Positions 1-64,000 are shown, counted from the stretch's first letter. The stretch is 64,000 nucleotides of DNA from an uncultured Gemmatimonadaceae bacterium (GCA_963822945.1 CAWGJO010000024.1:96001-160000), one strand, 5' to 3'. Made by a program: numbers and translations. Notes: generated by a model not told the origin, from the sequence alone.

Positions 1-223
1 CCGGCGTGCAGGTGACCAGACAGGAGCGCTGGTGGGGCTGTCCGTCGATCGTCACGCGGCACTCGTAGCAGATGCCCATGCCGCATACCGGCCCGCGAGG
101 CTCGCCCTGCACCGAGGTCCGGAAGCCGGAGATGCCGCAGGTGAGCAACGCCACCGCCACCGAGGTTGCCGCCGGCACGGTGTGCGGCCGCCCATCGATG
201 GTGATCGGAATCCCGCTGCTCAC
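1..223 (-). CDS. (2Fe-2S)-binding subunit of D-hydroxyproline dehydrogenase/HcnA-like family, 3' end truncated by window edge
   Basis: Read by hand, not in ORF track. GTG at 223 overlaps the upstream TGA. Translation MSSGIPITIDGRPHTV...GPVCGMGICYECRVTIDG...RSCLVTC has the CGMGxCxEC..C 2Fe-2S motif. Confidence 0.85.
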   Translation of the reverse strand, partial: MSSGIPITIDGRPHTVPAATSVAVALLTCGISGFRTSVQGEPRGPVCGMGICYECRVTIDGQPHQRSCLVTCTP

Positions 224-1362
224 GCGACCTCCAAAGGCGGCATCGGCCTCTCGGGACGAAAGGGCGCGGCGTCCAATGGGGCGGCGCGGCCCACGATGCC
301 GGCCGCGATGATCGCCGCCGTGCCGGTGGCGGTGGTGATGCCGAGCCCCTCGTGTCCGGCGGCCACCCAGAGGCCCGGCGTCTCCGGCCAGGCACCGATG
401 AGAGGAAGCTTGTCGGGAGTCGCCGGGCGAAAGCCGGTCCATGTGCGGATGGCCAGGCAACTCGCAAGGGCCGGCACGAATTCCACGGCGCGCGCCACCA
501 TATCCCGCACGATCGCCCGATTGATGGTGGCGTCGCGGCCCACGAGCTCACGTGACGAACCGATGAGCACCTGGCCGGTGGCGCGCGGCTGCAGGTTGAA
601 GGCGGTGGAGGCGCCGGCCATGCTGTGCGCGCTGTGCAGATACCCGAGTTCCACCAACTGACTCCGCACGAGTCCCGGATACCGGTCGGTGATCACGAGG
701 TGCCCCTTGCGCGGCACGACGTTGAGTCCCGGCACGAGCGCGGGGGCATCGACGCCGGTGGCGACGACCACCGCGCCGGTGCTGATCGTCTCCGGCGACC
801 CGCCGGCCGCCAGAGTCACGGAGCCGGTGCCGATGTGCGTCACCGACGCGCCGACCCTGACGGTCGCCCCGCGTTCCACCGCGGCGTCGAGCAGCCACCG
901 CGCGGCGTTCGGCGGGTAGAGCACGCGGTCGTCGGGCACGAACAGCGCGCCGGCGAGTCCGCGGCGCAGCCGAGGCTCCGCCCGTGCAAGCGCCGCTTCG
1001 TCCAACACGTCGGCCCGCACCCCCACGCGTTCGCACAGCGCGCGCTTCTCACGCACGGCGTTCATCTCGTCGTCGTTGGCCGCGATCCAGAGCGTGCCCG
1101 GGCGCTCGTCCTCGCAAGCGAGGGGCAGCGTCGGCGCCAGCGCCGTCCAGAGCTGGCGCGACAGCACGGTGAGCGCGAGCTGCGCCGGCGAGTCGTCCAT
1201 GACGACGATGTGGCCCATGCCGGCGGCCGTGGCTCCGGCGCCGGGAAAGTCGGACTCGCATACCAGCACCCGCAGGCGCTCGCGCGCCAGCGCGTGTGCG
1301 CACGCCGCTCCGACGATGCCCGCCCCGACGACCACCACGTCGGGACGCACGGACGGGTTCAT
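220..1362 (-). CDS. FAD-dependent oxidoreductase (DAO family), probable D-hydroxyproline dehydrogenase catalytic subunit
   Basis: VVVVGAGIVG Rossmann motif, GFRP...GHEGLG C-terminal DAO motifs. ATG at 1362 overlaps the upstream stop. Hydroxyproline gene context. Confidence 0.85.
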   Translation of the reverse strand: MNPSVRPDVVVVGAGIVGAACAHALARERLRVLVCESDFPGAGATAAGMGHIVVMDDSPAQLALTVLSRQLWTALAPTLPLACEDERPGTLWIAANDDEMNAVREKRALCERVGVRADVLDEAALARAEPRLRRGLAGALFVPDDRVLYPPNAARWLLDAAVERGATVRVGASVTHIGTGSVTLAAGGSPETISTGAVVVATGVDAPALVPGLNVVPRKGHLVITDRYPGLVRSQLVELGYLHSAHSMAGASTAFNLQPRATGQVLIGSSRELVGRDATINRAIVRDMVARAVEFVPALASCLAIRTWTGFRPATPDKLPLIGAWPETPGLWVAAGHEGLGITTATGTAAIIAAGIVGRAAPLDAAPFRPERPMPPLEVA

Positions 1363-2319
1363 CCGCCCTGCCAGCCGAACCGGAACGGATCGGCAGGGTC
1401 GAAGAACAGCGTGGCGCGTCCCGTGATGAACGCGCGTCCCCGAATGTGCGGCAGGAGCTGTCCGTCGATCTCCTCGAGCCAGCCGGTGAACGTGCTTCCC
1501 GTGATGCTCTCCTGCGTCCACCGTTCGCCCGCCCCGAGCGCGCCGGCGGCGTGCAGCACCGCGAGCTTGGCCGACGTGCCGGTGCCGCAGGGCGAGCGGT
1601 CGTACGCGGCGCCCGGACAGAGCACGAAGTTGCGGCTATCGGCGCCCGCCACCGTCGGGGGCCCGAACAGCTCGATATGATCGATCTCCGCCCCGTCCGC
1701 GCCCGTGATGCCCTGTTCGCCGCAGCGCGTCGCGGACCCGCATGGTCCAACGGGTGAGTTCCGGGACGTTCTCGGCGGTAAGGGGCGGCCCATCGTGGGC
1801 AACGAGGAAGAACCAGTTCCCGCCCCAGGCGACGTCGCCGCGTACGACGCCGACGTCCGGCACGTCCACGGCCACACCAGCGGCGTACCGGTAGGCGGGC
1901 ACGTTGGTGATCGTGACGGCGCCGTCGTCTTCGAGCCGGGCTCGCACCGTGCCCACGGGCGTGTCGAGATGCACCACGCCCGGCCCGATCCGCCCCAGGT
2001 GCTGCAGCGTTCTGACGACGCCGATGGTGCCGTGCCCACACATGCCCAGGTAGCCGACATCGTTGAAGAACACGACGCCGGCGGCGGAGTCCGCGGCCAC
2101 CGGCGGCGTCAGCAGGGCCCCGACGATGGCGTCGTGCCCATGCGGTTCGAGCACCACGCCGCGCCGGAGGTGGTCGGCGCGGCGGCGCATGTCGTCGCGC
2201 CGCTCGGCCATCGTGCTGCCGGCGGGGGTCGGCCATCCGCCGATGACGACGCGGGTGGGCTCGCCCTCGGTGTGTGAATCGACGACGTCGATCTCGATGA
2301 CGGGCCCCTGCGACGTCAT
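1359..2319 (-). CDS. 4-hydroxyproline 2-epimerase (proline racemase family), one frameshift near 1720
   Basis: DSHTEGEPTR and GYLGMCGHG in ORF 1636..2319; DRSPCGTGTSAK in ORF 1359..2060. Both catalytic Cys present; frames join at about 1720. Confidence 0.88.
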
Positions 2320-3221
2320 GCGCGTGGTTGGGGAATGGCGCCCAGCCGTTCGCGAATCAGCGCCAGGGCCGCGGCGCGCTCCTCACCGACCAGTGCGAGG
2401 CGCGGGGGACGAACCCGCTCGCTTCCCTGCCCGACCTCCTGCTGCACGAGCTTGATCAACTGCACGAACTTGGGCACCGTGTCGAGGCGCAGCAGCGGGA
2501 GGAACCAGTGGTAGAGTTCGCGGGCCTCCGCGGCGCGGCCCGCGGTGGCGAGTTCGAACACCCGCACCGATTCATCGGGGAGGGCGTTGACGAGTCCGGC
2601 AATCCAGCCGACGGCGCCCGCCGCGATGCCCTCGACGATGGCGTCGTCGAGGCCGACGAAGACATTGAACCGTTCGCCGTGGCGCTGCACGATCTCGCTC
2701 ACCCGGCGAATGTCCCCGCTCGACTCCTTGACCGCCACCAGGTTCTCATGCCGGGCCAGTTCGCCGAGCTGGGCCGGCGTGATGTCGGTGCCGTACGCGA
2801 TCGGATTGTTGTACAACATGCACGACAGCGGGGTCGCGTCGATGACGGCGCTCAGATGGGCGAGGGTCTCGCGCGCGTCGCCCCGATAGACGTAGGGCGG
2901 CAGCACCATGAGGCCGTCACACCCGATGCGCGCGGCCTCGCGCGCCAGCGCCACGGCATCGGCGGTGGAGAGCGTTCCGATGCCGGCGACGAGGGGCACG
3001 CGCCCGGCCGTCGCCTTCCGGCAGGTGGCCAGCACCTCGAGCTTTTCCGGCGCGCTGAGGGTGGCGCCCTCACCCAGGGACCCGAGCGGGACGATGCCGC
3101 GGACGCCGTGGTCGACGAGCCAGGATACGTGCTGCGCGAGAAAGGCGTGGTCCACCGTGAGATCGTCGCGGAACGGGGTCGTGATCGCGGTGAACACCCC
3201 CGCCCAGTCGTGCCGCTTCAT
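2316..3221 (-). CDS. DapA-family enzyme, probable 1-pyrroline-4-hydroxy-2-carboxylate deaminase
   Basis: GSLGE, LYNNP and KESSGD DapA motifs; located in the hydroxyproline operon. Confidence 0.85.
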   Translation of the reverse strand: MKRHDWAGVFTAITTPFRDDLTVDHAFLAQHVSWLVDHGVRGIVPLGSLGEGATLSAPEKLEVLATCRKATAGRVPLVAGIGTLSTADAVALAREAARIGCDGLMVLPPYVYRGDARETLAHLSAVIDATPLSCMLYNNPIAYGTDITPAQLGELARHENLVAVKESSGDIRRVSEIVQRHGERFNVFVGLDDAIVEGIAAGAVGWIAGLVNALPDESVRVFELATAGRAAEARELYHWFLPLLRLDTVPKFVQLIKLVQQEVGQGSERVRPPRLALVGEERAAALALIRERLGAIPQPRA

Positions 3222-3230
3222 GTCGTGCCC

Positions 3231-4679
3231 TCAGGAATTGATTTGAACGGTCTTGATTTCGGTATAGAACTCGCGGGCCGCCGGCCCCTGTTCGCGACTG
3301 CCCGAGCTGGACCCGCGCATGCCGCCGAAGGGCGCGTGCGGATCGACGCCGGTGGTGTCGCCGTTGACGCGCACGAGGCCGACGTCGATGCGGCGGATGT
3401 AACGCAGCGCGCTCGGAATATCCTTGGTGAACAGCGAAGCGCTGAGCCCGTAGGCCGAGTCGTTGGCCAGCGCGAGCGCATGCTCGAGATCGTCGGCGGT
3501 CAGCCAGGCGAGCACCGGCCCGAACAGTTCCTGCTGCGCCACCGGCGCATCGGGCGAGACGCCACGGACGATGGTCGGCGCCACGAAATACCCGTGCGCA
3601 AACTGGTCGGATCCAGGCACCGGCACCGGGACGATCTGTTCCCCGCCGGCCGCCGCCAGGGCGCGATTGATCGACTGCTGCGAGCGCTCGGTGATCACCG
3701 GGCCGACCGCCGCCCGGGGATCGGTAACCGGACCGAGGGGCAGCCCGGCCACCTGCTCCCGAAGCTTGGCGAGGAAGGCGGTCTCGACCTCCCGCGCCAC
3801 GATCACTCGGCTGGTGGCCGTGCACTTCTGTCCGGCGAATCGCATGGCGCCGGCGGCGGTGAGCGAGGCGGCCTGCGCCAGGTCGGCGTCGGGCAGGACG
3901 ATGGCCACGTTCTTTCCGCCCATCTCGGTCTGATACCGGATATTCCGGCGGGACGCGGCGGCGGCGACCTGCGCGCCGACGGCAACCGACCCCGTGAAGC
4001 TGACCCCGCGCACGGCGGGCGCGTCGAGGAGAACCGGGCCGAGCGCGGCGCCGGATCCGAGCACCACGTTGAACACGCCGGGAGGAAGCCCCGCGGCATG
4101 CGCGCTCTCGGCGAGCAGGGTCGCCACGTGCGCGGATCCCTCGGCTGGCTTGAGCACGACCGTGTTGCCGAACGCCAGCGCGGGCGCTGCCTTCCAGAGC
4201 GGGATCGCGGCCGGGAAGTTCCAGGGGGTGATGAGCAGGACCACGCCGAGCGGTTCACGCAGCGAGAACTGCAGCGCGGCGGCCGTCTGCGCCGGAATGA
4301 CGTCGCCCATGTTGCGCACGGCTTCGCCGGCGTAGTAGCGGAGGATGGCCGTGCAGCGCGCCGCTTCGCCCCGCGCTTCGCCGATCGGCTTCCCCACCTC
4401 GCGGGTCATCGCCTGGGCCAGGTCTTCCTGCCGCTCCGCCATCACGGTCGCCCACTTGTACAGGTGCTCGGCACGCGCCGGGCCCGAGAGCGCGCGCCAG
4501 CCGGCCAGGGCGTGGTCGGCCGCCGTCACGGCGGCCGTGGCATCGTCGGGGGTTCCCCCGGGCACCTGGGCTACGACGTCGCGGGTGTCGGATGGATTGA
4601 GATCGGCGATCCATTCGTCGCCGGTGCCGGGCGTCCAGACGCCCCCGATGTAGTGCGAGAGTTTCAGGGTCGATGTCAT
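3231..4679 (-). CDS. Aldehyde dehydrogenase, probable 2-oxoglutarate semialdehyde dehydrogenase
   Basis: ITPWNFP, FTGS, EMGGKN, GQKCTA, ELFGP motifs. ATG at 4679 overlaps the GntR stop. Confidence 0.88.
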   Translation of the reverse strand: MTSTLKLSHYIGGVWTPGTGDEWIADLNPSDTRDVVAQVPGGTPDDATAAVTAADHALAGWRALSGPARAEHLYKWATVMAERQEDLAQAMTREVGKPIGEARGEAARCTAILRYYAGEAVRNMGDVIPAQTAAALQFSLREPLGVVLLITPWNFPAAIPLWKAAPALAFGNTVVLKPAEGSAHVATLLAESAHAAGLPPGVFNVVLGSGAALGPVLLDAPAVRGVSFTGSVAVGAQVAAAASRRNIRYQTEMGGKNVAIVLPDADLAQAASLTAAGAMRFAGQKCTATSRVIVAREVETAFLAKLREQVAGLPLGPVTDPRAAVGPVITERSQQSINRALAAAGGEQIVPVPVPGSDQFAHGYFVAPTIVRGVSPDAPVAQQELFGPVLAWLTADDLEHALALANDSAYGLSASLFTKDIPSALRYIRRIDVGLVRVNGDTTGVDPHAPFGGMRGSSSGSREQGPAAREFYTEIKTVQINS

Positions 4680-5443
4680 GATGTCTTCGGGCGGCGGCGC
4701 GCCGGCGTCCGGGTGGGCGGCGGCGCGTCTTGATGTTGAGCGTTCAGGAAAGCGAGCAGTGCCTGGCCGGCCCCGAGAATGTGCTGGCGGAGCCTGGCCG
4801 CGGCTCGTTTGACATTGCGCCGGCGAACGGCGGCGATGATCTCCCGGTGCTCGGTGATGGCGCGCTGCTCGCCGTGGGTGAGGGCGAGCTGCATGCGCGA
4901 ATAGCGGTCGGTGTGCTGATGCAGCCGGTGCACGATGCCCATCGTCACGGGGCGATCGGCCGGCGCGTAGAGCGTGGAGTGAAACTTCCAGTTGAGTCCA
5001 CCCCACCCGGCGACCTGTCCGCGTTTGAGCGACGCATCATAGGTATCGAGGACTTCCTCGGCGCGGGCGACCTGCTCCTCGGTCATGTGCGGCATGGCCC
5101 GCTGCAGGAGATCGGTCTCGATGTCGGCCCGCAGTTCGTAGAGTTCCTCGATCTCGGCGAGGGACAGCGTGGAGACGATGGCCCCGCGGTGCGGATTGAA
5201 CGTGACCAGCCCCTCCGCCTCGAGCAGCCTCAGCGCCTCGCGCACCGGAATGCGACTGACGCCCAACTGGTCGGCGATCGCGTCCTGGCGCAGCGGTTCT
5301 CCGGCCGGATAGCCGCCGCGCAGGATCCGCTCGCGGATGGCGTCGCGTGTGAGGCTGGTGACCGTCTGCCGTTCGATGGGGAGATCTTCGGCCCCGGCCG
5401 CGGCAGCGGGAGCCTGGGGACGTCTGGAAGCGCGCCTCGGCAT
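4676..5443 (-). CDS. GntR/FadR-family transcriptional regulator (FCD domain)
   Basis: wHTH LRQDAIADQLGVSRIPVREAL; FCD motifs NWKFH and EHREI. Start taken at MPRRASRR. Confidence 0.9.
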   Translation of the reverse strand: MPRRASRRPQAPAAAAGAEDLPIERQTVTSLTRDAIRERILRGGYPAGEPLRQDAIADQLGVSRIPVREALRLLEAEGLVTFNPHRGAIVSTLSLAEIEELYELRADIETDLLQRAMPHMTEEQVARAEEVLDTYDASLKRGQVAGWGGLNWKFHSTLYAPADRPVTMGIVHRLHQHTDRYSRMQLALTHGEQRAITEHREIIAAVRRRNVKRAAARLRQHILGAGQALLAFLNAQHQDAPPPTRTPARRRPKTS

Positions 5444-5509
5444 GAGCGAACGTCGATGGAGACTCGGGGCCAGGCGGTGACGCGGTCGCGTCGACCCGAC
5501 CGGGGGGAA

Positions 5510-5537
5510 TTGGGCCCGACGATAAGTTGGATACAAT
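5510..5537. promoter_or_regulatory. Candidate GntR operator TTGGATACAA (5527-5536) overlapping divergent promoter elements
   Basis: Near-palindrome, one mismatch from TTGTATACAA, in an AT-rich patch upstream of the GntR gene. Plus strand reads TTGGGC-N16-TACAAT. Confidence 0.55.
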
Positions 5538-5656
5538 ATGCATGATGGACCGGGCCGCCGGAACTGCCCGATCGCCGCCTCGCGACGCCCCTGACGCCGC
5601 CCCCCTCTCCACCAGACGGCCCGACCACGTATTTTCACCTGTCGGCACCGGGCCCC

Positions 5657-6220
5657 GTGCTGGGCCGTGGCGCCGACGAGCACCGTGACATCTTCACCGA
5701 GGGCAATGCCTTGCTTCTTTCGCTGCTGCTGGCCGTCTCCGTGCTTCAGGGCCCGAACCTCTCGTCCGCTCAAGCGGGCACGATCGTACGGGCCGTGGCC
5801 GACTACCTCATCCCGCCAAGCCGCCCCGTCGGCACGCACGGCGTCGTAGGCCGCACCGTCGTGTTCGACCGCGTGCAGAGCACCAAAGCGTTCAAACCCC
5901 TGGTGGGACGACTTGAGGAGCGGGACATGGCGCTCACCCTGCCCTCGCTGGTCCTGCCGCGGGACAAGGCCGTGGTCTGCAAAGCCGGCAAGCGCGACTG
6001 CACGATCACCCGCGACGCCATCTACATCGCGATCGACCGCGTGGCGCGCGGCCGGAACTCCGGGGAGTACCACGTGGTCGCGACCCTGCTGTACGGCGAG
6101 CCGCGTCCCGGCGGCGGCAGCGAACTCAAGGGCGGCACCTATCGCCTCACCGTCGCCCTGCAGGGCAAGAAGTGGAAGCACTGGGAGGTCATCCACTCCG
6201 TGCCGAAGCCGGGTATCTAG
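5657..6220 (+). CDS. Hypothetical secreted protein (true start may be TTG near 5711)
   Basis: Signal-peptide-like LLLSLLLAVSVLQ, coding-like codon use, one Cys pair, no recognisable domain. Confidence 0.65.
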   Translation: MLGRGADEHRDIFTEGNALLLSLLLAVSVLQGPNLSSAQAGTIVRAVADYLIPPSRPVGTHGVVGRTVVFDRVQSTKAFKPLVGRLEERDMALTLPSLVLPRDKAVVCKAGKRDCTITRDAIYIAIDRVARGRNSGEYHVVATLLYGEPRPGGGSELKGGTYRLTVALQGKKWKHWEVIHSVPKPGI

Positions 6221-6391
6221 CCGGGTGCATCCCGCCGCCCGCGCGGGACGGGCGGCGGCCGGGCGGGCACAAAGATGTTGTTGTGCCCGTGGTTCGGCAC
6301 GCGCGCGCCCCGCCTCTCGCCGTCGACCTTGTTAGAGTTCGGATGAAACCGAAGCACGAGACGCGTCATCCGAACGAGATAGGGGACCACG

Positions 6392-7582
6392 ATGCCGAGT
6401 TCGCAGCGCACGATTGCAATTCTCACCGGCGGCGGCGATGTGCCCGGTCTGAATCCGGCCATCCGCGCGATCACCATCCGCGCGCTGCGGGACGGACATC
6501 GGGTGATCGGCATCCGGCACGGGTGGGCGGGGCTCGTGGACTACGTGCCCGACGCGCAGGCCGACAACAGCGAACACGTGCAGGTGCTCACCGAGGCGAT
6601 CGTGAACCGCGCCGGCCGCACCGGCGGCACGTTTCTCCACACCTCGCGCGCCCGGCCCAGCCATCTGCCCCGCGAGCGCGTGCCTGCGCATCTGAGCGGC
6701 TACGATGCGCCGATCAACGACGTCACCAAGGACGTGCTCCGGCATCTGGAGCACATCGGCGTGGACGTGCTCATTCCCATCGGCGGGGACGACACCCTCA
6801 GCTACGCCAAGCGGCTGCACGACGAGGGGGTGAACGTCGTCGCGATCCCGAAGACGATGGACAACGACGTGCACGGCACCGACTACTGCATCGGATTCAG
6901 CACCTGCGTGACCCGCACCATCGAGCTCACGCACCGCCTGCGCACGTCAGCCGGGTCGCACGAGCGGTTCCTCGTGATCGAGGTGTTCGGCCGGTACGCC
7001 GGCTTCACGGCGCTGCTCCCGACGATGGCGGGCGCGGCGGACCGCTGCGTGATCCCGGAACATCCGGTGGACATCGACCGGCTGGCCGAACTCCTCACGC
7101 GGGACCGCAACCGGAACCCGAGCCGCTATGCCGTGGTGCTCGTTTCCGAAGGCGCCCGCCTGGACACGCACGGCGACATGACCTTCGCGAGCGAGGAGGC
7201 GGACATGTTCGGCCACCGCAAGCTCGGGGGCATCGGCGACCAGGTGGGATCGGCGCTCAAGGCCGCGTCGGCACGGTACAACAACGGCCGCCGGATCGAG
7301 GTCGTGAGCCAGCGGCTCGGCTATCTCGTGCGCTCCGGCGAGCCGGACGCGCTCGATTCGATCGTGCCGATGGCGTTCGGCAATCTGGCCATCGATCTGA
7401 TCATGAAGAAGCAGTACGGCCGGCTGGTGAGCATCCACCGCGGGTTCTACGACAGCGTGCCGATGGCGAGCGTGACGTCGGCAAAGAAGGTCGTGACCGT
7501 GCCGAAGTACTACGACACGGACCGCCTGCGCCCCATCTACAACTTCGACGGGGCGCCGCTGTTCATCATGACGAGCGACTGA
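6392..7582 (+). CDS. pfp: 6-phosphofructokinase (PfkA family), probably PPi-dependent
   Basis: LTGGGDVPGLN, GGDDT, PKTMDND, EVFGR motifs; AGGGG RBS upstream. Confidence 0.88.
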   Translation: MPSSQRTIAILTGGGDVPGLNPAIRAITIRALRDGHRVIGIRHGWAGLVDYVPDAQADNSEHVQVLTEAIVNRAGRTGGTFLHTSRARPSHLPRERVPAHLSGYDAPINDVTKDVLRHLEHIGVDVLIPIGGDDTLSYAKRLHDEGVNVVAIPKTMDNDVHGTDYCIGFSTCVTRTIELTHRLRTSAGSHERFLVIEVFGRYAGFTALLPTMAGAADRCVIPEHPVDIDRLAELLTRDRNRNPSRYAVVLVSEGARLDTHGDMTFASEEADMFGHRKLGGIGDQVGSALKAASARYNNGRRIEVVSQRLGYLVRSGEPDALDSIVPMAFGNLAIDLIMKKQYGRLVSIHRGFYDSVPMASVTSAKKVVTVPKYYDTDRLRPIYNFDGAPLFIMTSD

Positions 7583-7592
7583 CCGCCGCCCG

Positions 7593-8024
7593 CTACGGCT
7601 TGACCCCCTGGTGGTTCACGGCCCACACATAGGCGGCCACGTCCCGCGCGGCCTGATCGCTGATGCCGTTGGGTCGCGCCAGCATGGCGGTGGCCGGCAC
7701 TCCCTTCTCGATCACGCGCAGGATCTCGGCGTACGTCCCGCCCTTGGCGGCGAGCCACGGCTTGCCCTTCTTGTCGAGCGGCGGCGCGATGGCCGAGCCC
7801 TGCAACTGAAGCCCGTGGCAGGCCAGGCAACCGCCCTGCCCGTGGAAGACGGCCCGTCCGGCATCGATGGCCTTGGTCGTGACGTCGCTGCCGTCCGTGC
7901 CGGTCGTGTCGGGGCGCACGGCGGCCGTATCGACGGGCGCACGGCGGTGCGTCGTGGCGCCCACGCTCGCCACGAGGGCGACGGCGATTGCGGCTCGCTG
8001 GAGCATTCGGAATTCGCGCATCAT
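7593..8024 (-). CDS. Monoheme cytochrome c, exported
   Basis: Signal peptide, CLACH, distal Met (TAMLA). ATGA overlap with the upstream gene. Confidence 0.85.
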   Translation of the reverse strand: MMREFRMLQRAAIAVALVASVGATTHRRAPVDTAAVRPDTTGTDGSDVTTKAIDAGRAVFHGQGGCLACHGLQLQGSAIAPPLDKKGKPWLAAKGGTYAEILRVIEKGVPATAMLARPNGISDQAARDVAAYVWAVNHQGVKP

Positions 8025-8953
8025 TGGGATCCTCCCTGTGGAGTGCCGGCCGAGCCAGGCGCGGGGTGCGCCGGCACGGGAGTGAGTTTGACCATCTCGG
8101 CGTGGAACGCACGCCACTGCGCGGCGTCGAGCAGCGCGACGCCGGCTGCGAATCCGTTGTCCGGCGGTCCCGCCATGGCCACGCGCGCGAAGGTCTCGAC
8201 GCTCGTACGCCAGCCGGGCGTCTGGGCCAGCACCTGGGCGGCGCGCTGCGCATTCCCGACCAGCCGTCGCCGCAGCATCGCCGGTCTACTGGAATCGGCG
8301 GGCGACGGGAGCGCGACGGCGCCCGGCGCCGAGAACTCGGCCGCCATGTGGAGCATGACGGTGGGCACCGCCACCTTGTTCGGCGCCCGCGGGCCCTCGG
8401 ACAGGTGATACTTGGCGTCCACCTTGGCGATCTCGGCAGCGATGTCGTCGTGATGGTCGAAGTGGCCCAGCGACTGCACGTAGTGGGCGACCGCAAAGCG
8501 GTCGGCGGGCGGGAGGGCATCGAAGGCGGCCATCCCGGTGCCTTTGATTCCGTCGGTGAGCGTGGTGTAGATGTCGGCGATCGTGTAGCCCACGGTCCAA
8601 CCCTTTGGGCTGGTGAGATTGCGCGGACGTGGGGTGAGCGCCACGGCTGCGGCGCCGTCTCCCTTGCCGGCGGCGCCATGGCAGACCACGCAGTCCGTGT
8701 TGAAGAGTTGCTTGCCCTGGGCCAAGGCCTGCGGCGTGACCGTGAAGAGCTGTTTGAGGTCGAGGCCGGGAGCCGGCTTCCCGATGACCGTCGGGAAGAT
8801 CGTGGGATCGGAGTCGGCACGTGTCGGCGGCTGGTACTTCAGTCGCGGTGCTTCACGTCCCTGCAGCACCGTGTTGCCGCCGGCGATGACCAGGCCGAGC
8901 GTGATGAGCGCGCTCCCGACCACCATCGCGATGCGTTTGGATTGATAAGGCAT
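8021..8953 (-). CDS. Membrane-anchored monoheme cytochrome c with C-terminal extension
   Basis: N-terminal TM helix, CVVCH, PRPRNLT, GTGMAAF. Confidence 0.85.
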   Translation of the reverse strand: MPYQSKRIAMVVGSALITLGLVIAGGNTVLQGREAPRLKYQPPTRADSDPTIFPTVIGKPAPGLDLKQLFTVTPQALAQGKQLFNTDCVVCHGAAGKGDGAAAVALTPRPRNLTSPKGWTVGYTIADIYTTLTDGIKGTGMAAFDALPPADRFAVAHYVQSLGHFDHHDDIAAEIAKVDAKYHLSEGPRAPNKVAVPTVMLHMAAEFSAPGAVALPSPADSSRPAMLRRRLVGNAQRAAQVLAQTPGWRTSVETFARVAMAGPPDNGFAAGVALLDAAQWRAFHAEMVKLTPVPAHPAPGSAGTPQGGSQ

Positions 8954-8966
8954 ACGGGGGGTCCTC

Positions 8967-10112
8967 TCAGCGCAGGTGAAACTTGAGGCCGTCGGCCAGG
9001 AACGGATCGCCAACGGGCATGTGCTCTCCCATCCGCATGGCGCGGACCACCACCAGCAGTCCGGCGGCCAGGAAGAAGAGGGCGAAGGACGCCTCGGGCC
9101 AACCCAGGTGCAGGCCTGCGCCCTGAATGGGTGAGATCAGCCAGAACACGTCCACGAATTCCATGAACAGCACCCACAGCGACACCCAGCGGAGCCGCCG
9201 CCAGTTCTGCTTGTCCTTGCGCGACATCAGCGCCAGGAACGGCACGAAGAAGTGTCCGATGCCGAGCAGGATGAACACGGACTCCATGGATCCGACCGTG
9301 CGCTGCTGGAACCAGAACACCTCTTCCGGGAGATTCGCATACCACTGCAGCAGGTACTGCGAGAACGCGATGTAGCCCCAGAAGATCGTGAATCCGAACA
9401 GCAGGCCGCCGAGGTTGTAGAGGTGATCGGCGGTCACGCCGGGGAGCCGGTCGCGCCGGTAGAGATAGATGACGACGAGCGACGTCGCGGCGATGGCCGA
9501 GGTGACCGCGCCGGCGAACAGGTAGACGCCGAAGATGTCGCTGTACCAGCCCGCTTCGAGGCTCGAGACCCAGTCGAAGGCGAACGCGGTGAGCGTGAGC
9601 GCGAGCAGGATCATGAAGATCGGCGAGTAGCGCCGGAGGCGAATCGTCGCCGTGGGGTCGCGGGTCTCGTCCTGCCGGACGGACCCGCCCACCAGGATGC
9701 GATACGACCAGACCCACAGCGCCACGCAGACGGCGAGACGCGCGATGAAGAACGGGTAGTTGAGCCACGACGTCTTGAGCGCGATGGCGGGGTTGGCCGC
9801 GGCGCCCGGCTGCGTCCAGGAGAAGCTGACGGGCAGCGAGAAGAGCGCGATCAGCGCCACGGGCACCAGCCACGGCGTCAGCGCGGCGATGCGTTCGGGG
9901 GCTCGGCGCAGCGGCACGCTCCACGTGGCGCCGGTCAGGTGCTGCAGCGCCACGATGAACAGCGCCCCGAGCGCCATGCACACCATGACGACGAACCAGA
10001 GGAGCCAGTTGGCCCAGAAGCGCGACGCGCCGTCCACCAGGTACGTGGTCACGACCCCGACGCCGCCGACGGCCAACGCGGCCCACAGGACGCTCATTCC
10101 TCGTTTGCTCAC
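8967..10112 (-). CDS. actF: Alternative complex III membrane subunit F
   Basis: Multi-TM; AFDWVSSL..WYSDIFG and YIAFSQYLLQWYANLPEE ActF motifs. GTG at 10112 overlaps the upstream stop. Confidence 0.88.
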   Translation of the reverse strand: MSKRGMSVLWAALAVGGVGVVTTYLVDGASRFWANWLLWFVVMVCMALGALFIVALQHLTGATWSVPLRRAPERIAALTPWLVPVALIALFSLPVSFSWTQPGAAANPAIALKTSWLNYPFFIARLAVCVALWVWSYRILVGGSVRQDETRDPTATIRLRRYSPIFMILLALTLTAFAFDWVSSLEAGWYSDIFGVYLFAGAVTSAIAATSLVVIYLYRRDRLPGVTADHLYNLGGLLFGFTIFWGYIAFSQYLLQWYANLPEEVFWFQQRTVGSMESVFILLGIGHFFVPFLALMSRKDKQNWRRLRWVSLWVLFMEFVDVFWLISPIQGAGLHLGWPEASFALFFLAAGLLVVVRAMRMGEHMPVGDPFLADGLKFHLR

Positions 10113-11239
10113 TTCACGTCCTCCGCGGTGGCGTTCTGCGACCGTTGCAGGGCCCGGATGTAGCGGACGATCGCCCAGCGGTCGTCCTGCGAGATGTCGG
10201 CTGCGTAGCCCGGCATGGTGCGAATGCCCTGCGAGATGACCCAGTAGAGGAACCCGTCCGCCGCCTCGCGCATGGGCGCCGACTGCAGATCGACCGGCTG
10301 GGCCTGGTAGGTGCTGTCGAGCCACGCCTTGCCCGTGCCGAGCCGGTCGTGGCAGACGGCGCAGTGGAGATCGAACATGTGCCGCCCGCGAGCCAGCACC
10401 CGCGCCGACACGGGAAGCGGGTTGGCGAGTTCCTTTCCGGCTTCCTCCGGCGTCGTGGCGAGAATGGGCATGTAGCCGCGCGCCACGGTTCCGTCCGGCG
10501 GCCGCTGCATGCCGCGCCCATTGGCGAAGAACGGATCGGCCGCCTGCGCGTCGAGCTTGGGCTGCACTTCCATGTGCACCATCGGCGGAATCGTGGGATA
10601 CGTCCGCGTGGCCCACGCCATGCCGTAACCCGCGAGGAGACACACGGCGACGATGCCCACGGTGGCGCGCACCCACGCTCCGAGGCCGGCGCGCACGCGC
10701 TCCGGTTCCGGAATGACTTCCAGCGCCTCGCCGCCCGCGCCGCGCAGTGCGGCCTTGGCGGCCTCGACGTCAAGGCGTCCCCGCACCGGCATCAGCACGA
10801 GCGCGAATCGATCGCGCGTGATGGATGCGAGCGCCTCGGTGTCGAGGATCGGGTTGCCGAAGAACGGCAGCTTGTTGAACACGAACAGCATTCCGAAGGC
10901 GGCGGTGAACGTCGAGATCAGAATCGTCGCCTCCACCATCACGAGCACCCACCCCGGCCAGCCGTTCATCGGCTTGCCTGCCGTGCGCAGCGGATAACTC
11001 ACCGTGCTCGTCCACCATTCGAACGTGAACGCGGAGACGCACGCCAGGGTGCCCATGAGGAAGACGAGCACGCCGAGCTTGGACTTGGGCAGCTCCAGGG
11101 CCTCGTCGATGCCGTGCACCGGGTACGGCGTGTACGCCTCGAGGTGGGTGAACCCGCTCGCCTTCACCTCGGGAATCGCGGCCAGCAGCGCGTCCGCGTC
11201 GCGGAACAGTCCGAGGACGCCGAACACCGAATCAGACAT
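10109..11239 (-). CDS. actDE: Alternative complex III ActD-ActE fusion (DUF3341 plus monoheme cytochrome c)
   Basis: N-terminal EAYTPYPVHG...GKP (ActD) followed in frame by FFANGRGMQRPPDGTVARG, CAVCH and MPGY (ActE). Confidence 0.85.
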   Translation of the reverse strand: MSDSVFGVLGLFRDADALLAAIPEVKASGFTHLEAYTPYPVHGIDEALELPKSKLGVLVFLMGTLACVSAFTFEWWTSTVSYPLRTAGKPMNGWPGWVLVMVEATILISTFTAAFGMLFVFNKLPFFGNPILDTEALASITRDRFALVLMPVRGRLDVEAAKAALRGAGGEALEVIPEPERVRAGLGAWVRATVGIVAVCLLAGYGMAWATRTYPTIPPMVHMEVQPKLDAQAADPFFANGRGMQRPPDGTVARGYMPILATTPEEAGKELANPLPVSARVLARGRHMFDLHCAVCHDRLGTGKAWLDSTYQAQPVDLQSAPMREAADGFLYWVISQGIRTMPGYAADISQDDRWAIVRYIRALQRSQNATAEDVK

Positions 11240-12617
11240 GGTCGGCCTCCAGTCGCTGCTTCTGGTAGTACACGATGTCGGGCTTCACTTCCCACGCCGC
11301 AATGATGGGCAGCTTGCGCAGGAACAGGAGCAGCAGCGTAAGGAAGAGGCCGATGGAGCCCAGCAGAATCGCGAAGTCGATGGGCGTCGGGAGGTAGCTG
11401 CCCCACGACGACGGCAGATAGTCGCGGTGCAGCGACAGGATGATGATGGTGTACCGCTCCATCCACATGCCCAGCGTCACGCCGGCCGACACCAGCACCA
11501 TCATCGGCACCGACCGCCGGAACTTCGGGAACCAGAGCAGCTGCGGGAGAATGCAATTGAGGGTGATGGTCAGCCAGCCCGCCCACCACTGATCGCCGAA
11601 CACGTAGTTCGCGAAGATGTACTTCACATAGGGGTCGGCGCTGTACCAGGCCGTGAACCCCTCCATCAGGTAGGCGTAGGCCATGACGCACGACAGGAAC
11701 AGGACCATCCGGTTGAGGAGGTCCATGTGCCGCGGCGTCACGTAGTGTTCGAGGTGCATGGCGGTGCGCACGAACGCGAACACCAGCACGACGCCGGCAA
11801 AGCCCGAGAAGGCGGCCCCGACCACGAAGTACGGCGGGAAGATCGTCATGTGCCAGCCGGGCACCATCGACGACGCGAAGTCCATCGAGACGATGCTGTG
11901 CACGCTGAGCGCGAGCACCGTGGTGAGGCCGGCGAGCAGCAGATAGGCCCGCTCGTACTGCAGCCAGTGGACCGCATTGCCCACCCATCCCAGGCTCAGC
12001 AGCCGGAAGACGGCCCGCTTCACCTTGCTCTTCGCCGTCGAGCGCAGCGTGGCCAGGTCGGGGATCAGCCCGAGGTACCAGAACATCAGCGACACGCTGA
12101 AGTACGTGAGCACCGCGAACACGTCCCAGATCAGCGGCGACCGGAAGTTGACCCACATGCCGCGCTGGTTCGGATACGGGATCAGCCAGTACGGCAGCCA
12201 GGGGCGGCCGACGTGGATGGCCGGGAAGATCATCGCGCACATGAACGCGAACACCGTGGTCGCCTCGGCGATGCGGCTGATGGCATTGCGCCACCGCTGG
12301 CGGAACAGATAGAGAATCACCGAGATCAGCGTGCCGGCGTGCCCGATACCGACCCAGAACACGAAGTTGATGATCAGGAATCCCCAGACCACCGGCACGT
12401 TGTTGCCCATCACGCCGATGCCCGTGTAGAGCATGTAGCCGATGGCCGAGAAGCCGACCAGCGCCACCAGACTGGTGATCGTGATGGCGACGTACCACGA
12501 GCGTGGCGGCGCCTTCTCGCTCCACGTGCGAACGGTGTCGTCGAGGCCGCCGAGCGAGACGTCGCCTTCGACGAGGGGCGCGATGCGCAGCGCGGCGGGA
12601 AGCGTGGCGTCAGTCAT
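11232..12617 (-). CDS. actC: Alternative complex III quinol-binding subunit C (NrfD/PsrC family)
   Basis: FVFWVGIGHAGTLIS, IHVGRPW, NFRSPLIWDVFAV, SVHSIVSMDFA motifs. Confidence 0.93.
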   Translation of the reverse strand: MTDATLPAALRIAPLVEGDVSLGGLDDTVRTWSEKAPPRSWYVAITITSLVALVGFSAIGYMLYTGIGVMGNNVPVVWGFLIINFVFWVGIGHAGTLISVILYLFRQRWRNAISRIAEATTVFAFMCAMIFPAIHVGRPWLPYWLIPYPNQRGMWVNFRSPLIWDVFAVLTYFSVSLMFWYLGLIPDLATLRSTAKSKVKRAVFRLLSLGWVGNAVHWLQYERAYLLLAGLTTVLALSVHSIVSMDFASSMVPGWHMTIFPPYFVVGAAFSGFAGVVLVFAFVRTAMHLEHYVTPRHMDLLNRMVLFLSCVMAYAYLMEGFTAWYSADPYVKYIFANYVFGDQWWAGWLTITLNCILPQLLWFPKFRRSVPMMVLVSAGVTLGMWMERYTIIILSLHRDYLPSSWGSYLPTPIDFAILLGSIGLFLTLLLLFLRKLPIIAAWEVKPDIVYYQKQRLEADHV

Positions 12618-15572
12618 CGACCCGCCCCGCGGGCACGCCCGCCGGATTCTTCAATTCCGCCATGTAGGTGATCGCGGGACGCGTGCCCAACTCGCGGAGC
12701 ACTTTGAAGCCGCGGTCGCTCTGCGAGAGCTTCGCCACCCGGCTATTCAGGTCCTTGAGGTCGCCGAACACGATGGCATTGGCCGGGCACGCCGCCGCGC
12801 AGGCGGGGGTGATGTCCCCGTCGGCCACCGGCCGTCCCTCGTCCTTGGCCACCTGGACGCCGTTCCGGATGCGCTGCACGCAGAAGGTGCACTTCTCCAT
12901 CACGCCCCGCGGCCGCACGGTGACTTCGGGATTGAATGCGAGATCCAATGGATCCGTCATCGAACTCGTCAGGTCGAAGAAGTTGAACCGGCGCACCATG
13001 TACGGGCAGTTGGCCGCGCAGTAGCGCACGCCGATACAGCGGTTGTACATCTGCTCGTTGAGGCCGTCGTCGCTGTGCACGGTGGCGGCCACCGGACAGA
13101 CCGGCTCGCACGGCGCGTCGTCGCATTGCTGGCAGAGCATCGGCTCGTGCGCCACCTGCGGATTGTCCTCGGGGCCCACGTAGTACACGTCGTTGCGGAG
13201 CCAGTGCATGATCCGCCCGCGCGCTACCTGCTCGGGACCGACCACGGGGATGTTGTTCTCCGACTGGCAGGCGATCTGACATCCGCCGCATCCGACGCAG
13301 GACGAGAGATCGATGACCATGGCCCACTTGTGGTTGGGCCACTCCTGGTCCTTGTTGAGGGTGGCCAGGGCCTTCTCGTCCATGATCGGTTCGGCCTGCT
13401 TGGCGTAGTCGGCCAGCGACCAGAGGCGCACGATCTCGCGGTCGTGCAGCGAGAATTCCAGTTGGCTGCGGACCAGCGGCTGCTGCCCGCCGGTCTTCAC
13501 CAGGCGAACGTCCGCTCGCCGGAAGGGCGTCGACCCGTCGTCGGCGACGAGCGGGAAGAGGTTGACGCCCCGCCCTTCGGCCACCCCGCCGGCGCGTCCG
13601 AAGCCGAGCGCGGCGAAGACGGCTCCCGCCGCCTGCCCCGGCTGTACGAGCACGGGCAGCGTCACGGTCGCGCGAACCCGCCGTGACGGCGACGAGATCG
13701 CCGTCCGAGAGATTTCGCTGCTTCGCGTCGGCCCCCGACATTGCCAGGTAGTTGCCCCAGCTCACCTTGGTCACCGGTTCCGGCAGTTCCTGCAGCCAGC
13801 CGATGTTGGCATAACGGCCGTCCCAGAGGCGGATGTCGGGGGCCATCAGCAGTTCGACACCGGTGGACGCCGCGGCGCCGGCAACCTGCCGGGCGGCGTC
13901 GGCCACCGCGTCCACGCGGAGCGTCCGGGGTGAGCGCGGCGCCGCGGTCGCGGCGGAGCACGCCGTCATGCACCGCCGTCACCCAGAACTTCTGGAAGCT
14001 CGCCAGCGTGCCTTTCGGGTAGACTTTCGTTTCCCAGCGCATCATCAGATAGGCGCGGTAGTCGGTGGTCACCCGGCCCCCCAGCGCCTTGGCCCAGCGG
14101 AGAAGGATCTCGTCGCCCTGGCGCGTGTCGTACAGCGGCCGGATCAGCGGCTGCTGGACGCTCAACAGATCGAGCGACGGCTCGAAGTCGTTCCAGCTCT
14201 CGAGCCAATGATTGACGGGCAGCACGGCGTCGCAGCGGCCGGCGGTCTCATCGGCCTGCAGCCCGAGGCGGATCTTCAGCGGCACCTTCTCGAGCGCGGC
14301 ATCGAACGCGCGGCCGTCGGACATCGCATAGGTCGGATTGACGTCCCAGAGGATGGCCGCCGCGTACGTGCCCGATGCGAGATCGTGCGTGAGCTGCGCC
14401 ATCTCAGCCGGCGTCGCCAGGGCCGGCGTCTCGACGGCGAACGTCGCATCCACCGTATGTCCCTCGGCGCCGAGCATCGTGTTGAGCAGCGCCACCGCGG
14501 CGTGCGCTTCGACCGGCAGCGACGGACCGGCAAGCACGAGGCTCTGCGGGCCCGCCGCAGCGAGGTCGTCCACGAGCGCGGTGAGGGCGGCGGCATCGAC
14601 GCCGTAGCGTTTCGCCACGGCCGGGATGGCGAACGGTGCGAGCACGGCGGCGGGCAAGCCGGCCGGAAGGGCGCGTCCGTGCCTGGTGTGCAGCGCGTTG
14701 GCGACCGCGAAGGCGATGGGCGCCGCCCCGGAGGGCCGGACCGGCATGCGCACGTCCGCCTTGCTCCCGGTGAGGCTCATGCCGCTCTCGATCGCGTACA
14801 GGCGGTTCATGGGGTCGCCGGGCTTGGCCGGGCGGCGATTCTTCGCAAATCCCGCAATCGAGGCGACCGCGTTCCCCATCGTCCCGAGGAAGTCGGCGTC
14901 GAACGCCGCGATCACCGTGGCCCGCTCCACGCGATAGCGCGGCGTGACGGACGGCTCGTAGAGGGACGCGACCGTCCGGTCGGCGAGGGCGAGCGCCGGT
15001 TCCCACGCGACGTGCCGGAGCCCGGGGAGCACACGCCGGAGATCCGCGATCACGGCCTGTCGCGTCGGTGAGATCACGGCCGGCGTGAGGAGAAGCACGG
15101 GCTTGCCGCCGGACGCGGCGGCCTTGAGGGCGGGTACGATCCTGGCATCCGCCGCATCCCAGGTGGCCGGCTTCCCGGCCACCAGAGGAGCGCGCAGGCG
15201 TTCGGGATCGTAAAGGTCGAGGATCTCCGCCTGCGCCCGGATCGACGTCTTGCCCTGGAACACCGGGTGTTCGTCGTTGCCGTCAATGTGGATGGGCCGC
15301 CCCTCGCGCGCCTTCACGAGCACGCCGTACGCCACCAGCCCCTCCTGATAGGTGCTGGCGTAGTGGTTGGCCACGCCGGGGATGACGTCGTCCGGCTTCC
15401 TGGTATACGGCACGATCGTGTCCGCCGGCGGCGCCTCGCATGCGGCGGTGGCGGCCAGTGCCGCCGACGCGCCCACGAGTCCCAGAAACCGACGGCGCGA
15501 CACCAGGTCGCCCGCAGCGGGGGGTGTCGGCGGCTGACGAAGGTCCGCTTCGGTTACGCGTCGGTCAGCCAT
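12610..15572 (-). CDS. actB: Alternative complex III subunit B (Tat-exported molybdopterin-like domain plus Fe-S domain), frameshifts near 13945 and 13670
   Basis: SRRRFL Tat signal, REGRPIHIDGNDEHP; DGRYANIGWLQELPEP in a second frame; four Cys groups in a third frame, including 3Fe-4S-type CIGVRYC. Confidence 0.88.
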
Positions 15573-15774
15573 GGCGCTTCACCGAGTGGGGCGCGGGCTG
15601 GACGCGGCGCGCGGGGGCCTTAAGTCCCCGGGAAACGCGCGACGCCGTTCCCCGCGGCAGGATTCGCCGGAGCACCGACGCGCTCAGCATCAGCGCTCCG
15701 AAGGCGGCGGCCATCTGCGCGAGCGTCTGGCGACGACTCTGTACCTGCATCTCGTGGCTCCTGAGTCCGTTCAT
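15565..15774 (-). CDS. Small (69 aa) hypothetical protein with twin-arginine-like motif between actA and actB
   Basis: ATG overlaps the actA TGA and the stop overlaps the actB start. SRRQTL followed by a hydrophobic helix. Confidence 0.6.
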   Translation of the reverse strand: MNGLRSHEMQVQSRRQTLAQMAAAFGALMLSASVLRRILPRGTASRVSRGLKAPARRVQPAPHSVKRHG

Positions 15775-16394
15775 CGGTGGCATGCCGTGCAGTCCGTGGG
15801 GCCGCGCAGCGCCGACGAATCCGGCGGCAGATACGGGCCCGGATTCCGGTGGCAGTCCAGGCACTTGCCCATGCGCATGTTCATCACGCGGGACACCACG
15901 TCCATCGTCTGGACGGCCCCGTGGCACGTCTGGCACTCGATGCCGACGTTCACGTGCGACCGGTGATCGAAGTACACGTGATCGGGAAGGTGATAGACCC
16001 GCTTCCACGTCATCGCGGTATCCGTGGCCAATCGCGCCACGACTTGTGTGTTGATATAGGTGCTGTCGGCCATGGTGATGAACCGGTGACAGTTCATGCA
16101 CGTCTGGACAGCGGGGATGGTGGCGTGCCGGCTGCGGTCCGCATTCGTGTGGCAGTACTCGCAGGGAATGCGGTTCAGCCCCGAGTGCACGCGGTGGGAG
16201 AATGGGATGGGTTGCACCGGCGCGTAGCCAAGGGCAAACCGCGCGGGCTCGGCGGCCCAGCCGACGACCAGCATCGTCGCGATGGCCAGCACCGCTCCCA
16301 ATGGAAACACGACACGCCAGAAACGATCACGCGGATGCACCCGCAGCCCCCGAAGCAAAGCGTCAGCCAATCGCTCCACCATTGACTGCGTCAT
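15771..16394 (-). CDS. actA: Alternative complex III subunit A, pentaheme cytochrome c
   Basis: TM helix, GYAPVQPIPFSHRVH, five CxxCH (CEYCH, CMNCH, CQTCH, CLDCH, CTACH). Confidence 0.92.
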   Translation of the reverse strand: MTQSMVERLADALLRGLRVHPRDRFWRVVFPLGAVLAIATMLVVGWAAEPARFALGYAPVQPIPFSHRVHSGLNRIPCEYCHTNADRSRHATIPAVQTCMNCHRFITMADSTYINTQVVARLATDTAMTWKRVYHLPDHVYFDHRSHVNVGIECQTCHGAVQTMDVVSRVMNMRMGKCLDCHRNPGPYLPPDSSALRGPTDCTACHR

Positions 16395-16458
16395 TGCGAG
16401 GCCTCTGAGGAGGGAAACGGGTGGGGGGGCCGCCCGTGCAATGTCGCGAGCCAATTGA

Positions 16459-16566
16459 TTGACACGTCATTTGTAGACGCGTTCACACTATGCCACCGCG
16501 ACGCACGCGTGCGCCGTCGGAGATTCACCGCGTCACTGTCAGGTGGTGCCTGACGGTATCGTCAGG
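16459..16566. promoter_or_regulatory. Regulatory region upstream of act operon: TGAC-N2-GTCA palindrome, Rex-like box and further TGAC/GTCA inverted repeats
   Basis: TTGACACGTCAT 16459-16470; TTGTAGA-CGCG-TTCACAC 16471-16488; CCTGACG-GTAT-CGTCAGG 16549-16566. Confidence 0.45.
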
Positions 16567-16626
16567 GGTCTTGCGCGCTGCGGAATCACCACGAGTCGTC
16601 TCGGCTTTCCCGCGCCGGATGTACGA

Positions 16627-16653
16627 AGACCCGCCGCGCGGCGCGACGGGTCT
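16627..16653 (-). terminator. Probable intrinsic terminator/hairpin after the rnf operon
   Basis: Minus strand AGACCCGTCGCGC...GCGCGGCGGGTCT inverted repeat with one G-U pair; weak U tract. Confidence 0.5.
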
Positions 16654-16704
16654 CCTATGGGTAAACGCTGATATGGGCCGCCGGGCGCCGGGCGGCCACG
16701 CCGG

Positions 16705-17061
16705 TCAGTCTACCGGCTCGGCGTGGTCGAGGCGCCAACGGGCCGGTGTGCCGCATTCGGTGCACGCGGCGTGTCCGTCGCCGTACAACACCAGGTCGGT
16801 CTCGCGATCGCAGGCCGGACAGGTCGCCCGCACGGTACGGAGTCCGTCCACCGGCAGCCCGTTGCGCACGATCCGCGCGACCATCGCATCGGGGCCCACG
16901 GCCCCGAGCGGGCAGAGGGCCCCGGTGCACTGGTCGCCCACCTCGAGACACACGACCTCGGAATCCAGCAGCGTCGCCTGCCCGTCGTGCTCCGGCGCGT
17001 CGGTGATGACGAGATTCACTTCGCGCTCGCAGGCGTTGCAGAACAGCCGGTGGCTCTTCAT
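16705..17061 (-). CDS. Cys-rich hypothetical protein (putative Zn/Fe-binding), last gene of the rnf operon
   Basis: CNAC, C-x6-C-x4-C, CPAC, CTEC; GAGGAGG RBS. Confidence 0.8.
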   Translation of the reverse strand: MKSHRLFCNACEREVNLVITDAPEHDGQATLLDSEVVCLEVGDQCTGALCPLGAVGPDAMVARIVRNGLPVDGLRTVRATCPACDRETDLVLYGDGHAACTECGTPARWRLDHAEPVD

Positions 17062-17071
17062 ACCGCCCTCC

Positions 17072-18067
17072 TCAGGTCAACGGAATCGCTTCGGCTCCAG
17101 GGATCATGCGGCGGGCCAACGTGGTGGCGGCGGCGTGCGACAACCCGAACCCGGAGGTCGACGCCGCGTCGGCGTCGATGGCCCGGTCGCCGAGAATGGT
17201 GAGACTGTGGATCGGCGTCAGGCGCGGCGCCGCGGTGACGGGGTCCATCAGGTGGTGATACCGATGGCCGCGCCAGCGGAAGAAGCGCTCGTAGTCGCCC
17301 GAGGTCGTCACGGCGCGGTCCGCCACGTCGAGGGTCGCCGACAGTGCCGAGAGGTCGCGTGGATTGCGGATGCCCACCTTCCACGGCTCGCCCTCCGGCG
17401 AATGGCCGAGCGCGTACAGATCGCCACCAACGGTGACGATGGCATGCGCGATCCCGCGATCGCGCAGGGCGGCGGTGGCGCGATCGATGCCGTAGCCCTT
17501 GGCGATCGCTCCCAGGTCGAGATGGATGTCGCGGTCGTCGTAGCGCAACGCCGGCGCGCCATGGAAGGTCGCGAGGTCCACCTTGCGCCAGAATCCGCGA
17601 TTGGCGAGCCGCTTGACCTGCGTGGCCGGCGGCGGTTCGTGGCGGTGCAGCACGTCCCAGAGTTCCGACACCTCGCCCGCCGCCGGATCGAACCGGCCGT
17701 CGCTGGCCGACGCCCAATCGAGGGCCCGCCGCACGACGAGCGCCGTCTCCGGTCGGATGGTGACGCCTTCACGGGCCGCGCCGAGGTTGGCCCGCCCGAT
17801 GTCGGAGGTCGCGGTGAACCGGGTCATCGTGCGCTCGACCCATCGCAGCTCGGCGATCGCCGCGTCGATGGCGGCTTCGGCGCGGTGCACGTCGCCGTGG
17901 GCGACCTGGATCTCGGCGATGGTGCCCATCACCGGAATGGTCCGCTTGGTGGTTGCGATGCGGCGCCGGAAGGCGATGGGCAGCGAGAGCCCGACGAACA
18001 TACCGGTGCCGATGGTCAGGAATTCGCGCCGACCCAGCTTCGAGCGCGACTCGGGGTCAAGAGGCAT
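17072..18067 (-). CDS. apbE: FAD:protein FMN transferase (flavinylates RnfG/RnfD), Tat signal
   Basis: RREFL, MGT, DLGAIAKGY, GGD, TSGDYER, YHHLMDP, ADAAST. Confidence 0.93.
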   Translation of the reverse strand: MPLDPESRSKLGRREFLTIGTGMFVGLSLPIAFRRRIATTKRTIPVMGTIAEIQVAHGDVHRAEAAIDAAIAELRWVERTMTRFTATSDIGRANLGAAREGVTIRPETALVVRRALDWASASDGRFDPAAGEVSELWDVLHRHEPPPATQVKRLANRGFWRKVDLATFHGAPALRYDDRDIHLDLGAIAKGYGIDRATAALRDRGIAHAIVTVGGDLYALGHSPEGEPWKVGIRNPRDLSALSATLDVADRAVTTSGDYERFFRWRGHRYHHLMDPVTAAPRLTPIHSLTILGDRAIDADAASTSGFGLSHAAATTLARRMIPGAEAIPLT

Positions 18068-18206
18068 GATGATCTCCTTCGTTCCAGCGCTCGCACGAGC
18101 CGCCGGTACAACCTGTGCAGTGGCCGGTGCAGCTGCGATGCGGAACCAGGCCGTAGAGGGCGAACAGGGCCGCCCCGATCACGATGGCGATGATGGTCCC
18201 TGTCAT
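18057..18206 (-). CDS. 49-aa Cys-rich membrane microprotein (resembles FeoB-associated Cys-rich protein / NqrM-like accessory)
   Basis: MTGTIIAIVIGAALFALYGLVPHRSCTGHCTGCTGGSCERW...; ATGA overlap with the rnfA stop; 3' end overlaps apbE. Confidence 0.7.
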   Translation of the reverse strand: MTGTIIAIVIGAALFALYGLVPHRSCTGHCTGCTGGSCERWNEGDHHAS

Positions 18207-18781
18207 CCCGCAGTCCCCATGCCGGCGAATCCCATGAACGCCATCGACAGGCACGACGCGATCACGAGCACGAGTCCCATGCGGCGCGCCACCATCGGGA
18301 TGTCGGAGAGCTCCATGCGCTCCCGGATGGACGCCATGAGCGCGAGGGCCAGGGTGAGGCCGGCCCCGGCGCCGAGCGCGAACACCAGCCCCTCGGCCAG
18401 CGTGTAGCCCCGGCTGGTCTGGAAGAGCGCGAGCCCCAGAATGGCGCAGTTGGTGGTGATCAGCGGCAGGTAGATGCCGAGCTGCCGGAAGAGCACGGGG
18501 AGGTACTTCTTGACACCCATCTCCACGATCTGCACGACCGACGCGATGACGACGATGAACGCGATCGTGCGAAGATACGGCGTGCGGGCGAGCACGAAGG
18601 TGTTCAGAACCCACACGCTGACCGCTGTGAGAATGAGCACGAAGGTGTTGGCGAGGCCCAACCGCCACGCCGTCTCGACCTTGCCGGTGACCCCGAAAAA
18701 GGAGCACAGGCCCAGGAACATCACGAGCGTGAAGTTGTTGACCAACATCGTCGAGATGAAGATCCACGAGAGATTACTCAT
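18203..18781 (-). CDS. rnfA: Rnf complex subunit A
   Basis: NNFTLVMFLGLCSFFG, LGIYLPLITTNCAILG. Confidence 0.93.
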   Translation of the reverse strand: MSNLSWIFISTMLVNNFTLVMFLGLCSFFGVTGKVETAWRLGLANTFVLILTAVSVWVLNTFVLARTPYLRTIAFIVVIASVVQIVEMGVKKYLPVLFRQLGIYLPLITTNCAILGLALFQTSRGYTLAEGLVFALGAGAGLTLALALMASIRERMELSDIPMVARRMGLVLVIASCLSMAFMGFAGMGTAG

Positions 18782-19488
18782 GCGAGGGCCCTCCGTGCCC
18801 GGCGCTTGCGCAGCTCCATGACGTAGGCCACTCCCAGCAGGGCGATCCCGAGGGCGAGGAACCCGCCCGGCGGCAGCATCATGAACACCCAGGGTTCGAA
18901 GCGCGGTCCGAACAACGGATAGCCGAGGATGCTCCCGTTCCCCAGGACCTCGCGAATCGTGCTCAGCAGGGCCAGCGCCAGCGTGAAGCCCATGCCCATG
19001 CCGAATCCGTCGGCCAGGGCCCGGCGCACCGGCACCTTGGCCGCGAACGCCTCGGCGCGGCCCAGCAGCAGGCAGTTGGCGACGATGAGCGGAATGAACG
19101 GGCCCAGCGCTTTGCGAATGTCGGGCACCACGGCCGCCAGGATCATGTCGGCGAGCGTCACGAACGTCGCGATGATCAGGATGTACGACGTGATCCGCAC
19201 CTCGTGCGCGATGTACTTGCGGAACAACGACACGAACAGCCCGGAGCCGACGAGAACGAACGTCGTCGCCAGCCCCATCGCGAGGCCGTTGGCCAGCACG
19301 TTCGTGACCGCCATCGTCGGGCACATGCCGAGGAGCTGCACGAGCACGGGGTTCTCGCGGCCGATGCCCCGCCAGATGTCGGCGAGCACGGTGGCCGGCG
19401 GCGGCGCGCCCGGGACGAACTCTACGGCGCCCAGAAACCCCGGCGGGGGCGGCGCCTCCGCTGGTTCGCCGACTGGAACGGACGTCAC
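18778..19488 (-). CDS. rnfE: Rnf complex subunit E
   Basis: ENPVLVQLLGMCPTMAVT, FIPLIVANC, LPPGGF. Confidence 0.93.
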   Translation of the reverse strand: MTSVPVGEPAEAPPPPGFLGAVEFVPGAPPPATVLADIWRGIGRENPVLVQLLGMCPTMAVTNVLANGLAMGLATTFVLVGSGLFVSLFRKYIAHEVRITSYILIIATFVTLADMILAAVVPDIRKALGPFIPLIVANCLLLGRAEAFAAKVPVRRALADGFGMGMGFTLALALLSTIREVLGNGSILGYPLFGPRFEPWVFMMLPPGGFLALGIALLGVAYVMELRKRRARRALA

Positions 19489-20159
19489 GGTTGGCCTCCA
19501 CGATCGTAGGCTTGAAGCAGCGGGCGCCACTTGGCGATCGCATTGTTGATGATGCGAATCACGGCGCGCGACGAGATCGTCGCGCCGGAGATGGTCTGGA
19601 CCTGGCTCGGGTCGTTGCCGGAGCGCGTCTTCACGCCGGTCAGCGGCGCGACACGACCGGCGAACTGGTCGCCGAACGCGGTGTCGGTCTCGATTCGCTG
19701 GCCGAGCCCCGGGGTCTCCTGCTGGTCCAGCACCTTGTAGCCGGTGAGCGTCCCGGTCGCGGGATCGAAGCCGATCATCAGCGTGATCAGTTCCTGGAAC
19801 CCCGGCTCCGCGGCGGTCACCGCCACGCCGAGCTCCCGGCCACCGGCGTCGAAGCCGACGAACGCCTTCTGGGCGGCCTGCTTGTCCACGCCCTCGGGCG
19901 GCGTCTTCGACAGCGCCTTGCCCACCAGGTACAGCGTGTCCCACCGGGCGGGGGCTTTGAGCACCTCGCTCACTGCGCCGGCCTCCTGCTCGGCGGCGTG
20001 CCTCTGGACGGCCGGGAGCGTGAGGTTGTACACGGTGACGATGAGCCACCCGGCGGCCGCGCCGGCGATGCCGAGCGTGGCGAGCAGCTTCCACGCCGGC
20101 GTGCTCTTCTGTTCCGCCGGCGGCGGCGGCGGGACGTGGCAGTGCGGCGCGGCCGTCAT
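19485..20159 (-). CDS. rnfG: Rnf complex subunit G (FMN-binding)
   Basis: ETPGLG and ISGATISS covalent FMN motif; N-terminal TM helix. Confidence 0.92.
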   Translation of the reverse strand: MTAAPHCHVPPPPPAEQKSTPAWKLLATLGIAGAAAGWLIVTVYNLTLPAVQRHAAEQEAGAVSEVLKAPARWDTLYLVGKALSKTPPEGVDKQAAQKAFVGFDAGGRELGVAVTAAEPGFQELITLMIGFDPATGTLTGYKVLDQQETPGLGQRIETDTAFGDQFAGRVAPLTGVKTRSGNDPSQVQTISGATISSRAVIRIINNAIAKWRPLLQAYDRGGQP

Positions 20160-21160
20160 GACGCGGTCCTCGCGGCGGTACCGAACACTCTCGGCTGCGT
20201 GGCGCGGTTGATGAACGGCACCAGCGCGTTCATGAACAGGATGGCGTACATCACGCCCTCCGGCAGCCCGCCCCAGACGCGAATCACGACCACCAGAATG
20301 CCGATGCCGGCTCCGAACACCCAGCGCCCCAGGTTGGTGACCGGCGAGGTGACCATGTCGGTGGCCATGTACACGGCGCCGAGCATGAGACCGCCCGAGA
20401 ACACCATGAACATCGCCCCCGGCCATTGCGGCCTGATGGCGTGCAGAATCGCGCTGAACACCGCCACCGTGAGGATGATGCTCACGGGAATCCGCCAGTT
20501 GAGATAGTTGCGCACGGCCAGGTACGCGCCGCACGCCAGGATCACGAGCGCCGCCGTCTCGCCCACCGACCCGCCGGTGGTGCCGAGGATCAGGTGCATG
20601 AGCGAGGTGCCCTTCCCCTCGAACTTCAGCAGTCCGAGCGGCGTCGCCGACGTCACAGCGTTGACCGCGGGATGGAGGAAGGGCGCGACGAAGAGATCGC
20701 CCTTGAGCGTGAAGAAGCCGCCACCCGCCGTGGGCCAGGTGGTGATGGCCACCGGGAAGGCCCCCTGCAGGAAGGCGCGGCCCACCAGCGCCGGATTGAA
20801 GACGTTCTGTCCGAGCCCGCCCCACACCGCCTTCCCGAATCCGATGCCGAACGCGCCGCCGACGAACACCATCCAGAGGGGCATTCCGGCGGGGAGCGTG
20901 AGCCCGAGCAGCAGACCCGTGATCGCGGCCGATCCATCGGCCAGCGACCCGCCCTTGCCGAACGCGCGTTCCGCCGCCACCGATCCGAGCACCGCCGCGG
21001 CGATGACGAGCAGCGCGCTGATGCCGAAGAACCACGCCGACGCTGCAATCACGGGAACCAGGCTGCCGACCACGTTCCACATGATGCGCGGGGTCGAGTC
21101 CGCGGGCTTGAGGTGCGGCGACGCGGTGACGATCAGCCGCGGGACGGTCGGGGCGCTCAT
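20156..21160 (-). CDS. rnfD: Rnf complex subunit D
   Basis: SPH, GGLGQNVFNPALVGR, TSATPL FMN site, MATDMVTSP. Confidence 0.93.
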   Translation of the reverse strand: MSAPTVPRLIVTASPHLKPADSTPRIMWNVVGSLVPVIAASAWFFGISALLVIAAAVLGSVAAERAFGKGGSLADGSAAITGLLLGLTLPAGMPLWMVFVGGAFGIGFGKAVWGGLGQNVFNPALVGRAFLQGAFPVAITTWPTAGGGFFTLKGDLFVAPFLHPAVNAVTSATPLGLLKFEGKGTSLMHLILGTTGGSVGETAALVILACGAYLAVRNYLNWRIPVSIILTVAVFSAILHAIRPQWPGAMFMVFSGGLMLGAVYMATDMVTSPVTNLGRWVFGAGIGILVVVIRVWGGLPEGVMYAILFMNALVPFINRATQPRVFGTAARTAS

Positions 21161-22485
21161 TGGAGGGTCGCGAGTTGGCGCCGGAGCGCGGCCTTGCTCG
21201 CCTGGAAGAGCTGGGCGAGCGGAATGTTCGACGGACAGACGTAGGCGCAGGAGCCGCACAGCATGCAGTCGGACAGGTGCATGGCCGCCATGTCCTCGTA
21301 ACGCCGAACCTGCGCCAGCTCACCGAGCGTCGACGGGTTCAGGAACACGGGGCATGCTTCGAGGCAGCGTCCGCAGTGGATGCAGGCCCAGCTCTGCTCG
21401 TTGCGCGTCTCGTCGCGCGCGAGCACCACGACGCCCGTGGTGCCCTTCACCACCGGCGCGTCGAGATTCGCCTGGGCCTGCCCCATCATCGGCCCGCCGA
21501 TGATCACCTCGGCCGCGTCGGCCGTCACGCCGTCGCAGAAGGCCAGCAGATCGCGCAGCTTGGTGCCGACGGGAACGATCAGATTCGCGGGGCGACGCAG
21601 CCCGTGACCGGAGACGGTCACGATCCGTTCCACCAGCGGCAGGCCGGTCTCGAAGACCTCGGCAATGGCGGCCACCGACCCGACGTTCTGCACCACCACG
21701 CCCACCGTCACCGGCAGCTTGCCCGACGGCACCTCGAAGCCGGTCACGGCCTTGATCAGCATCTTCTCGGCGCCCTGCGGGTACTTGACGGTAAGCGGCA
21801 GGATCTCGACGTCCAGGTCGGCGGGCACGGCCGCGAGCATCGCGGCCACGGCGTCCGGCTTGTTGCGTTCGATGCCGACCACGCACTTGGTGACGCCGAG
21901 CGAGCGCATCATCACGCGGATGCCGAACATGACCCGGGGCGCGTATTCGACCATGGTCCGGTGGTCGGACGTCAGGTAGGGCTCGCATTCGGCGCCGTTG
22001 ATGATCAGCGTGTGAACGGTGGCGTCCTTGGGCGGCGCCAGCTTCACGTGCGTGGGAAATGCCGCGCCGCCCAGCCCCACCACGCCGGCGCTCTGAACGG
22101 CACGGACCACCTCGTCGGTGGAGAGCCCTTCCCAGCGCGGAACCATGCGCGGCCGCGGGATGTGCGGAGCGTACCGGTCCACCTTGATCCGCACGGCCTC
22201 GGCCATGGAACCGTCGGGGTGCGGCCACCATCCGATGTCCACCACCGTCCCGGCGGCCGAGGCATGAATGGGCACCGACATGAACCCGTCGGCCTGGCCC
22301 ACCGGATCGCCGCGTTCCACATGATCGCCCACCTTGACGCACAGCGTGGCGGGCTTGCCCGCATGCTGCCGCAGCGGGAGTACCACCTCGTCGGGGTACG
22401 GCATGCGGCGAATGGGCAGTTGATTGGTGAGCCCCTTCTCTTCCGGCGGGTGAACGCCGTGCCGGAATCCCAGCGAAATCGCCAT
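21157..22485 (-). CDS. rnfC: Rnf complex subunit C (alternative TTG start at 22491)
   Basis: GVHPPEEK, QHAGKP, GLGGAAFPT, NGAECEPYL, CIHCGRCLEACP, CMLCGSCAYVCP. Confidence 0.94.
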   Translation of the reverse strand: MAISLGFRHGVHPPEEKGLTNQLPIRRMPYPDEVVLPLRQHAGKPATLCVKVGDHVERGDPVGQADGFMSVPIHASAAGTVVDIGWWPHPDGSMAEAVRIKVDRYAPHIPRPRMVPRWEGLSTDEVVRAVQSAGVVGLGGAAFPTHVKLAPPKDATVHTLIINGAECEPYLTSDHRTMVEYAPRVMFGIRVMMRSLGVTKCVVGIERNKPDAVAAMLAAVPADLDVEILPLTVKYPQGAEKMLIKAVTGFEVPSGKLPVTVGVVVQNVGSVAAIAEVFETGLPLVERIVTVSGHGLRRPANLIVPVGTKLRDLLAFCDGVTADAAEVIIGGPMMGQAQANLDAPVVKGTTGVVVLARDETRNEQSWACIHCGRCLEACPVFLNPSTLGELAQVRRYEDMAAMHLSDCMLCGSCAYVCPSNIPLAQLFQASKAALRRQLATLQ

Positions 22486-22492
22486 CGTCAAC

Positions 22493-25400
22493 TCAGTTGA
22501 ACTTCGCGCCGCGCTTCACCCATTTCTCCAGATCCTTCTCCTTGGGGTTGAGCGGCGTGCCGGGGTGGATGATCGACACCGGGCAGCGCTCGGCCGCAGT
22601 GACGAGTTGCTGATACGTGCCGGCACTCGCGTCCTTCACGTAGGCCTGCTTGTCCGCGTTGTACGCGAACATGCGCTTGTTGAGATTGGTGCATTCGTTG
22701 CAGGTCGTGCAGCGCACCGAGTCGATGTAGGCTTCGAGCGCCAGTTCCCCGTCGTCGTCGTCTTCCACGGCCACGGTGGCCGTACCCGCCGCCACCGGCG
22801 CCGTGGGGGCCGAGGCCGTGGCGGGTTCCGCCGCGGGAGCGGGCGCAGGCGGCGGCGGTGCGGCGTCGACCGGCGCGGGGGCCGCAGCGACCGCGCTCCC
22901 CGCTCCGTTGCCGTTGCTCACCACCGCCGGCAGCGACGCCAGCAGTTCGCCGATTGCCGACCCGCCGCCGTGCCGCATCAGCCCTTCGGCCAGGCGGCGG
23001 GCGATCTGCGGCGGATAGCTGGCTTTGAGTTCGTCGATCCTGGCCTCGTATTCGGCGCGTACCGCCGACAGCCTCTGTTCGAACTCGGCGGCCAACGCAT
23101 CGGCCACCGCGTCGTGCACGGTCTGCGGGATCTCGAGACCGGCCAACTGCTTCAGCTGCGACCAGAAGTGCAGCCGCTCCTCGGCCAGGATCACCATCTC
23201 GGCGGAGACGCCGAGGCGGCGGAGCGTCCGGTCCTTGGCGACGGCCAGGATGTACGGCGTGTGGCCGTCGCGCTCCTCCACCGGGAGGGCGACGAATTCC
23301 GCAAACGGCAGCATGTCGTCGGTCCATGCGTCCGGCGGGAGTTCGGTGAAGTGCTGCTTGAACCGCGTCTCGGTGGCGGCCCAGTCGGCGATCGTGAGCG
23401 GCAGGTCGAGCGTCTGCTCCGCGCCCTCGTCGTCGAGGTACTTCATGGTGTAGGTCGGCCACGTCTCGTCGATGGACGGATTGCCGTCGAGCGTCAGGCA
23501 GTCGGCGAATGCGCCGCCGGCGTCCGGATCGTAGGTCAGGAACGGGAAGGCGCGGCTCTCCAGCGCCAGCCGCGCCGCCTGCTGCGACCAGTCGTCGGCG
23601 AGGCCGTGCTCCACGGGGCACGGCGTGTAGATATTGAACACCGCGGGCCGGCGCTTGTGCAGTCCCTTGAGCACGCCCGCCACGAGATGCGACGCCGAAG
23701 CCTGCGACGACTGGTGCACGTACGCGCCGCGATGGGCGATGGCGAGGAGCGCCAATTCCTTGCGCACTTCGCTCTTGCCGTGCTGCGCCTTGCCGTACGC
23801 CGTCATGTCGGCCACCTGCCCGGTGTAGCCCGAGGTGCAGGCCTGGCCGCCGGTGTTCGAATACACCTGCGTGTCGAGCACCACCACCTTGATCGGCTTC
23901 CCGGAGGCGAGCAGCCGAGAGAGGTTCTGGAATCCGATGTCGAGCATCGCGCCGTCGCCGCCCATCGCGAGGATCGGCGGGCAGAGGGCGAATTCGTCAT
24001 CGGTGAACTGCTTCCACGTGAGCGACCGCAGCGCGGGTTCGTGCGCCGCCGCGTCGTACGTGCCGCCGGCGAGCAGCTCGGCGCGCCGCACCGCGGCCGT
24101 GTCGTCGGCCATCTTGCGCATCTGCGCTTCGAACACGCCGATCGCGATCGACGGCGCGTCCTGGAACAGGTGGTTGGCCCACGGGAACGGATACGGATTG
24201 TACGGCCAGGTGCTCGCCCACACCGACGAGCAGCCGGTGCTGTTGGCCATGCCCATGCGGCGCACGCCCCTCGCCGCTCGGCCCCTCGACATAACGCCAC
24301 CTGAGATCGCGCAACGCGTGGAGCGAGTCGTTGATCCGGGCCAGCCGCTCGTGCTTGGCGGCGTCCACCGGCACGCTCACCGCGGCACCCGCCTTGGCGG
24401 CCGCATCGAGATCGGCCCCCGAGGCGAGCAGCTCGCGCGCCTGCGCGTCGAGGGTCTCGATGAGTCCGTCGAGCTTGGCCACCTGCGCGGCCACGCGCGG
24501 CTGCATGGACGCGTGGATGGAGGAGACGATCAGATGGACGGCCGTCTTCTCCCCGCACCCCATGCAGGCCCCGTCGCCGCCCACCATCGAGCGGTAGTTC
24601 TGCTTCCGCAGGAGCAGCGACGACAGCACCCCGATCCCCTCGTCCACGTCCGAGACGTTGACGAACCGGTCGGCGGTATCGGGCAGTTGCTCCCACAGCG
24701 TCCAGTTCCTGCGCAGCCGTTCGAGCGCCGGCTCGTCCTGCTTGATCGTCACCAGCGCGCCGTCGGGACAGGCCGCGACACAGAGGTTGCAGCCCTTGCA
24801 CGCTTCCGGATTGACGGTGATCGAGAGCAGCCCGCCGCCGCCCTTTTCCCGCGCTTCGACGGCGTCGAAGAACGGCTTGGTGCGCGCCAGCGGGAACGCT
24901 GCCAGGCGCTCCTGGATGATCGCGAACTCGCGGTCGGTCTCGGCGCGGCGGTCGGGCTCCCAGCCCATCTTGTCGGCCACCGTCGTGTAGCCGGCGGCGA
25001 ACGCCGCGGGCACGGAAAGCGATGCGTCCTTGGTGAGTTGCCGGTGCGTCTCGCGTGCCCAGTGCTTCGTGATCGGGCGCAACCGGTCGAACGTCACGCC
25101 GTTGCTCGACACGTCCATGGCCGTGGACAGCAGGTCCTCCTCGCTGTTCACGAGACCGGGGATGGCCGAGTCGGGGCACTGCGTCCAGCACTGGGCGCAC
25201 CCGGTGCACTTCTCGGCGACGAACTCCGGGACTTCCAGGCGCACACCGCTCATGTCGCGCACGGCGCCCGTGGCGGCCGGCATCGCGCTGATCGCGGCGA
25301 ACGGATCGGCAATCCCGTCCTGGCCCAGGGCGCACAGCGTGCACACCTGCTCCCAGAACCGGCCCGGGTTGCCGACGCCCTGCTCGGCCGCCGGCACGTC

Positions 25401-27572
25401 GAGCAGCGACGGAATGTGCGGCACCGTGCCGGCCTCTTCGTGCGTCTCGATCTCGACCGCCTTCACGGGCAGCACCTGATCGAAGCCGCGGCGGATCACG
25501 CGGAGGTTGTCCTCCACCACGGTCGCGCCGCGGTGGCCGAACTTCTTCTGGAACTGCTTGCGGACGCCCTCGAATACCTTCGCTTCGGACGACCCCTCGG
25601 CCGCGATCAGGCTCGACGTGCGGAAGAAGGCACCGAGGAACGCCGCCCCCTGCATGCGATACCGCATCTCGACGTCGGAGGCCTCTTCGCGCGCGATCGC
25701 GAAGGCATCGAGCACGAACAGTTTGATGTGCCGCTCGATGATCGACGACCGGACGCGCGTGGGCAGCGTGCCCCAGAACTCGTCGGGCGGGAGGTCGCTC
25801 TGGATCACGAACACGCCGCCGTCGGCCAATCCGGCCAGCGGATCGCTGTGGCGGAACACGTTCGGGTCGGGCGACAGCACCACGTCCACGTGCTTGAGTT
25901 CGCAGTTGAGCAGAATGGGGTCGTGGGCCAGCACGGCGTAGAACGTGGTGGGCTGCCCCTTCTTCTCCGAGCCGTATTTCGGGTTGGCCTTGATCTGAAG
26001 CCCGAACAACTCGAACGCCGTCATCGCCAGGTTCTTACCCATGGTGATGGCGCCCCACCCGCCCACGGAGTGAATGCGCACCGCGGTCGAGCCCTTGGGC
26101 AGCAGGTTGGGTACGGTCGCCGGCGCGAGCGCCATCTCTGCCAGGTGCGGGTACGCGTCGACCAGCTTCTCCTGCCAGATCTGGAGCTTGGGAATGCGCG
26201 TGCCTTCGCGTACGAACTCGACGCCCAGGTAGAACTGGCGCCGCTGGGCTCCCTCCGGCAGCATGTTGTTCACCGCCGCCACGAGGTCCCCGGGCTGCAG
26301 GTCGCGGCTTCCGAGACCGAAGCATCCGGAGTAGAAGTCGGGCACCTGCTCGGAGTGGAGCGCCGGAATGCCGGCGTGCGGCGCATGAGCGCCGTGCGCG
26401 CGCCCGTTCTCCACGGCCTTGGCCATGGCGGCGCGGATCTCGCGCAGCATCGGCGGATCCACGGCCAGGGGCTGGTCGAGCCGCTCCAGGACCACGACGC
26501 CGCGCTTGCCCGCCAGGAGGCCGGCCACGAGATCGGCCGGGAATGGACGGAACATCGTGAGATTGAGGACGCCGACCTTGAGACCGCGCGCCTCACGCAG
26601 ATAGTCGGCCACCGCCATCGCATTCGGAACGACGGAGCCCTGCCCCACGATCGCCCATTCGGCGTCGTCCAGCCGGTACCCGCTGGCCCGCGCGTAGCGG
26701 CGGCCGGTGAGCGCGGCGTATTCGTCGAACGCCTGGTCGGCGAGCGTCACGATATGGTCGAAGTAGAACGGGCGCTGGGCGGCCACGCCCTGGGCGTAGC
26801 TGTCCTGGTTCTGCACCACGCCGAGCATCGCCGGATAGTCCAGGTCGAACATTTCCGGAATGCGGCGCCGGATCTCGCCGAACACCATGCGTTGGGCCGG
26901 CGTGGGGGACTCGATGCGGTCCGACGGATCGCCGAGGTAGGCCTTGACCAGCGCCGGCTCGGGAATCCGCGCGCTCTCGATCACGTGGCTGGTGAGAAAG
27001 CCGTCCTGCGCGCAGATGCCCGGATTGAGCGACAGCTCGGCGATCCGGTGCGCGACGAGATTCAGGTCGGCCGCTTCCTGCACGTCCTTGGCGAACATCT
27101 GGAAGAAGCCGGTATCGTCCACGGCATGGTAGTCGTCGTGGCCGGCGTGCACGTTGAGCGCGTGCTTGGTCATCGCCCGCGCAGCGACGTTGAGCACGTA
27201 GGTCAGCCGCTTGCCGACCGCGGCGTACAACGACTCGTGCATGTAGGCGATGCCCTGCCCGCTCGAGAAGTTGGTGGCGCGGAGTCCGGACATCGACATT
27301 CCGGCCGTGACCGCCGCGGCCGCGTGTTCCCCTTCAGGCTCGAAGAACAGCAGGCGCCGGCCGTTCACGTTCTCCTTGCCCTCTGCCACCGCCGCCGCCC
27401 AGCCTTCCCCCATCTGCGTGGAGGGAGTGATCGGGTACGCGCCCGCCGCTTCGCCGGCCGCCGTTTCCATGGCCACCACCGCCGCGCTGCCATCCAGCGC
27501 GCGCGGGATGCCGGGGTACGGCGGCGAAGTCGTCTCGCCCGACGTGGGCTTGCCCTTGGTCCAGAGTTTCAT
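22493..27572 (-). CDS. Giant single-chain pyruvate:ferredoxin/flavodoxin oxidoreductase-like protein (about 1690 aa) with C-terminal tethered ferredoxin; one frameshift near 24260
   Basis: YPITPS, EGEHAAA, CTGCAQCWTQCP, CKGCNLCVAACP, ACMGCGE; after the shift NSTGCSSVW, GGDGAMLDIG, VYSNTGGQ, YTPCP; terminal CTTCNEC...CP. Confidence 0.9.
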
Positions 27573-28423
27573 GCTGCCTCGCTCCCGACGGTCTCCGGCA
27601 CGCGAGCGAACTGCGCACCGTTCAGCCAGACGATTGCGCCGGTCGGGCACCGCTCGATAGCGCGATGCTCGGCCTGCGTGATGCGTTCGTAGTCCACCAC
27701 CGCCACGCCGCTGTCGATGCTGATCAATCCTTCCGCGGCGTCCAGCACGCACTTCCCGCACGCCGTGCAGGCCACGCGGCACTGCTCCAGCGCGTCATCC
27801 CCGTTGATCAGGTTCCGGCACTGCACCAGCAGGTGCGCATCCAGCGGCAGGATCGTGAACAGCCCCTTGGGACAGGCGTCCACGCAGTCACCGCACGCGG
27901 TGCAACGGGCGAGGTCCACCACCGGCAGGCCCGTGTCGCTCATCTGAATGGCGTCGAAGGTGCACGACACCGCGCAGTCGGCGAGACCCAGGCATCCCCA
28001 GGCGCATCCCTTGGCGCCGCCGGCCACCGACGCGGCCGCGGCGCACGTGGGAAGCCCGCGGTACTCGGCCTGGCTCACGGCCACGTCGGTGCCGCCGGCG
28101 CAGAGCAACCGCGCCACGCGGCGCGAGGCGTTGCCCGCATCCACGCCGAGGAAGTCGGCGATCTGCTTGTGCACCGAGTCGCTGGCCACCGTGCACTCCG
28201 ATGGCGCGATCTTGCCGTCCACGGCGCCCTCGGCGAACGCCCGGCAGCCGGGATGCCCGCAGGCGCCGCAATTGGCGTTGGGGAGCATCTGCGAGACGAT
28301 CTCGATGCGGGGATCCTCCCACACCCAGAGTTGCTTGTTGGCGAGGGCGATGAAGACGCCGAACACCAATCCGACCCCACCCAGGACCATGATCGCATGG
28401 AGGGTCACCGTCAGCGCGCTCAC
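27569..28423 (-). CDS. rnfB: Rnf complex subunit B
   Basis: TM helix, LPNANCGACGHPGC, CLGLADCAVSC, CTACGDCVDACP, CTACGKC...CP. Confidence 0.92.
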   Translation of the reverse strand: MSALTVTLHAIMVLGGVGLVFGVFIALANKQLWVWEDPRIEIVSQMLPNANCGACGHPGCRAFAEGAVDGKIAPSECTVASDSVHKQIADFLGVDAGNASRRVARLLCAGGTDVAVSQAEYRGLPTCAAAASVAGGAKGCAWGCLGLADCAVSCTFDAIQMSDTGLPVVDLARCTACGDCVDACPKGLFTILPLDAHLLVQCRNLINGDDALEQCRVACTACGKCVLDAAEGLISIDSGVAVVDYERITQAEHRAIERCPTGAIVWLNGAQFARVPETVGSEAA

Positions 28424-28424
28424 G

Positions 28425-29429
28425 TTACGCCTTCCCCTGCAGGCCGGATTCGGTGAGCAGCCACGACGCGATGCGCTCGACCGCATCGGACGCCCCGACC
28501 GCCGGGGCGCCGGCGCCGGCCGGCGTGGGCACGGCGAACGGCGTGCGGGCGATGTCGGCCAGCAGCTTCAGGTCCTCGCCCATCTGAAAGGCGCTCAGCC
28601 CGCGGACGGCGCGCTTCGGCGCCTCCGGCAGGTGCTGCACGGTGAGCCGCTGCCAGGGTTCGCGTCCGGCGAGCGGATCGTGCATGAACGTCGCCGAGCC
28701 CTCGGGCATCATGGCGGCGATCGCCGGTCCATCGAAGGCCGCCGCCCGGTCGAGGCCGGATCCGTCGGTGGTCTGGAGCACGAAGGCGCCGGGCGTGATG
28801 CACCGCGCCAGCGGAGCCGGCGCGCTCGGTCCGCGCACCACGAGCACCAACTTCTCGCGCCCGTCGGCGAAGTCGGTCAGCGCGCCGGCGTGTACGTCCG
28901 CCCCGTCCACCTCGATCACCAACGGCGGGGCGAACCGCCGCTCGGTCTTCGTCCAGCGGTGGAACTCCACGGGGTCGAGGAGGCGGTCGTGGTCGGCGGC
29001 CACGTACCGGCCGCCGCGCGCCAACTCCGTCAGCATCACGGCGCCGAACGCCAGGCCCGCCGCGCTCAACGCCGCATCCACCACGCTCGCCAGCCGCCCA
29101 CCCGGCGGCACGTCGGCAACGAACAGGTCGTTGCCGCGCGCCGCCACGCCTCGAAGCACGTCGGCGGCGCGATGGAGGGCCGCCACCGCGGCATCGTCCA
29201 CGCGGCGGGCCTTCGGGAAGAGGGCAGCGAACGCGGCCGCGTCCACGCGTCCGTCGGCGAATTCGCCGAGTGCCGACCGTGCGCCGGCGGCCGCCACTTC
29301 GGTCGTGGCGGCCCGGGCCGCGAGAAAGTCCTCGGCCTGGGCCAGCGCGCCATCCACCAGCGTGCGAAATTCGGCAATCGGCTGCGCCAGCGCCGTGAGC
29401 GCCTGGGCCGTGCGGGGATCAGACGGCAT
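28425..29429 (-). CDS. Hypothetical protein (334 aa) between korB and rnfB
   Basis: Long ORF with coding-like codon use, overlapping the korB end and 1 bp from rnfB; no cofactor motif. Confidence 0.8.
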   Translation of the reverse strand: MPSDPRTAQALTALAQPIAEFRTLVDGALAQAEDFLAARAATTEVAAAGARSALGEFADGRVDAAAFAALFPKARRVDDAAVAALHRAADVLRGVAARGNDLFVADVPPGGRLASVVDAALSAAGLAFGAVMLTELARGGRYVAADHDRLLDPVEFHRWTKTERRFAPPLVIEVDGADVHAGALTDFADGREKLVLVVRGPSAPAPLARCITPGAFVLQTTDGSGLDRAAAFDGPAIAAMMPEGSATFMHDPLAGREPWQRLTVQHLPEAPKRAVRGLSAFQMGEDLKLLADIARTPFAVPTPAGAGAPAVGASDAVERIASWLLTESGLQGKA

Positions 29430-30375
29430 AACGGTCGAGCTCCGCGTCGATGAGGGCCACCCGCTCCGCGGCCGTGCGCGGCGGTACGCGCCGCGTCTCC
29501 TCGTAGCGGGGTTTGGAATCGTCCCGGAAGAACACGCCGAGATTCACGCGGTCGGTGTCGCCGGCCATGCGCCGGGCAGCGTCGAGGTCGTGCACGTCGT
29601 GCCCCACCTGGTTCTGATAGAGCTTCGCCAACTCGGGCACTACGACGCCGTCGTCGTGCACGAGCATGTTGATGTTCGATGGATCCTGCACCGCCTTCAG
29701 ATAGATGGCGCTGGAGTAAATCGGGCAGCGCTGCAGGATGCGCACGAAGCTGAGTCCCCGATGCTGCCGCGCCGCGCGAAGTGTCGCGTACAGGTGGGCG
29801 GGCACCCACTCGGCCGTCTGGGCGACGAACGAGGCGTTGGTGACGCCGAGCGCCACCTGCAATGGGTTCAGCGCCGGAAGCCAGCTGCCACGCGGCTGCG
29901 TATTGCTGGGAAATCCCTGCGGCGTGGTGGGCGACGTCTGCTGCTTGGTGAGTCCGTAGATGCCGTTGTCCAGCAGCAGCACGGTCAGATCGAGATTGTA
30001 GCGCAGCGCGTGCACCCAGTGGCCGGCGCCGATCGAGGTGCAATCGCCGTCGCCCATCACCACGAAGATGTTGAGGTCGGGACGCTGCAGCCGGATGCCC
30101 GTGGCCACGGGCAGCGCGCGGCCGTGGATGCCGTGGAAGCCGTAGGTCTTCAGATAATGCGGGAACCGGCTCGAGCATCCGATGCCGGACACGAACACCG
30201 TGTTCTCCGGCGTCAGCTGCTCGGCGGCCAGCAGCCGCTCGACCGCCGTGAGGATCGAGTGGTCGCCGCAGCCGGGACACCAGCGGGCACGCGCCCCTTC
30301 GTAGTCGTTGATCTCGTACTCGTAGTCTTCCGCGTTCAGTTCGAGCACGGGAAGATGACAGTGGGTCATCGTCAT
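29419..30375 (-). CDS. korB: 2-oxoacid:ferredoxin oxidoreductase beta subunit (TPP-binding)
   Basis: WCPGCGD, SGIGCSSR, HGRALP, GDGD, DNGIYGLTK. Confidence 0.9.
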   Translation of the reverse strand: MTMTHCHLPVLELNAEDYEYEINDYEGARARWCPGCGDHSILTAVERLLAAEQLTPENTVFVSGIGCSSRFPHYLKTYGFHGIHGRALPVATGIRLQRPDLNIFVVMGDGDCTSIGAGHWVHALRYNLDLTVLLLDNGIYGLTKQQTSPTTPQGFPSNTQPRGSWLPALNPLQVALGVTNASFVAQTAEWVPAHLYATLRAARQHRGLSFVRILQRCPIYSSAIYLKAVQDPSNINMLVHDDGVVVPELAKLYQNQVGHDVHDLDAARRMAGDTDRVNLGVFFRDDSKPRYEETRRVPPRTAAERVALIDAELDRYAV

Positions 30376-32270
30376 GAGGCGCGTCCTCCGCGCGGCATGT
30401 GGCCGCGGATGGCGTCGGCGATCGCGCCGGGACGCAGTGGCTCGCCCGGTACGCGTGTCCAGCAGTCGACGTCCACGAGCGTCGCGTTGCGCAGCAGGAT
30501 GCTGAGCTGCCCGCGCCGCCGGTTCTCTTCGGTGATGTACGGATCGCCGGGTTCGTCGCTGTAGTTGATCTCCACCGTCATCACCTTCTTGAAGCGGCGG
30601 AAGATGTCGCGGAGCCCCGGTTCGAGCGGGGAGAGGAATCGCAGGTGCAGCGACGAGACCTTGAGGCCTTCGGCGCGCGCGCGATCCACGGCTTCCTCGA
30701 TCGCACCCTTCGTGCTCCCCCAGCCGACGATGAGCAGGTCGCCCTTCGCATCGCCGTACACCGCCGGCGGCTGCAGCAGGCTCTGCAGTACGGCGAGCTT
30801 GCGGCTCCGCATCGACGACGAACGTTGATGCACGCCCGAGCTGTACGCCACCTTGCTGCCCTCGTCGTGCGAGAGCCCGGTGACGGTGTGCATGCCGCCG
30901 GCCTGGCCGGGCACCACCCGGGTGGAGAGCCCCGTCTCCGGATTCCACTGGTAGGGTTTGTGTCCGTCGGGCACCGGGCTCAGGTCCACCGGTTCGGCGA
31001 ACCAGCGCTCGTCGGGCTTGGGCCGTTTGAACGGCGTCACGCCCGTGGCCAGGTTGGCATCGGAGAGGACCATCACCACCGCGCGGAACGTCTCGGCAAT
31101 GCGGCGCGCCGTGATCATCACGTGGAAGCACTCCTCGATCGTCGCCGGCGCGATGATGACGTGCGGAGCGTCGCCCGTCTGGCCGTAGAGCGCGGCCAGC
31201 AGATCCGACTGTTCGACCTTGGTCGGCAGTCCCGTGCTCGGCCCGCCGCGCTGGACCTCGACCACCACCAGCGGCATCTCGGTCATGATCGCCAGGCCGA
31301 GAAATTCCGTCTTGAGCGCGAGTCCCGGCCCCGACGTGATCGTGAAGGCGACCTTGCCCGAATACGACGCGCCGATGGCGACGCCGGCGGCGGCAATCTC
31401 GTCCTCGGCCTGATGCACGATCCCGCCGAAGCGCTCGAACACCTCGCTCAGGTAGTGCGACACCGACGTCGCCGGCGTGATCGGATACATCGCGCACATC
31501 TCCATGCCGGCGGCAATCGCGCCGAGGCCGATCGCCTCGTTGCCGTTCATCACGACGAGCGCGTCATCCGACGGCGCGGGGGCGACCTCGATCCGCAGAT
31601 CGAGATGCTCCTCGGCCCAGGCGTATCCGAGTTTCAGGAGGGCGACGTTCTTTTCGTAGACCTCCTCGCTTTTCTTGCGGAAGGTGTAGGCGATCTGGTC
31701 GCGGATGCGGTCCATGTCGCGATCGTAGACGTACGCCAACAGCCCGAGCGCGAACATGTTCTTGCCCTTGCGTGGATTGTCCACCACGGTCAGGCACTGC
31801 TCCTCCATCGGGACGGGGATGATCCGGTAGTCGCGCGTGGACAACTCCTTCATGGCCTGTTCCCACGCCGCCCGGATCTCCGGGTCCTCGTCGGTCGCCC
31901 ACTTGTTCTCCACCAGCAGCACGGCATCCGGGGCGAGCGCGTCGAGGCGATGCCGGGCCAGCAGCACCTGCTCGTTGAACGCCACGGCGAGTTGCGTCGC
32001 GTCACCCCAATTGGTGACCGCGGCGGACCCGATGCGAATGCGGTAGCCGCTGGCTCCCTCCGGAACGCGGGCCGGCGGCTGGATCTCGGCGGGGATGATC
32101 TCTACCGTCCAGACCCCGTTGCCCATCTTTGCCGAGACGGCGCCGAAGATCTGGCCGCACTTCTGCGCCCCTTCCCCGGAATCGGAGACGATCTCGACGG
32201 TATGTTCGGGAACGCGAAGCGCCTTCGGCCGGACGGCGCCGGCTGTCCTGGGGGCGGATTCGGTGAGCAT
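30372..32270 (-). CDS. korA: 2-oxoacid:ferredoxin oxidoreductase alpha subunit (gamma-alpha fusion, KorA type)
   Basis: DSGEG, NGNEA, YPITPA, QAEDE, TSGPG, QRGGPSTGLPTK. Confidence 0.9.
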   Translation of the reverse strand: MLTESAPRTAGAVRPKALRVPEHTVEIVSDSGEGAQKCGQIFGAVSAKMGNGVWTVEIIPAEIQPPARVPEGASGYRIRIGSAAVTNWGDATQLAVAFNEQVLLARHRLDALAPDAVLLVENKWATDEDPEIRAAWEQAMKELSTRDYRIIPVPMEEQCLTVVDNPRKGKNMFALGLLAYVYDRDMDRIRDQIAYTFRKKSEEVYEKNVALLKLGYAWAEEHLDLRIEVAPAPSDDALVVMNGNEAIGLGAIAAGMEMCAMYPITPATSVSHYLSEVFERFGGIVHQAEDEIAAAGVAIGASYSGKVAFTITSGPGLALKTEFLGLAIMTEMPLVVVEVQRGGPSTGLPTKVEQSDLLAALYGQTGDAPHVIIAPATIEECFHVMITARRIAETFRAVVMVLSDANLATGVTPFKRPKPDERWFAEPVDLSPVPDGHKPYQWNPETGLSTRVVPGQAGGMHTVTGLSHDEGSKVAYSSGVHQRSSSMRSRKLAVLQSLLQPPAVYGDAKGDLLIVGWGSTKGAIEEAVDRARAEGLKVSSLHLRFLSPLEPGLRDIFRRFKKVMTVEINYSDEPGDPYITEENRRRGQLSILLRNATLVDVDCWTRVPGEPLRPGAIADAIRGHMPRGGRAS

Positions 32271-32680
32271 CGTGCCGCGTATGCCTCGTCGTTCGTGGTC
32301 GCGCGGCTTTTCGAACCCCGGGACGGAGCCTCCGCTACCGCGCATCCTGTGACTGGTCAACGTGCACCAGATCGAGAGGCCCGCGTGGTCGACACCCTTG
32401 GTCACCAGAGCATCGGTGTCGGGATCAATCTCGACGCGCGTAATTCGCCGCCGGGAGGGTCGAAAGTCTGTAAGGTGATCGATACAATGTGGCCCGGAAT
32501 TCCCCGACAGATTTCTCCGTGTCCGCCCACCCCATCCAGCCGGCACGACAAGGGCGCATGTCGGGTCTGCGAACACGAGAAAGGGCGCCTCCGTGAACGG
32601 CACGGCGGCGCCCTCTCTGGGGCGGTACGGCGACGGGAGTCGCGTACCGCGATTCCGGTAGCCGGGACTTCAGCGCGCCA

Positions 32681-33043
32681 CTACTGCAGGACCGTGGCGC
32701 GATACCTGGGAAGGGCCGAGGCAATGGCCCGCTCCCGGCTCGGGGTGAGCGTCGGGCTCCAGGCCGGAGTGCGGCGATTTGCGATCGGGCGGACCTTCGG
32801 CTGGTCCGACCCCGCGATGAGCAACAGGAGGGCGAAGATCGTGAGCGCGAGCACGAGGGCCACACCCTCCATCCCGCCGATCACCATCAGGACCTGCGTC
32901 GCGGTCAGGGGCACCGCGTAGACCTCCCGCTCGATGGCGAGGCCAACGATCGCCACGCCCAGCCAGCCTATCATGCTGGCGATGAGCCAGCCAACGAGCA
33001 CCCTGGCGGGCAACCGGGAGACCAGAGTACGGAATCGGGACAT
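32681..33043 (-). CDS. Small hypothetical membrane protein (2 TM)
   Basis: GAGG RBS before MSRFRTL; two hydrophobic segments. Confidence 0.55.
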   Translation of the reverse strand: MSRFRTLVSRLPARVLVGWLIASMIGWLGVAIVGLAIEREVYAVPLTATQVLMVIGGMEGVALVLALTIFALLLLIAGSDQPKVRPIANRRTPAWSPTLTPSRERAIASALPRYRATVLQ

Positions 33044-33210
33044 GCAGACCTCGCGTTTGGAGGTACGGCTGCGGCCCCCGTAGGGCCGCCACCGCCAGAC
33101 GCAGTACAGCGTCGTTCCGCGCCGAGGCATCGTACACGAGCCACTACCCCATCCCTTCCCAAACGATCCCAACCGCCCGCGGGCAACAAGGCCGGGCCCG
33201 ATTCAAACAA

Positions 33211-33294
33211 TGCCCGGGGCGGGACTCGAACCCGCACGCCGTTGCCGGTGGGGGATTTTGAGTCCCCTGCGTCTACCGATTCCGCCACCCGGGC
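33211..33294 (-). tRNA. tRNA-Leu(CAA), CCA not encoded
   Basis: GCCCGGG acceptor stem, GGCGGAATCGGTAGACGC D arm, GGGGA-CTCAAAA-TCCCC anticodon arm, long variable arm, GGTTCGAGTCC T arm. Confidence 0.96.
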
Positions 33295-33304
33295 AAGAAC
33301 AGAC

Positions 33305-33333
33305 AAACTAGCAGCGCGGGGACGGCGTCTCAA
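33305..33333 (-). promoter_or_regulatory. Sigma70-type promoter of tRNA-Leu
   Basis: TTGAGA-N17-TAGTTT ending 10 nt before the tRNA 5' end. Confidence 0.6.
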
Positions 33334-33345
33334 CGCCGTCCCCGC
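33316..33345 (-). terminator. Perfect 13-bp hairpin after the ECF operon
   Basis: GCGGGGACGGCGT-TGAG-ACGCCGTCCCCGC followed by GCTGCTAGTTTGT. Confidence 0.6.
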
Positions 33346-33387
33346 TCACACCCACCCGTCTCTCCGGCTCGTTCACCCTGGTCCCGG

Positions 33388-33975
33388 TCAGCCGCCCCCG
33401 CCCCCCGTCGAATCGGGAAGCGACAGCGGTGGCGCATCCCCGCCCATCAGCGGTTGCCGCATCGTGTTGAGCTGCCGCTGGACACGCTCCTGCAGCGCCC
33501 GGAACCGCGCCAACTGCACCGGCGTCATGATGGCGGCCAGGTCCCGGTCCTCGGCATCGTTCAGATCCAGCCGCTGCCGCGGAAACGCCTGGAGCCGGTC
33601 CGAGAGCTTGGCCACGCTGTCCTGGTCCGGCTGCGCCTTGCTCAACTCGGCCCGCAGCGCCATCCGGGTGTTGCGTTCTTCGAGCTCCAATGCCTGTCGT
33701 TCGCCGACGAACTTCCGGTTGATGGGCGCGAGCTTCCGCATCTGCTCGTCCGACAGGCCCACCTGGCGTCGCACGGCGCGCGTGTACGCCTGTCGGATCT
33801 GGCGCAGCATGCGCATCCGTTCCATGCCGCCCTGGCCTCTGCCCTGGCGTCCGCGCATCATGCCCGCGCCCTGGTTTCCCCGCCGCCCGGTATCCCTCTG
33901 GGCGCGAGCGCTCGCCGGTACACTCAGCGCGAGCGCGGCCAACAGGGCCGCCACCTTCCCGAATCGGCGCATCAC
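33388..33975 (-). CDS. Periplasmic Spy/CpxP-like helical protein
   Basis: Signal peptide ending ARAQ, G/M/R-rich N-terminus, LSDEQ and MTPVQ (LTxxQ-like) motifs. Confidence 0.75.
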   Translation of the reverse strand: MMRRFGKVAALLAALALSVPASARAQRDTGRRGNQGAGMMRGRQGRGQGGMERMRMLRQIRQAYTRAVRRQVGLSDEQMRKLAPINRKFVGERQALELEERNTRMALRAELSKAQPDQDSVAKLSDRLQAFPRQRLDLNDAEDRDLAAIMTPVQLARFRALQERVQRQLNTMRQPLMGGDAPPLSLPDSTGGGGG

Positions 33976-34517
33976 ACGCCTCCGTTGTTCACGGTGACGT
34001 TCGGAACCGACACGTCGGGATCCGCCAGCGGCACCGCCGTGATCTGTTCCACGTCCTTGAGCAGCGTCTGAAGCTGTGCATCCGTCAGGTCGGCGTACCC
34101 GTAGCCGACCGACAACTCGACGTCGCCCGCGGCGCTCGTCGCCGAGGCCGAGCCATCGTTGGCGGCCACCACGGCCGCGCCCGTGCTGTCGTGAGGCGCC
34201 ACGTGGTTCACGTACTTCACCACGGCCGATCCTCCCGCGGCCAGGAAGACGACGGCCGCGGCCAGCTGCCATACTCGTGAATTCCACGAACGCCGGCGAC
34301 GCACGGCCGCCGCCGGCAGCGCCGCGACGATCCGATCCACGTCGACCGCGATTCGTGGGGCGCTGGCTCGGATGCCGCGAAGCAGTTCCAGTTCCTGCCG
34401 GCAATCCTCGCATGCACGCAGATGCGACTCCACCCGAGCCCTCGACGCAGCGTCGAGGTGCCCGTGCAGCAGGTCGGGCAGTTGGTCGCGGATCTCCGCG
34501 TTCGGGCAGTCATTCAT
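33972..34517 (-). CDS. Zinc-binding anti-sigma factor (zf-HC2) with one TM helix
   Basis: HLRACEDC ZAS motif; directly downstream of the ECF sigma gene. Confidence 0.88.
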   Translation of the reverse strand: MNDCPNAEIRDQLPDLLHGHLDAASRARVESHLRACEDCRQELELLRGIRASAPRIAVDVDRIVAALPAAAVRRRRSWNSRVWQLAAAVVFLAAGGSAVVKYVNHVAPHDSTGAAVVAANDGSASATSAAGDVELSVGYGYADLTDAQLQTLLKDVEQITAVPLADPDVSVPNVTVNNGGV

Positions 34518-35064
34518 CGAGAAACTCCTTGATCGATCGCACGGCGTTGTGATAGTGCACCCGCGCCGCGCCTTCCGTCGAGCCGACCACGTCGGCGATG
34601 TCCTTGTACGTTAGACCTTCGGTGACGCGCAATGTGAACACTTCCTTCTGTTTCGGCGAAAGCCGCTCGACCGCCTGCCGCAGTCGCGCCTCCGTCTCGT
34701 CAGCCACCACCCCGTCGAGTGCGTCGACCTCGGTGACGGCATCTCCCTCGGCGATCTGCACCCGATCCCGCCGCCGCCGGTCGGCCCGCCGCCGGTCCAG
34801 GAGCAAACGGCGGGCAATGGTGAACAACCACGTTCGCAGCGAGCTGTCGGCCCGGAACGATTCCATGGCGCCGAACGCCCGGACGAAGGTGTCCTGTACC
34901 AACTCCTCGACCTCCCGGCGTTCCCCGCAGCTGACCAGGAACCTGCCCACGGCCGTCGCGTGGCGGTCGACGAGCGCGGTTGCCGCCCGTTCGTCCCCCG
35001 CCCGCCACGCCTCGATGAGCTCCAGGTCTCCCCGTTCATCCCTGCTCCGGATCGCGTCGGTCAT
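34510..35064 (-). CDS. ECF RNA polymerase sigma factor
   Basis: EELVQDTF, SSLRTWLFTIARR (region 2); LTYKDIADVVG (region 4). Confidence 0.9.
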   Translation of the reverse strand: MTDAIRSRDERGDLELIEAWRAGDERAATALVDRHATAVGRFLVSCGERREVEELVQDTFVRAFGAMESFRADSSLRTWLFTIARRLLLDRRRADRRRRDRVQIAEGDAVTEVDALDGVVADETEARLRQAVERLSPKQKEVFTLRVTEGLTYKDIADVVGSTEGAARVHYHNAVRSIKEFLDE

Positions 35065-35080
35065 TCGTTCCCTATGGTCG

Positions 35081-35105
35081 GACGTTCCCGGCCGCGAGGC
35101 GTTAA
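35081..35105 (-). promoter_or_regulatory. Candidate autoregulatory ECF promoter
   Basis: TTAAC-N16-CGTC on the minus strand, 16 nt upstream of the sigma ATG. Confidence 0.5.
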
Positions 35106-35143
35106 GAACTTGCCGAACGGCGGGTTGGCCAATATACACCGGC

Positions 35144-35836
35144 ATGCCGGAATACCGCCTTGGCCCCGAGCGGATCGCCCATCGCGGCGCCCCGCGGGAA
35201 TTCGACGAGAATACGCTGGAAGGCTTCCTGCGGGCGGTGGAACGCGGCGCCGACGCCGTGGAGTTGGACGTCCATAGGACGCGTGACGGGGCGGTGGTGA
35301 TTCACCACGACCCGATGCTCCCCGGCCCCGACGGGCGCCCGGGCGCGATCGCCGAGTTGTCGCTGGCCGACCTGAGCCATTGCGTGCTGCCACGCGGAGG
35401 ACGGGTCCCGACCCTGTCGGCCGTGATGGACGCCCTGGGCGACCGTGCCACGGTCTACGTGGAGCTCAAGGGCGAGGGTGTGGGGGAGGCCGCCGTGGAG
35501 GTCGCCCGCAAGCACGGCAGCCGCTACGCCTTCCACAGCTTCGACCATCCGGCGGTGCTGAGCCTGCACACCCGGTGGCCCGATCTGCACTACGGGGTGC
35601 TGTTCGACGCGGGCACGCCCCATCCGGAGACCCTGGTCGCCCGATTCCCGGTGCGCGACCTCTGGCCCCACCGAAGCCTCGTGGACCAGCGGCTCGTGGA
35701 TGCGGCCCACGCCGCCGGCAAGCGGATACTCGTCTGGACGGTGAACGACCCGGACGAGGTGCGTCGCCTCACCGCCCTCGGAGTGGACGGCCTCTGCAGC
35801 GACGACGTGCGGGTACTGGAATTCGAGACCGGCTGA
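35144..35836 (+). CDS. Glycerophosphodiester phosphodiesterase
   Basis: IAHRG, ENTL, ELDV, IHHD, ELK, WTVND motifs. Confidence 0.9.
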   Translation: MPEYRLGPERIAHRGAPREFDENTLEGFLRAVERGADAVELDVHRTRDGAVVIHHDPMLPGPDGRPGAIAELSLADLSHCVLPRGGRVPTLSAVMDALGDRATVYVELKGEGVGEAAVEVARKHGSRYAFHSFDHPAVLSLHTRWPDLHYGVLFDAGTPHPETLVARFPVRDLWPHRSLVDQRLVDAAHAAGKRILVWTVNDPDEVRRLTALGVDGLCSDDVRVLEFETG

Positions 35837-35842
35837 CCCGCC

Positions 35843-36220
35843 TCACACGTTCGGCGTGCCGCTCGAAGCGGCGGCGCTCTGCGGCTCGGCCTCCGGTTTC
35901 GGCGCGTCAGCGCCGGGCGCCGGAGCGCCCGTACGTCGTTCGGCGGCCTCCTTGAGCAACGTCTCGATGCGGGCGATCTCCGCCTCGGCGGCCGACAACT
36001 CGGAGGCGTGGCGGTTGTACACGTCGTCCGCCAGTTCATTCCCCGCCGCCTTCGCCTTGTAGGTCGCATAGCCCAGCTTCCGGGCACTGCGGTCGGCGGC
36101 CTGTCGGGCGCGCATCAGATCAAGCCGGAGTTTGCCCTCGTCGATGGCGCTGTGCGCGGCCCGGCCCGCGCGCTCGACTTCGTCCTTGATCTTGTTCCAG
36201 ATCGGCACGATTTCCTCCAC
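35843..36220 (-). CDS. Hypothetical coiled-coil protein
   Basis: Helical ORF with coding-like codon use, downstream of the rpmA terminator. Confidence 0.7.
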   Translation of the reverse strand: MEEIVPIWNKIKDEVERAGRAAHSAIDEGKLRLDLMRARQAADRSARKLGYATYKAKAAGNELADDVYNRHASELSAAEAEIARIETLLKEAAERRTGAPAPGADAPKPEAEPQSAAASSGTPNV

Positions 36221-36280
36221 GACTGGGGACGGGGATTCCTACGTCGGCCGGCGGCGGAAAGTGTCGGCGGGACCCGGGTA

Positions 36281-36314
36281 AACAAGAGCGCCCCCGACCG
36301 AAGGCCGGGGGCGC
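36281..36314 (-). terminator. Intrinsic terminator of rplU-rpmA
   Basis: GCGCCCCCGGCC-TTC-GGTCGGGGGCGC followed by TCTTGTT. Confidence 0.75.
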
Positions 36315-36337
36315 CGCACATCGAGACTCGTCGGGGC

Positions 36338-36622
36338 TCAGGCCGCCGAGGTCGTCTCGCTCTCCGCTGCGGTGGGGTACACGCTCACGCGGTAGCGCGA
36401 CTTGGAGTGGTGCTCGAACTTCACCACGCCGTCGATGAGCGAATAGATGGTGTAGTCCGTGCCCAGGCCCACGTTGCGGCCGGGGTGCCACTTGGTGCCG
36501 CACTGGCGGACGATGATGTTGCCGGCCACGACCGACTCGCCACCGTACTTCTTGATGCCGCGGTACTTGGGATTGCTGTCGCGCCCGTTGCGAGAGGAGC
36601 CGACGCCCTTTTTATGTGCCAT
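36338..36622 (-). CDS. rpmA: 50S ribosomal protein L27
   Basis: [16 protein letters not shown]. Confidence 0.98.
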
Positions 36623-36635
36623 GACGGAACCTTGC

Positions 36636-36953
36636 TCAGCCGAGCTGGATGTCGTTGATCATCACTTCGGTGAAGCCCTGCCGGTGTCCCTGCTTCTTCG
36701 CGTAGTTCTTCCGGCGCTTCATCTTGAACACGACGATCTTGTCGCCGCGGCCGTGCCGCCGGATCTCGCCGGTCACCTTGGCGCCGGCAAGCGTCGGCAC
36801 GCCCGTCTTGACGGTCTTGCCGTCCGAGCCGAGCAGAACGTCGTTGAACTCCACCGTGCCGCCCGGTTCGCCGGGCAGCGTGGGAATCTTGTAGTAGCGA
36901 CCGGGTTCGACACGGAACTGCTTGCCGCCGGTGCGAATGATTGCGTAGGACAT
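36636..36953 (-). CDS. rplU: 50S ribosomal protein L21
   Basis: [13 protein letters not shown]...KKQGHRQ. Confidence 0.98.
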
Positions 36954-36987
36954 GGGATCGATCAGGGTTAATGCGCGCGAGCCATCT

Positions 36988-37016
36988 AAGTTAGACGACC
37001 GCTATCTCGTTGTCAA
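36988..37016 (-). promoter_or_regulatory. Sigma70 promoter of rplU-rpmA
   Basis: TTGACA-N17-TAACTT. Confidence 0.75.
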
Positions 37017-37046
37017 CGTGGCGTCTAGGGGGTCCGGACCCGCTCT

Positions 37047-38693
37047 CTACGCCACGGCGTAGTGCTGGGTGACGTCCCGCCCGGCGGTCTTCACCACGAG
37101 CTTGAACTCGTCGGGCCGGAGGAGTGGATCGTCCCGGATCTCGAGACTGAACCCGACGGTCTTCTCGAGCTTCTTGAGCAGGTCCTTCTCCTCCTGCAGC
37201 ACGTACATGGCGACGTCGGGGTGCAGCTTCACCACCATCGGGTCCTTCTTCCCCTCGACGCCCATGCGACGCAGCGAGCGCTCGACGCGCCGCACGATGG
37301 TCTCGGCGGTGAACACCCGGCCCGTACCCGCGCAGGTGGGGCAGGCCTCGGTCATGTTCTGCAGGTGGCTCTGGCGCACGCGCTGCCGGGTCATCTCGAT
37401 GAGACCGAGTTCACTGACCGCGAACGCCTTGGTGCGTGCCCGGTCGCGGCTCAGGTGATTGCGCAGCTCCTGGAGCACCCGGTCGCGGTTGGCCTTGGTC
37501 TCCATGTCGATGAAGTCGCAGACGATGATCCCGCCGATGTCGCGCAGGCGGATCTGCCGCGCCACCTCTCGTGCCGCTTCGAGGTTGGTGCGCAGGATCG
37601 TCTTCTCCGGATCCTTCTTGCCGGTATACCGTCCCGAGTTCACGTCCACGGACACCAGGGCCTCCGTGGGCTCGATGATCAGATACCCGCCGGCCGGCAG
37701 GTCGCACCGCCGTTTGAACAGATCGCGGATCTCGGGCTCGATCCCGGCCTTGTCGAAGATGCCGGCCGTGTCGTCCCACAATTTGATGCGGTCGATGAGG
37801 TCGGGGGCGACGCCCTTCAGATAGCCGATGATCTCGTTGTACACCTGCTTCGAATCCACGGACACCTGCTCCACCTTCTCGCTGAACAGGTCGCGGATCA
37901 GCCCGCGCGTGAGGTTCGTCTCGCGGTGGATGAGCGCGGGCGCGCGCACGAAGTGCGTCTTCCGCTTGATGCGCTTCCACTGGCCGATGAGCGTGTCGAG
38001 CTCGCGCTTGAACGTCTCCTTGGTCGCATCCTCGCCCACGGTGCGGGCGATGACACCGCCCGCGTCCTTCGGGAGGACGCTCTCCACCATTTCGCGCAGC
38101 CGGCCGCGCTCGGCGCGATCGCCGATCTTGCGGCTCACTCCCACGCGTGACGCGAACGGCATGAAGACCAGGAACCGCCCGGCCATGGACACCTGCGCCG
38201 TTACGCGTGGGCCCTTGGTGGAGATGGGCTCCTTGGAGATCTGGACGATGATCTCCTGGCCGCGCTTGAGCACGTCCTGAATGGGCGGGGCCTTGGCCCG
38301 CGCCGCCCGGCGGCCCCCGCCGCCGCGACGCCCGCGGCCCCGCGGCCGCGCCTCGGCATTGGCTTCGCCGTTCTCCTCGGCGTACGGGGAGTCCTCGGAC
38401 GGCTCGTCGGCCGCGTCGTCCTCGCCATTCTCGTCGGCGTCGTCGTCGTCCGCTTCGCCGTCTTCCGGATACACCAGATCGGACGCGTGCAGGAACGCGC
38501 TCTTCTCGGTGCCGATGTCGACGAAGGCGGCCTGAATGCCGGGGAGAACCGCTTCTACGCGGCCGAAGTAGATGTCGCCGACCATGCGCCGTGCTTCCGG
38601 CCGGTCGACGAGGAGTTCAACGAGTTGCTCGTCTTCCAGAATCGCAACCCGCGTTTCGCGCGGCGTTGCGTTGATAAGAATTTCGCGTTTCAT
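37047..38693 (-). CDS. rng: Rne/Rng family ribonuclease
   Basis: MKREILIN, S1 domain AAFVDIG, DVNSG, LRDIGGIIVCDFIDM, CPTCAGTG Zn link. Confidence 0.93.
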   Translation of the reverse strand: MKREILINATPRETRVAILEDEQLVELLVDRPEARRMVGDIYFGRVEAVLPGIQAAFVDIGTEKSAFLHASDLVYPEDGEADDDDADENGEDDAADEPSEDSPYAEENGEANAEARPRGRGRRGGGGRRAARAKAPPIQDVLKRGQEIIVQISKEPISTKGPRVTAQVSMAGRFLVFMPFASRVGVSRKIGDRAERGRLREMVESVLPKDAGGVIARTVGEDATKETFKRELDTLIGQWKRIKRKTHFVRAPALIHRETNLTRGLIRDLFSEKVEQVSVDSKQVYNEIIGYLKGVAPDLIDRIKLWDDTAGIFDKAGIEPEIRDLFKRRCDLPAGGYLIIEPTEALVSVDVNSGRYTGKKDPEKTILRTNLEAAREVARQIRLRDIGGIIVCDFIDMETKANRDRVLQELRNHLSRDRARTKAFAVSELGLIEMTRQRVRQSHLQNMTEACPTCAGTGRVFTAETIVRRVERSLRRMGVEGKKDPMVVKLHPDVAMYVLQEEKDLLKKLEKTVGFSLEIRDDPLLRPDEFKLVVKTAGRDVTQHYAVA

Positions 38694-39095
38694 CGGGAAC
38701 CGCCGGCGCTGCTCCGCGCGGCGACTCGGCACGCGGATTGGGGCGGTTGGGGGTGTACGGGGTGGCGGCACGCAGAGACACACGACGGTGTCCGGCGGCC
38801 GAAGCGTGGCTGGGTATCCACCACTCGAGCGGGATCGACCACGCTGAGCCCGGCTGCCGCCGTGCGCCCCGCGCGATGCGCGTGCGCACGTCCATCATTC
38901 TGGAATACGGCTGCTTCCCACGGGCCAGCATGCGATCGACTTCATGACGGAAGCCGTGCGCCGCGAGGGGGATGGCTGCACAGACGGCGGCCGATGCTGC
39001 TTCGGCCGCCGCTGCACATCGAGAGCCTCGACCACGCCGCGAGTCGCGCGGCTGTGCCAAGGCGGGAAATACTGAGGAAGTGATCACCGACAGAA

Positions 39096-39124
39096 TTACT
39101 AGTGCTGAACGGTCGCTTCCGCAA
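39096..39124 (-). promoter_or_regulatory. Candidate sigma70 promoter giving rne/rng a leader of about 400 nt
   Basis: TTGCGG-N17-TAGTAA. Confidence 0.5.
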
Positions 39125-39147
39125 GAGTGGCAAGGACTTACGGACGG

Positions 39148-40366
39148 TCAGTCCAGCAAGTCCTTGAGCAGGTGCCGGGCGATCACGATGCGCTGGATTT
39201 CGGACGTGCCCTCCCCGATCTCACAAATCTTCGCGTCGCGCATCATGCGCTCGATGGGGTAGTCTTTGGTGTAGCCGTACCCGCCATGCAGTTGCAGCGC
39301 CTTGATCGTGGTGCGCATGGCCAGCTCCGAGCAGAAGAGCTTCGCCATCGCCGCCTCCTTGCCGAACGGGCTTCCCGTTCTGCGCCAACCATGCGGCGTG
39401 GAACATCAGGTGCCGGCCGGCCTCGATCTCGGTGGCCATGTCCGACAACTGGAAGTGCACGCCCTGGAACGTGGCGATGGCCTGCCCGAACTGCTTGCGC
39501 ACGGTCGTGTACTTGCGCGCCTCTTCGAATGCGCCCTCGGCGATTCCCAACGACAGGGCAGCGATCCCGATGCGTCCCGAGTCGAGCGTGCGCATGAAGT
39601 TCTTGAAGCCCATGCCCTCTTCCCCGAGGCGATTCTCCGCCGGGACCTCCACGTCCTCCATGATCAGCTCGGCGGTGTCGGAGGCGCGCCAACCCAGCTT
39701 GTCCTCCTTCTTGCCCGCCCGGAATCCCTTCATGGCGGGGAGCGACGGCTCGTGGCCCACGCCGGCGGCCGCGGCGCCCTCGGGGTCGCCGGTGGGCTTG
39801 GTGAGGATGAAGGAGCTGATCCCCTTGGTGCCCTGCCCCGGATTGGTGACCGCGGTGACGACGAAGATTTCACCCACGTGCCCGTGCGTGATGAACCGTT
39901 TGACGCCGTTGATCACGTACCGGTCGCCTTTCTTCACGGCGGTGGTGCGCGTGCCGCCCGCGTCGCTGCCGGCGTCGGGTTCGGTGAGGCCGAATCCGCC
40001 CATCACCCGACCGGACGCCAGGAACGGCACGTAGCGCTTCTGCTGCTCCGCGGTGCCGAAGTGAACGATGGGCGACGTGCCGAGGGTGGTGTGCGCGGAA
40101 ACCGTGAGTCCGTGCGAGGCGTCGACCTTGGCCAACTCCTCGATCACGATCATGTAGCTGAGCAGGTCGAGTCCGGCGCCGCCGAGTTCCTCGGACCACG
40201 GCACGCCGAGCAACCCGAGTTCGCCCATGCGCTTGATGTTGGCCCACGGGAAGGTGGCGTCGGCATCGTGCCGCGCGGCCACGGGGGCCACTTCGTCGCG
40301 CGCGAACTCGCGAACCATCTCGCGCACGGCCAGGTGCTGCTCGGAAAAGTAGAGGGCGTCGTCCAT
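39148..40366 (-). CDS. Acyl-CoA dehydrogenase (short/branched-chain type), frameshift near 39365
   Basis: [26 protein letters not shown]-terminus AMAKL...HGGYGY...[11 protein letters not shown] in another frame. Confidence 0.9.
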
Positions 40367-40371
40367 GTCAA

Positions 40372-42226
<1,855 letters not shown>

Positions 42227-42286
42227 GCGCGCACGCTAGGCGCCGCGCCGGCGGCGGGCATCATCGAAACCGGGCGCGTGGCGCCC

Positions 42287-44776
42287 TTACACGGCACGAG
42301 TAAAATGTCCGCGCGTGAAGGAAGCGCCCACCAGTTCGCGCACCGGGGAACGGACCGCCGTCCTGCCGTGGTCCAGTGCGTCCAGTGTCTCGCGATAGCC
42401 TCTCACGATCTCGCCCACCGGGTCGCCGGCCACGTTGAACACGGCCCGGAACGAGCGAATGCCCGCTTCCCAGAGGCGTGGCACGAACTCCGAGCCCTCG
42501 ATCGGGCGCGAGTGCAGCAGCCGGTTGCGGCAGGCGGAATCGGTGGCCACGGGGAACGCGTATCCCGTGGGGTCGGTGAGTTGCACGTTGACGTGCTTCT
42601 GCACGCACAGATCGCGACAGGTGGTGGGCTCGCGTTCGAATGCGGCCGAGAGCACGCAGTGTTCGAGCGTCATGCCCTCGGGCCGTCCGTAAACGAAGAC
42701 TTCGAAACCGCGCCCCTCCCAGGGCGCCACCAGTTGACGGATCTCGTCGAGCGTCAGTTCCACCGATGCGGTGAGACGGCGGGCGCCAAGCCGGAATATC
42801 TCGGCCGCGGTATGCTGGTTCATCACGTTCACCGCATAGTCGGCGGTGACGTCGACTCCGGCGCGCGAAAGCTCGGCCACCAGTCCCAGGTGCCCCGACT
42901 GCACGGGGAGTCCGAGATCGAGCCACTTCTGCACGGTCGCCCTTTCTTCCGGGCGCACGATGGTCGGCGTGCGGAGCCGGAGCGAGATCCCGTCGCCCGC
43001 CAGCCGTTCGTGCAGCGCCCGGACCCTGGCCTTGGGCGGCGCCGGGTGGCGAAGGAACGGATCGAACACGATCTCCGTGGCGCCGGCCTGCGCGGCCGCC
43101 TCCGCATCGCCGAGGTCGAACACCTCGGCCACCAGCCGGAACCGCGGCTCATCCCCCGCCGGGGACGCCACGACGGAGAGGTCCGCTAACGCCGCCTCCA
43201 CGTGCGCACGGCGCTCCGTCTCGGCCGCGTGCCGCGCCCAATCGCGTCGCTGCATCAGCTCGTCCACCGCCCGCTGACGCAGGTGGTTGAGTTCGCTCAC
43301 GGGCAGGAACAGCCCGGGCGCGAGCCCTGCATCGTCCAGCGCCGAGAGGGCGAACGGCGTCTCGCCCAATCGCCCGAATTGCTCGCGGAGAAGGTGGCGG
43401 TCGAGGGGACGCTTGCTGGCCGGCGAGAGCGTGGCCTGGCTCTGCACGGTGACCGACTCGCCGCCGCTCACGAATGTGGCTTTGAGCGGAGACCCGGCCG
43501 AGCCGAACACGCGCGCATCGAGGCGCACCTTGTGCGCGCGGACGTGCGCCGGCAGCGCGGCGTACGATTCGCGAGCCCGATTCAGCAGCGCTGCTTCGGA
43601 GGTGCGGAATACCTTCCAGCCCGGCTGCACCCGTACCGGCACCGCAATCGCCTGCCGGATTCGGCCGCCAGCCGACAAGGTGCGAACCGCCGTCACGGTG
43701 CCGCCTGCCGACGCACCGCCACGCCCTTCGGGTGCCTCGAATCCCACCCCGTCGCCCGGTTCGATGGGCGCCGAGACCTCGACCACGATCTCTCCGCGCC
43801 CCAGTTCGAGCACCGTGCCGAGCAGCGCCCCGCGGTTGTCGGGCTGCGTGCGGGTGACGTAGTCCCGTCCCGCCCGCCCCCCGTACATGCCACCGGTAAA
43901 TCCGCGGCTGAAGATCTGGACCAGCGGCTGCACTTCCGAGGCGTCCGGGAGCGTGCGGTCGCCCCGCGCGATGCGGTCGAGGAAACCGCGGTACGTACTC
44001 GTCACGGTGGCGACGTACTCGGGCTTCTTCTTCCGGCCCTCCACCTTCAGGCAGGCGATGCCCGCATCGGCGATCTCGGGCAGGTGGTCGTGCGCCGCCA
44101 GATCGCGGGCCGAGATCAGGTAGCCGCGGTCCAACTCCCGGCCGTCGGCGACATCCGTGAGCACGTAGTCCTTGCGGCACGACTGCGCGCACGAGCCGCG
44201 ATTGGCGCTCCGCTCCGAGATCATCCCCGACATGTAGCACTGACCGGAGTACGAGATGCAGAGCGCGCCGTGCACGAACGACTCCAGTCCCAGATCGGGC
44301 ACGGCGGCGCGAATGCTCCGGATGTCGTCGAGCGTATTCTCGCGGGCCAGCACCACGCGGTGCACCCCCAGTTCGTGGAGCACCGCGGCGCCCGCCGCAT
44401 CGTGCACGGTCATCTGCGTGGACCCGTGGATCTCGAGCTGCGGGTACACACGCTGGATGAGCCGGATGGCGCCGATGTCCTGCACGATCGCGGCGTCGAT
44501 GCCGCGGTCCACCGCCTCCCCGAGGAAGAGCAGCGACTCCACCAACTCGTGCGGCTTGAACAGGATGTTGAAGGTCAGGTAGATGCGGCGCCCACGCTCG
44601 TGGGCCAGCCGGCACGCCTGCTCCACGTCGTCCAGCGAGAGTTGCGCCCCCTCATCGCGCGCGTTCCATCGCTCGGCGCCCAGGTACACCGAGTCGGCGC
44701 CGTTGGCCAATGCGGCGCGCACGGCGTCGAGCGAGCCCGCCGGGGCGAGCAGTTCGGGGATCGGGGTGGCGGGCAT
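42287..44776 (-). CDS. U32 peptidase-family protein with DUF3656-like region (RlhA-like RNA hydroxylase)
   Basis: ELLAPAGS, HGALCISYSGQC, SANRGSCAQSCR, KVEGR; second degenerate U32 domain at the C-terminus. Confidence 0.85.
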   Translation of the reverse strand: MPATPIPELLAPAGSLDAVRAALANGADSVYLGAERWNARDEGAQLSLDDVEQACRLAHERGRRIYLTFNILFKPHELVESLLFLGEAVDRGIDAAIVQDIGAIRLIQRVYPQLEIHGSTQMTVHDAAGAAVLHELGVHRVVLARENTLDDIRSIRAAVPDLGLESFVHGALCISYSGQCYMSGMISERSANRGSCAQSCRKDYVLTDVADGRELDRGYLISARDLAAHDHLPEIADAGIACLKVEGRKKKPEYVATVTSTYRGFLDRIARGDRTLPDASEVQPLVQIFSRGFTGGMYGGRAGRDYVTRTQPDNRGALLGTVLELGRGEIVVEVSAPIEPGDGVGFEAPEGRGGASAGGTVTAVRTLSAGGRIRQAIAVPVRVQPGWKVFRTSEAALLNRARESYAALPAHVRAHKVRLDARVFGSAGSPLKATFVSGGESVTVQSQATLSPASKRPLDRHLLREQFGRLGETPFALSALDDAGLAPGLFLPVSELNHLRQRAVDELMQRRDWARHAAETERRAHVEAALADLSVVASPAGDEPRFRLVAEVFDLGDAEAAAQAGATEIVFDPFLRHPAPPKARVRALHERLAGDGISLRLRTPTIVRPEERATVQKWLDLGLPVQSGHLGLVAELSRAGVDVTADYAVNVMNQHTAAEIFRLGARRLTASVELTLDEIRQLVAPWEGRGFEVFVYGRPEGMTLEHCVLSAAFEREPTTCRDLCVQKHVNVQLTDPTGYAFPVATDSACRNRLLHSRPIEGSEFVPRLWEAGIRSFRAVFNVAGDPVGEIVRGYRETLDALDHGRTAVRSPVRELVGASFTRGHFTRAV

Positions 44777-44808
44777 GTGCGCAACCTAGCGGCTCCGGCC
44801 CGCCCCCT

Positions 44809-45012
44809 CTACGGGCCGCGGCTTCCGGTATCGCCGCCGCGGCCGTCGATCCGGTCGCGCACCGAGCGGGGAGCAGCCGCAACGCCACCGCCACGACCAG
44901 CACCCCCATGCCCGCCAAGCGCAGGTGCGCGTTGTCGATGCGGGCGCCGTACCCCCACACGACGATGCCTACCGCCGCCAGATGCGACCTTGATGAGCGC
45001 GAGCCGGGTCAA
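44809..45012 (-). CDS. Small two-helix membrane protein, apparently broken by two frameshifts
   Basis: TTG overlaps the upstream TGA. LTRLALIKVA / LAAVGIVVWGYGARIDNAHLRLAGMGVLVVAVALRLLP / VRDRIDG...* read across frames. Confidence 0.45.
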   Translation of the reverse strand: MTRLALIKVASGGGRHRRVGVRRPHRQRAPALGGHGGAGRGGGVAAAPRSVRDRIDGRGGDTGSRGP

Positions 45013-45362
45013 GCCGCCGCCGGGAGCCCCAACGGCTTGGCCTCCGCGTCCGGCACGTCGAGCACCAGGCGGAGGAGCGCCGTGGAATACACCTTCCCCT
45101 GCGCATCGGTCTGGAGCGACAGGGTGCCGCCCCCGTCCAGCGCCCCGTGCAGCAGGAAGTTCAGGGCATGGAGGTTGGGCAGCTCGAACCGTTCGACCGG
45201 GCCATCGATGAGGCCGCGAAAGTGTTCGGCCACGCGGTCCCGGGTGAGGTACTTCACCAGCACGGGATACCATTCGGGCTTCAGCGCAATGACGCCGACG
45301 TTCGCGGTGTCGCCCTTGTCGCCCGACCGGGCGTGCGCGATGTCGAGAAGGCGGACGTGCAT
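45009..45362 (-). CDS. AtuA-related small protein (AtuA C-terminal-like domain)
   Basis: IAHARSGDKGD, NFLLHGALDGGG..SL..DAQGK. Confidence 0.85.
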   Translation of the reverse strand: MHVRLLDIAHARSGDKGDTANVGVIALKPEWYPVLVKYLTRDRVAEHFRGLIDGPVERFELPNLHALNFLLHGALDGGGTLSLQTDAQGKVYSTALLRLVLDVPDAEAKPLGLPAAA

Positions 45363-46723
45363 CAGAGGATCTCCACGTGGGTCTGGACCACGCGCTTGTC
45401 GATGAGCGCCGGCCAGTAGGCGACGATCTCCTCCACCTTGGGACGGCCGGCGGCGAAGCCCGTGACGCTCGGTGGACCGTTGAGCACCAGCGGCACGATC
45501 TCACGGGTGAAGCGTTCGACCATGGCCCGGTCGTGGCCGCGCACGCCGATGCGGTACTGCACTTCGGGCGCATCCCGGCCGGCGTCGCCCGCCAGCCGGC
45601 CGTGGGTGGCCGAGGCCCCGACGAACTCGCTCAGAATGTGGTCGAACTTGAGGCCAAGCCGGTCGAGCCGTTCACGCAACACGCGATCGGCGAGCTGCGC
45701 CTTCTCCAGCGCATCCGGCCACGCGTACACCAGCGAGCCCACCGCCTTGTACCCGTCGCGATAGGCGATGGACACCTTCAGCTTGTCGGTGGCTTCGCGT
45801 CCCTGGATGCCGAATACGCGCACGCGATTGTCGCCCGCCTGTTCCAGGTGGATGCTGGAGAAGTCGGCAATGACGTCGGGGGTGATGTACGAGTGCGGGT
45901 CGCCCATCTCGTAGACGAGCTGTTCCGACACCGAGGGCACGTTGATCCAGCCGCCGGTGTTCGGATGCTTCGTGACGAAGAAGCTGCCGTCGGGATGCCC
46001 CTCGATGATCGGGTAGCCGACGTTGGCCAGGTCCGGGACCTCGCGCCAGTTGTAGAGGCAGTTGCCGCCCGAGCACTGGGCGCCGCATTCGATGATGTGC
46101 CCGGCGATGATCCCGGCGGCGAGGCGGTTCCAGTCGTCGGCCTTCCAGCCGAACTCGAAGCGTAGCGGCGCCATGGTGAGCGCGGTGTCGGTGGAGCGCC
46201 CGGTGATGACGATGTTGGCGCCGCGCGAGAGCGCCTCGACGATCGGCACGGAGCCGATGTAGGCATTGGCCGACAGCACGCGGTCGCGGACGGTGCTCAG
46301 CGGCTCGCCCGTTTCCATGTGCGTCAGCGCGTGCCCGTCGGCGATCAGATCGTCGAGCCGCGGGAGCAGATCGTCGCCGGTGATGACGCCGATGTGCACC
46401 TTCTCGGCCGCGCCCGACTTTCCCGCCACGGCCCGCACCGCTTCGGCGCACGCCGGCGGGTTCACGCCGCCCGCGTTGGCGATCACGCGCACGCCGCGTT
46501 CGGTCACGGCGGGCATGACGCTCTCCATGGCGCCCACGAAGTCGCGGGCGTAGCCCATCTTCGGGTCGCGTTCCTTCTGCTTCTGCAGAATGGACATCGT
46601 GACCTCGGCCAGATAGTCGAGCATCAGGTAGTCCACGGGGCCGCCTTCCACCTGGCGCCGCGGAGCTTCCAGCCAATCGCCCCAGAATCCCTGCCCCGAT
46701 GCGACACGGACTATGTCTTTCAT
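45362..46723 (-). CDS. Acyclic terpene utilization AtuA family protein (DUF1446)
   Basis: [35 protein letters not shown]. Confidence 0.9.
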
Positions 46724-48330
46724 GATTCGTCGAAGTGTGCGGGAAGTACGAATGCCCCGAGATGCGGCCCGGAATTCTGGGCCGCCGCGCGCAGCGCGAG
46801 GGCGAGGGTGTGCCGCGTGTCCTCGGGATACACGATGGCGTCGATGTATCCGCGGGCACCGGCGTACTTGGCGTCGAGCTGGTGTTCGTAGTCGGCGCGC
46901 ATTTCCTCCATCGAGTCGGCCACCTCGGCCGCCGGCTCCTTGCCGGCCGCCCGGGCCGCCTCGATGGCGGGGCCGTGCACGGCCTGCACCGCGGCCTCGC
47001 CTTCCATCACCCCCATGCGGCCGCTGGGCCAGCTGAAGATGAAGTCGGGATCGAAGCCCTGTCCGGCCATGGCGTAGTAGCCCGCTCCCGACGCGTGGTT
47101 CACGGTGAGCACGATTTTGGGCACGCGCGCGGTGGCCATCGCCTCCACGAACCGCGCGCCGGCGCGGATGATGCCCTCGTGCTCGGCGTCGGGACCAACC
47201 ATGAAGCCCGACACGTCCTGCACGAACAGGATCGGAATGCGCTGCCGGTTACACCGGTCGATGAAGTAGGCCACCTTCTCGGCGCTTTCGGCGTACACGA
47301 TGCCGCCGAATCGGGGGCGTTCGCCGGCGCGTCCCTTGATGAGCCCACGCTGGTTGGCGATGATGCCGACCGGAATGCCCTCGATGCGCGCGTCGCCGCA
47401 GATCATCTCGCGGGCGAGTCCCTGCTGGAACTCGTCGATGCGCCCGCCGTCCAGGATAGCCTTGAGTATCTCGTGCATGTCGTACGACATGCGGTGGTCG
47501 GAGGGCAGCAGTTCGTAGAGCGTGGCCGGGTCGGCGGTGGGCGACTCCGGTTCGGGCCACGCCGGCAACGCAGGGCGCGGGAGCACCGCCACGAGATCCC
47601 GCAGCTTCTCGAGCCCGGCGGCGTCGTGGGGCACCTTGTAGTGCGCCACGCCGCTGATCTCGGTGTGCGTGGTGGCGCCGCCGAGCGTCTCGCCGTCGAT
47701 CACCTGTCCCGTGGCGCCCTTCACGAGGTTGGGACCGCCGAGTCCCATGAACGACGTGCCCTCCACCATCACGATCGTGTCGGAGAGCGCCGGCAGGTAG
47801 GCGCCGCCGGCGATGCACGGCCCCATGACCGCGGCCAACTGCGGCACGTGCAGGTAGTGCCGCATGATCGAGTTGTAGTAGAAGATGCGGCTGGCGCCGT
47901 ACTGCCCCGGGAAGACGCCCCCCTGATAGGGCAGGTTCACTCCGGAGGAGTCCACCAGATAGATGATGGGAATCCGGCAGCGCATGGCGATCTCCTGCGC
48001 CCGGAGCATCTTGCGGATCGTTTCGGGCCACCAGGAGCCGGCCTTCACCGTGGCATCGTTGGCGACGATCACCGTCTCGCGTCCCTCCACGATGCCGATA
48101 CCCGTGACGACGCCGGCGCCCGGCGCCTGGCCGTCGTACTGATCGTAGGCCACCAGCAGACCAACCTCGACGAACGCGGTGTCGGGGTCGCACAGTTTCG
48201 CGACCCGTTCGCGTGCCGTGAGTTTCCCCTGCTTGTGCTGCCGCGCGATCTTGTCGGGCCCACCGCCCTCACGAAGCCGGTCTTCGAGTTCGCGCAGCGC
48301 GTCGCTCAGCGCCCGCAGCCGCGACGTCAC
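46720..48330 (-). CDS. Acyl-CoA carboxylase carboxyltransferase subunit (MccB/AtuC-like)
   Basis: [39 protein letters not shown]. Confidence 0.9.
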
Positions 48331-48737
48331 GCTTCCTGCCGCGATCGCTCTTCGAACCACGTCCGGATGTAGTCGACGAGGTCCGAGGTTGGCGTTCCGG
48401 GGCCGAACAGCTCCCCGACTCCCTGGGCGCGCAGCGCGTCCATGTCTTCCTTGGGGATGATCCCGCCGCCGGTGACCAGAATGTCGTCGCGCCCCTGCTC
48501 CCGCAGCAGCTCCTTCACGCGCGGGAAGAGCGTCATGTGGGCGCCGCTGAGAATGGACAGCCCGACGACGTCCACGTCTTCCTGGATGGCGGCGTTGGCG
48601 ATCATTTCCGGTGTCTGGTGCAGACCGGTGTAGATGACTTCCATGCCTGCGTCCCGGAGAGCCGCGGCGACCACTTTGGCGCCGCGGTCATGACCGTCCA
48701 GACCGGGTTTGGCAACGAGCACTCGGATGGGGCGCAT
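48327..48737 (-). CDS. Acyl-CoA mutase small (cobalamin-binding) subunit
   Basis: [12 protein letters not shown]xHxxG motif. Confidence 0.93.
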
Positions 48738-48797
48738 GGACAGCGTGGGTCAGAGGTTCACCGGCGCCGATGGGAGGCACCGGCGTCCGCAGTCAAG

Positions 48798-49583
48798 CTA
48801 GCGGGCGCGTTGCCGCGGGGGCAACTCGTGCTTGCGCGCCACGAGCAGCATCTCGCCGGACCGCCGGCCGAGGGGGCGCTGGCTCCACCCGTCCCACGCC
48901 GCCTCCACGATCAGGCCCGAGCGGGCCATGAGATCGGCGAGCGCCGTGGGTGTGTACAGGCGGATGCGGTGCGCCCGCTCGCCCGACCCGTGCGGACCGT
49001 ACCAGTTGGAAGTCACGGTGAGGATCCCCGACAGGGGATCGAAATCACGCTCCTGCCCCACCAGCGTCCCGTCGGAGGTTCGCCACCAGTCACGGGCCAG
49101 GAACCGGGCCATCACGCCGTCGCGGTTGCCGCCGTGCCACAGGAGCACGGCGCCGGGTTTCAGCACGCGGGCGAACTCGGCGATGGTGCGTGCGTCATCG
49201 GCGGGTTCGGTGAAGAAGCCGAACGACGTGAACAGATTCACCACCGCGTCGAACCGGCCGGTCCACCGGGCGGGCAGCTTCCGCATGTCGCCGTGGTGGT
49301 AGCGCAGACTCGGGCCGGTTCCTCTGGCGCGGGCCCGGGCCAGCAGGTCGCGCGAGTAGTCGAGCCCGTCCACGCGGTAGCCGGCCTCGGCCAGGAGATG
49401 GGCATGCCGCCCCTGGCCGCACGGGACGTCGAGCACGCGGGCGCCAACGGGTAGTCCCAGCAATTCGACCACACGCGTGACGTCCTGCCGGGCGCGTTCG
49501 GGCGTGAAGATCGGTTCGTATTCGAGCAGGTACTGCGCGTCGAAGTAGTCGCGCCACCACTCGGAGGATTTCTTTCGAGGCAC
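48798..49583 (-). CDS. Class I SAM-dependent methyltransferase
   Basis: VLDVPCGQGRH, GDMR, FTSFGFF, VLKPG. Confidence 0.88.
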   Translation of the reverse strand: MPRKKSSEWWRDYFDAQYLLEYEPIFTPERARQDVTRVVELLGLPVGARVLDVPCGQGRHAHLLAEAGYRVDGLDYSRDLLARARARGTGPSLRYHHGDMRKLPARWTGRFDAVVNLFTSFGFFTEPADDARTIAEFARVLKPGAVLLWHGGNRDGVMARFLARDWWRTSDGTLVGQERDFDPLSGILTVTSNWYGPHGSGERAHRIRLYTPTALADLMARSGLIVEAAWDGWSQRPLGRRSGEMLLVARKHELPPRQRAR

Positions 49584-49602
49584 TCCGAAAGGTAGTCAGG
49601 CG

Positions 49603-50694
49603 TTACGGAAAGCCGGCCGCCGCGGCCGCCGTCCGGAACGCAGGCCAGGCGAGCTTGTCGGTGCCCTGACCCGTGCGCAGCCCCAGCGAGCAGAGATACG
49701 CCACGAACGGGCCGACGCTCGGGCCGCTCACGCCGTAATAGCCTGGCAGTTGATCGCAGAGCGACTGCGGAAGGTCATACAGACTGAAGAAGCTGAGCAT
49801 TGGCATCTTGCCCGGCCCGATTCTGGCGAACTCGCCGATGCTCGACGACACGAAATCCGCCTGCAACTGTTCATTACCCCCCAATGTGGAGTCGGTGGGC
49901 ATGCCGAACTCCTGTACCACCACCGGCTTGCCACCCGCAAACGCCACCATGGCATCGAGAGTGGCAGGGCCTTCCGATGCCGGCAGCACGTGAAAGTCCG
50001 GCGCGATGGCGTAGTAGGTGAAGACGAGAACGTCCGCCCGCGCAGTGAGCGCACGGATCTGCGCCGCCGAGGCGCCCGCGGCCGAGGCCCATTCCACGGT
50101 CACACCGACCTTCATCGCCGGCGCCTTCTGATGAACGTACGCCACCGCGTCGTTGAAGAAGTCCGTGTAGGCCGCCCAACCGTTGGTGGCGTTGAGGTAG
50201 GCGTCGACTTCGTTGCCGATGGACAGGTACGGCACACGGCCGGTCAGTACCGGGAGCACGGAGTCCAGCAGCGTGTGAAACCGCGCCTTCATCGCCGGGC
50301 TGTCGAACGGCACGCCGAGCAGGTCGGACGGCGTCTCCTTGACGGTGGTGTTGATAACCTGAATTCCGACGAACGGTGTGAACCCCGTTCCCGTCACGAC
50401 GTTCAGCGTGTTCCTCAGCGACGTGAGGTCGATGGCGCCCGGAGTCGGCTCGAGTTCACTCCACCGCTGCGACTGGAAGTACCCGCGTGCGCCCGCGCCG
50501 TAGATGGTGGTGAATGCGTCCAGCACCTCCGACGCGGAGGGCGGGATGTGCACTGTCGTCGCCGATACGGCGAGCAACCCGCGCGCCGACGGGCCGGAGG
50601 GAGGCGGAGTCGCGCCGCCGCTGCCGCAGGCGACCACGCCGGCCGCCCCCAGCAGGACCGCCAGGCGGGCGGCCCGCAGCTGCCGGCGTCCCAC
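49603..50694 (-). CDS. Lipoprotein with clan GH-A-like glycoside hydrolase motifs
   Basis: Lipobox VVAC; SIGNEVD (acid/base) and VVVQEFG (nucleophile) patterns. Start approximate. Confidence 0.7.
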   Translation of the reverse strand: MGRRQLRAARLAVLLGAAGVVACGSGGATPPPSGPSARGLLAVSATTVHIPPSASEVLDAFTTIYGAGARGYFQSQRWSELEPTPGAIDLTSLRNTLNVVTGTGFTPFVGIQVINTTVKETPSDLLGVPFDSPAMKARFHTLLDSVLPVLTGRVPYLSIGNEVDAYLNATNGWAAYTDFFNDAVAYVHQKAPAMKVGVTVEWASAAGASAAQIRALTARADVLVFTYYAIAPDFHVLPASEGPATLDAMVAFAGGKPVVVQEFGMPTDSTLGGNEQLQADFVSSSIGEFARIGPGKMPMLSFFSLYDLPQSLCDQLPGYYGVSGPSVGPFVAYLCSLGLRTGQGTDKLAWPAFRTAAAAAGFP

Positions 50695-50701
50695 CGCGCC
50701 G

Positions 50702-52397
50702 CTAGAAGAACACCGGCTCGCGGTACGCTCCAAAGACATCCTCCATCGCCGCGCGGATCTCGTACAGCGTGCAGTAGCTCCGCGCACACTCGAGGATCAG
50801 GGGCATCAGGTTCTGCGTACCGCGGGCCGCCTCGCGCAGGGCGTCGAGCGCCGTCTTGCACCGCGCGTCATCGCGTTCGGCGCGCAGCTTGTTCATCCGC
50901 TCCCGCTGCCGGCGCTCCGCCGCCTGCCCCACCTTGAGCACCGGAATGGTGAGTTCATCCTCGTCGGTGACGAACTCGTTCACGCCCACCACCACCCGCC
51001 GGTGCTGCTCGATCTCCCACTGCTGGCGGGCCGCCGCCTCGGCGATCTTGCGCTGGAACCAGCCGGTCTCGAGACCCGCCACCACGCCGCCCACGCGCTC
51101 GATCTCGGCGAACATCTCCTCGGCCTCGCGCTCCATCCGGTCGGTGAGGGCCTCCACGTAGTACGACCCGCCCAGCGGATCGATCACGTTGGGCACGCCG
51201 CTCTCGTAGGCCAGAATCTGCTGCGTGCGCAGCGCCACCTGCACCGCTTCTTCCGTGGGCAGCGCCAGCGTCTCGTCCATCGAATTGGTATGCAGCGACT
51301 GCGTGCCGCCGAGCACGGCAGCCAGTGCCTGGTAGGCCACGCGCACGACGTTGTTCATCGGTTGCTGCGCCGTGAGCGTCACGCCGGCGGTCTGCGAGTG
51401 GAAGCGCATGATCCACGAGCGCGGATCCTTGGCGCCGTACCGTTCCTTCATGTGGCGCGCCCAGATACGCCGCGCCGCGCGGAGCTTGGCGATCTCCTCG
51501 AAGAAATCGTTGTGGATGTCCCAGAAGAAGCTCAGCCGGCTGGCGAAGGAGTCGACGTCCAAGCCGCGGGCGACGCCACGCTCCACGTATGTGAATCCAT
51601 CGGCCAGGGTGAACGCCAGCTCCTGCGCCGCTGTCGAGCCCGCCTCGCGGATGTGGTAGCCCGAGATCGAGATCGTATTCCAGAGCGGCGCGTGTTTGGC
51701 GCCCCACTCGAAGCAGTCGACGATCAGGCGCAGCGCCGGCTCGATGGGAAAACACCAGGCGTGCTGCGCCATGTACTCCTTGAGGATGTCGTTCTGGATC
51801 GTGCCCCGCAGCTTGTCGGCCGACACGCCCTGCTTCTCCGCCGCGGCGATGTAGAACGCCCAGAGAATGATCGCCGGGCCATTGATCGTCATCGACGTCG
51901 ACACCTGATCGAGCGGGATGCCGTCGAACAGCACCTCCATGTCGGCCAGACTCGAAATGGCGACGCCCGTCTTCCCCACCTCGCCCAGCGACCGGGGGTG
52001 GTCGGAGTCGTAGCCCATGAGGGTCGGGAAATCGAACGCGGTGGAGAGCCCGGTCTGCCCGTGCTCCAGCAGGAACTTGAACCGCTGGTTGGTGTCCTCG
52101 GCGCTGCCGAATCCCGCGAACTGGCGCATGGTCCACAGCTTGCCGCGATAGCCGGTGGGGTGGATGCCGCGGGTGTACGGGAAAGCCCCCGGCACACCGA
52201 GGTCGCTCTCGCGGTTGCCCTGTACGTCGAGCGCCGTGAACAGGGGCTCGATCTCGCCTTCCGAATTCACGAACGCCAGGTCGCGCTTCTCGCCCTTGGC
52301 GAACCGGGCCCGCCAGGCCTCGACTTCGGCACGCAGCCGCTCCAGTTCGGCGCGCTGCTCGGCAACGGTTTCCGGAGAGATCCCGCGTGGACGTCAT
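50702..52397 (-). CDS. B12-dependent acyl-CoA mutase large subunit, isobutyryl-CoA-mutase-like; frameshift near 52380
   Basis: [54 protein letters not shown] at 52397 overlaps the meaB stop. Confidence 0.9.
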
Positions 52398-53476
52398 GGC
52401 TTCACCTGCGTCAGAAGGGTTCCACTTCTCGCGAGCAGCGCGTCGGCGACGGCGAACGGGTTGGTCTCGCCCGCTTCCAGCGCCGGCAGCCGTTCGTCGA
52501 GCCAGGCATTGGTTCCGGCGTCCTTCCACAGCCGGTCGCGCACCCGGGACTCCACCACGTGCATCACCCGGTCGCGCAACCGCCGGCGGCGCCGAAGCCG
52601 CAGCTCGCCACTGCGGTCAAGATAATGATACAGGCGGTCCAACGCGTCCACGACCTCGGCGACGCCCTCCGCGTTGACGGCCACCGTGCGCAGCACGGGG
52701 GGCGTCCAGCGGTCCGCGTCCGCTTCCCGGGCCGCTTCGCGCGCCAGACGCGCCGGATTCTTGCGCGAGAGATCCACTCCGTGGTGGGCGGGCGTGTTCT
52801 TCATGGTGGCGCCGGAGCGCAAGCCGAGCATCAGTTCCAACTCGTTGCGCAGCCGGTCGGCGCCAGGACGGTCGGCCTTGTTGACCACGAACACGTCGGC
52901 GATCTCCATGAGCCCTGCCTTCAGGGTCTGGATGGAATCGCCCGACTCCGGCACCAGCACCACCACACTGACGTCCGCAATGCGCGAGATGTCCAACTCA
53001 CTCTGCCCCACGCCCACCGTCTCGATGATGATGCGGTCGATGCCGAAGGCGTCGAGCACGTCGGCCACTTCGCTGGTGGTCGCGGCCAGTCCGCCAAGGG
53101 AGCCGCGGGTGGCCATGGAGCGGATGAACACGCCCTCGTCGAGCGCCACGGACTCCATCCGGATGCGATCGCCCAACAGGGCGCCGCCGGTGAACGGCGA
53201 CGTCGGATCGACCGCCACGACTCCCACCGAGAGCCCGGCGTCGCGATAGGCCTTCACGAGCACGGCGGTGAGCGTGCTCTTGCCGGCGCCCGGCGGACCG
53301 GTGAGGCCGATGCGGCGGGCCCCGCCGAGCTTGGGTTGCCAGTGAGCCAGCAGGGTGTCGAACCCCGCCCGGTGGTTCTCGACGATGCTCACGGCGCGGG
53401 CCAGTGCCGCGCGCCGGCCTTCGGCGAACTGCTGCAGCAGTTGCTCGTGCGCGGGGGAATGTGTGGGTGCGGTCAT
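52394..53476 (-). CDS. meaB: Acyl-CoA mutase-associated GTPase
   Basis: GLTGPPGAGKST, DPTSPFTGGALLGDRIRM, ETVGVGQSE, NKAD. Confidence 0.95.
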   Translation of the reverse strand: MTAPTHSPAHEQLLQQFAEGRRAALARAVSIVENHRAGFDTLLAHWQPKLGGARRIGLTGPPGAGKSTLTAVLVKAYRDAGLSVGVVAVDPTSPFTGGALLGDRIRMESVALDEGVFIRSMATRGSLGGLAATTSEVADVLDAFGIDRIIIETVGVGQSELDISRIADVSVVVLVPESGDSIQTLKAGLMEIADVFVVNKADRPGADRLRNELELMLGLRSGATMKNTPAHHGVDLSRKNPARLAREAAREADADRWTPPVLRTVAVNAEGVAEVVDALDRLYHYLDRSGELRLRRRRRLRDRVMHVVESRVRDRLWKDAGTNAWLDERLPALEAGETNPFAVADALLARSGTLLTQVKP

Positions 53477-54438
53477 GCGGATGTCGGGGCCGGTTCGTCG
53501 TGCTCGTCGCGAATGTCGCCGACGAGTTCTTCCAGCAGGTCTTCGAGCGTCACGATGCCGATGGTGCGGGCGTTCGTGTCATGGACGATGGCCAGGTGCT
53601 GGTGGTCTCGCAGCATCTGGAACAGGAGTTCGCTGCACCGTGTGTCCGCCGAGGTCTGGGTCACCGGGCGCGGAGACGTGAGCGCCGTGTCGGCGCCTCG
53701 CAGCAGATCGAAGGCATGGATCATCCCGGTCACCCGGTCCAGCGACCCGTGATACACGGGCACGCGGCTGTACGCCGAGTGGGCCACCAGCTCGGCGGCC
53801 GCGTGGGGGTCCGTGGTATCGGCAACCGCGAACACTTGCTCGCGCGGCGTCATGACGTCCTCCACCACCTTGTCGCCGAACTCCGCCACGCCGCTGATGA
53901 TCACCGCGTCGTCGCGCGCGCTCACGCCTTCGAGTTCGCCTTCCCGCAGCAGCCGCTCCACGGCGCGCCGTTCGGCCGTCGGGCCGGCCGGCACCCCGGC
54001 GGGAACGCCGCGCAGCCGCCGCGCGGCCGAGAGGACCGGGGCGGCGGCAGCCACGGAACCGCGCAGCAACGGCAGCGTGAGCGACGCCAGCCCCTCGGTG
54101 GAGTGGCGGGCCAGCGCGCGGGCGAATGACTGGGCCACCATCACCAGAACGACCGCGCAGATCACCAGGTCCCAGGCAACGGCAGCAACCGAGGCCGACG
54201 GCCGGGCCGCCAGCGCGCCGCCGGCCAGGGCGATGACGAAGCCCACCATCACCGACCCGGACGCGATGAGCCGCTGCGGGCCAGTGACCGAGTCGAGGGG
54301 AACCGTTGCCCCGCGCAGGCCGCGTTCCGCCCAGTGCCGGAGCCAGATGCGGCTGGCGAGGCGCACCACGGTGATGCCCGCCACCAGCCATGCGATGACC
54401 ACGGCAGCCACGACGATGATCAGGCCGGGCGCGCTCAT
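53473..54438 (-). CDS. CNNM/CBS-domain protein (HlyC/CorC-like, no C-terminal CorC domain)
   Basis: TM N-terminus, VMTPR, YSRVPVY, GIVTLEDLLEELVGDIRDE. Confidence 0.85.
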   Translation of the reverse strand: MSAPGLIIVVAAVVIAWLVAGITVVRLASRIWLRHWAERGLRGATVPLDSVTGPQRLIASGSVMVGFVIALAGGALAARPSASVAAVAWDLVICAVVLVMVAQSFARALARHSTEGLASLTLPLLRGSVAAAAPVLSAARRLRGVPAGVPAGPTAERRAVERLLREGELEGVSARDDAVIISGVAEFGDKVVEDVMTPREQVFAVADTTDPHAAAELVAHSAYSRVPVYHGSLDRVTGMIHAFDLLRGADTALTSPRPVTQTSADTRCSELLFQMLRDHQHLAIVHDTNARTIGIVTLEDLLEELVGDIRDEHDEPAPTSA

Positions 54439-55655
54439 GCGTCGCCCTCGCCGGCGGCCGTTCGCGCCGGCTGCCGCTCGAAATACACGCGTTCCACGCG
54501 CCGGCGATGCACCCGCTCCACCACAACCCGGAAATCGCCGATCGTCGTCGTATCGCCGGGACGCGGCACGCGGCCGAATTCGTCGTACGCCAGCCCGCCC
54601 ACCGTGGACACGTCGTCGCGCTCCAACGAGATGCCCAGCAGGTCCGAGAGATCGGTCAGCGGCACCTTGCCCAGCACCCAGAAGCGGTCGTTACCCTCGC
54701 GCTCGATGTCGGGCTCCTCCACATCGCGCTCGTCGCGAATCTCACCGACGATCTCCTCGAGCACGTCCTCGATCGTCACCAGTCCGGCGGTACCGCCGAA
54801 TTCATCGACCACGATGGCCATGTGCGTGCCGCTCTTCCGGAACTCCCGGAGTTGGCGGTCGATGGTCTTGGACGCCGGAATGAAGGTGGCCGGCCGAATG
54901 ATGGTCGCCCATCCCCCGGGCGGTTCCTCGGCCCGCAGCGCCCAAGCCAGCAGATCCTTGGCGTACAGGACGCCGAGCACCTCGTCGAGCGTGTCACGGA
55001 ACACCGGCAGCCTGGCGTGCTCCGAGCTGCGTACGCGGTCGAGCACCTCCGACCACGGCATGTCGACGTCCACGCCCACGATATCCACTCGCGGCACCAT
55101 GATCTCGTCGACGCTCGTCTCGGCCAGCGCGAATGCCCGATGGAGCAGCGTCGCGTCACTGGTGGTTCCCTCGTCGGACGCGGCGAGCACAGCCCGCAGC
55201 TGCTCCGCGGTGGCCTGCCGTTCCGCCTCGATGTCGGACCGCGGCGGGATGACCCGGTTGAGCGCCGACTCGAGGGCCACACCGAACAGCACGATCGGTC
55301 GCAACAGCAGTGAGACGACGGCCGTGAACCATCGGGTGCGCGCCGCCGCCGCCGGGCCGCGGATGGCCGCGACTTCCCGGACCGCCGCGTCGAGCACGAG
55401 CACGGCCGCGATTACCGCCAGCCAGAGCACGCCCCGGACGAGCGCCGGCGCCGGAACGGCTTGCAGCAGGCCGCGCGCCGCGCCGGCGCCCAGTGCCAGA
55501 TAGGCCAGCACCCGGGTGAAGGCCAGTGCCCGATGCGATTCCACGGCGCCGCTCACGTGCCGGCAGTCGGGGGAAACCAGCGCGCCACCGGCAGCGGCGG
55601 TCAGGACGGCGAGCCCGGCGCCCGCCGCAGCGAACAACCAGCCGATGCCGGTCAC
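54435..55655 (-). CDS. HlyC/CorC family CBS-domain transporter
   Basis: IMVPR, HARLPV, VVDEFGGTAGLVTIEDVLEEIVGEI, STVGG CorC domain. Confidence 0.88.
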   Translation of the reverse strand: MTGIGWLFAAAGAGLAVLTAAAGGALVSPDCRHVSGAVESHRALAFTRVLAYLALGAGAARGLLQAVPAPALVRGVLWLAVIAAVLVLDAAVREVAAIRGPAAAARTRWFTAVVSLLLRPIVLFGVALESALNRVIPPRSDIEAERQATAEQLRAVLAASDEGTTSDATLLHRAFALAETSVDEIMVPRVDIVGVDVDMPWSEVLDRVRSSEHARLPVFRDTLDEVLGVLYAKDLLAWALRAEEPPGGWATIIRPATFIPASKTIDRQLREFRKSGTHMAIVVDEFGGTAGLVTIEDVLEEIVGEIRDERDVEEPDIEREGNDRFWVLGKVPLTDLSDLLGISLERDDVSTVGGLAYDEFGRVPRPGDTTTIGDFRVVVERVHRRRVERVYFERQPARTAAGEGDA

Positions 55656-56101
55656 GCGCGCGCGCTCCGGAGCACTCGCGCCACCAGCCGCTCCTGTCGT
55701 TTCCACATGTCCGACGTCAGCCGCGACTCGTCGTCGGGGTGGTCGTACCCCAGCACGTGCAGCGTCCCGTGCACCACCAGGCGTACCAGTTCCTCGCGCA
55801 GGGGGATCTTCCGCTCGCGGGCCGCCCGCCGTGCGACCTCCATGGCGATGTAGATGTCGCCGGTAACGGGTGCGCCGGAGGTGGCGGGCAGGAAGCCGAA
55901 CGAGATGACGTCGGTGGGACCGCGATGCCCCAGATGCTTCCGGTTCAGCGCGGCGATCGTGCGGTCGTCGACGAAGGTCACCGACAGCACGGCGTGCGCC
56001 ACATGCTCGGCGCGCAGCGCGGCGCGCGCCGCCGCCACGGCCAGCGCCCGCGGCATGCCGAGTCGGCCGCTCTCCACGGATACGTCCACGGTGACGCTCA
56101 T
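55652..56101 (-). CDS. ybeY: rRNA maturation RNase YbeY
   Basis: PTDVISF, HGTLHVLGYDH. Confidence 0.93.
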   Translation of the reverse strand: MSVTVDVSVESGRLGMPRALAVAAARAALRAEHVAHAVLSVTFVDDRTIAALNRKHLGHRGPTDVISFGFLPATSGAPVTGDIYIAMEVARRAARERKIPLREELVRLVVHGTLHVLGYDHPDDESRLTSDMWKRQERLVARVLRSARA

Positions 56102-58302
56102 CGCGCCGCGAACCCGGAGGAGACGCCGCCACCCGATGCCGGATAGTCGATGCGGGCGTGGTGCATCCCGGACAGGACGCGTGTGAACTCGGCCTTGACC
56201 AGTTCCAGCTGGCGAAGGGTCAACGGCGCATCGCGCAACTGCCCCTGCTCGAGTCGCTGCTTCACGATGTGTTCCACCACGTCGCGGATGCGGGCCGGAG
56301 TCGGATCGTTGAGCACGCGCACGGCGGCCTCGGTGCCGTCCGCCAACATGAGGATGGCCGTCTCGGCGCTCTGCGGCACCGGGCCCGGATACTGATAGTC
56401 GGCCGGCTGGAGGTCGGCCGCATCGTGGGCGCTCTGCCGGGCGCGCTCCAGGAAGTAGGAGATGGTTCCGGTGCCGTGGTGCTCCGCGATGAACGCGCGC
56501 AGCACCCGCGGCACGCCGTTCTCCTCGGCCAACTGGAGGCCTTCCCGCACGTGATTGCGGATGATCTGCGCGCTCTGGAGCGGCTGGAGTTGGTCGTGTG
56601 GATTCCGTCCCTTGGCCTGGTTCTCCACGAAGTACTGCGGGTTGCCCAGCTTTCCGATGTCGTGGTAGTACGCGCCCACGCGGGCGAGAAGCGCGTTGGC
56701 GCCGACGGCGCGGCACCCCGCCTCGGCGAGGTTGGCGATCTGCATGGAGTGGGCAAAGGTGCCCGAGGCCTCGAGGCTCAACCGCTGCATGAGCGGACGG
56801 TTGAGGTCGGACCACTCGAGCAGCGTGAGGTCGGTCTCGGTGCCGGTATACCGCTCCGCAACGGGAAGCACCAGCAGCGCCACGAGCACGCTGATCACGG
56901 CGTTGAGCGCGCCGTACGCCGACGATCCGGCAATGGTGGTCGTCGGCAGATCGAGGGTGAGCCCCACCGCCACCACCCCCGCGCAGTACGCCGCGGCGAT
57001 GACGACGATCCAGTAGTAGGCCTGCTGGCGGGTGCGCACGGCGCGTACGCTGAACGCCGCCGCCGCGCCGCCGATGATGTTCACGTACAGCGCATTGGTT
57101 CCGCGGAACGCCGCCTGTCCGCCGAGCAATCCGGCCAGCAGCACGGCCACGATCATTGCGATGCGTTGATCGAACAGCGCGCTGATCACGATCGCGGCGA
57201 TGCCCACCGGTATCAATTCCGGCCGCAGCGGCCGGAGATGGGATACCAGCGCCCCGCCCACGATGACCAGCGCCGTCACCCCGGCGATCACGATGAGCGA
57301 CCGCATGGACTCGTACACGTGCGGGCGGAAGATCAACACGGTGAGCCCGAGCAGCGTGATCAGCAGCGCGTCGAACAGCAGCGCGCCTGCCGCGCGCCTG
57401 ATCTCCGGCACCGCGCCGCGCCGCTGGTCCATGGCGTCGTGCAGCGCCACCAGCTTCTCGTGCTGCTCGGCGCCCACCACCTCGTTCGCCCCGACGATCT
57501 TCTCGCCGGCCCGCACGTCGAACTTGCTCACCGGCACCGACCGCCGGAGCTGTCCCCGCCGCATGTCCGTGATGGCCGTGTCGGCGACGATCGTCGGGTG
57601 GAAGAAGCCGCGCAGCAGGCGCTCGTAGATGCCGCGCGCCACCGGGCCAGCATCGGGCTGGAGGGCCCGGGCCTGGACGGCGAACTCGGCGAACGTGCGC
57701 ACACTGTCGGACGGCTGCGGGTGCTCGGCCTGTCCGCGTCGCAGCACCACCTCCCCGCTCACGCCGTTCAATGCCCCTTCGGCCGCCACGCCGGACGACA
57801 GCCAACGACCGTACGCCTGTGCCACGGCGTTGACCATGCGCCCACGACGGCCGGCGTCGGCCAGGTAGGACACCTCGCGCCCGGTGAGGGCTACGTGGAA
57901 CGTCGCCGCCGCCCGCTGCACCGGTACGGAGTCTCCGTGGGCGCCCGCGTACGCAGCGTTCAGCGCCGCGGCGAATGCCCGCAGCTGTCCCTGCGCCGTG
58001 TCGAGCGCCGATGGGACGAGCGTGTAGACCGGCTCAACCGTCCGGGCCAGCGCCTCCCGCTCCCGACTCAACTCGGCCTCGTCCTTCATCACGCGGAAGG
58101 CGAACGGCGCGATCACGTTCTCGCTCGCCACCGACCCGACCTCGTAAATCGGGAAGTTCGCCGCGGGCACGGCCGGGAAGAGCGCGTACGTCAGCAGGGT
58201 GAGGACGACCCCGAGGGCGATCCGCGGCCCATGGGCCGTCCGGTGCCTGCCCGCCGCGGAGGGCTCGCCGTTGGAGCGCGATGGTCGATCGGGGGCCGTC
58301 AC
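56098..58302 (-). CDS. 7TM-HDIG phosphohydrolase (PgpH-like)
   Basis: Extracellular domain, multiple TM helices, GTFAHS, YYHDIGK, EHHGT, MLAD. Confidence 0.9.
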   Translation of the reverse strand: MTAPDRPSRSNGEPSAAGRHRTAHGPRIALGVVLTLLTYALFPAVPAANFPIYEVGSVASENVIAPFAFRVMKDEAELSREREALARTVEPVYTLVPSALDTAQGQLRAFAAALNAAYAGAHGDSVPVQRAAATFHVALTGREVSYLADAGRRGRMVNAVAQAYGRWLSSGVAAEGALNGVSGEVVLRRGQAEHPQPSDSVRTFAEFAVQARALQPDAGPVARGIYERLLRGFFHPTIVADTAITDMRRGQLRRSVPVSKFDVRAGEKIVGANEVVGAEQHEKLVALHDAMDQRRGAVPEIRRAAGALLFDALLITLLGLTVLIFRPHVYESMRSLIVIAGVTALVIVGGALVSHLRPLRPELIPVGIAAIVISALFDQRIAMIVAVLLAGLLGGQAAFRGTNALYVNIIGGAAAAFSVRAVRTRQQAYYWIVVIAAAYCAGVVAVGLTLDLPTTTIAGSSAYGALNAVISVLVALLVLPVAERYTGTETDLTLLEWSDLNRPLMQRLSLEASGTFAHSMQIANLAEAGCRAVGANALLARVGAYYHDIGKLGNPQYFVENQAKGRNPHDQLQPLQSAQIIRNHVREGLQLAEENGVPRVLRAFIAEHHGTGTISYFLERARQSAHDAADLQPADYQYPGPVPQSAETAILMLADGTEAAVRVLNDPTPARIRDVVEHIVKQRLEQGQLRDAPLTLRQLELVKAEFTRVLSGMHHARIDYPASGGGVSSGFAAR

Positions 58303-58309
58303 CGCGCCC

Positions 58310-59293
58310 TCAACTCTCCAGGTCCTCGGCGTACGCACGAATGATCTGGCGCACCAACCGATGTCGCACGACGTCGCTCTCGTCGAAGTACTGGAACGCG
58401 ATCCCGTCGATGCCCGTGAGGATCCGCTCCACTTGCAGCAGGCCGGATTCCTCGCGCTTGGGCAGGTCCACCTGGGTCTTGTCGCCGGTGATCACGACCT
58501 TGGAATTCACCCCCAGCCGCGTGAGGAACATCTTCATCTGCATGGACGTCGCGTTCTGCGCCTCGTCGAGAATGACGAACGCGTCGGCCAGGGTTCGCCC
58601 GCGCATGAACGCCAGCGGCGCGATCTCGATGACGCGGGTCTCCAGCGCCTTCTGCACGCGCTCGAAGGGCATCATCTCGTCGAGCGCGTCGTACAGCGGC
58701 CGCAGATACGGATCGACCTTGGCCTGCATGTCGCCGGGCAGGAACCCCAGCGACTCACCGGCCTCGACGGCCGGCCGCGCCAGCACGATCCGGCGCACGC
58801 GCTTCCGCACGAGCGCATCCACCGCCGCGGCCACGGCCAGGTAGGTCTTGCCGGTGCCAGCCGGCCCGATGCCGACCACGATGTCCTGGTCGGCGATCTT
58901 CTTGAGGTACTCAGTCTGCCCCGGCGTCTTGGCCTGCACCACCGTGCGCACACCCGGCAGGGCGATGCGCGACGTGGCCGGTACCGCGCCGTTCTCCGGC
59001 GGCGCCTCCCCGTTCCGCGCCTCCTCGATGCCCAGTTCGGAGAGCCGGAGCACGTCGTCGGCCGACAGGGCCAACCGCTGCCGCGCCACGTCCACCATGC
59101 GCTGGCCCACCGGCACCGCGCGCGACACCAATTCTTCAGGGCCGGTGATGGACAGCGCGTCTCCACGCAATGCCACCCGCACCCCGAACAGCCGCGCCAG
59201 CTCGACGAGATTCACATCGTTCACGCCGGCCAGCGTGAGCAGATCGGCGCCCTCGGTCGAGATCCGTCGCGTTGTGCTGCCGGCGTCGCTCAC
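58310..59293 (-). CDS. phoH: PhoH family ATPase
   Basis: GPAGTGKT, RPAVEAGE, MRGRT, DEAQN. Confidence 0.95.
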   Translation of the reverse strand: MSDAGSTTRRISTEGADLLTLAGVNDVNLVELARLFGVRVALRGDALSITGPEELVSRAVPVGQRMVDVARQRLALSADDVLRLSELGIEEARNGEAPPENGAVPATSRIALPGVRTVVQAKTPGQTEYLKKIADQDIVVGIGPAGTGKTYLAVAAAVDALVRKRVRRIVLARPAVEAGESLGFLPGDMQAKVDPYLRPLYDALDEMMPFERVQKALETRVIEIAPLAFMRGRTLADAFVILDEAQNATSMQMKMFLTRLGVNSKVVITGDKTQVDLPKREESGLLQVERILTGIDGIAFQYFDESDVVRHRLVRQIIRAYAEDLES

Positions 59294-61074
59294 TTGACCG
59301 TCCCGCGCACCGCGATGTGCAGGTCCCGCAACTCCTCCGGCGGCACCGGCGACGGCGCGCCTTCGAACAGGGCGCGCGCGGCCGTCGTCTTGGGAAAGGC
59401 GATCACATCGCGCAGCGACGGCGCGCCGGCCAGCATCATGGCGATGCGGTCGAAGCCGAGGGCAATGCCGCCGTGCGGCGGCGCGCCCGCCCGCAGCCCC
59501 TCGAGCAGGAAGCCGAACCGCGCCTGCGCCGTCGCTTCATCGATGCCGAGCAGCGAGAACATCCGGCTCTGCATGGCCGGATCGGCGATACGGATGCTGC
59601 CCCCGCCCAGTTCCGTGCCGTTGAACACCACGTCATAGGCGTTGGCCCGCACGCGTTCCGGCGCCGTATCGAGGAGCGGAACGTCCTCCGCCAGCGGTGA
59701 CGTGAACGGGTGGTGCACGGACGCCAGCGCGCCGGTGGCCGGGTCGCGGTCGAAGAGCGGGAAATCGGTGACCCACAGAAACGCGTGCGCCTCCTCCGAC
59801 ACCAGGCCCATGCGGCGCGCCACGTCCTGCCGCACGCGGTCCAGCGCCGGATTGGCCACACGGTCGACGGCGGCGACGTAGAGACCGAGCGATCCTTCGG
59901 GAAGTCCCAACCGCTGCAGCGCGTCGTCCCCCAGAAACTTCGCCGCCGGCCCCTCGAGCTTACCGTTCACGTGCTTCAGGCGCAGCAGCCCCATGGCGCC
60001 GGCCGACTTGGCCTCCGCCTCGATCTCGTCCACCTGCTTGCGCGACAGGGCGGCGCCCCCGGGCACCACGAGACCGCGGATCCGGCCACCCTGCGCGAAC
60101 GCCGACTGCGCGATGGAGAACTCGGTGCCGCGGAACACGTCACTGACGTCCGCGATTTCCAGTCCGTAGCGGAGATCCGGCCGGTCGCAGCCGTAGCGCT
60201 CCATCGCATCCGCATAGGTCATGCGCGGGAACTCCGCCGGCACGGTGTATCCCGCCTCTTTCCAGAGCGCCGCGATCATGCCCTCGGTGAGGCCGATGAC
60301 GTCCTCGGCGCCGATGAACGAGGCCTCGATGTCGATCTGCGTGAACTCGGGCTGCCGGTCGGCCCGCAGATCCTCGTCGCGAAAGCAGCGCGCGATCTGG
60401 AAGTACCGGTCGTAGCCCGCCACCATCAGCAGTTGCTTGTACAACTGCGGCGACTGTGGCAACGCGTAGAACTCGCCTTCGTGAATCCGGCTCGGCACGA
60501 GATAGTCGCGGGCGCCCTCGGGCGTCGGCTTGGTGAGGATCGGGGTCTCGATCTCCAGGAATCCGCGCTCGCTCAGATAGCGCCGCGTCACCTGCATCAG
60601 GCGATGGCGGAGCAGCAGATTGGCCTGCAGTTCCGCCCGCCGGAGATCCAGATACCGGTGGCGCAGGCGCAGGTCCTCCGCCGGCAGGTTCTCGCCCTTG
60701 GCCCGCGCGACCGGGATGGCCGGCACGGCGGCCGGCCCCACCAGTCGCATGGCCGTGACGTGCACCTCGACTTCGCCGGTGGCCAGTTCCGCGTTCTGCA
60801 TGGCGGGCGGACGGGCGACGACGTCCCCCTCGATCAATACCACCGACTCGTTGCCGAGCGCGGCTGCCTGATCGCAGAGCGCCTTGGAGGTACGCTGCGG
60901 GTCGAACGAGGCCTGCACGATCCCGCTCAGATCGCGCAGATCCACGAATACGAGACCGCCGAGGTTGCGAGCCCGGTGCACCCACCCGCCAAGGCGCACT
61001 TTCTGCCCCACGTGCGCCGCCCGCAGGGCGCCGCAGCGATGGGTCCGGAGTGTAGTCGAGAAATCGGTTTGCAT
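59290..61074 (-). CDS. aspS: Aspartate--tRNA ligase
   Basis: RTHRCG, PEGARDY, QSPQLYKQ, FRDEDLRADRQPEF, GAPPHGG. Confidence 0.97.
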   Translation of the reverse strand: MQTDFSTTLRTHRCGALRAAHVGQKVRLGGWVHRARNLGGLVFVDLRDLSGIVQASFDPQRTSKALCDQAAALGNESVVLIEGDVVARPPAMQNAELATGEVEVHVTAMRLVGPAAVPAIPVARAKGENLPAEDLRLRHRYLDLRRAELQANLLLRHRLMQVTRRYLSERGFLEIETPILTKPTPEGARDYLVPSRIHEGEFYALPQSPQLYKQLLMVAGYDRYFQIARCFRDEDLRADRQPEFTQIDIEASFIGAEDVIGLTEGMIAALWKEAGYTVPAEFPRMTYADAMERYGCDRPDLRYGLEIADVSDVFRGTEFSIAQSAFAQGGRIRGLVVPGGAALSRKQVDEIEAEAKSAGAMGLLRLKHVNGKLEGPAAKFLGDDALQRLGLPEGSLGLYVAAVDRVANPALDRVRQDVARRMGLVSEEAHAFLWVTDFPLFDRDPATGALASVHHPFTSPLAEDVPLLDTAPERVRANAYDVVFNGTELGGGSIRIADPAMQSRMFSLLGIDEATAQARFGFLLEGLRAGAPPHGGIALGFDRIAMMLAGAPSLRDVIAFPKTTAARALFEGAPSPVPPEELRDLHIAVRGTVK

Positions 61075-61291
61075 TGCGAGAGGAAAGGGCGGCCGCAGCT
61101 CACCGCAGCCCGAGGCACGGCATGGTTGCCGGGCGGCTCGGCTTTGTCCGCGCGATCGGCGCGCAGGCGCCGGACGCGCAAACCGACCCGGGCGATTGTG
61201 GGCCGGGTCGGCGGAAAGTGGGGGAAGCCGGAAAGCGACTCATCGAACCCTGTATCATAATGCCGGAACGACACTTACGGTAGTTGTCGCC

Positions 61292-61321
61292 TTGACTCTG
61301 GACCCATGGCCCGTCTAGCTT
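61292..61321 (+). promoter_or_regulatory. Candidate sigma70 promoter of rlmN
   Basis: TTGACT-N18-TAGCTT. Confidence 0.5.
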
Positions 61322-61448
61322 AAGTGCCTGCGCTGCATGCTCTTCGATGCTGTCATCTCCCATGAGTTGCCAGCTCTTCGTCTTTCCGATCGGCACCGGC
61401 TGCTCGCCCGCAGACCGTGCAGCGGAACATCATCAGTCCCGGGTTTCC

Positions 61449-62534
61449 ATGAGTGAGCGCGAGAACCTGCTCGACCTGACGCCGGCTCAGGCGTTGGAAC
61501 GCCTCACCGCATTCGCGGAGGCCGAAGGGCTGCCCGCATACCGCGCCCGCCAGATCGTACGCCATCTGTGGATGTCACCGGCGCCCGACTTCGCCGGCAT
61601 GAGCGACCTCCCCGTCGCACTGCGCGAGCGGTTGGCCGCCAAGTTCGCCCTGCCCCGCCTGGAGATCGCGGCGCGGGAGAAGTCCGCCGACGGCACCGAG
61701 AAGTTTCTCTTCCGGCTGGCCGACGGAGAAGCGATCGAGACGGTGGCCATTCCGGACGGGAACCGCGTCACGCTGTGCATCTCGTCGCAGGCGGGCTGCG
61801 CGCTCCAGTGCGCGTTCTGCGCCACCGGGGCCATGGGCTTCTCGCGCAACCTGGCCGTGCACGAGATCGCGGGTCAGGTGCGGGAGATGCGCCTGCTCGA
61901 TCCGCCGATCCCGGTGACCAACATCGTGTTCATGGGTATGGGGGAACCGCTCATGAACTGGAAGGCGGTGGACCCCACGCTGACGATTCTCAACGACCCC
62001 AACGGCCTCGGCATCGGCGCCCGGCACATCACGGTCTCCACCGTCGGCGTGCTGCCGGGTATCGTCGCGCTCGGGAAGCGTCCGGAGCAGTTCCGGCTCG
62101 CGATCTCCATCCACGCGCCCAGCGACTCGTTGCGTCGCGACCTGATGCCCATCAATACCAAGTACCCGTTGGCCGATGTGATCGAGGCGGCCAAGGTCTT
62201 CGACCGTCGGGTGACCTTCGAGTACGTGATGTTGGGTGGCGTCAACGACGGCGAGGAGCATGCGCTGAACCTGGCCGCGCTGGCCCGCGAGTGCCGGGCC
62301 TTCGTGAACCTGATTCCGCTGCACCCCGGCGGGGCGCGCGGCTTCACCCCGTCGCCGCGTCCGAAGATCGCCGCCTTCGCCCGCGAGCTGCGCGCGCAGG
62401 GCGTCGAGGTCGCCGTGCGCAAGAGCCGCGGCGTGGACATCGCCGCGGCGTGCGGGCAGTTACGGGTGGAGCGGCTCGGGCGGCGGCCGCCAGGCGCGCC
62501 CCAGCAGCACGGTCACGTCCACGTAGAGCGTTGA
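61449..62534 (+). CDS. rlmN: 23S rRNA A2503/tRNA A37 C2-methyltransferase (radical SAM)
   Basis: CISSQAGCALQCAFC, MGMGEP, AACGQL. Confidence 0.95.
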   Translation: MSERENLLDLTPAQALERLTAFAEAEGLPAYRARQIVRHLWMSPAPDFAGMSDLPVALRERLAAKFALPRLEIAAREKSADGTEKFLFRLADGEAIETVAIPDGNRVTLCISSQAGCALQCAFCATGAMGFSRNLAVHEIAGQVREMRLLDPPIPVTNIVFMGMGEPLMNWKAVDPTLTILNDPNGLGIGARHITVSTVGVLPGIVALGKRPEQFRLAISIHAPSDSLRRDLMPINTKYPLADVIEAAKVFDRRVTFEYVMLGGVNDGEEHALNLAALARECRAFVNLIPLHPGGARGFTPSPRPKIAAFARELRAQGVEVAVRKSRGVDIAAACGQLRVERLGRRPPGAPQQHGHVHVER

Positions 62535-62891
62535 GTCGGGGCGCGCCTCGACGCGCGCCCCCCCGAGCGCACGCGCCACCCGCTGCGCCCAATCGGGATG
62601 GTTGGTCCGGTCCAGCACCAGCGTACTCTCGCTCTGCTGCGCACTCGTCCCGATCGACACCACGTCGAATCCGCGATCGCGAAGCACGAACGTGCCGCGC
62701 CGGGCGAGCCCGCGGATCCGGGTCGCGTTGAGCACCTCCACCCGGACCCGGGCGCGCTTGGGCGCGGTCAGATCGGGGGGCGGCGCCGCGGACGCGCCGA
62801 GCCCCTGATACGCCCGCGCCCACCAGTACCATCCACCGCCCATCAACGCGAGGAAGGCGGCGGCCGCGAAGACGACGGTGCGCAGTCTCAC
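62460..62891 (-). CDS. LytR C-terminal domain membrane protein
   Basis: TM helix, VEVLNAT..RGLA, DVTVLLG. Confidence 0.82.
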   Translation of the reverse strand: MRLRTVVFAAAAFLALMGGGWYWWARAYQGLGASAAPPPDLTAPKRARVRVEVLNATRIRGLARRGTFVLRDRGFDVVSIGTSAQQSESTLVLDRTNHPDWAQRVARALGGARVEARPDSTLYVDVTVLLGRAWRPPPEPLHP

Positions 62892-63436
62892 TGCAGCCCG
62901 TTCCAGAGCGCGATGGTCTGCTCGAACACGGGGTGTCCCTCGCGGAGCGCCCATTCGATCCGCGCCCGCACGACCTGACGAAACACCCCGTCGAAGTCGT
63001 GCGGCACATGCGCGGCGAGGAAGGCGCGGTCGGCCCGCGCGAACTTGCGCCCCGGTTCCAGGAAATCGGCCATGTACAGCGCCCGTCCGGGGCGCGCCCA
63101 ATGCGGATCGCCGATCGTGTGGTGCCGGATGGCGGCCAGGACGTCGGCCCGGGATTCCCCGTCACGCTCCAGGCGAATTGCCGCCGCCGGTCCATGCAGG
63201 ATCTTCGACGGACCGGTGGCCACGCCCGTCAACTGCCGCAGCCGCTCTTCGGGGGCGTCGCGCAGCGCGTCGTGCCAGCGTCCCGCGTCGCGCCAGGCCG
63301 CCGCCTCGGCGTCGGAGATCCCCAGCGCCGCCGCCCACGATTCGAGGAGCGCCGTCACGCGCGCAATGTGGGCGCGGCGGGCGTCGCCCACCTCCGCCCA
63401 CGACGGCAGCGCCAGAGGATCCGCGCCGCTACTCAT
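62888..63436 (-). CDS. YqeK-like HD-domain hydrolase (putative Ap4A hydrolase)
   Basis: RRAH, WHD, LHG, IRHHT, YMADFLEPGR. Confidence 0.82.
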   Translation of the reverse strand: MSSGADPLALPSWAEVGDARRAHIARVTALLESWAAALGISDAEAAAWRDAGRWHDALRDAPEERLRQLTGVATGPSKILHGPAAAIRLERDGESRADVLAAIRHHTIGDPHWARPGRALYMADFLEPGRKFARADRAFLAAHVPHDFDGVFRQVVRARIEWALREGHPVFEQTIALWNGLQ

Positions 63437-63845
63437 GCCCGGCCGCCTCGAGCAACGCGACTTCACGCTGCCAGAAGTCCCGGTCGCGAAGCCCGGGATG
63501 CGGCAGCACGAGCTGCTCGTCGCGCAGCGTCAGGTCGCCGAACCGCACGATGTCGAGATCGAGGGTGCGCGGTCCCCAGCGCACGCGCCGCATCCGCCCG
63601 GCCGTGCGTTCGATGCCGTGCAGCCGAGCGAGTAGATCGTGGGGGCTGAGCGTGGTTTCGATAGCGACCATCTGATTCAGATACGGCTCCTGACCGGGCG
63701 GCCCGAACGGCGCCGTTTCCTCCACCGGAGTCTCGGCAATGACACGCGTGCCGGGAAGGGCGCCCAGCGCGTCCCGCGCCATGGCGAGGAAATGGGCCCG
63801 GTCTCCGAGGTTGGATCCCAGCGCGATGTAGGCGACCTCACCCAT
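63429..63845 (-). CDS. folK: 2-amino-4-hydroxy-6-hydroxymethyldihydropteridine diphosphokinase
   Basis: YIALGSNLG, RWGPRTLDLDI, LPHP. Confidence 0.95.
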   Translation of the reverse strand: MGEVAYIALGSNLGDRAHFLAMARDALGALPGTRVIAETPVEETAPFGPPGQEPYLNQMVAIETTLSPHDLLARLHGIERTAGRMRRVRWGPRTLDLDIVRFGDLTLRDEQLVLPHPGLRDRDFWQREVALLEAAGHE

Positions 63846-64000
63846 CGACCGGACGCTGGATGACCACCTCGACGTAGTCGAGCGGCGCGCCCAGCGGAAC
63901 GTTGGGCTTCCGGATGCGCACCTCCACGCGCTGCACGCCATCCACGCCGAGCGTGGCCGTCGCCACCCGCTCGGCGATCTCCTCGAGAAACTCGCGCGGC
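63838..64000 (-). CDS. folB: Dihydroneopterin aldolase, C-terminal part (5' end beyond window)
   Basis: ...FLEEIAERVA...VEVRIRKPNVPLG...VEVVIQR; stop overlaps the folK start. Confidence 0.85.
   Translation of the reverse strand, partial: PREFLEEIAERVATATLGVDGVQRVEVRIRKPNVPLGAPLDYVEVVIQRPVDG

Follow-up and report, generated by a model that had tools for sequence, protein, structure and literature searches.

A stretch of 64,000 nucleotides from an uncultured Gemmatimonadaceae bacterium, here called the window, carries one 13-gene unit on the minus strand (32270-16705) that joins two 2-oxoacid:ferredoxin oxidoreductases (OFORs) to a complete Rnf complex. We lean towards reading it as a dedicated, energy-conserving module that would pass electrons from 2-oxoacids to NAD over an rnfBCDGEA-type Rnf, using a tethered ferredoxin. 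The system looks specialised, with a dedicated KorA paralogue, the tethered ferredoxin and an altered RnfB. The features are listed in Table 1.

Table 1. Features of the 13-gene unit, with positions in the window.
Feature	Position	Strand	Basis
korA, 2-oxoacid:ferredoxin oxidoreductase alpha subunit, domains III-I-II, 632 aa	30372..32270	-	TIGR03710, 6N2N_A
korB, beta subunit, domain VI, 318 aa	29419..30375	-	PF02775, PF12367
orf334, putative cofactor-less paralogue of PFOR domain VI	28425..29429	-	fold match, profile match, no CxxC, complex prediction
Orf334 hairpin tip, residues 49-70, predicted KorA dock	29220..29285	-	predicted interface
rnfB, 284 aa, long type, 20 conserved Cys (five clusters)	27569..28423	-	9ERI_B, 7ZC6_B; Cys census
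giant one-chain PFOR-type enzyme, 1692 aa	22493..27572	-	domain hits, alignments, catalytic-residue census, model of intact homologue
extra base breaking the PFOR frame	24259..24261	-	comparison with related loci and RNA contigs
Pro/Ala-rich flexible tether, acidic end	22736..22978	-	linker-length survey; low pLDDT
tethered single-cluster ferredoxin domain, CxxCxxC...CP	22493..22735	-	PF13370; 1DAX; Cys census
rnfC	21157..22491	-	TIGR01945 529 bits, cut-off 246
rnfD	20156..21160	-	TIGR01946 300 bits, cut-off 207; TSAT motif at 170
rnfG	19485..20159	-	PF04205; TIGR01947 101.8 bits, cut-off 102; SGAT motif at 191
rnfE	18778..19488	-	NF009070 224.9 bits, cut-off 184; C56, C139
rnfA	18203..18781	-	PF02508; TIGR01943 214.9 bits, cut-off 229.3; C26, C112
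49-aa membrane microprotein, four Cys	18057..18206	-	recurrence in long loci
apbE flavin transferase	17072..18067	-	PF02424, E 3e-70
Cys-rich protein, 118 aa, zinc-ribbon-like	16705..17061	-	sub-threshold zinc-ribbon hits

Gene order and its conservation

The first-pass annotation had described a single operon of two OFORs and a complete Rnf with overlapping or near-abutting genes, and the 13 genes were found in the order claimed, korA-korB-orf334-rnfB-PFOR-rnfC-rnfD-rnfG-rnfE-rnfA-microprotein-apbE-Cys-rich protein. Nine of the 12 junctions overlap and the other three are spaced by 1-10 nt: korA/korB -4, korB/orf334 -11, orf334/rnfB +1, rnfB/PFOR -4, PFOR/rnfC +1 with a TTG start of rnfC (7 with ATG), -4 at each of rnfC/D, D/G, G/E, E/A and A/microprotein, microprotein/apbE -11 and apbE/Cys-rich protein +10. 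Internal promoters or terminators, which had been named as elements that might split the unit, were not apparent, as a sigma-70 scan of the unit gave no promoter-like site on the minus strand and terminator-like sites were at chance level (three found, 5.9 expected). Conservation of the gene order, proposed earlier as a check, held at every testable junction from kor to rnfD in 118 loci, which were selected by Orf334 and come from related, not independent, genomes. In this sample korB and orf334 are adjacent in 107/107 loci, orf334 and rnfB in 113/113, rnfB and PFOR in 83/83, and PFOR and rnfC in 40/40. In one sample of 301 Gemmatimonadota genomes, Orf334 is present in 52, RnfC occurs in 50 of these 52, and 50 of the 51 RnfC-bearing genomes outside family f10 carry Orf334.

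Other layouts exist. Layout A consists of rnfB-PFOR-rnfC without korAB and Orf334, and no Orf334-like gene precedes rnfB in the eight of eight such korAB-less loci with upstream DNA. A further variant (L150, L151, L153-L156) likewise has korAB, rnfB and rnfCDG, with a dead gene of PFOR origin occupying the slot of orf334 and a large relative of PFOR behind rnfB, and it shows the RnfB alteration described below. However, its large PFOR lacks the thiamine and proximal-cluster residues, keeping only the domain-V cysteines between rnfB and rnfC, and the tethered ferredoxin is found on the 820-1290-aa slot protein instead.

The list of canonical Rnf orders given in the first-pass annotation was incomplete, since rnfBCDGEA has been described as well (PMC3534657, PMC4287430). 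The system was also called under-described, which is true in that it is little studied, but it is not undescribed, because a PFOR between rnfB and rnfC was noted in papers of 2014 and 2019. The rnf2 operon of the Solemya velum symbiont (PMC4287430) and the por-rnf clusters of tubeworm symbionts (PMC6315080, Text S1 note 4) are of the rnfBCDGEA type with PFOR genes in this position; por and rnf are described there as co-localised and co-transcribed, with pyruvate suggested as the donor. As far as these descriptions go, they differ from the present operon in having no korAB within the unit, Orf334, tethered ferredoxin, RnfB cluster loss or biochemistry. In the parts of the literature covered, the module is mentioned in passing only and a biochemical study was not found.

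The oxidoreductases and Orf334

The giant PFOR comprises domains I-II-III-V-VI with two helical insertions, a C-terminal extension, a long helix, a linker and a ferredoxin domain. As assembled, it is frameshifted by one extra base at about 24260. This is most likely an assembly error, because locus L001, which is 99% identical, and 11 further loci compared at the site read through without a break, and two RNA runs each contain one contig lacking the base. The features of NifJ-type PFOR are present, namely the domain order, YPITP, the thiamine Glu (84/85 loci), the substrate Arg (81/82) and Asn, GDG (53/53) and 12 cluster Cys, all kept in every covering locus (50-62 loci each). The equivalence of these positions with those of D. 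africanus PFOR is seen in the alignments. The domain order, the thiamine and pyruvate residues and the cluster Cys are thus shared with the one-subunit PFORs (D. africanus 1B0P, M. thermoacetica 6CIN; NifJ, TIGR02176), whereas the present enzyme is about 500 residues longer owing to the insertions in domains V and VI, the C-terminal extension, the tether and the ferredoxin domain. Its two halves score 299.8 and 95.9 bits against TIGR02176, far below the cut-off of 911.35, and no EKR (domain IV) family is among its Pfam hits. Sections 2, 3 and 5 of a review of PFOR forms include none like it (PMC13768988). By its residues the enzyme appears to be catalytically intact and to work like PFOR, yet to form a separate subfamily, and the conserved Thr, Arg and Asn suggest that it oxidises pyruvate with CoA.

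The tether measures about 87 residues here; the distance from the last conserved helix to the first ferredoxin Cys is 72-113 residues in 36 measurable homologues, and the pLDDT of the tether is below 50 in the structure model of the L001 homologue. The ferredoxin domain matches PF13370 with 35.4 bits (cut-off 24.5), resembles D. africanus ferredoxin I (1DAX, E 3e-5) and keeps its four Cys in all of the 38-40 loci.

KorA matches TIGR03710 with 539.9 bits (cut-off 482.75), and its closest solved relative is the Magnetococcus marinus OGOR (6N2N_A, E 2e-84). YPITP, E291 and R341 of KorA are invariant in 48/48 sequences, and the four cluster Cys, GDG and N137 of KorB in 52/52. With the M. marinus enzyme (6N2N) the pair shares the two-subunit layout of a III-I-II alpha and a domain-VI beta subunit without domain V, and the Arg at alpha position 303, with which R341 aligns. 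It differs in that its KorA belongs to an operon-specific subfamily whose surface patch is altered, and in that a third subunit without catalytic function is predicted. KorB R70, considered in connection with specificity, is invariant, and the best matches of KorB are broad-range Sulfolobus OFORs; the substrate is probably 2-oxoglutarate. Both PFOR and KorAB keep their catalytic residues, which supports the earlier reading of two OFORs. Operon-type KorA occurs in 53 of the 301 Gemmatimonadota genomes, including all 52 with Orf334, with 68-94% identity, as opposed to at most 49% for other KorA, and is a dedicated paralogue.

Orf334 has no Pfam or NCBIfam match. Its top VIA match is PFOR 6CIN_A 806-1170 (Z 9.2, rmsd 6.4, 193 aligned), the only one with Z of at least 8, and the best ten Foldseek matches are all PFOR with E above 0.001. 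An hhalign comparison with domain VI of the giant PFOR gave a probability of 69% (E 4e-5), and in 16/52 genomes the Orf334 profile has a second match on the neighbouring PFOR frame. The predicted fold is that of domain VI. However, CxxC is absent from all 141 homologues, the first Gly of GDG is replaced (Val in 101/141), and the 32-residue Mg-binding Asn loop is missing in the alignment with PFOR domain VI; Orf334 thus appears to be a cofactor-less, catalytically dead copy of the thiamine-binding domain of PFOR.

In a single run set with Orf334, KorA and KorB, the predicted Orf334-KorA complex scored 0.79, as opposed to 0.00 for the best of three controls. The score mark had been passed by 116/157 solved complexes and 2/215 mismatched pairs in a calibration; unlike that calibration, the present prediction used three chains, custom alignments and a single KorA copy from which domain III was left out. 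The runs share at least 50% of contacts with a partner pLDDT of at least 74, but a second KorA might normally occupy the face of KorA on which Orf334 is docked. The docking hairpin, with a mean conservation of 0.75 against 0.54 for the remaining protein, is part of a roughly 100-residue insertion that separates the positions of the CxxC and TGCSS motifs, which in 1B0P are some 20 residues apart; since it is absent from solved relatives, the score is unlikely to come from the model reproducing known complexes. Among the KorA contacts, T387 is found in 20/20 operon copies, as opposed to Glu in 18/20 ordinary KorA, and W423 in 25/25 linked copies against 1/20 ordinary KorA. The KorA interface is, however, less conserved than the remaining KorA (0.73 against 0.84), which counts against the preferred reading. 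We regard it as quite probable that Orf334 binds KorA as a non-catalytic subunit, and give even chances to its linking KorAB to PFOR or Rnf.

The Rnf complex

All six Rnf subunits are present; RnfC, RnfD and RnfE score above the curated cut-offs, and RnfG, RnfA and RnfB below, yet the best hits of the latter are Rnf families. The TSAT motif of RnfD and SGAT motif of RnfG are presumably covalent-FMN motifs, and the two Cys each in RnfA and RnfE are taken as the Rnf hallmark. These features, apbE and the long-type RnfB are common to the Rnf of Clostridium tetanomorphum (7ZC6), Acetobacterium woodii (9ERI) and Azotobacter vinelandii (8AHX), whereas here the electron donors are encoded within the operon. 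The closest solved relatives of RnfB are 9ERI_B and 7ZC6_B, and A229, I248, A251 and A255 align with Cys of the latter. No Cys occurs at 229, 251 and 255 in the 103-105 covered loci, nor in eight layout-A and five layout-B loci, so that the ligands of one C-terminal iron-sulfur cluster are lacking in all three layouts; the RnfB of C. tetanomorphum carries six clusters (PMC12174285, Table 1) as opposed to the five here.

Among 15 long loci, all extending to rnfA, apbE is found in 15, the microprotein in 14 and the 118-aa Cys-rich protein in 10. The microprotein has no family match over cut-off, including NqrM, in Pfam or NCBIfam, but its position beside apbE and its Cys pattern fit an NqrM-type factor, and NqrM acts as a maturation factor (PMC12174285), making it a candidate Fe-S maturation factor. 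The neighbours of the 118-aa protein in the Atlas are unnamed Gemmatimonadota clusters.

Electron route and alternative explanations

In the preferred reading, the giant PFOR would oxidise pyruvate, and its domain-V clusters would hand the electrons to the ferredoxin tethered on the same chain, which would swing to RnfB; Rnf would then reduce NAD+ and pump H+ or Na+, so that some of the approximately 200 mV lost as heat in the pyruvate dehydrogenase reaction would be conserved. KorAB lacks a ferredoxin domain of its own, and Orf334 would most likely keep it near the tethered ferredoxin. That the tether donates to RnfB is rather probable, and a mainly oxidative use under low oxygen about equally so. 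Also in line with this reading, the genome encodes heme-copper oxidases and alternative complex III as well as SucA and an E1-alpha. One of the six dead-PFOR loci (L156) has no korAB within 8 kb upstream, which counts against this explanation, as do a free ferredoxin gene in the genome and the loose partner choice reported for PFORs (PMC13768988, section 5.3). The first-pass annotation had the OFORs feed RnfB directly, in keeping with the lack of a free ferredoxin gene in the operon. The lack holds for the operon but not for the genome (G000), which has such a gene at C37:19259-19558; small ferredoxin frames are found in 5/5 congeners. The feed is better described as running via the tethered domain.

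An OFOR-Rnf supercomplex, as inferred in the first-pass annotation, would have PFOR and KorAB-Orf334 stably docked on RnfB/RnfC at the membrane with one swinging ferredoxin common to both. The near-complete translational coupling, the altered C-terminal domain of RnfB, the predicted Orf334-KorA binding, the conserved last helix ahead of the flexible ends of Orf334 and PFOR, and the dead PFORs as apparent wire and scaffold speak for it, but a tether of this length suits a loosely held carrier and not a rigid dock, and layout A works without KorAB and Orf334, so that we consider it doubtful. Reverse operation, in which Rnf would spend the ion gradient and NADH on reducing ferredoxin that serves to carboxylate acetyl-CoA and succinyl-CoA in acetate assimilation and anaplerosis, is likewise unlikely. 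Since isocitrate lyase was not found in 5/5 genomes searched (search control positive in 8/14), a biosynthetic use is conceivable; dehydrogenases already serve the oxidative steps, and for Kentron a role of PFOR in heterotrophic carboxylation has been put forward (PMC6593406). However, apart from ATP citrate lyase, for which the search control was negative, no sign of an autotrophic pathway was seen, and G051 lacks both operon and isocitrate lyase. Single-cluster ferredoxins of the 1DAX type, moreover, are usually of moderate potential.

Least probable is mere co-regulation by a shared need under low oxygen, with electrons moving mainly via free ferredoxin, Orf334 only stabilising or regulating KorAB as one of its subunits, and acceptors such as hydrogenase being served by the tether: the free ferredoxin gene, a NiFe hydrogenase in 4/5 congeners (the four with the operon), the loose partner choice of PFORs according to section 5.3 of the review (PMC13768988) and the reading of por/rnf co-transcription as ferredoxin recycling (Rubin-Blum 2019) fit it, but it leaves unexplained the fixed place of PFOR between rnfB and rnfC, the RnfB cluster loss in every layout and the persistence of dead PFORs with domain-V cysteines only at that same place.

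Gemmatimonadota are a common but little-studied phylum of soil and sediment. The dedicated module, if real, would give 52 of the 301 sampled genomes, and also gammaproteobacterial symbionts with the simpler layout, an additional site of ion pumping in central metabolism. The reading of Orf334 would also supply a function for at least 496 clusters of one family that at present carry only the label hypothetical. Electron carriers are commonly regarded as forming one shared pool; a carrier tethered to its donor, an RnfB that has shed a cluster and a pseudoenzyme that recruits a second donor would together bear on how ferredoxin docks on RnfB, make channelling directly testable and be suited to cryo-EM. 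A bolder and only tentative proposal is a respiratory metabolon, of a kind we have not found in print, in which two different 2-oxoacid oxidoreductases, linked through a pseudoenzyme adaptor from duplication of the PFOR thiamine domain, would be anchored on a remodelled Rnf and use one swinging-arm ferredoxin in common, comparable to the lipoyl arm of dehydrogenase complexes. Were it true, about one in six Gemmatimonadota would gain ion pumping at two steps ahead of complex I, those of pyruvate and 2-oxoglutarate, without free ferredoxin.

Organisation, conservation and distribution of the unit

The 13 genes of the unit lie on the minus strand in the order korA, korB, orf334 (encoding a 334-aa protein), rnfB, a giant PFOR, rnfC, D, G, E and A, a 49-aa microprotein, apbE and a 118-aa Cys-rich protein. 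Nine of the 12 junctions overlap and the remaining three gaps measure 1, 1 and 10 nt, so that the overlapping or near-abutting gene order described in the first-pass annotation is borne out. No promoter-like site was found on the minus strand inside the unit in a scan that was uninformative for promoters, and terminator-like sites occurred at chance level. The median depth was 38.8 within the unit (25 bins) as opposed to 4.9 in the flanks (5 bins) in the RNA run X1, 5.3 as opposed to 1.5 in run X2, and 2.8 as opposed to 3.4 in the DNA run X4, where all depths pool several organisms and cannot rank genes. With this pooling, and with no contig spanning the whole unit, the depths do not demonstrate co-transcription.

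The proposed synteny kor-orf334-rnfB-PFOR-rnfC across genomes was found at every testable junction of the 118 loci retrieved by means of Orf334 (L001-L038 plus L040-L119; L039, a weak partial match, was left out, and second korAB copies below 45% identity were ignored). The junctions were kept in 81/81 (korA-korB), 107/107 (korB-orf334), 113/113 (orf334-rnfB), 83/83 (rnfB-PFOR), 40/40 (PFOR-rnfC), 39/39 (rnfC-D), 35/35 (rnfD-G, two with inserts of 1.3-1.4 kb), 32/33 (rnfG-E) and 31/31 (rnfE-A) cases, counts that are not independent events, as some of the loci are near-identical. Of the 15 long loci that extend to rnfA, all carry apbE, 14 the microprotein and 10 the Cys protein. Inserts of 1.3-1.5 kb separate rnfD and rnfG in L030, L032 and L171, and the microprotein and apbE pair is relocated between rnfG and rnfE in L094 and L169.

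The window is high in GC, and the nearest relatives with a name belong to the Gemmatimonadaceae. Orf334 is present in 52 of 301 sampled Gemmatimonadota genomes, and that of locus L001 is 99% identical to the one in the window, whose assembly (G000) is 88% complete. KorA homologues occur in 214 of the sampled Gemmatimonadota, a count that includes one unpublished genome, but just 53 have a KorA of the operon type (68-94% identity), among them all 52 carriers of Orf334. RnfC was found in 64/301 genomes, 13 in family f10, which has no Orf334, and 51 elsewhere, of which 50 carry Orf334. Full-length Orf334 was found in 2/301 genomes from the phylum of G302 (labelled Acidobacteriota), one of the two being the seed, and in 0/400 from the class of G301 (inferred Gammaproteobacteria).

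Of the 18 genomes in these last two samples that have weak Orf334 matches only, 15 supplied 16 regions with relatives in other layouts. Layout A (10 loci) consists of rnfB, an intact giant PFOR with ferredoxin and rnfCDGEA, and neither korAB nor an Orf334-like gene occurs in the eight loci that include upstream DNA. In layout B (6 loci), a dead PFOR relative of 820-1290 aa that ends in the ferredoxin domain is followed by rnfB, another dead PFOR and rnfCDG, with korAB directly upstream in 5/6. The arrangement in the window is referred to as layout C. Loci L150 and L158 come from one genome, G389, which has both layout A with the intact PFOR and layout B with korAB and dead PFORs. Upstream of korA, L150 and L151 have a further gene resembling rnfC, one resembling a flavoprotein gene and one for a small Fe-S protein. 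Layout-A operons are followed on the 3' side by an FNR-like or PEP-synthase-like gene, labels that were read from sequence (L145 and L152; after rnfA in L144, L146, L147 and L157), and the PEP-synthase-like gene hints at a gluconeogenic use.

Coordinates of the unit and of the features discussed in the text
Feature	Location	Strand
13-gene unit, korA to Cys-rich protein	window 32270 to 16705	minus
Extra base in the giant PFOR gene	window, near 24259-24261	
Alternative complex III cluster	window 8021-16385	minus
Apparent split in actB	window, near 13660	
Proline racemase-like, DHDPS-family, aldehyde dehydrogenase and GntR genes	window 1049-6196	minus
Free ferredoxin gene	G000 C37:19259-19558	
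NiFe hydrogenase large subunit	G000 C26:21604-23154	
Ordinary korAB, L025	994-2591	
Ordinary korAB, region upstream of L165	G059 C3:1133173	
Gene 3' of the layout-A operon, L145	1374-2240	
Gene 3' of the layout-A operon, L152	8671-9546	

The giant PFOR, its tethered ferredoxin and RnfB

As assembled, the PFOR frame is broken by one extra base. The frame is unbroken at this site in L001 and in the 11 other loci printed there, and in two RNA runs, which stem from separate studies, one contig each is missing the base; a programmed frameshift or a pseudogene was rejected on these grounds. The base was treated as an assembly error, giving a protein of 1692 aa; actB and one oxidase subunit I are also broken in this assembly. 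The domain order is I-II-III-V-VI, and the score is far under the NifJ cut-off. A residue census of 90 loci with any PFOR sequence, counted among the loci covering each site, found the Thr of YPITP in 83/89, the thiamine Glu in 84/85, the substrate Arg in 81/82, GDG in 53/53, the Asn in 49/53 and the 12 cluster Cys in every covering locus; with the catalytic residues kept, a catalytically dead PFOR is ruled out for layout C. In four loci from Vicinamibacteria and other Acidobacteriota (L015, L025, L028, L031) Asp replaces the substrate-site Asn, and in L015, L025 and L031 the YPITP Thr is Ala or Ser; these changes may reflect an altered specificity or an early decay toward a dead variant.

Domain VI is followed by an extension, then by a helix of 50 residues and a tether that leads to a ferredoxin domain, which scores above the PF13370 cut-off and also matches 1DAX. 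The Pro/Ala-rich, variable tether is 72-113 residues long in the 36 measurable of 48 homologues and disordered in the structure predicted for the L001 homologue (mean pLDDT 68). The abstract and sections 2, 3 and 5 of a 2026 PFOR review list no ferredoxin-tethered form (PMC13768988).

The RnfB of the window can be aligned to its long counterparts from A. woodii and C. tetanomorphum, and in the alignment A229, I248, A251 and A255 stand where the C. tetanomorphum structure (7ZC6_B) carries cluster Cys. Its twenty Cys correspond to five clusters, as opposed to six in C. tetanomorphum RnfB (PMC12174285, Table 1). At positions 229, 251 and 255, none of the covered loci (103-105 out of 132) has a Cys, and the same holds for 8 loci of layout A and 5 of layout B. 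Because RnfB's C-terminal domain is named as the ferredoxin acceptor in the same review (PMC12174285), the lost cluster would be located where a dedicated donor would dock.

KorAB and the predicted docking role of Orf334

KorAB has the layout of the M. marinus OGOR, with domain V absent and all catalytic residues kept, and its substrate is likely 2-oxoglutarate. Such enzymes contain a single cluster and rely on ferredoxin supplied from outside (PMC13768988, section 3). In some genomes (loci L025 and L165) the operon-type korAB has an ordinary korAB a few kb upstream.

Sequence, family and atlas searches gave no named family for Orf334, and cluster look-ups yielded few names. The best structural match of its predicted model (pLDDT 86) is PFOR domain VI (VIA Z 9.2, rmsd 6.4, 193 aligned, 6CIN_A 806-1170); the top ten Foldseek rows are all PFOR, though with E >0.001, and hhalign against domain VI of the neighbouring PFOR gave an E of 4e-5. 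No CxxC is left, the Asn loop is missing and GDG lacks its first Gly; judged from these losses, Orf334 cannot bind thiamine or a cluster. Its profile matches the proteins at the same position (slot proteins) in 6/6 layout-B loci (best domain 16-22 bits), which makes it probable that Orf334 is this slot gene in reduced form. A short profile of its hairpin motif scored 6.2 and 4.0 bits on two layout-B slot proteins and <0 on the other four, too little to place the motif in these proteins. The singleton P0172 (457 aa, on a 3.7-kb contig) joins an Orf334 homologue in frame with a long helix, tether and ferredoxin domain; it may be a genuine link between layouts B and C or else a chimeric assembly, and was not used as support. 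No Orf334 fusion inside a longer protein was found among 8000 scored candidates, which is weak evidence.

Complex prediction with Orf334, KorA 234-624 and KorB 24-300 gave a score of 0.79 for Orf334-KorA as opposed to 0.00 for the best of three controls, in a job that differed from the calibration in having three chains and custom alignments; the mark for this score is reached by 116/157 solved complexes and 2/215 mismatched pairs. The runs share at least half of the contacts, with a partner pLDDT of at least 74. No confident Orf334-KorB contact is listed in the model, which is not evidence against one. The predicted interface joins Orf334 49-70 to KorA 373-394, 417-423, 446-448, 494-502 and 544-550. 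The Orf334 segment sits in a family-specific insertion (~100 residues as opposed to ~20 in 1B0P) and is more conserved than the remainder of the protein (0.75 as opposed to 0.54), whereas the KorA interface positions are less conserved than the remainder of KorA (0.73 as opposed to 0.84). These positions nonetheless tell operon copies apart from ordinary ones: in a hand-picked comparison of KorA copies (20 from layout C, 5 from layout B and 20 ordinary), T387 is found in 20/20 operon copies, with Glu there in 18/20 ordinary copies, and W423 in 25/25 linked as opposed to 1/20 ordinary copies. As the model contains a single KorA copy, the predicted contact could be an artefact of the dimer face.

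Proposed mechanism and cellular context

We lean, at somewhat better than even confidence, towards a mechanism in which the giant PFOR would reduce its own tethered ferredoxin, which would hand electrons to RnfB, while Orf334 would bind KorA and bring KorAB within reach. The rivals are not all mutually exclusive. A rigid supercomplex on Rnf, in line with the candidate supercomplex of the first-pass annotation, appears rather unlikely. NAD stands at -320 mV. With pyruvate oxidation at -515 to -540 mV (PMC13768988, section 5.2) and about two ions moved by Rnf per NADH (PMC12174285), the oxidative direction releases energy; the reverse direction would support carboxylation, and that the hardware is run mainly in reverse we consider rather unlikely. 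Mere co-regulation, with electrons passing via a free carrier, is the least probable reading.

Directly after the operon follows an alternative complex III cluster (multiheme cytochrome, ActB, NrfD-type ActC, ActD-E fusion and a further cytochrome), whose apparent actB split is probably another assembly error; among the fetched loci only L163 shares this adjacency. The proline racemase-like to GntR genes (Table) look like a hydroxyproline catabolic cluster, and the end product of hydroxyproline catabolism would be 2-oxoglutarate. G000 further encodes two heme-copper oxidase subunits I and a free ferredoxin, the latter ruling out a genome devoid of free ferredoxin. A NiFe hydrogenase large subunit is encoded in G000 and present in the four congeners with the operon, and was not found in G051, which has no operon. 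Isocitrate lyase was not found in the five genomes searched, and the control of the ATP citrate lyase search was silent.

Parts of the system have been described before. In a Solemya symbiont, rnfB2 and rnfC2 are separated by PFOR genes, with pyruvate suggested as donor (PMC4287430), rnf clusters of tubeworm symbionts are co-localised and co-transcribed with por (Rubin-Blum 2019, PMC6315080), and rnfBCDGEA is an already described order (PMC3534657), while other reports mention Rnf, PFOR or korAB separately (PMC11636981, PMC6593406, PMC4914600, PMC4853749). The view of an under-described system holds for the unit as a whole, but the core order had been noted in passing in the first two of these reports; the literature searched, which did not extend to subscription journals and bioRxiv supplements, described neither the unit in its entirety nor Orf334, the PFOR tether or the RnfB change. 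This biochemically uncharted unit is real, specialised and strictly conserved. Since G000 also encodes SucA and an E1-alpha, the Rnf/OFOR module would operate beside the usual dehydrogenases.
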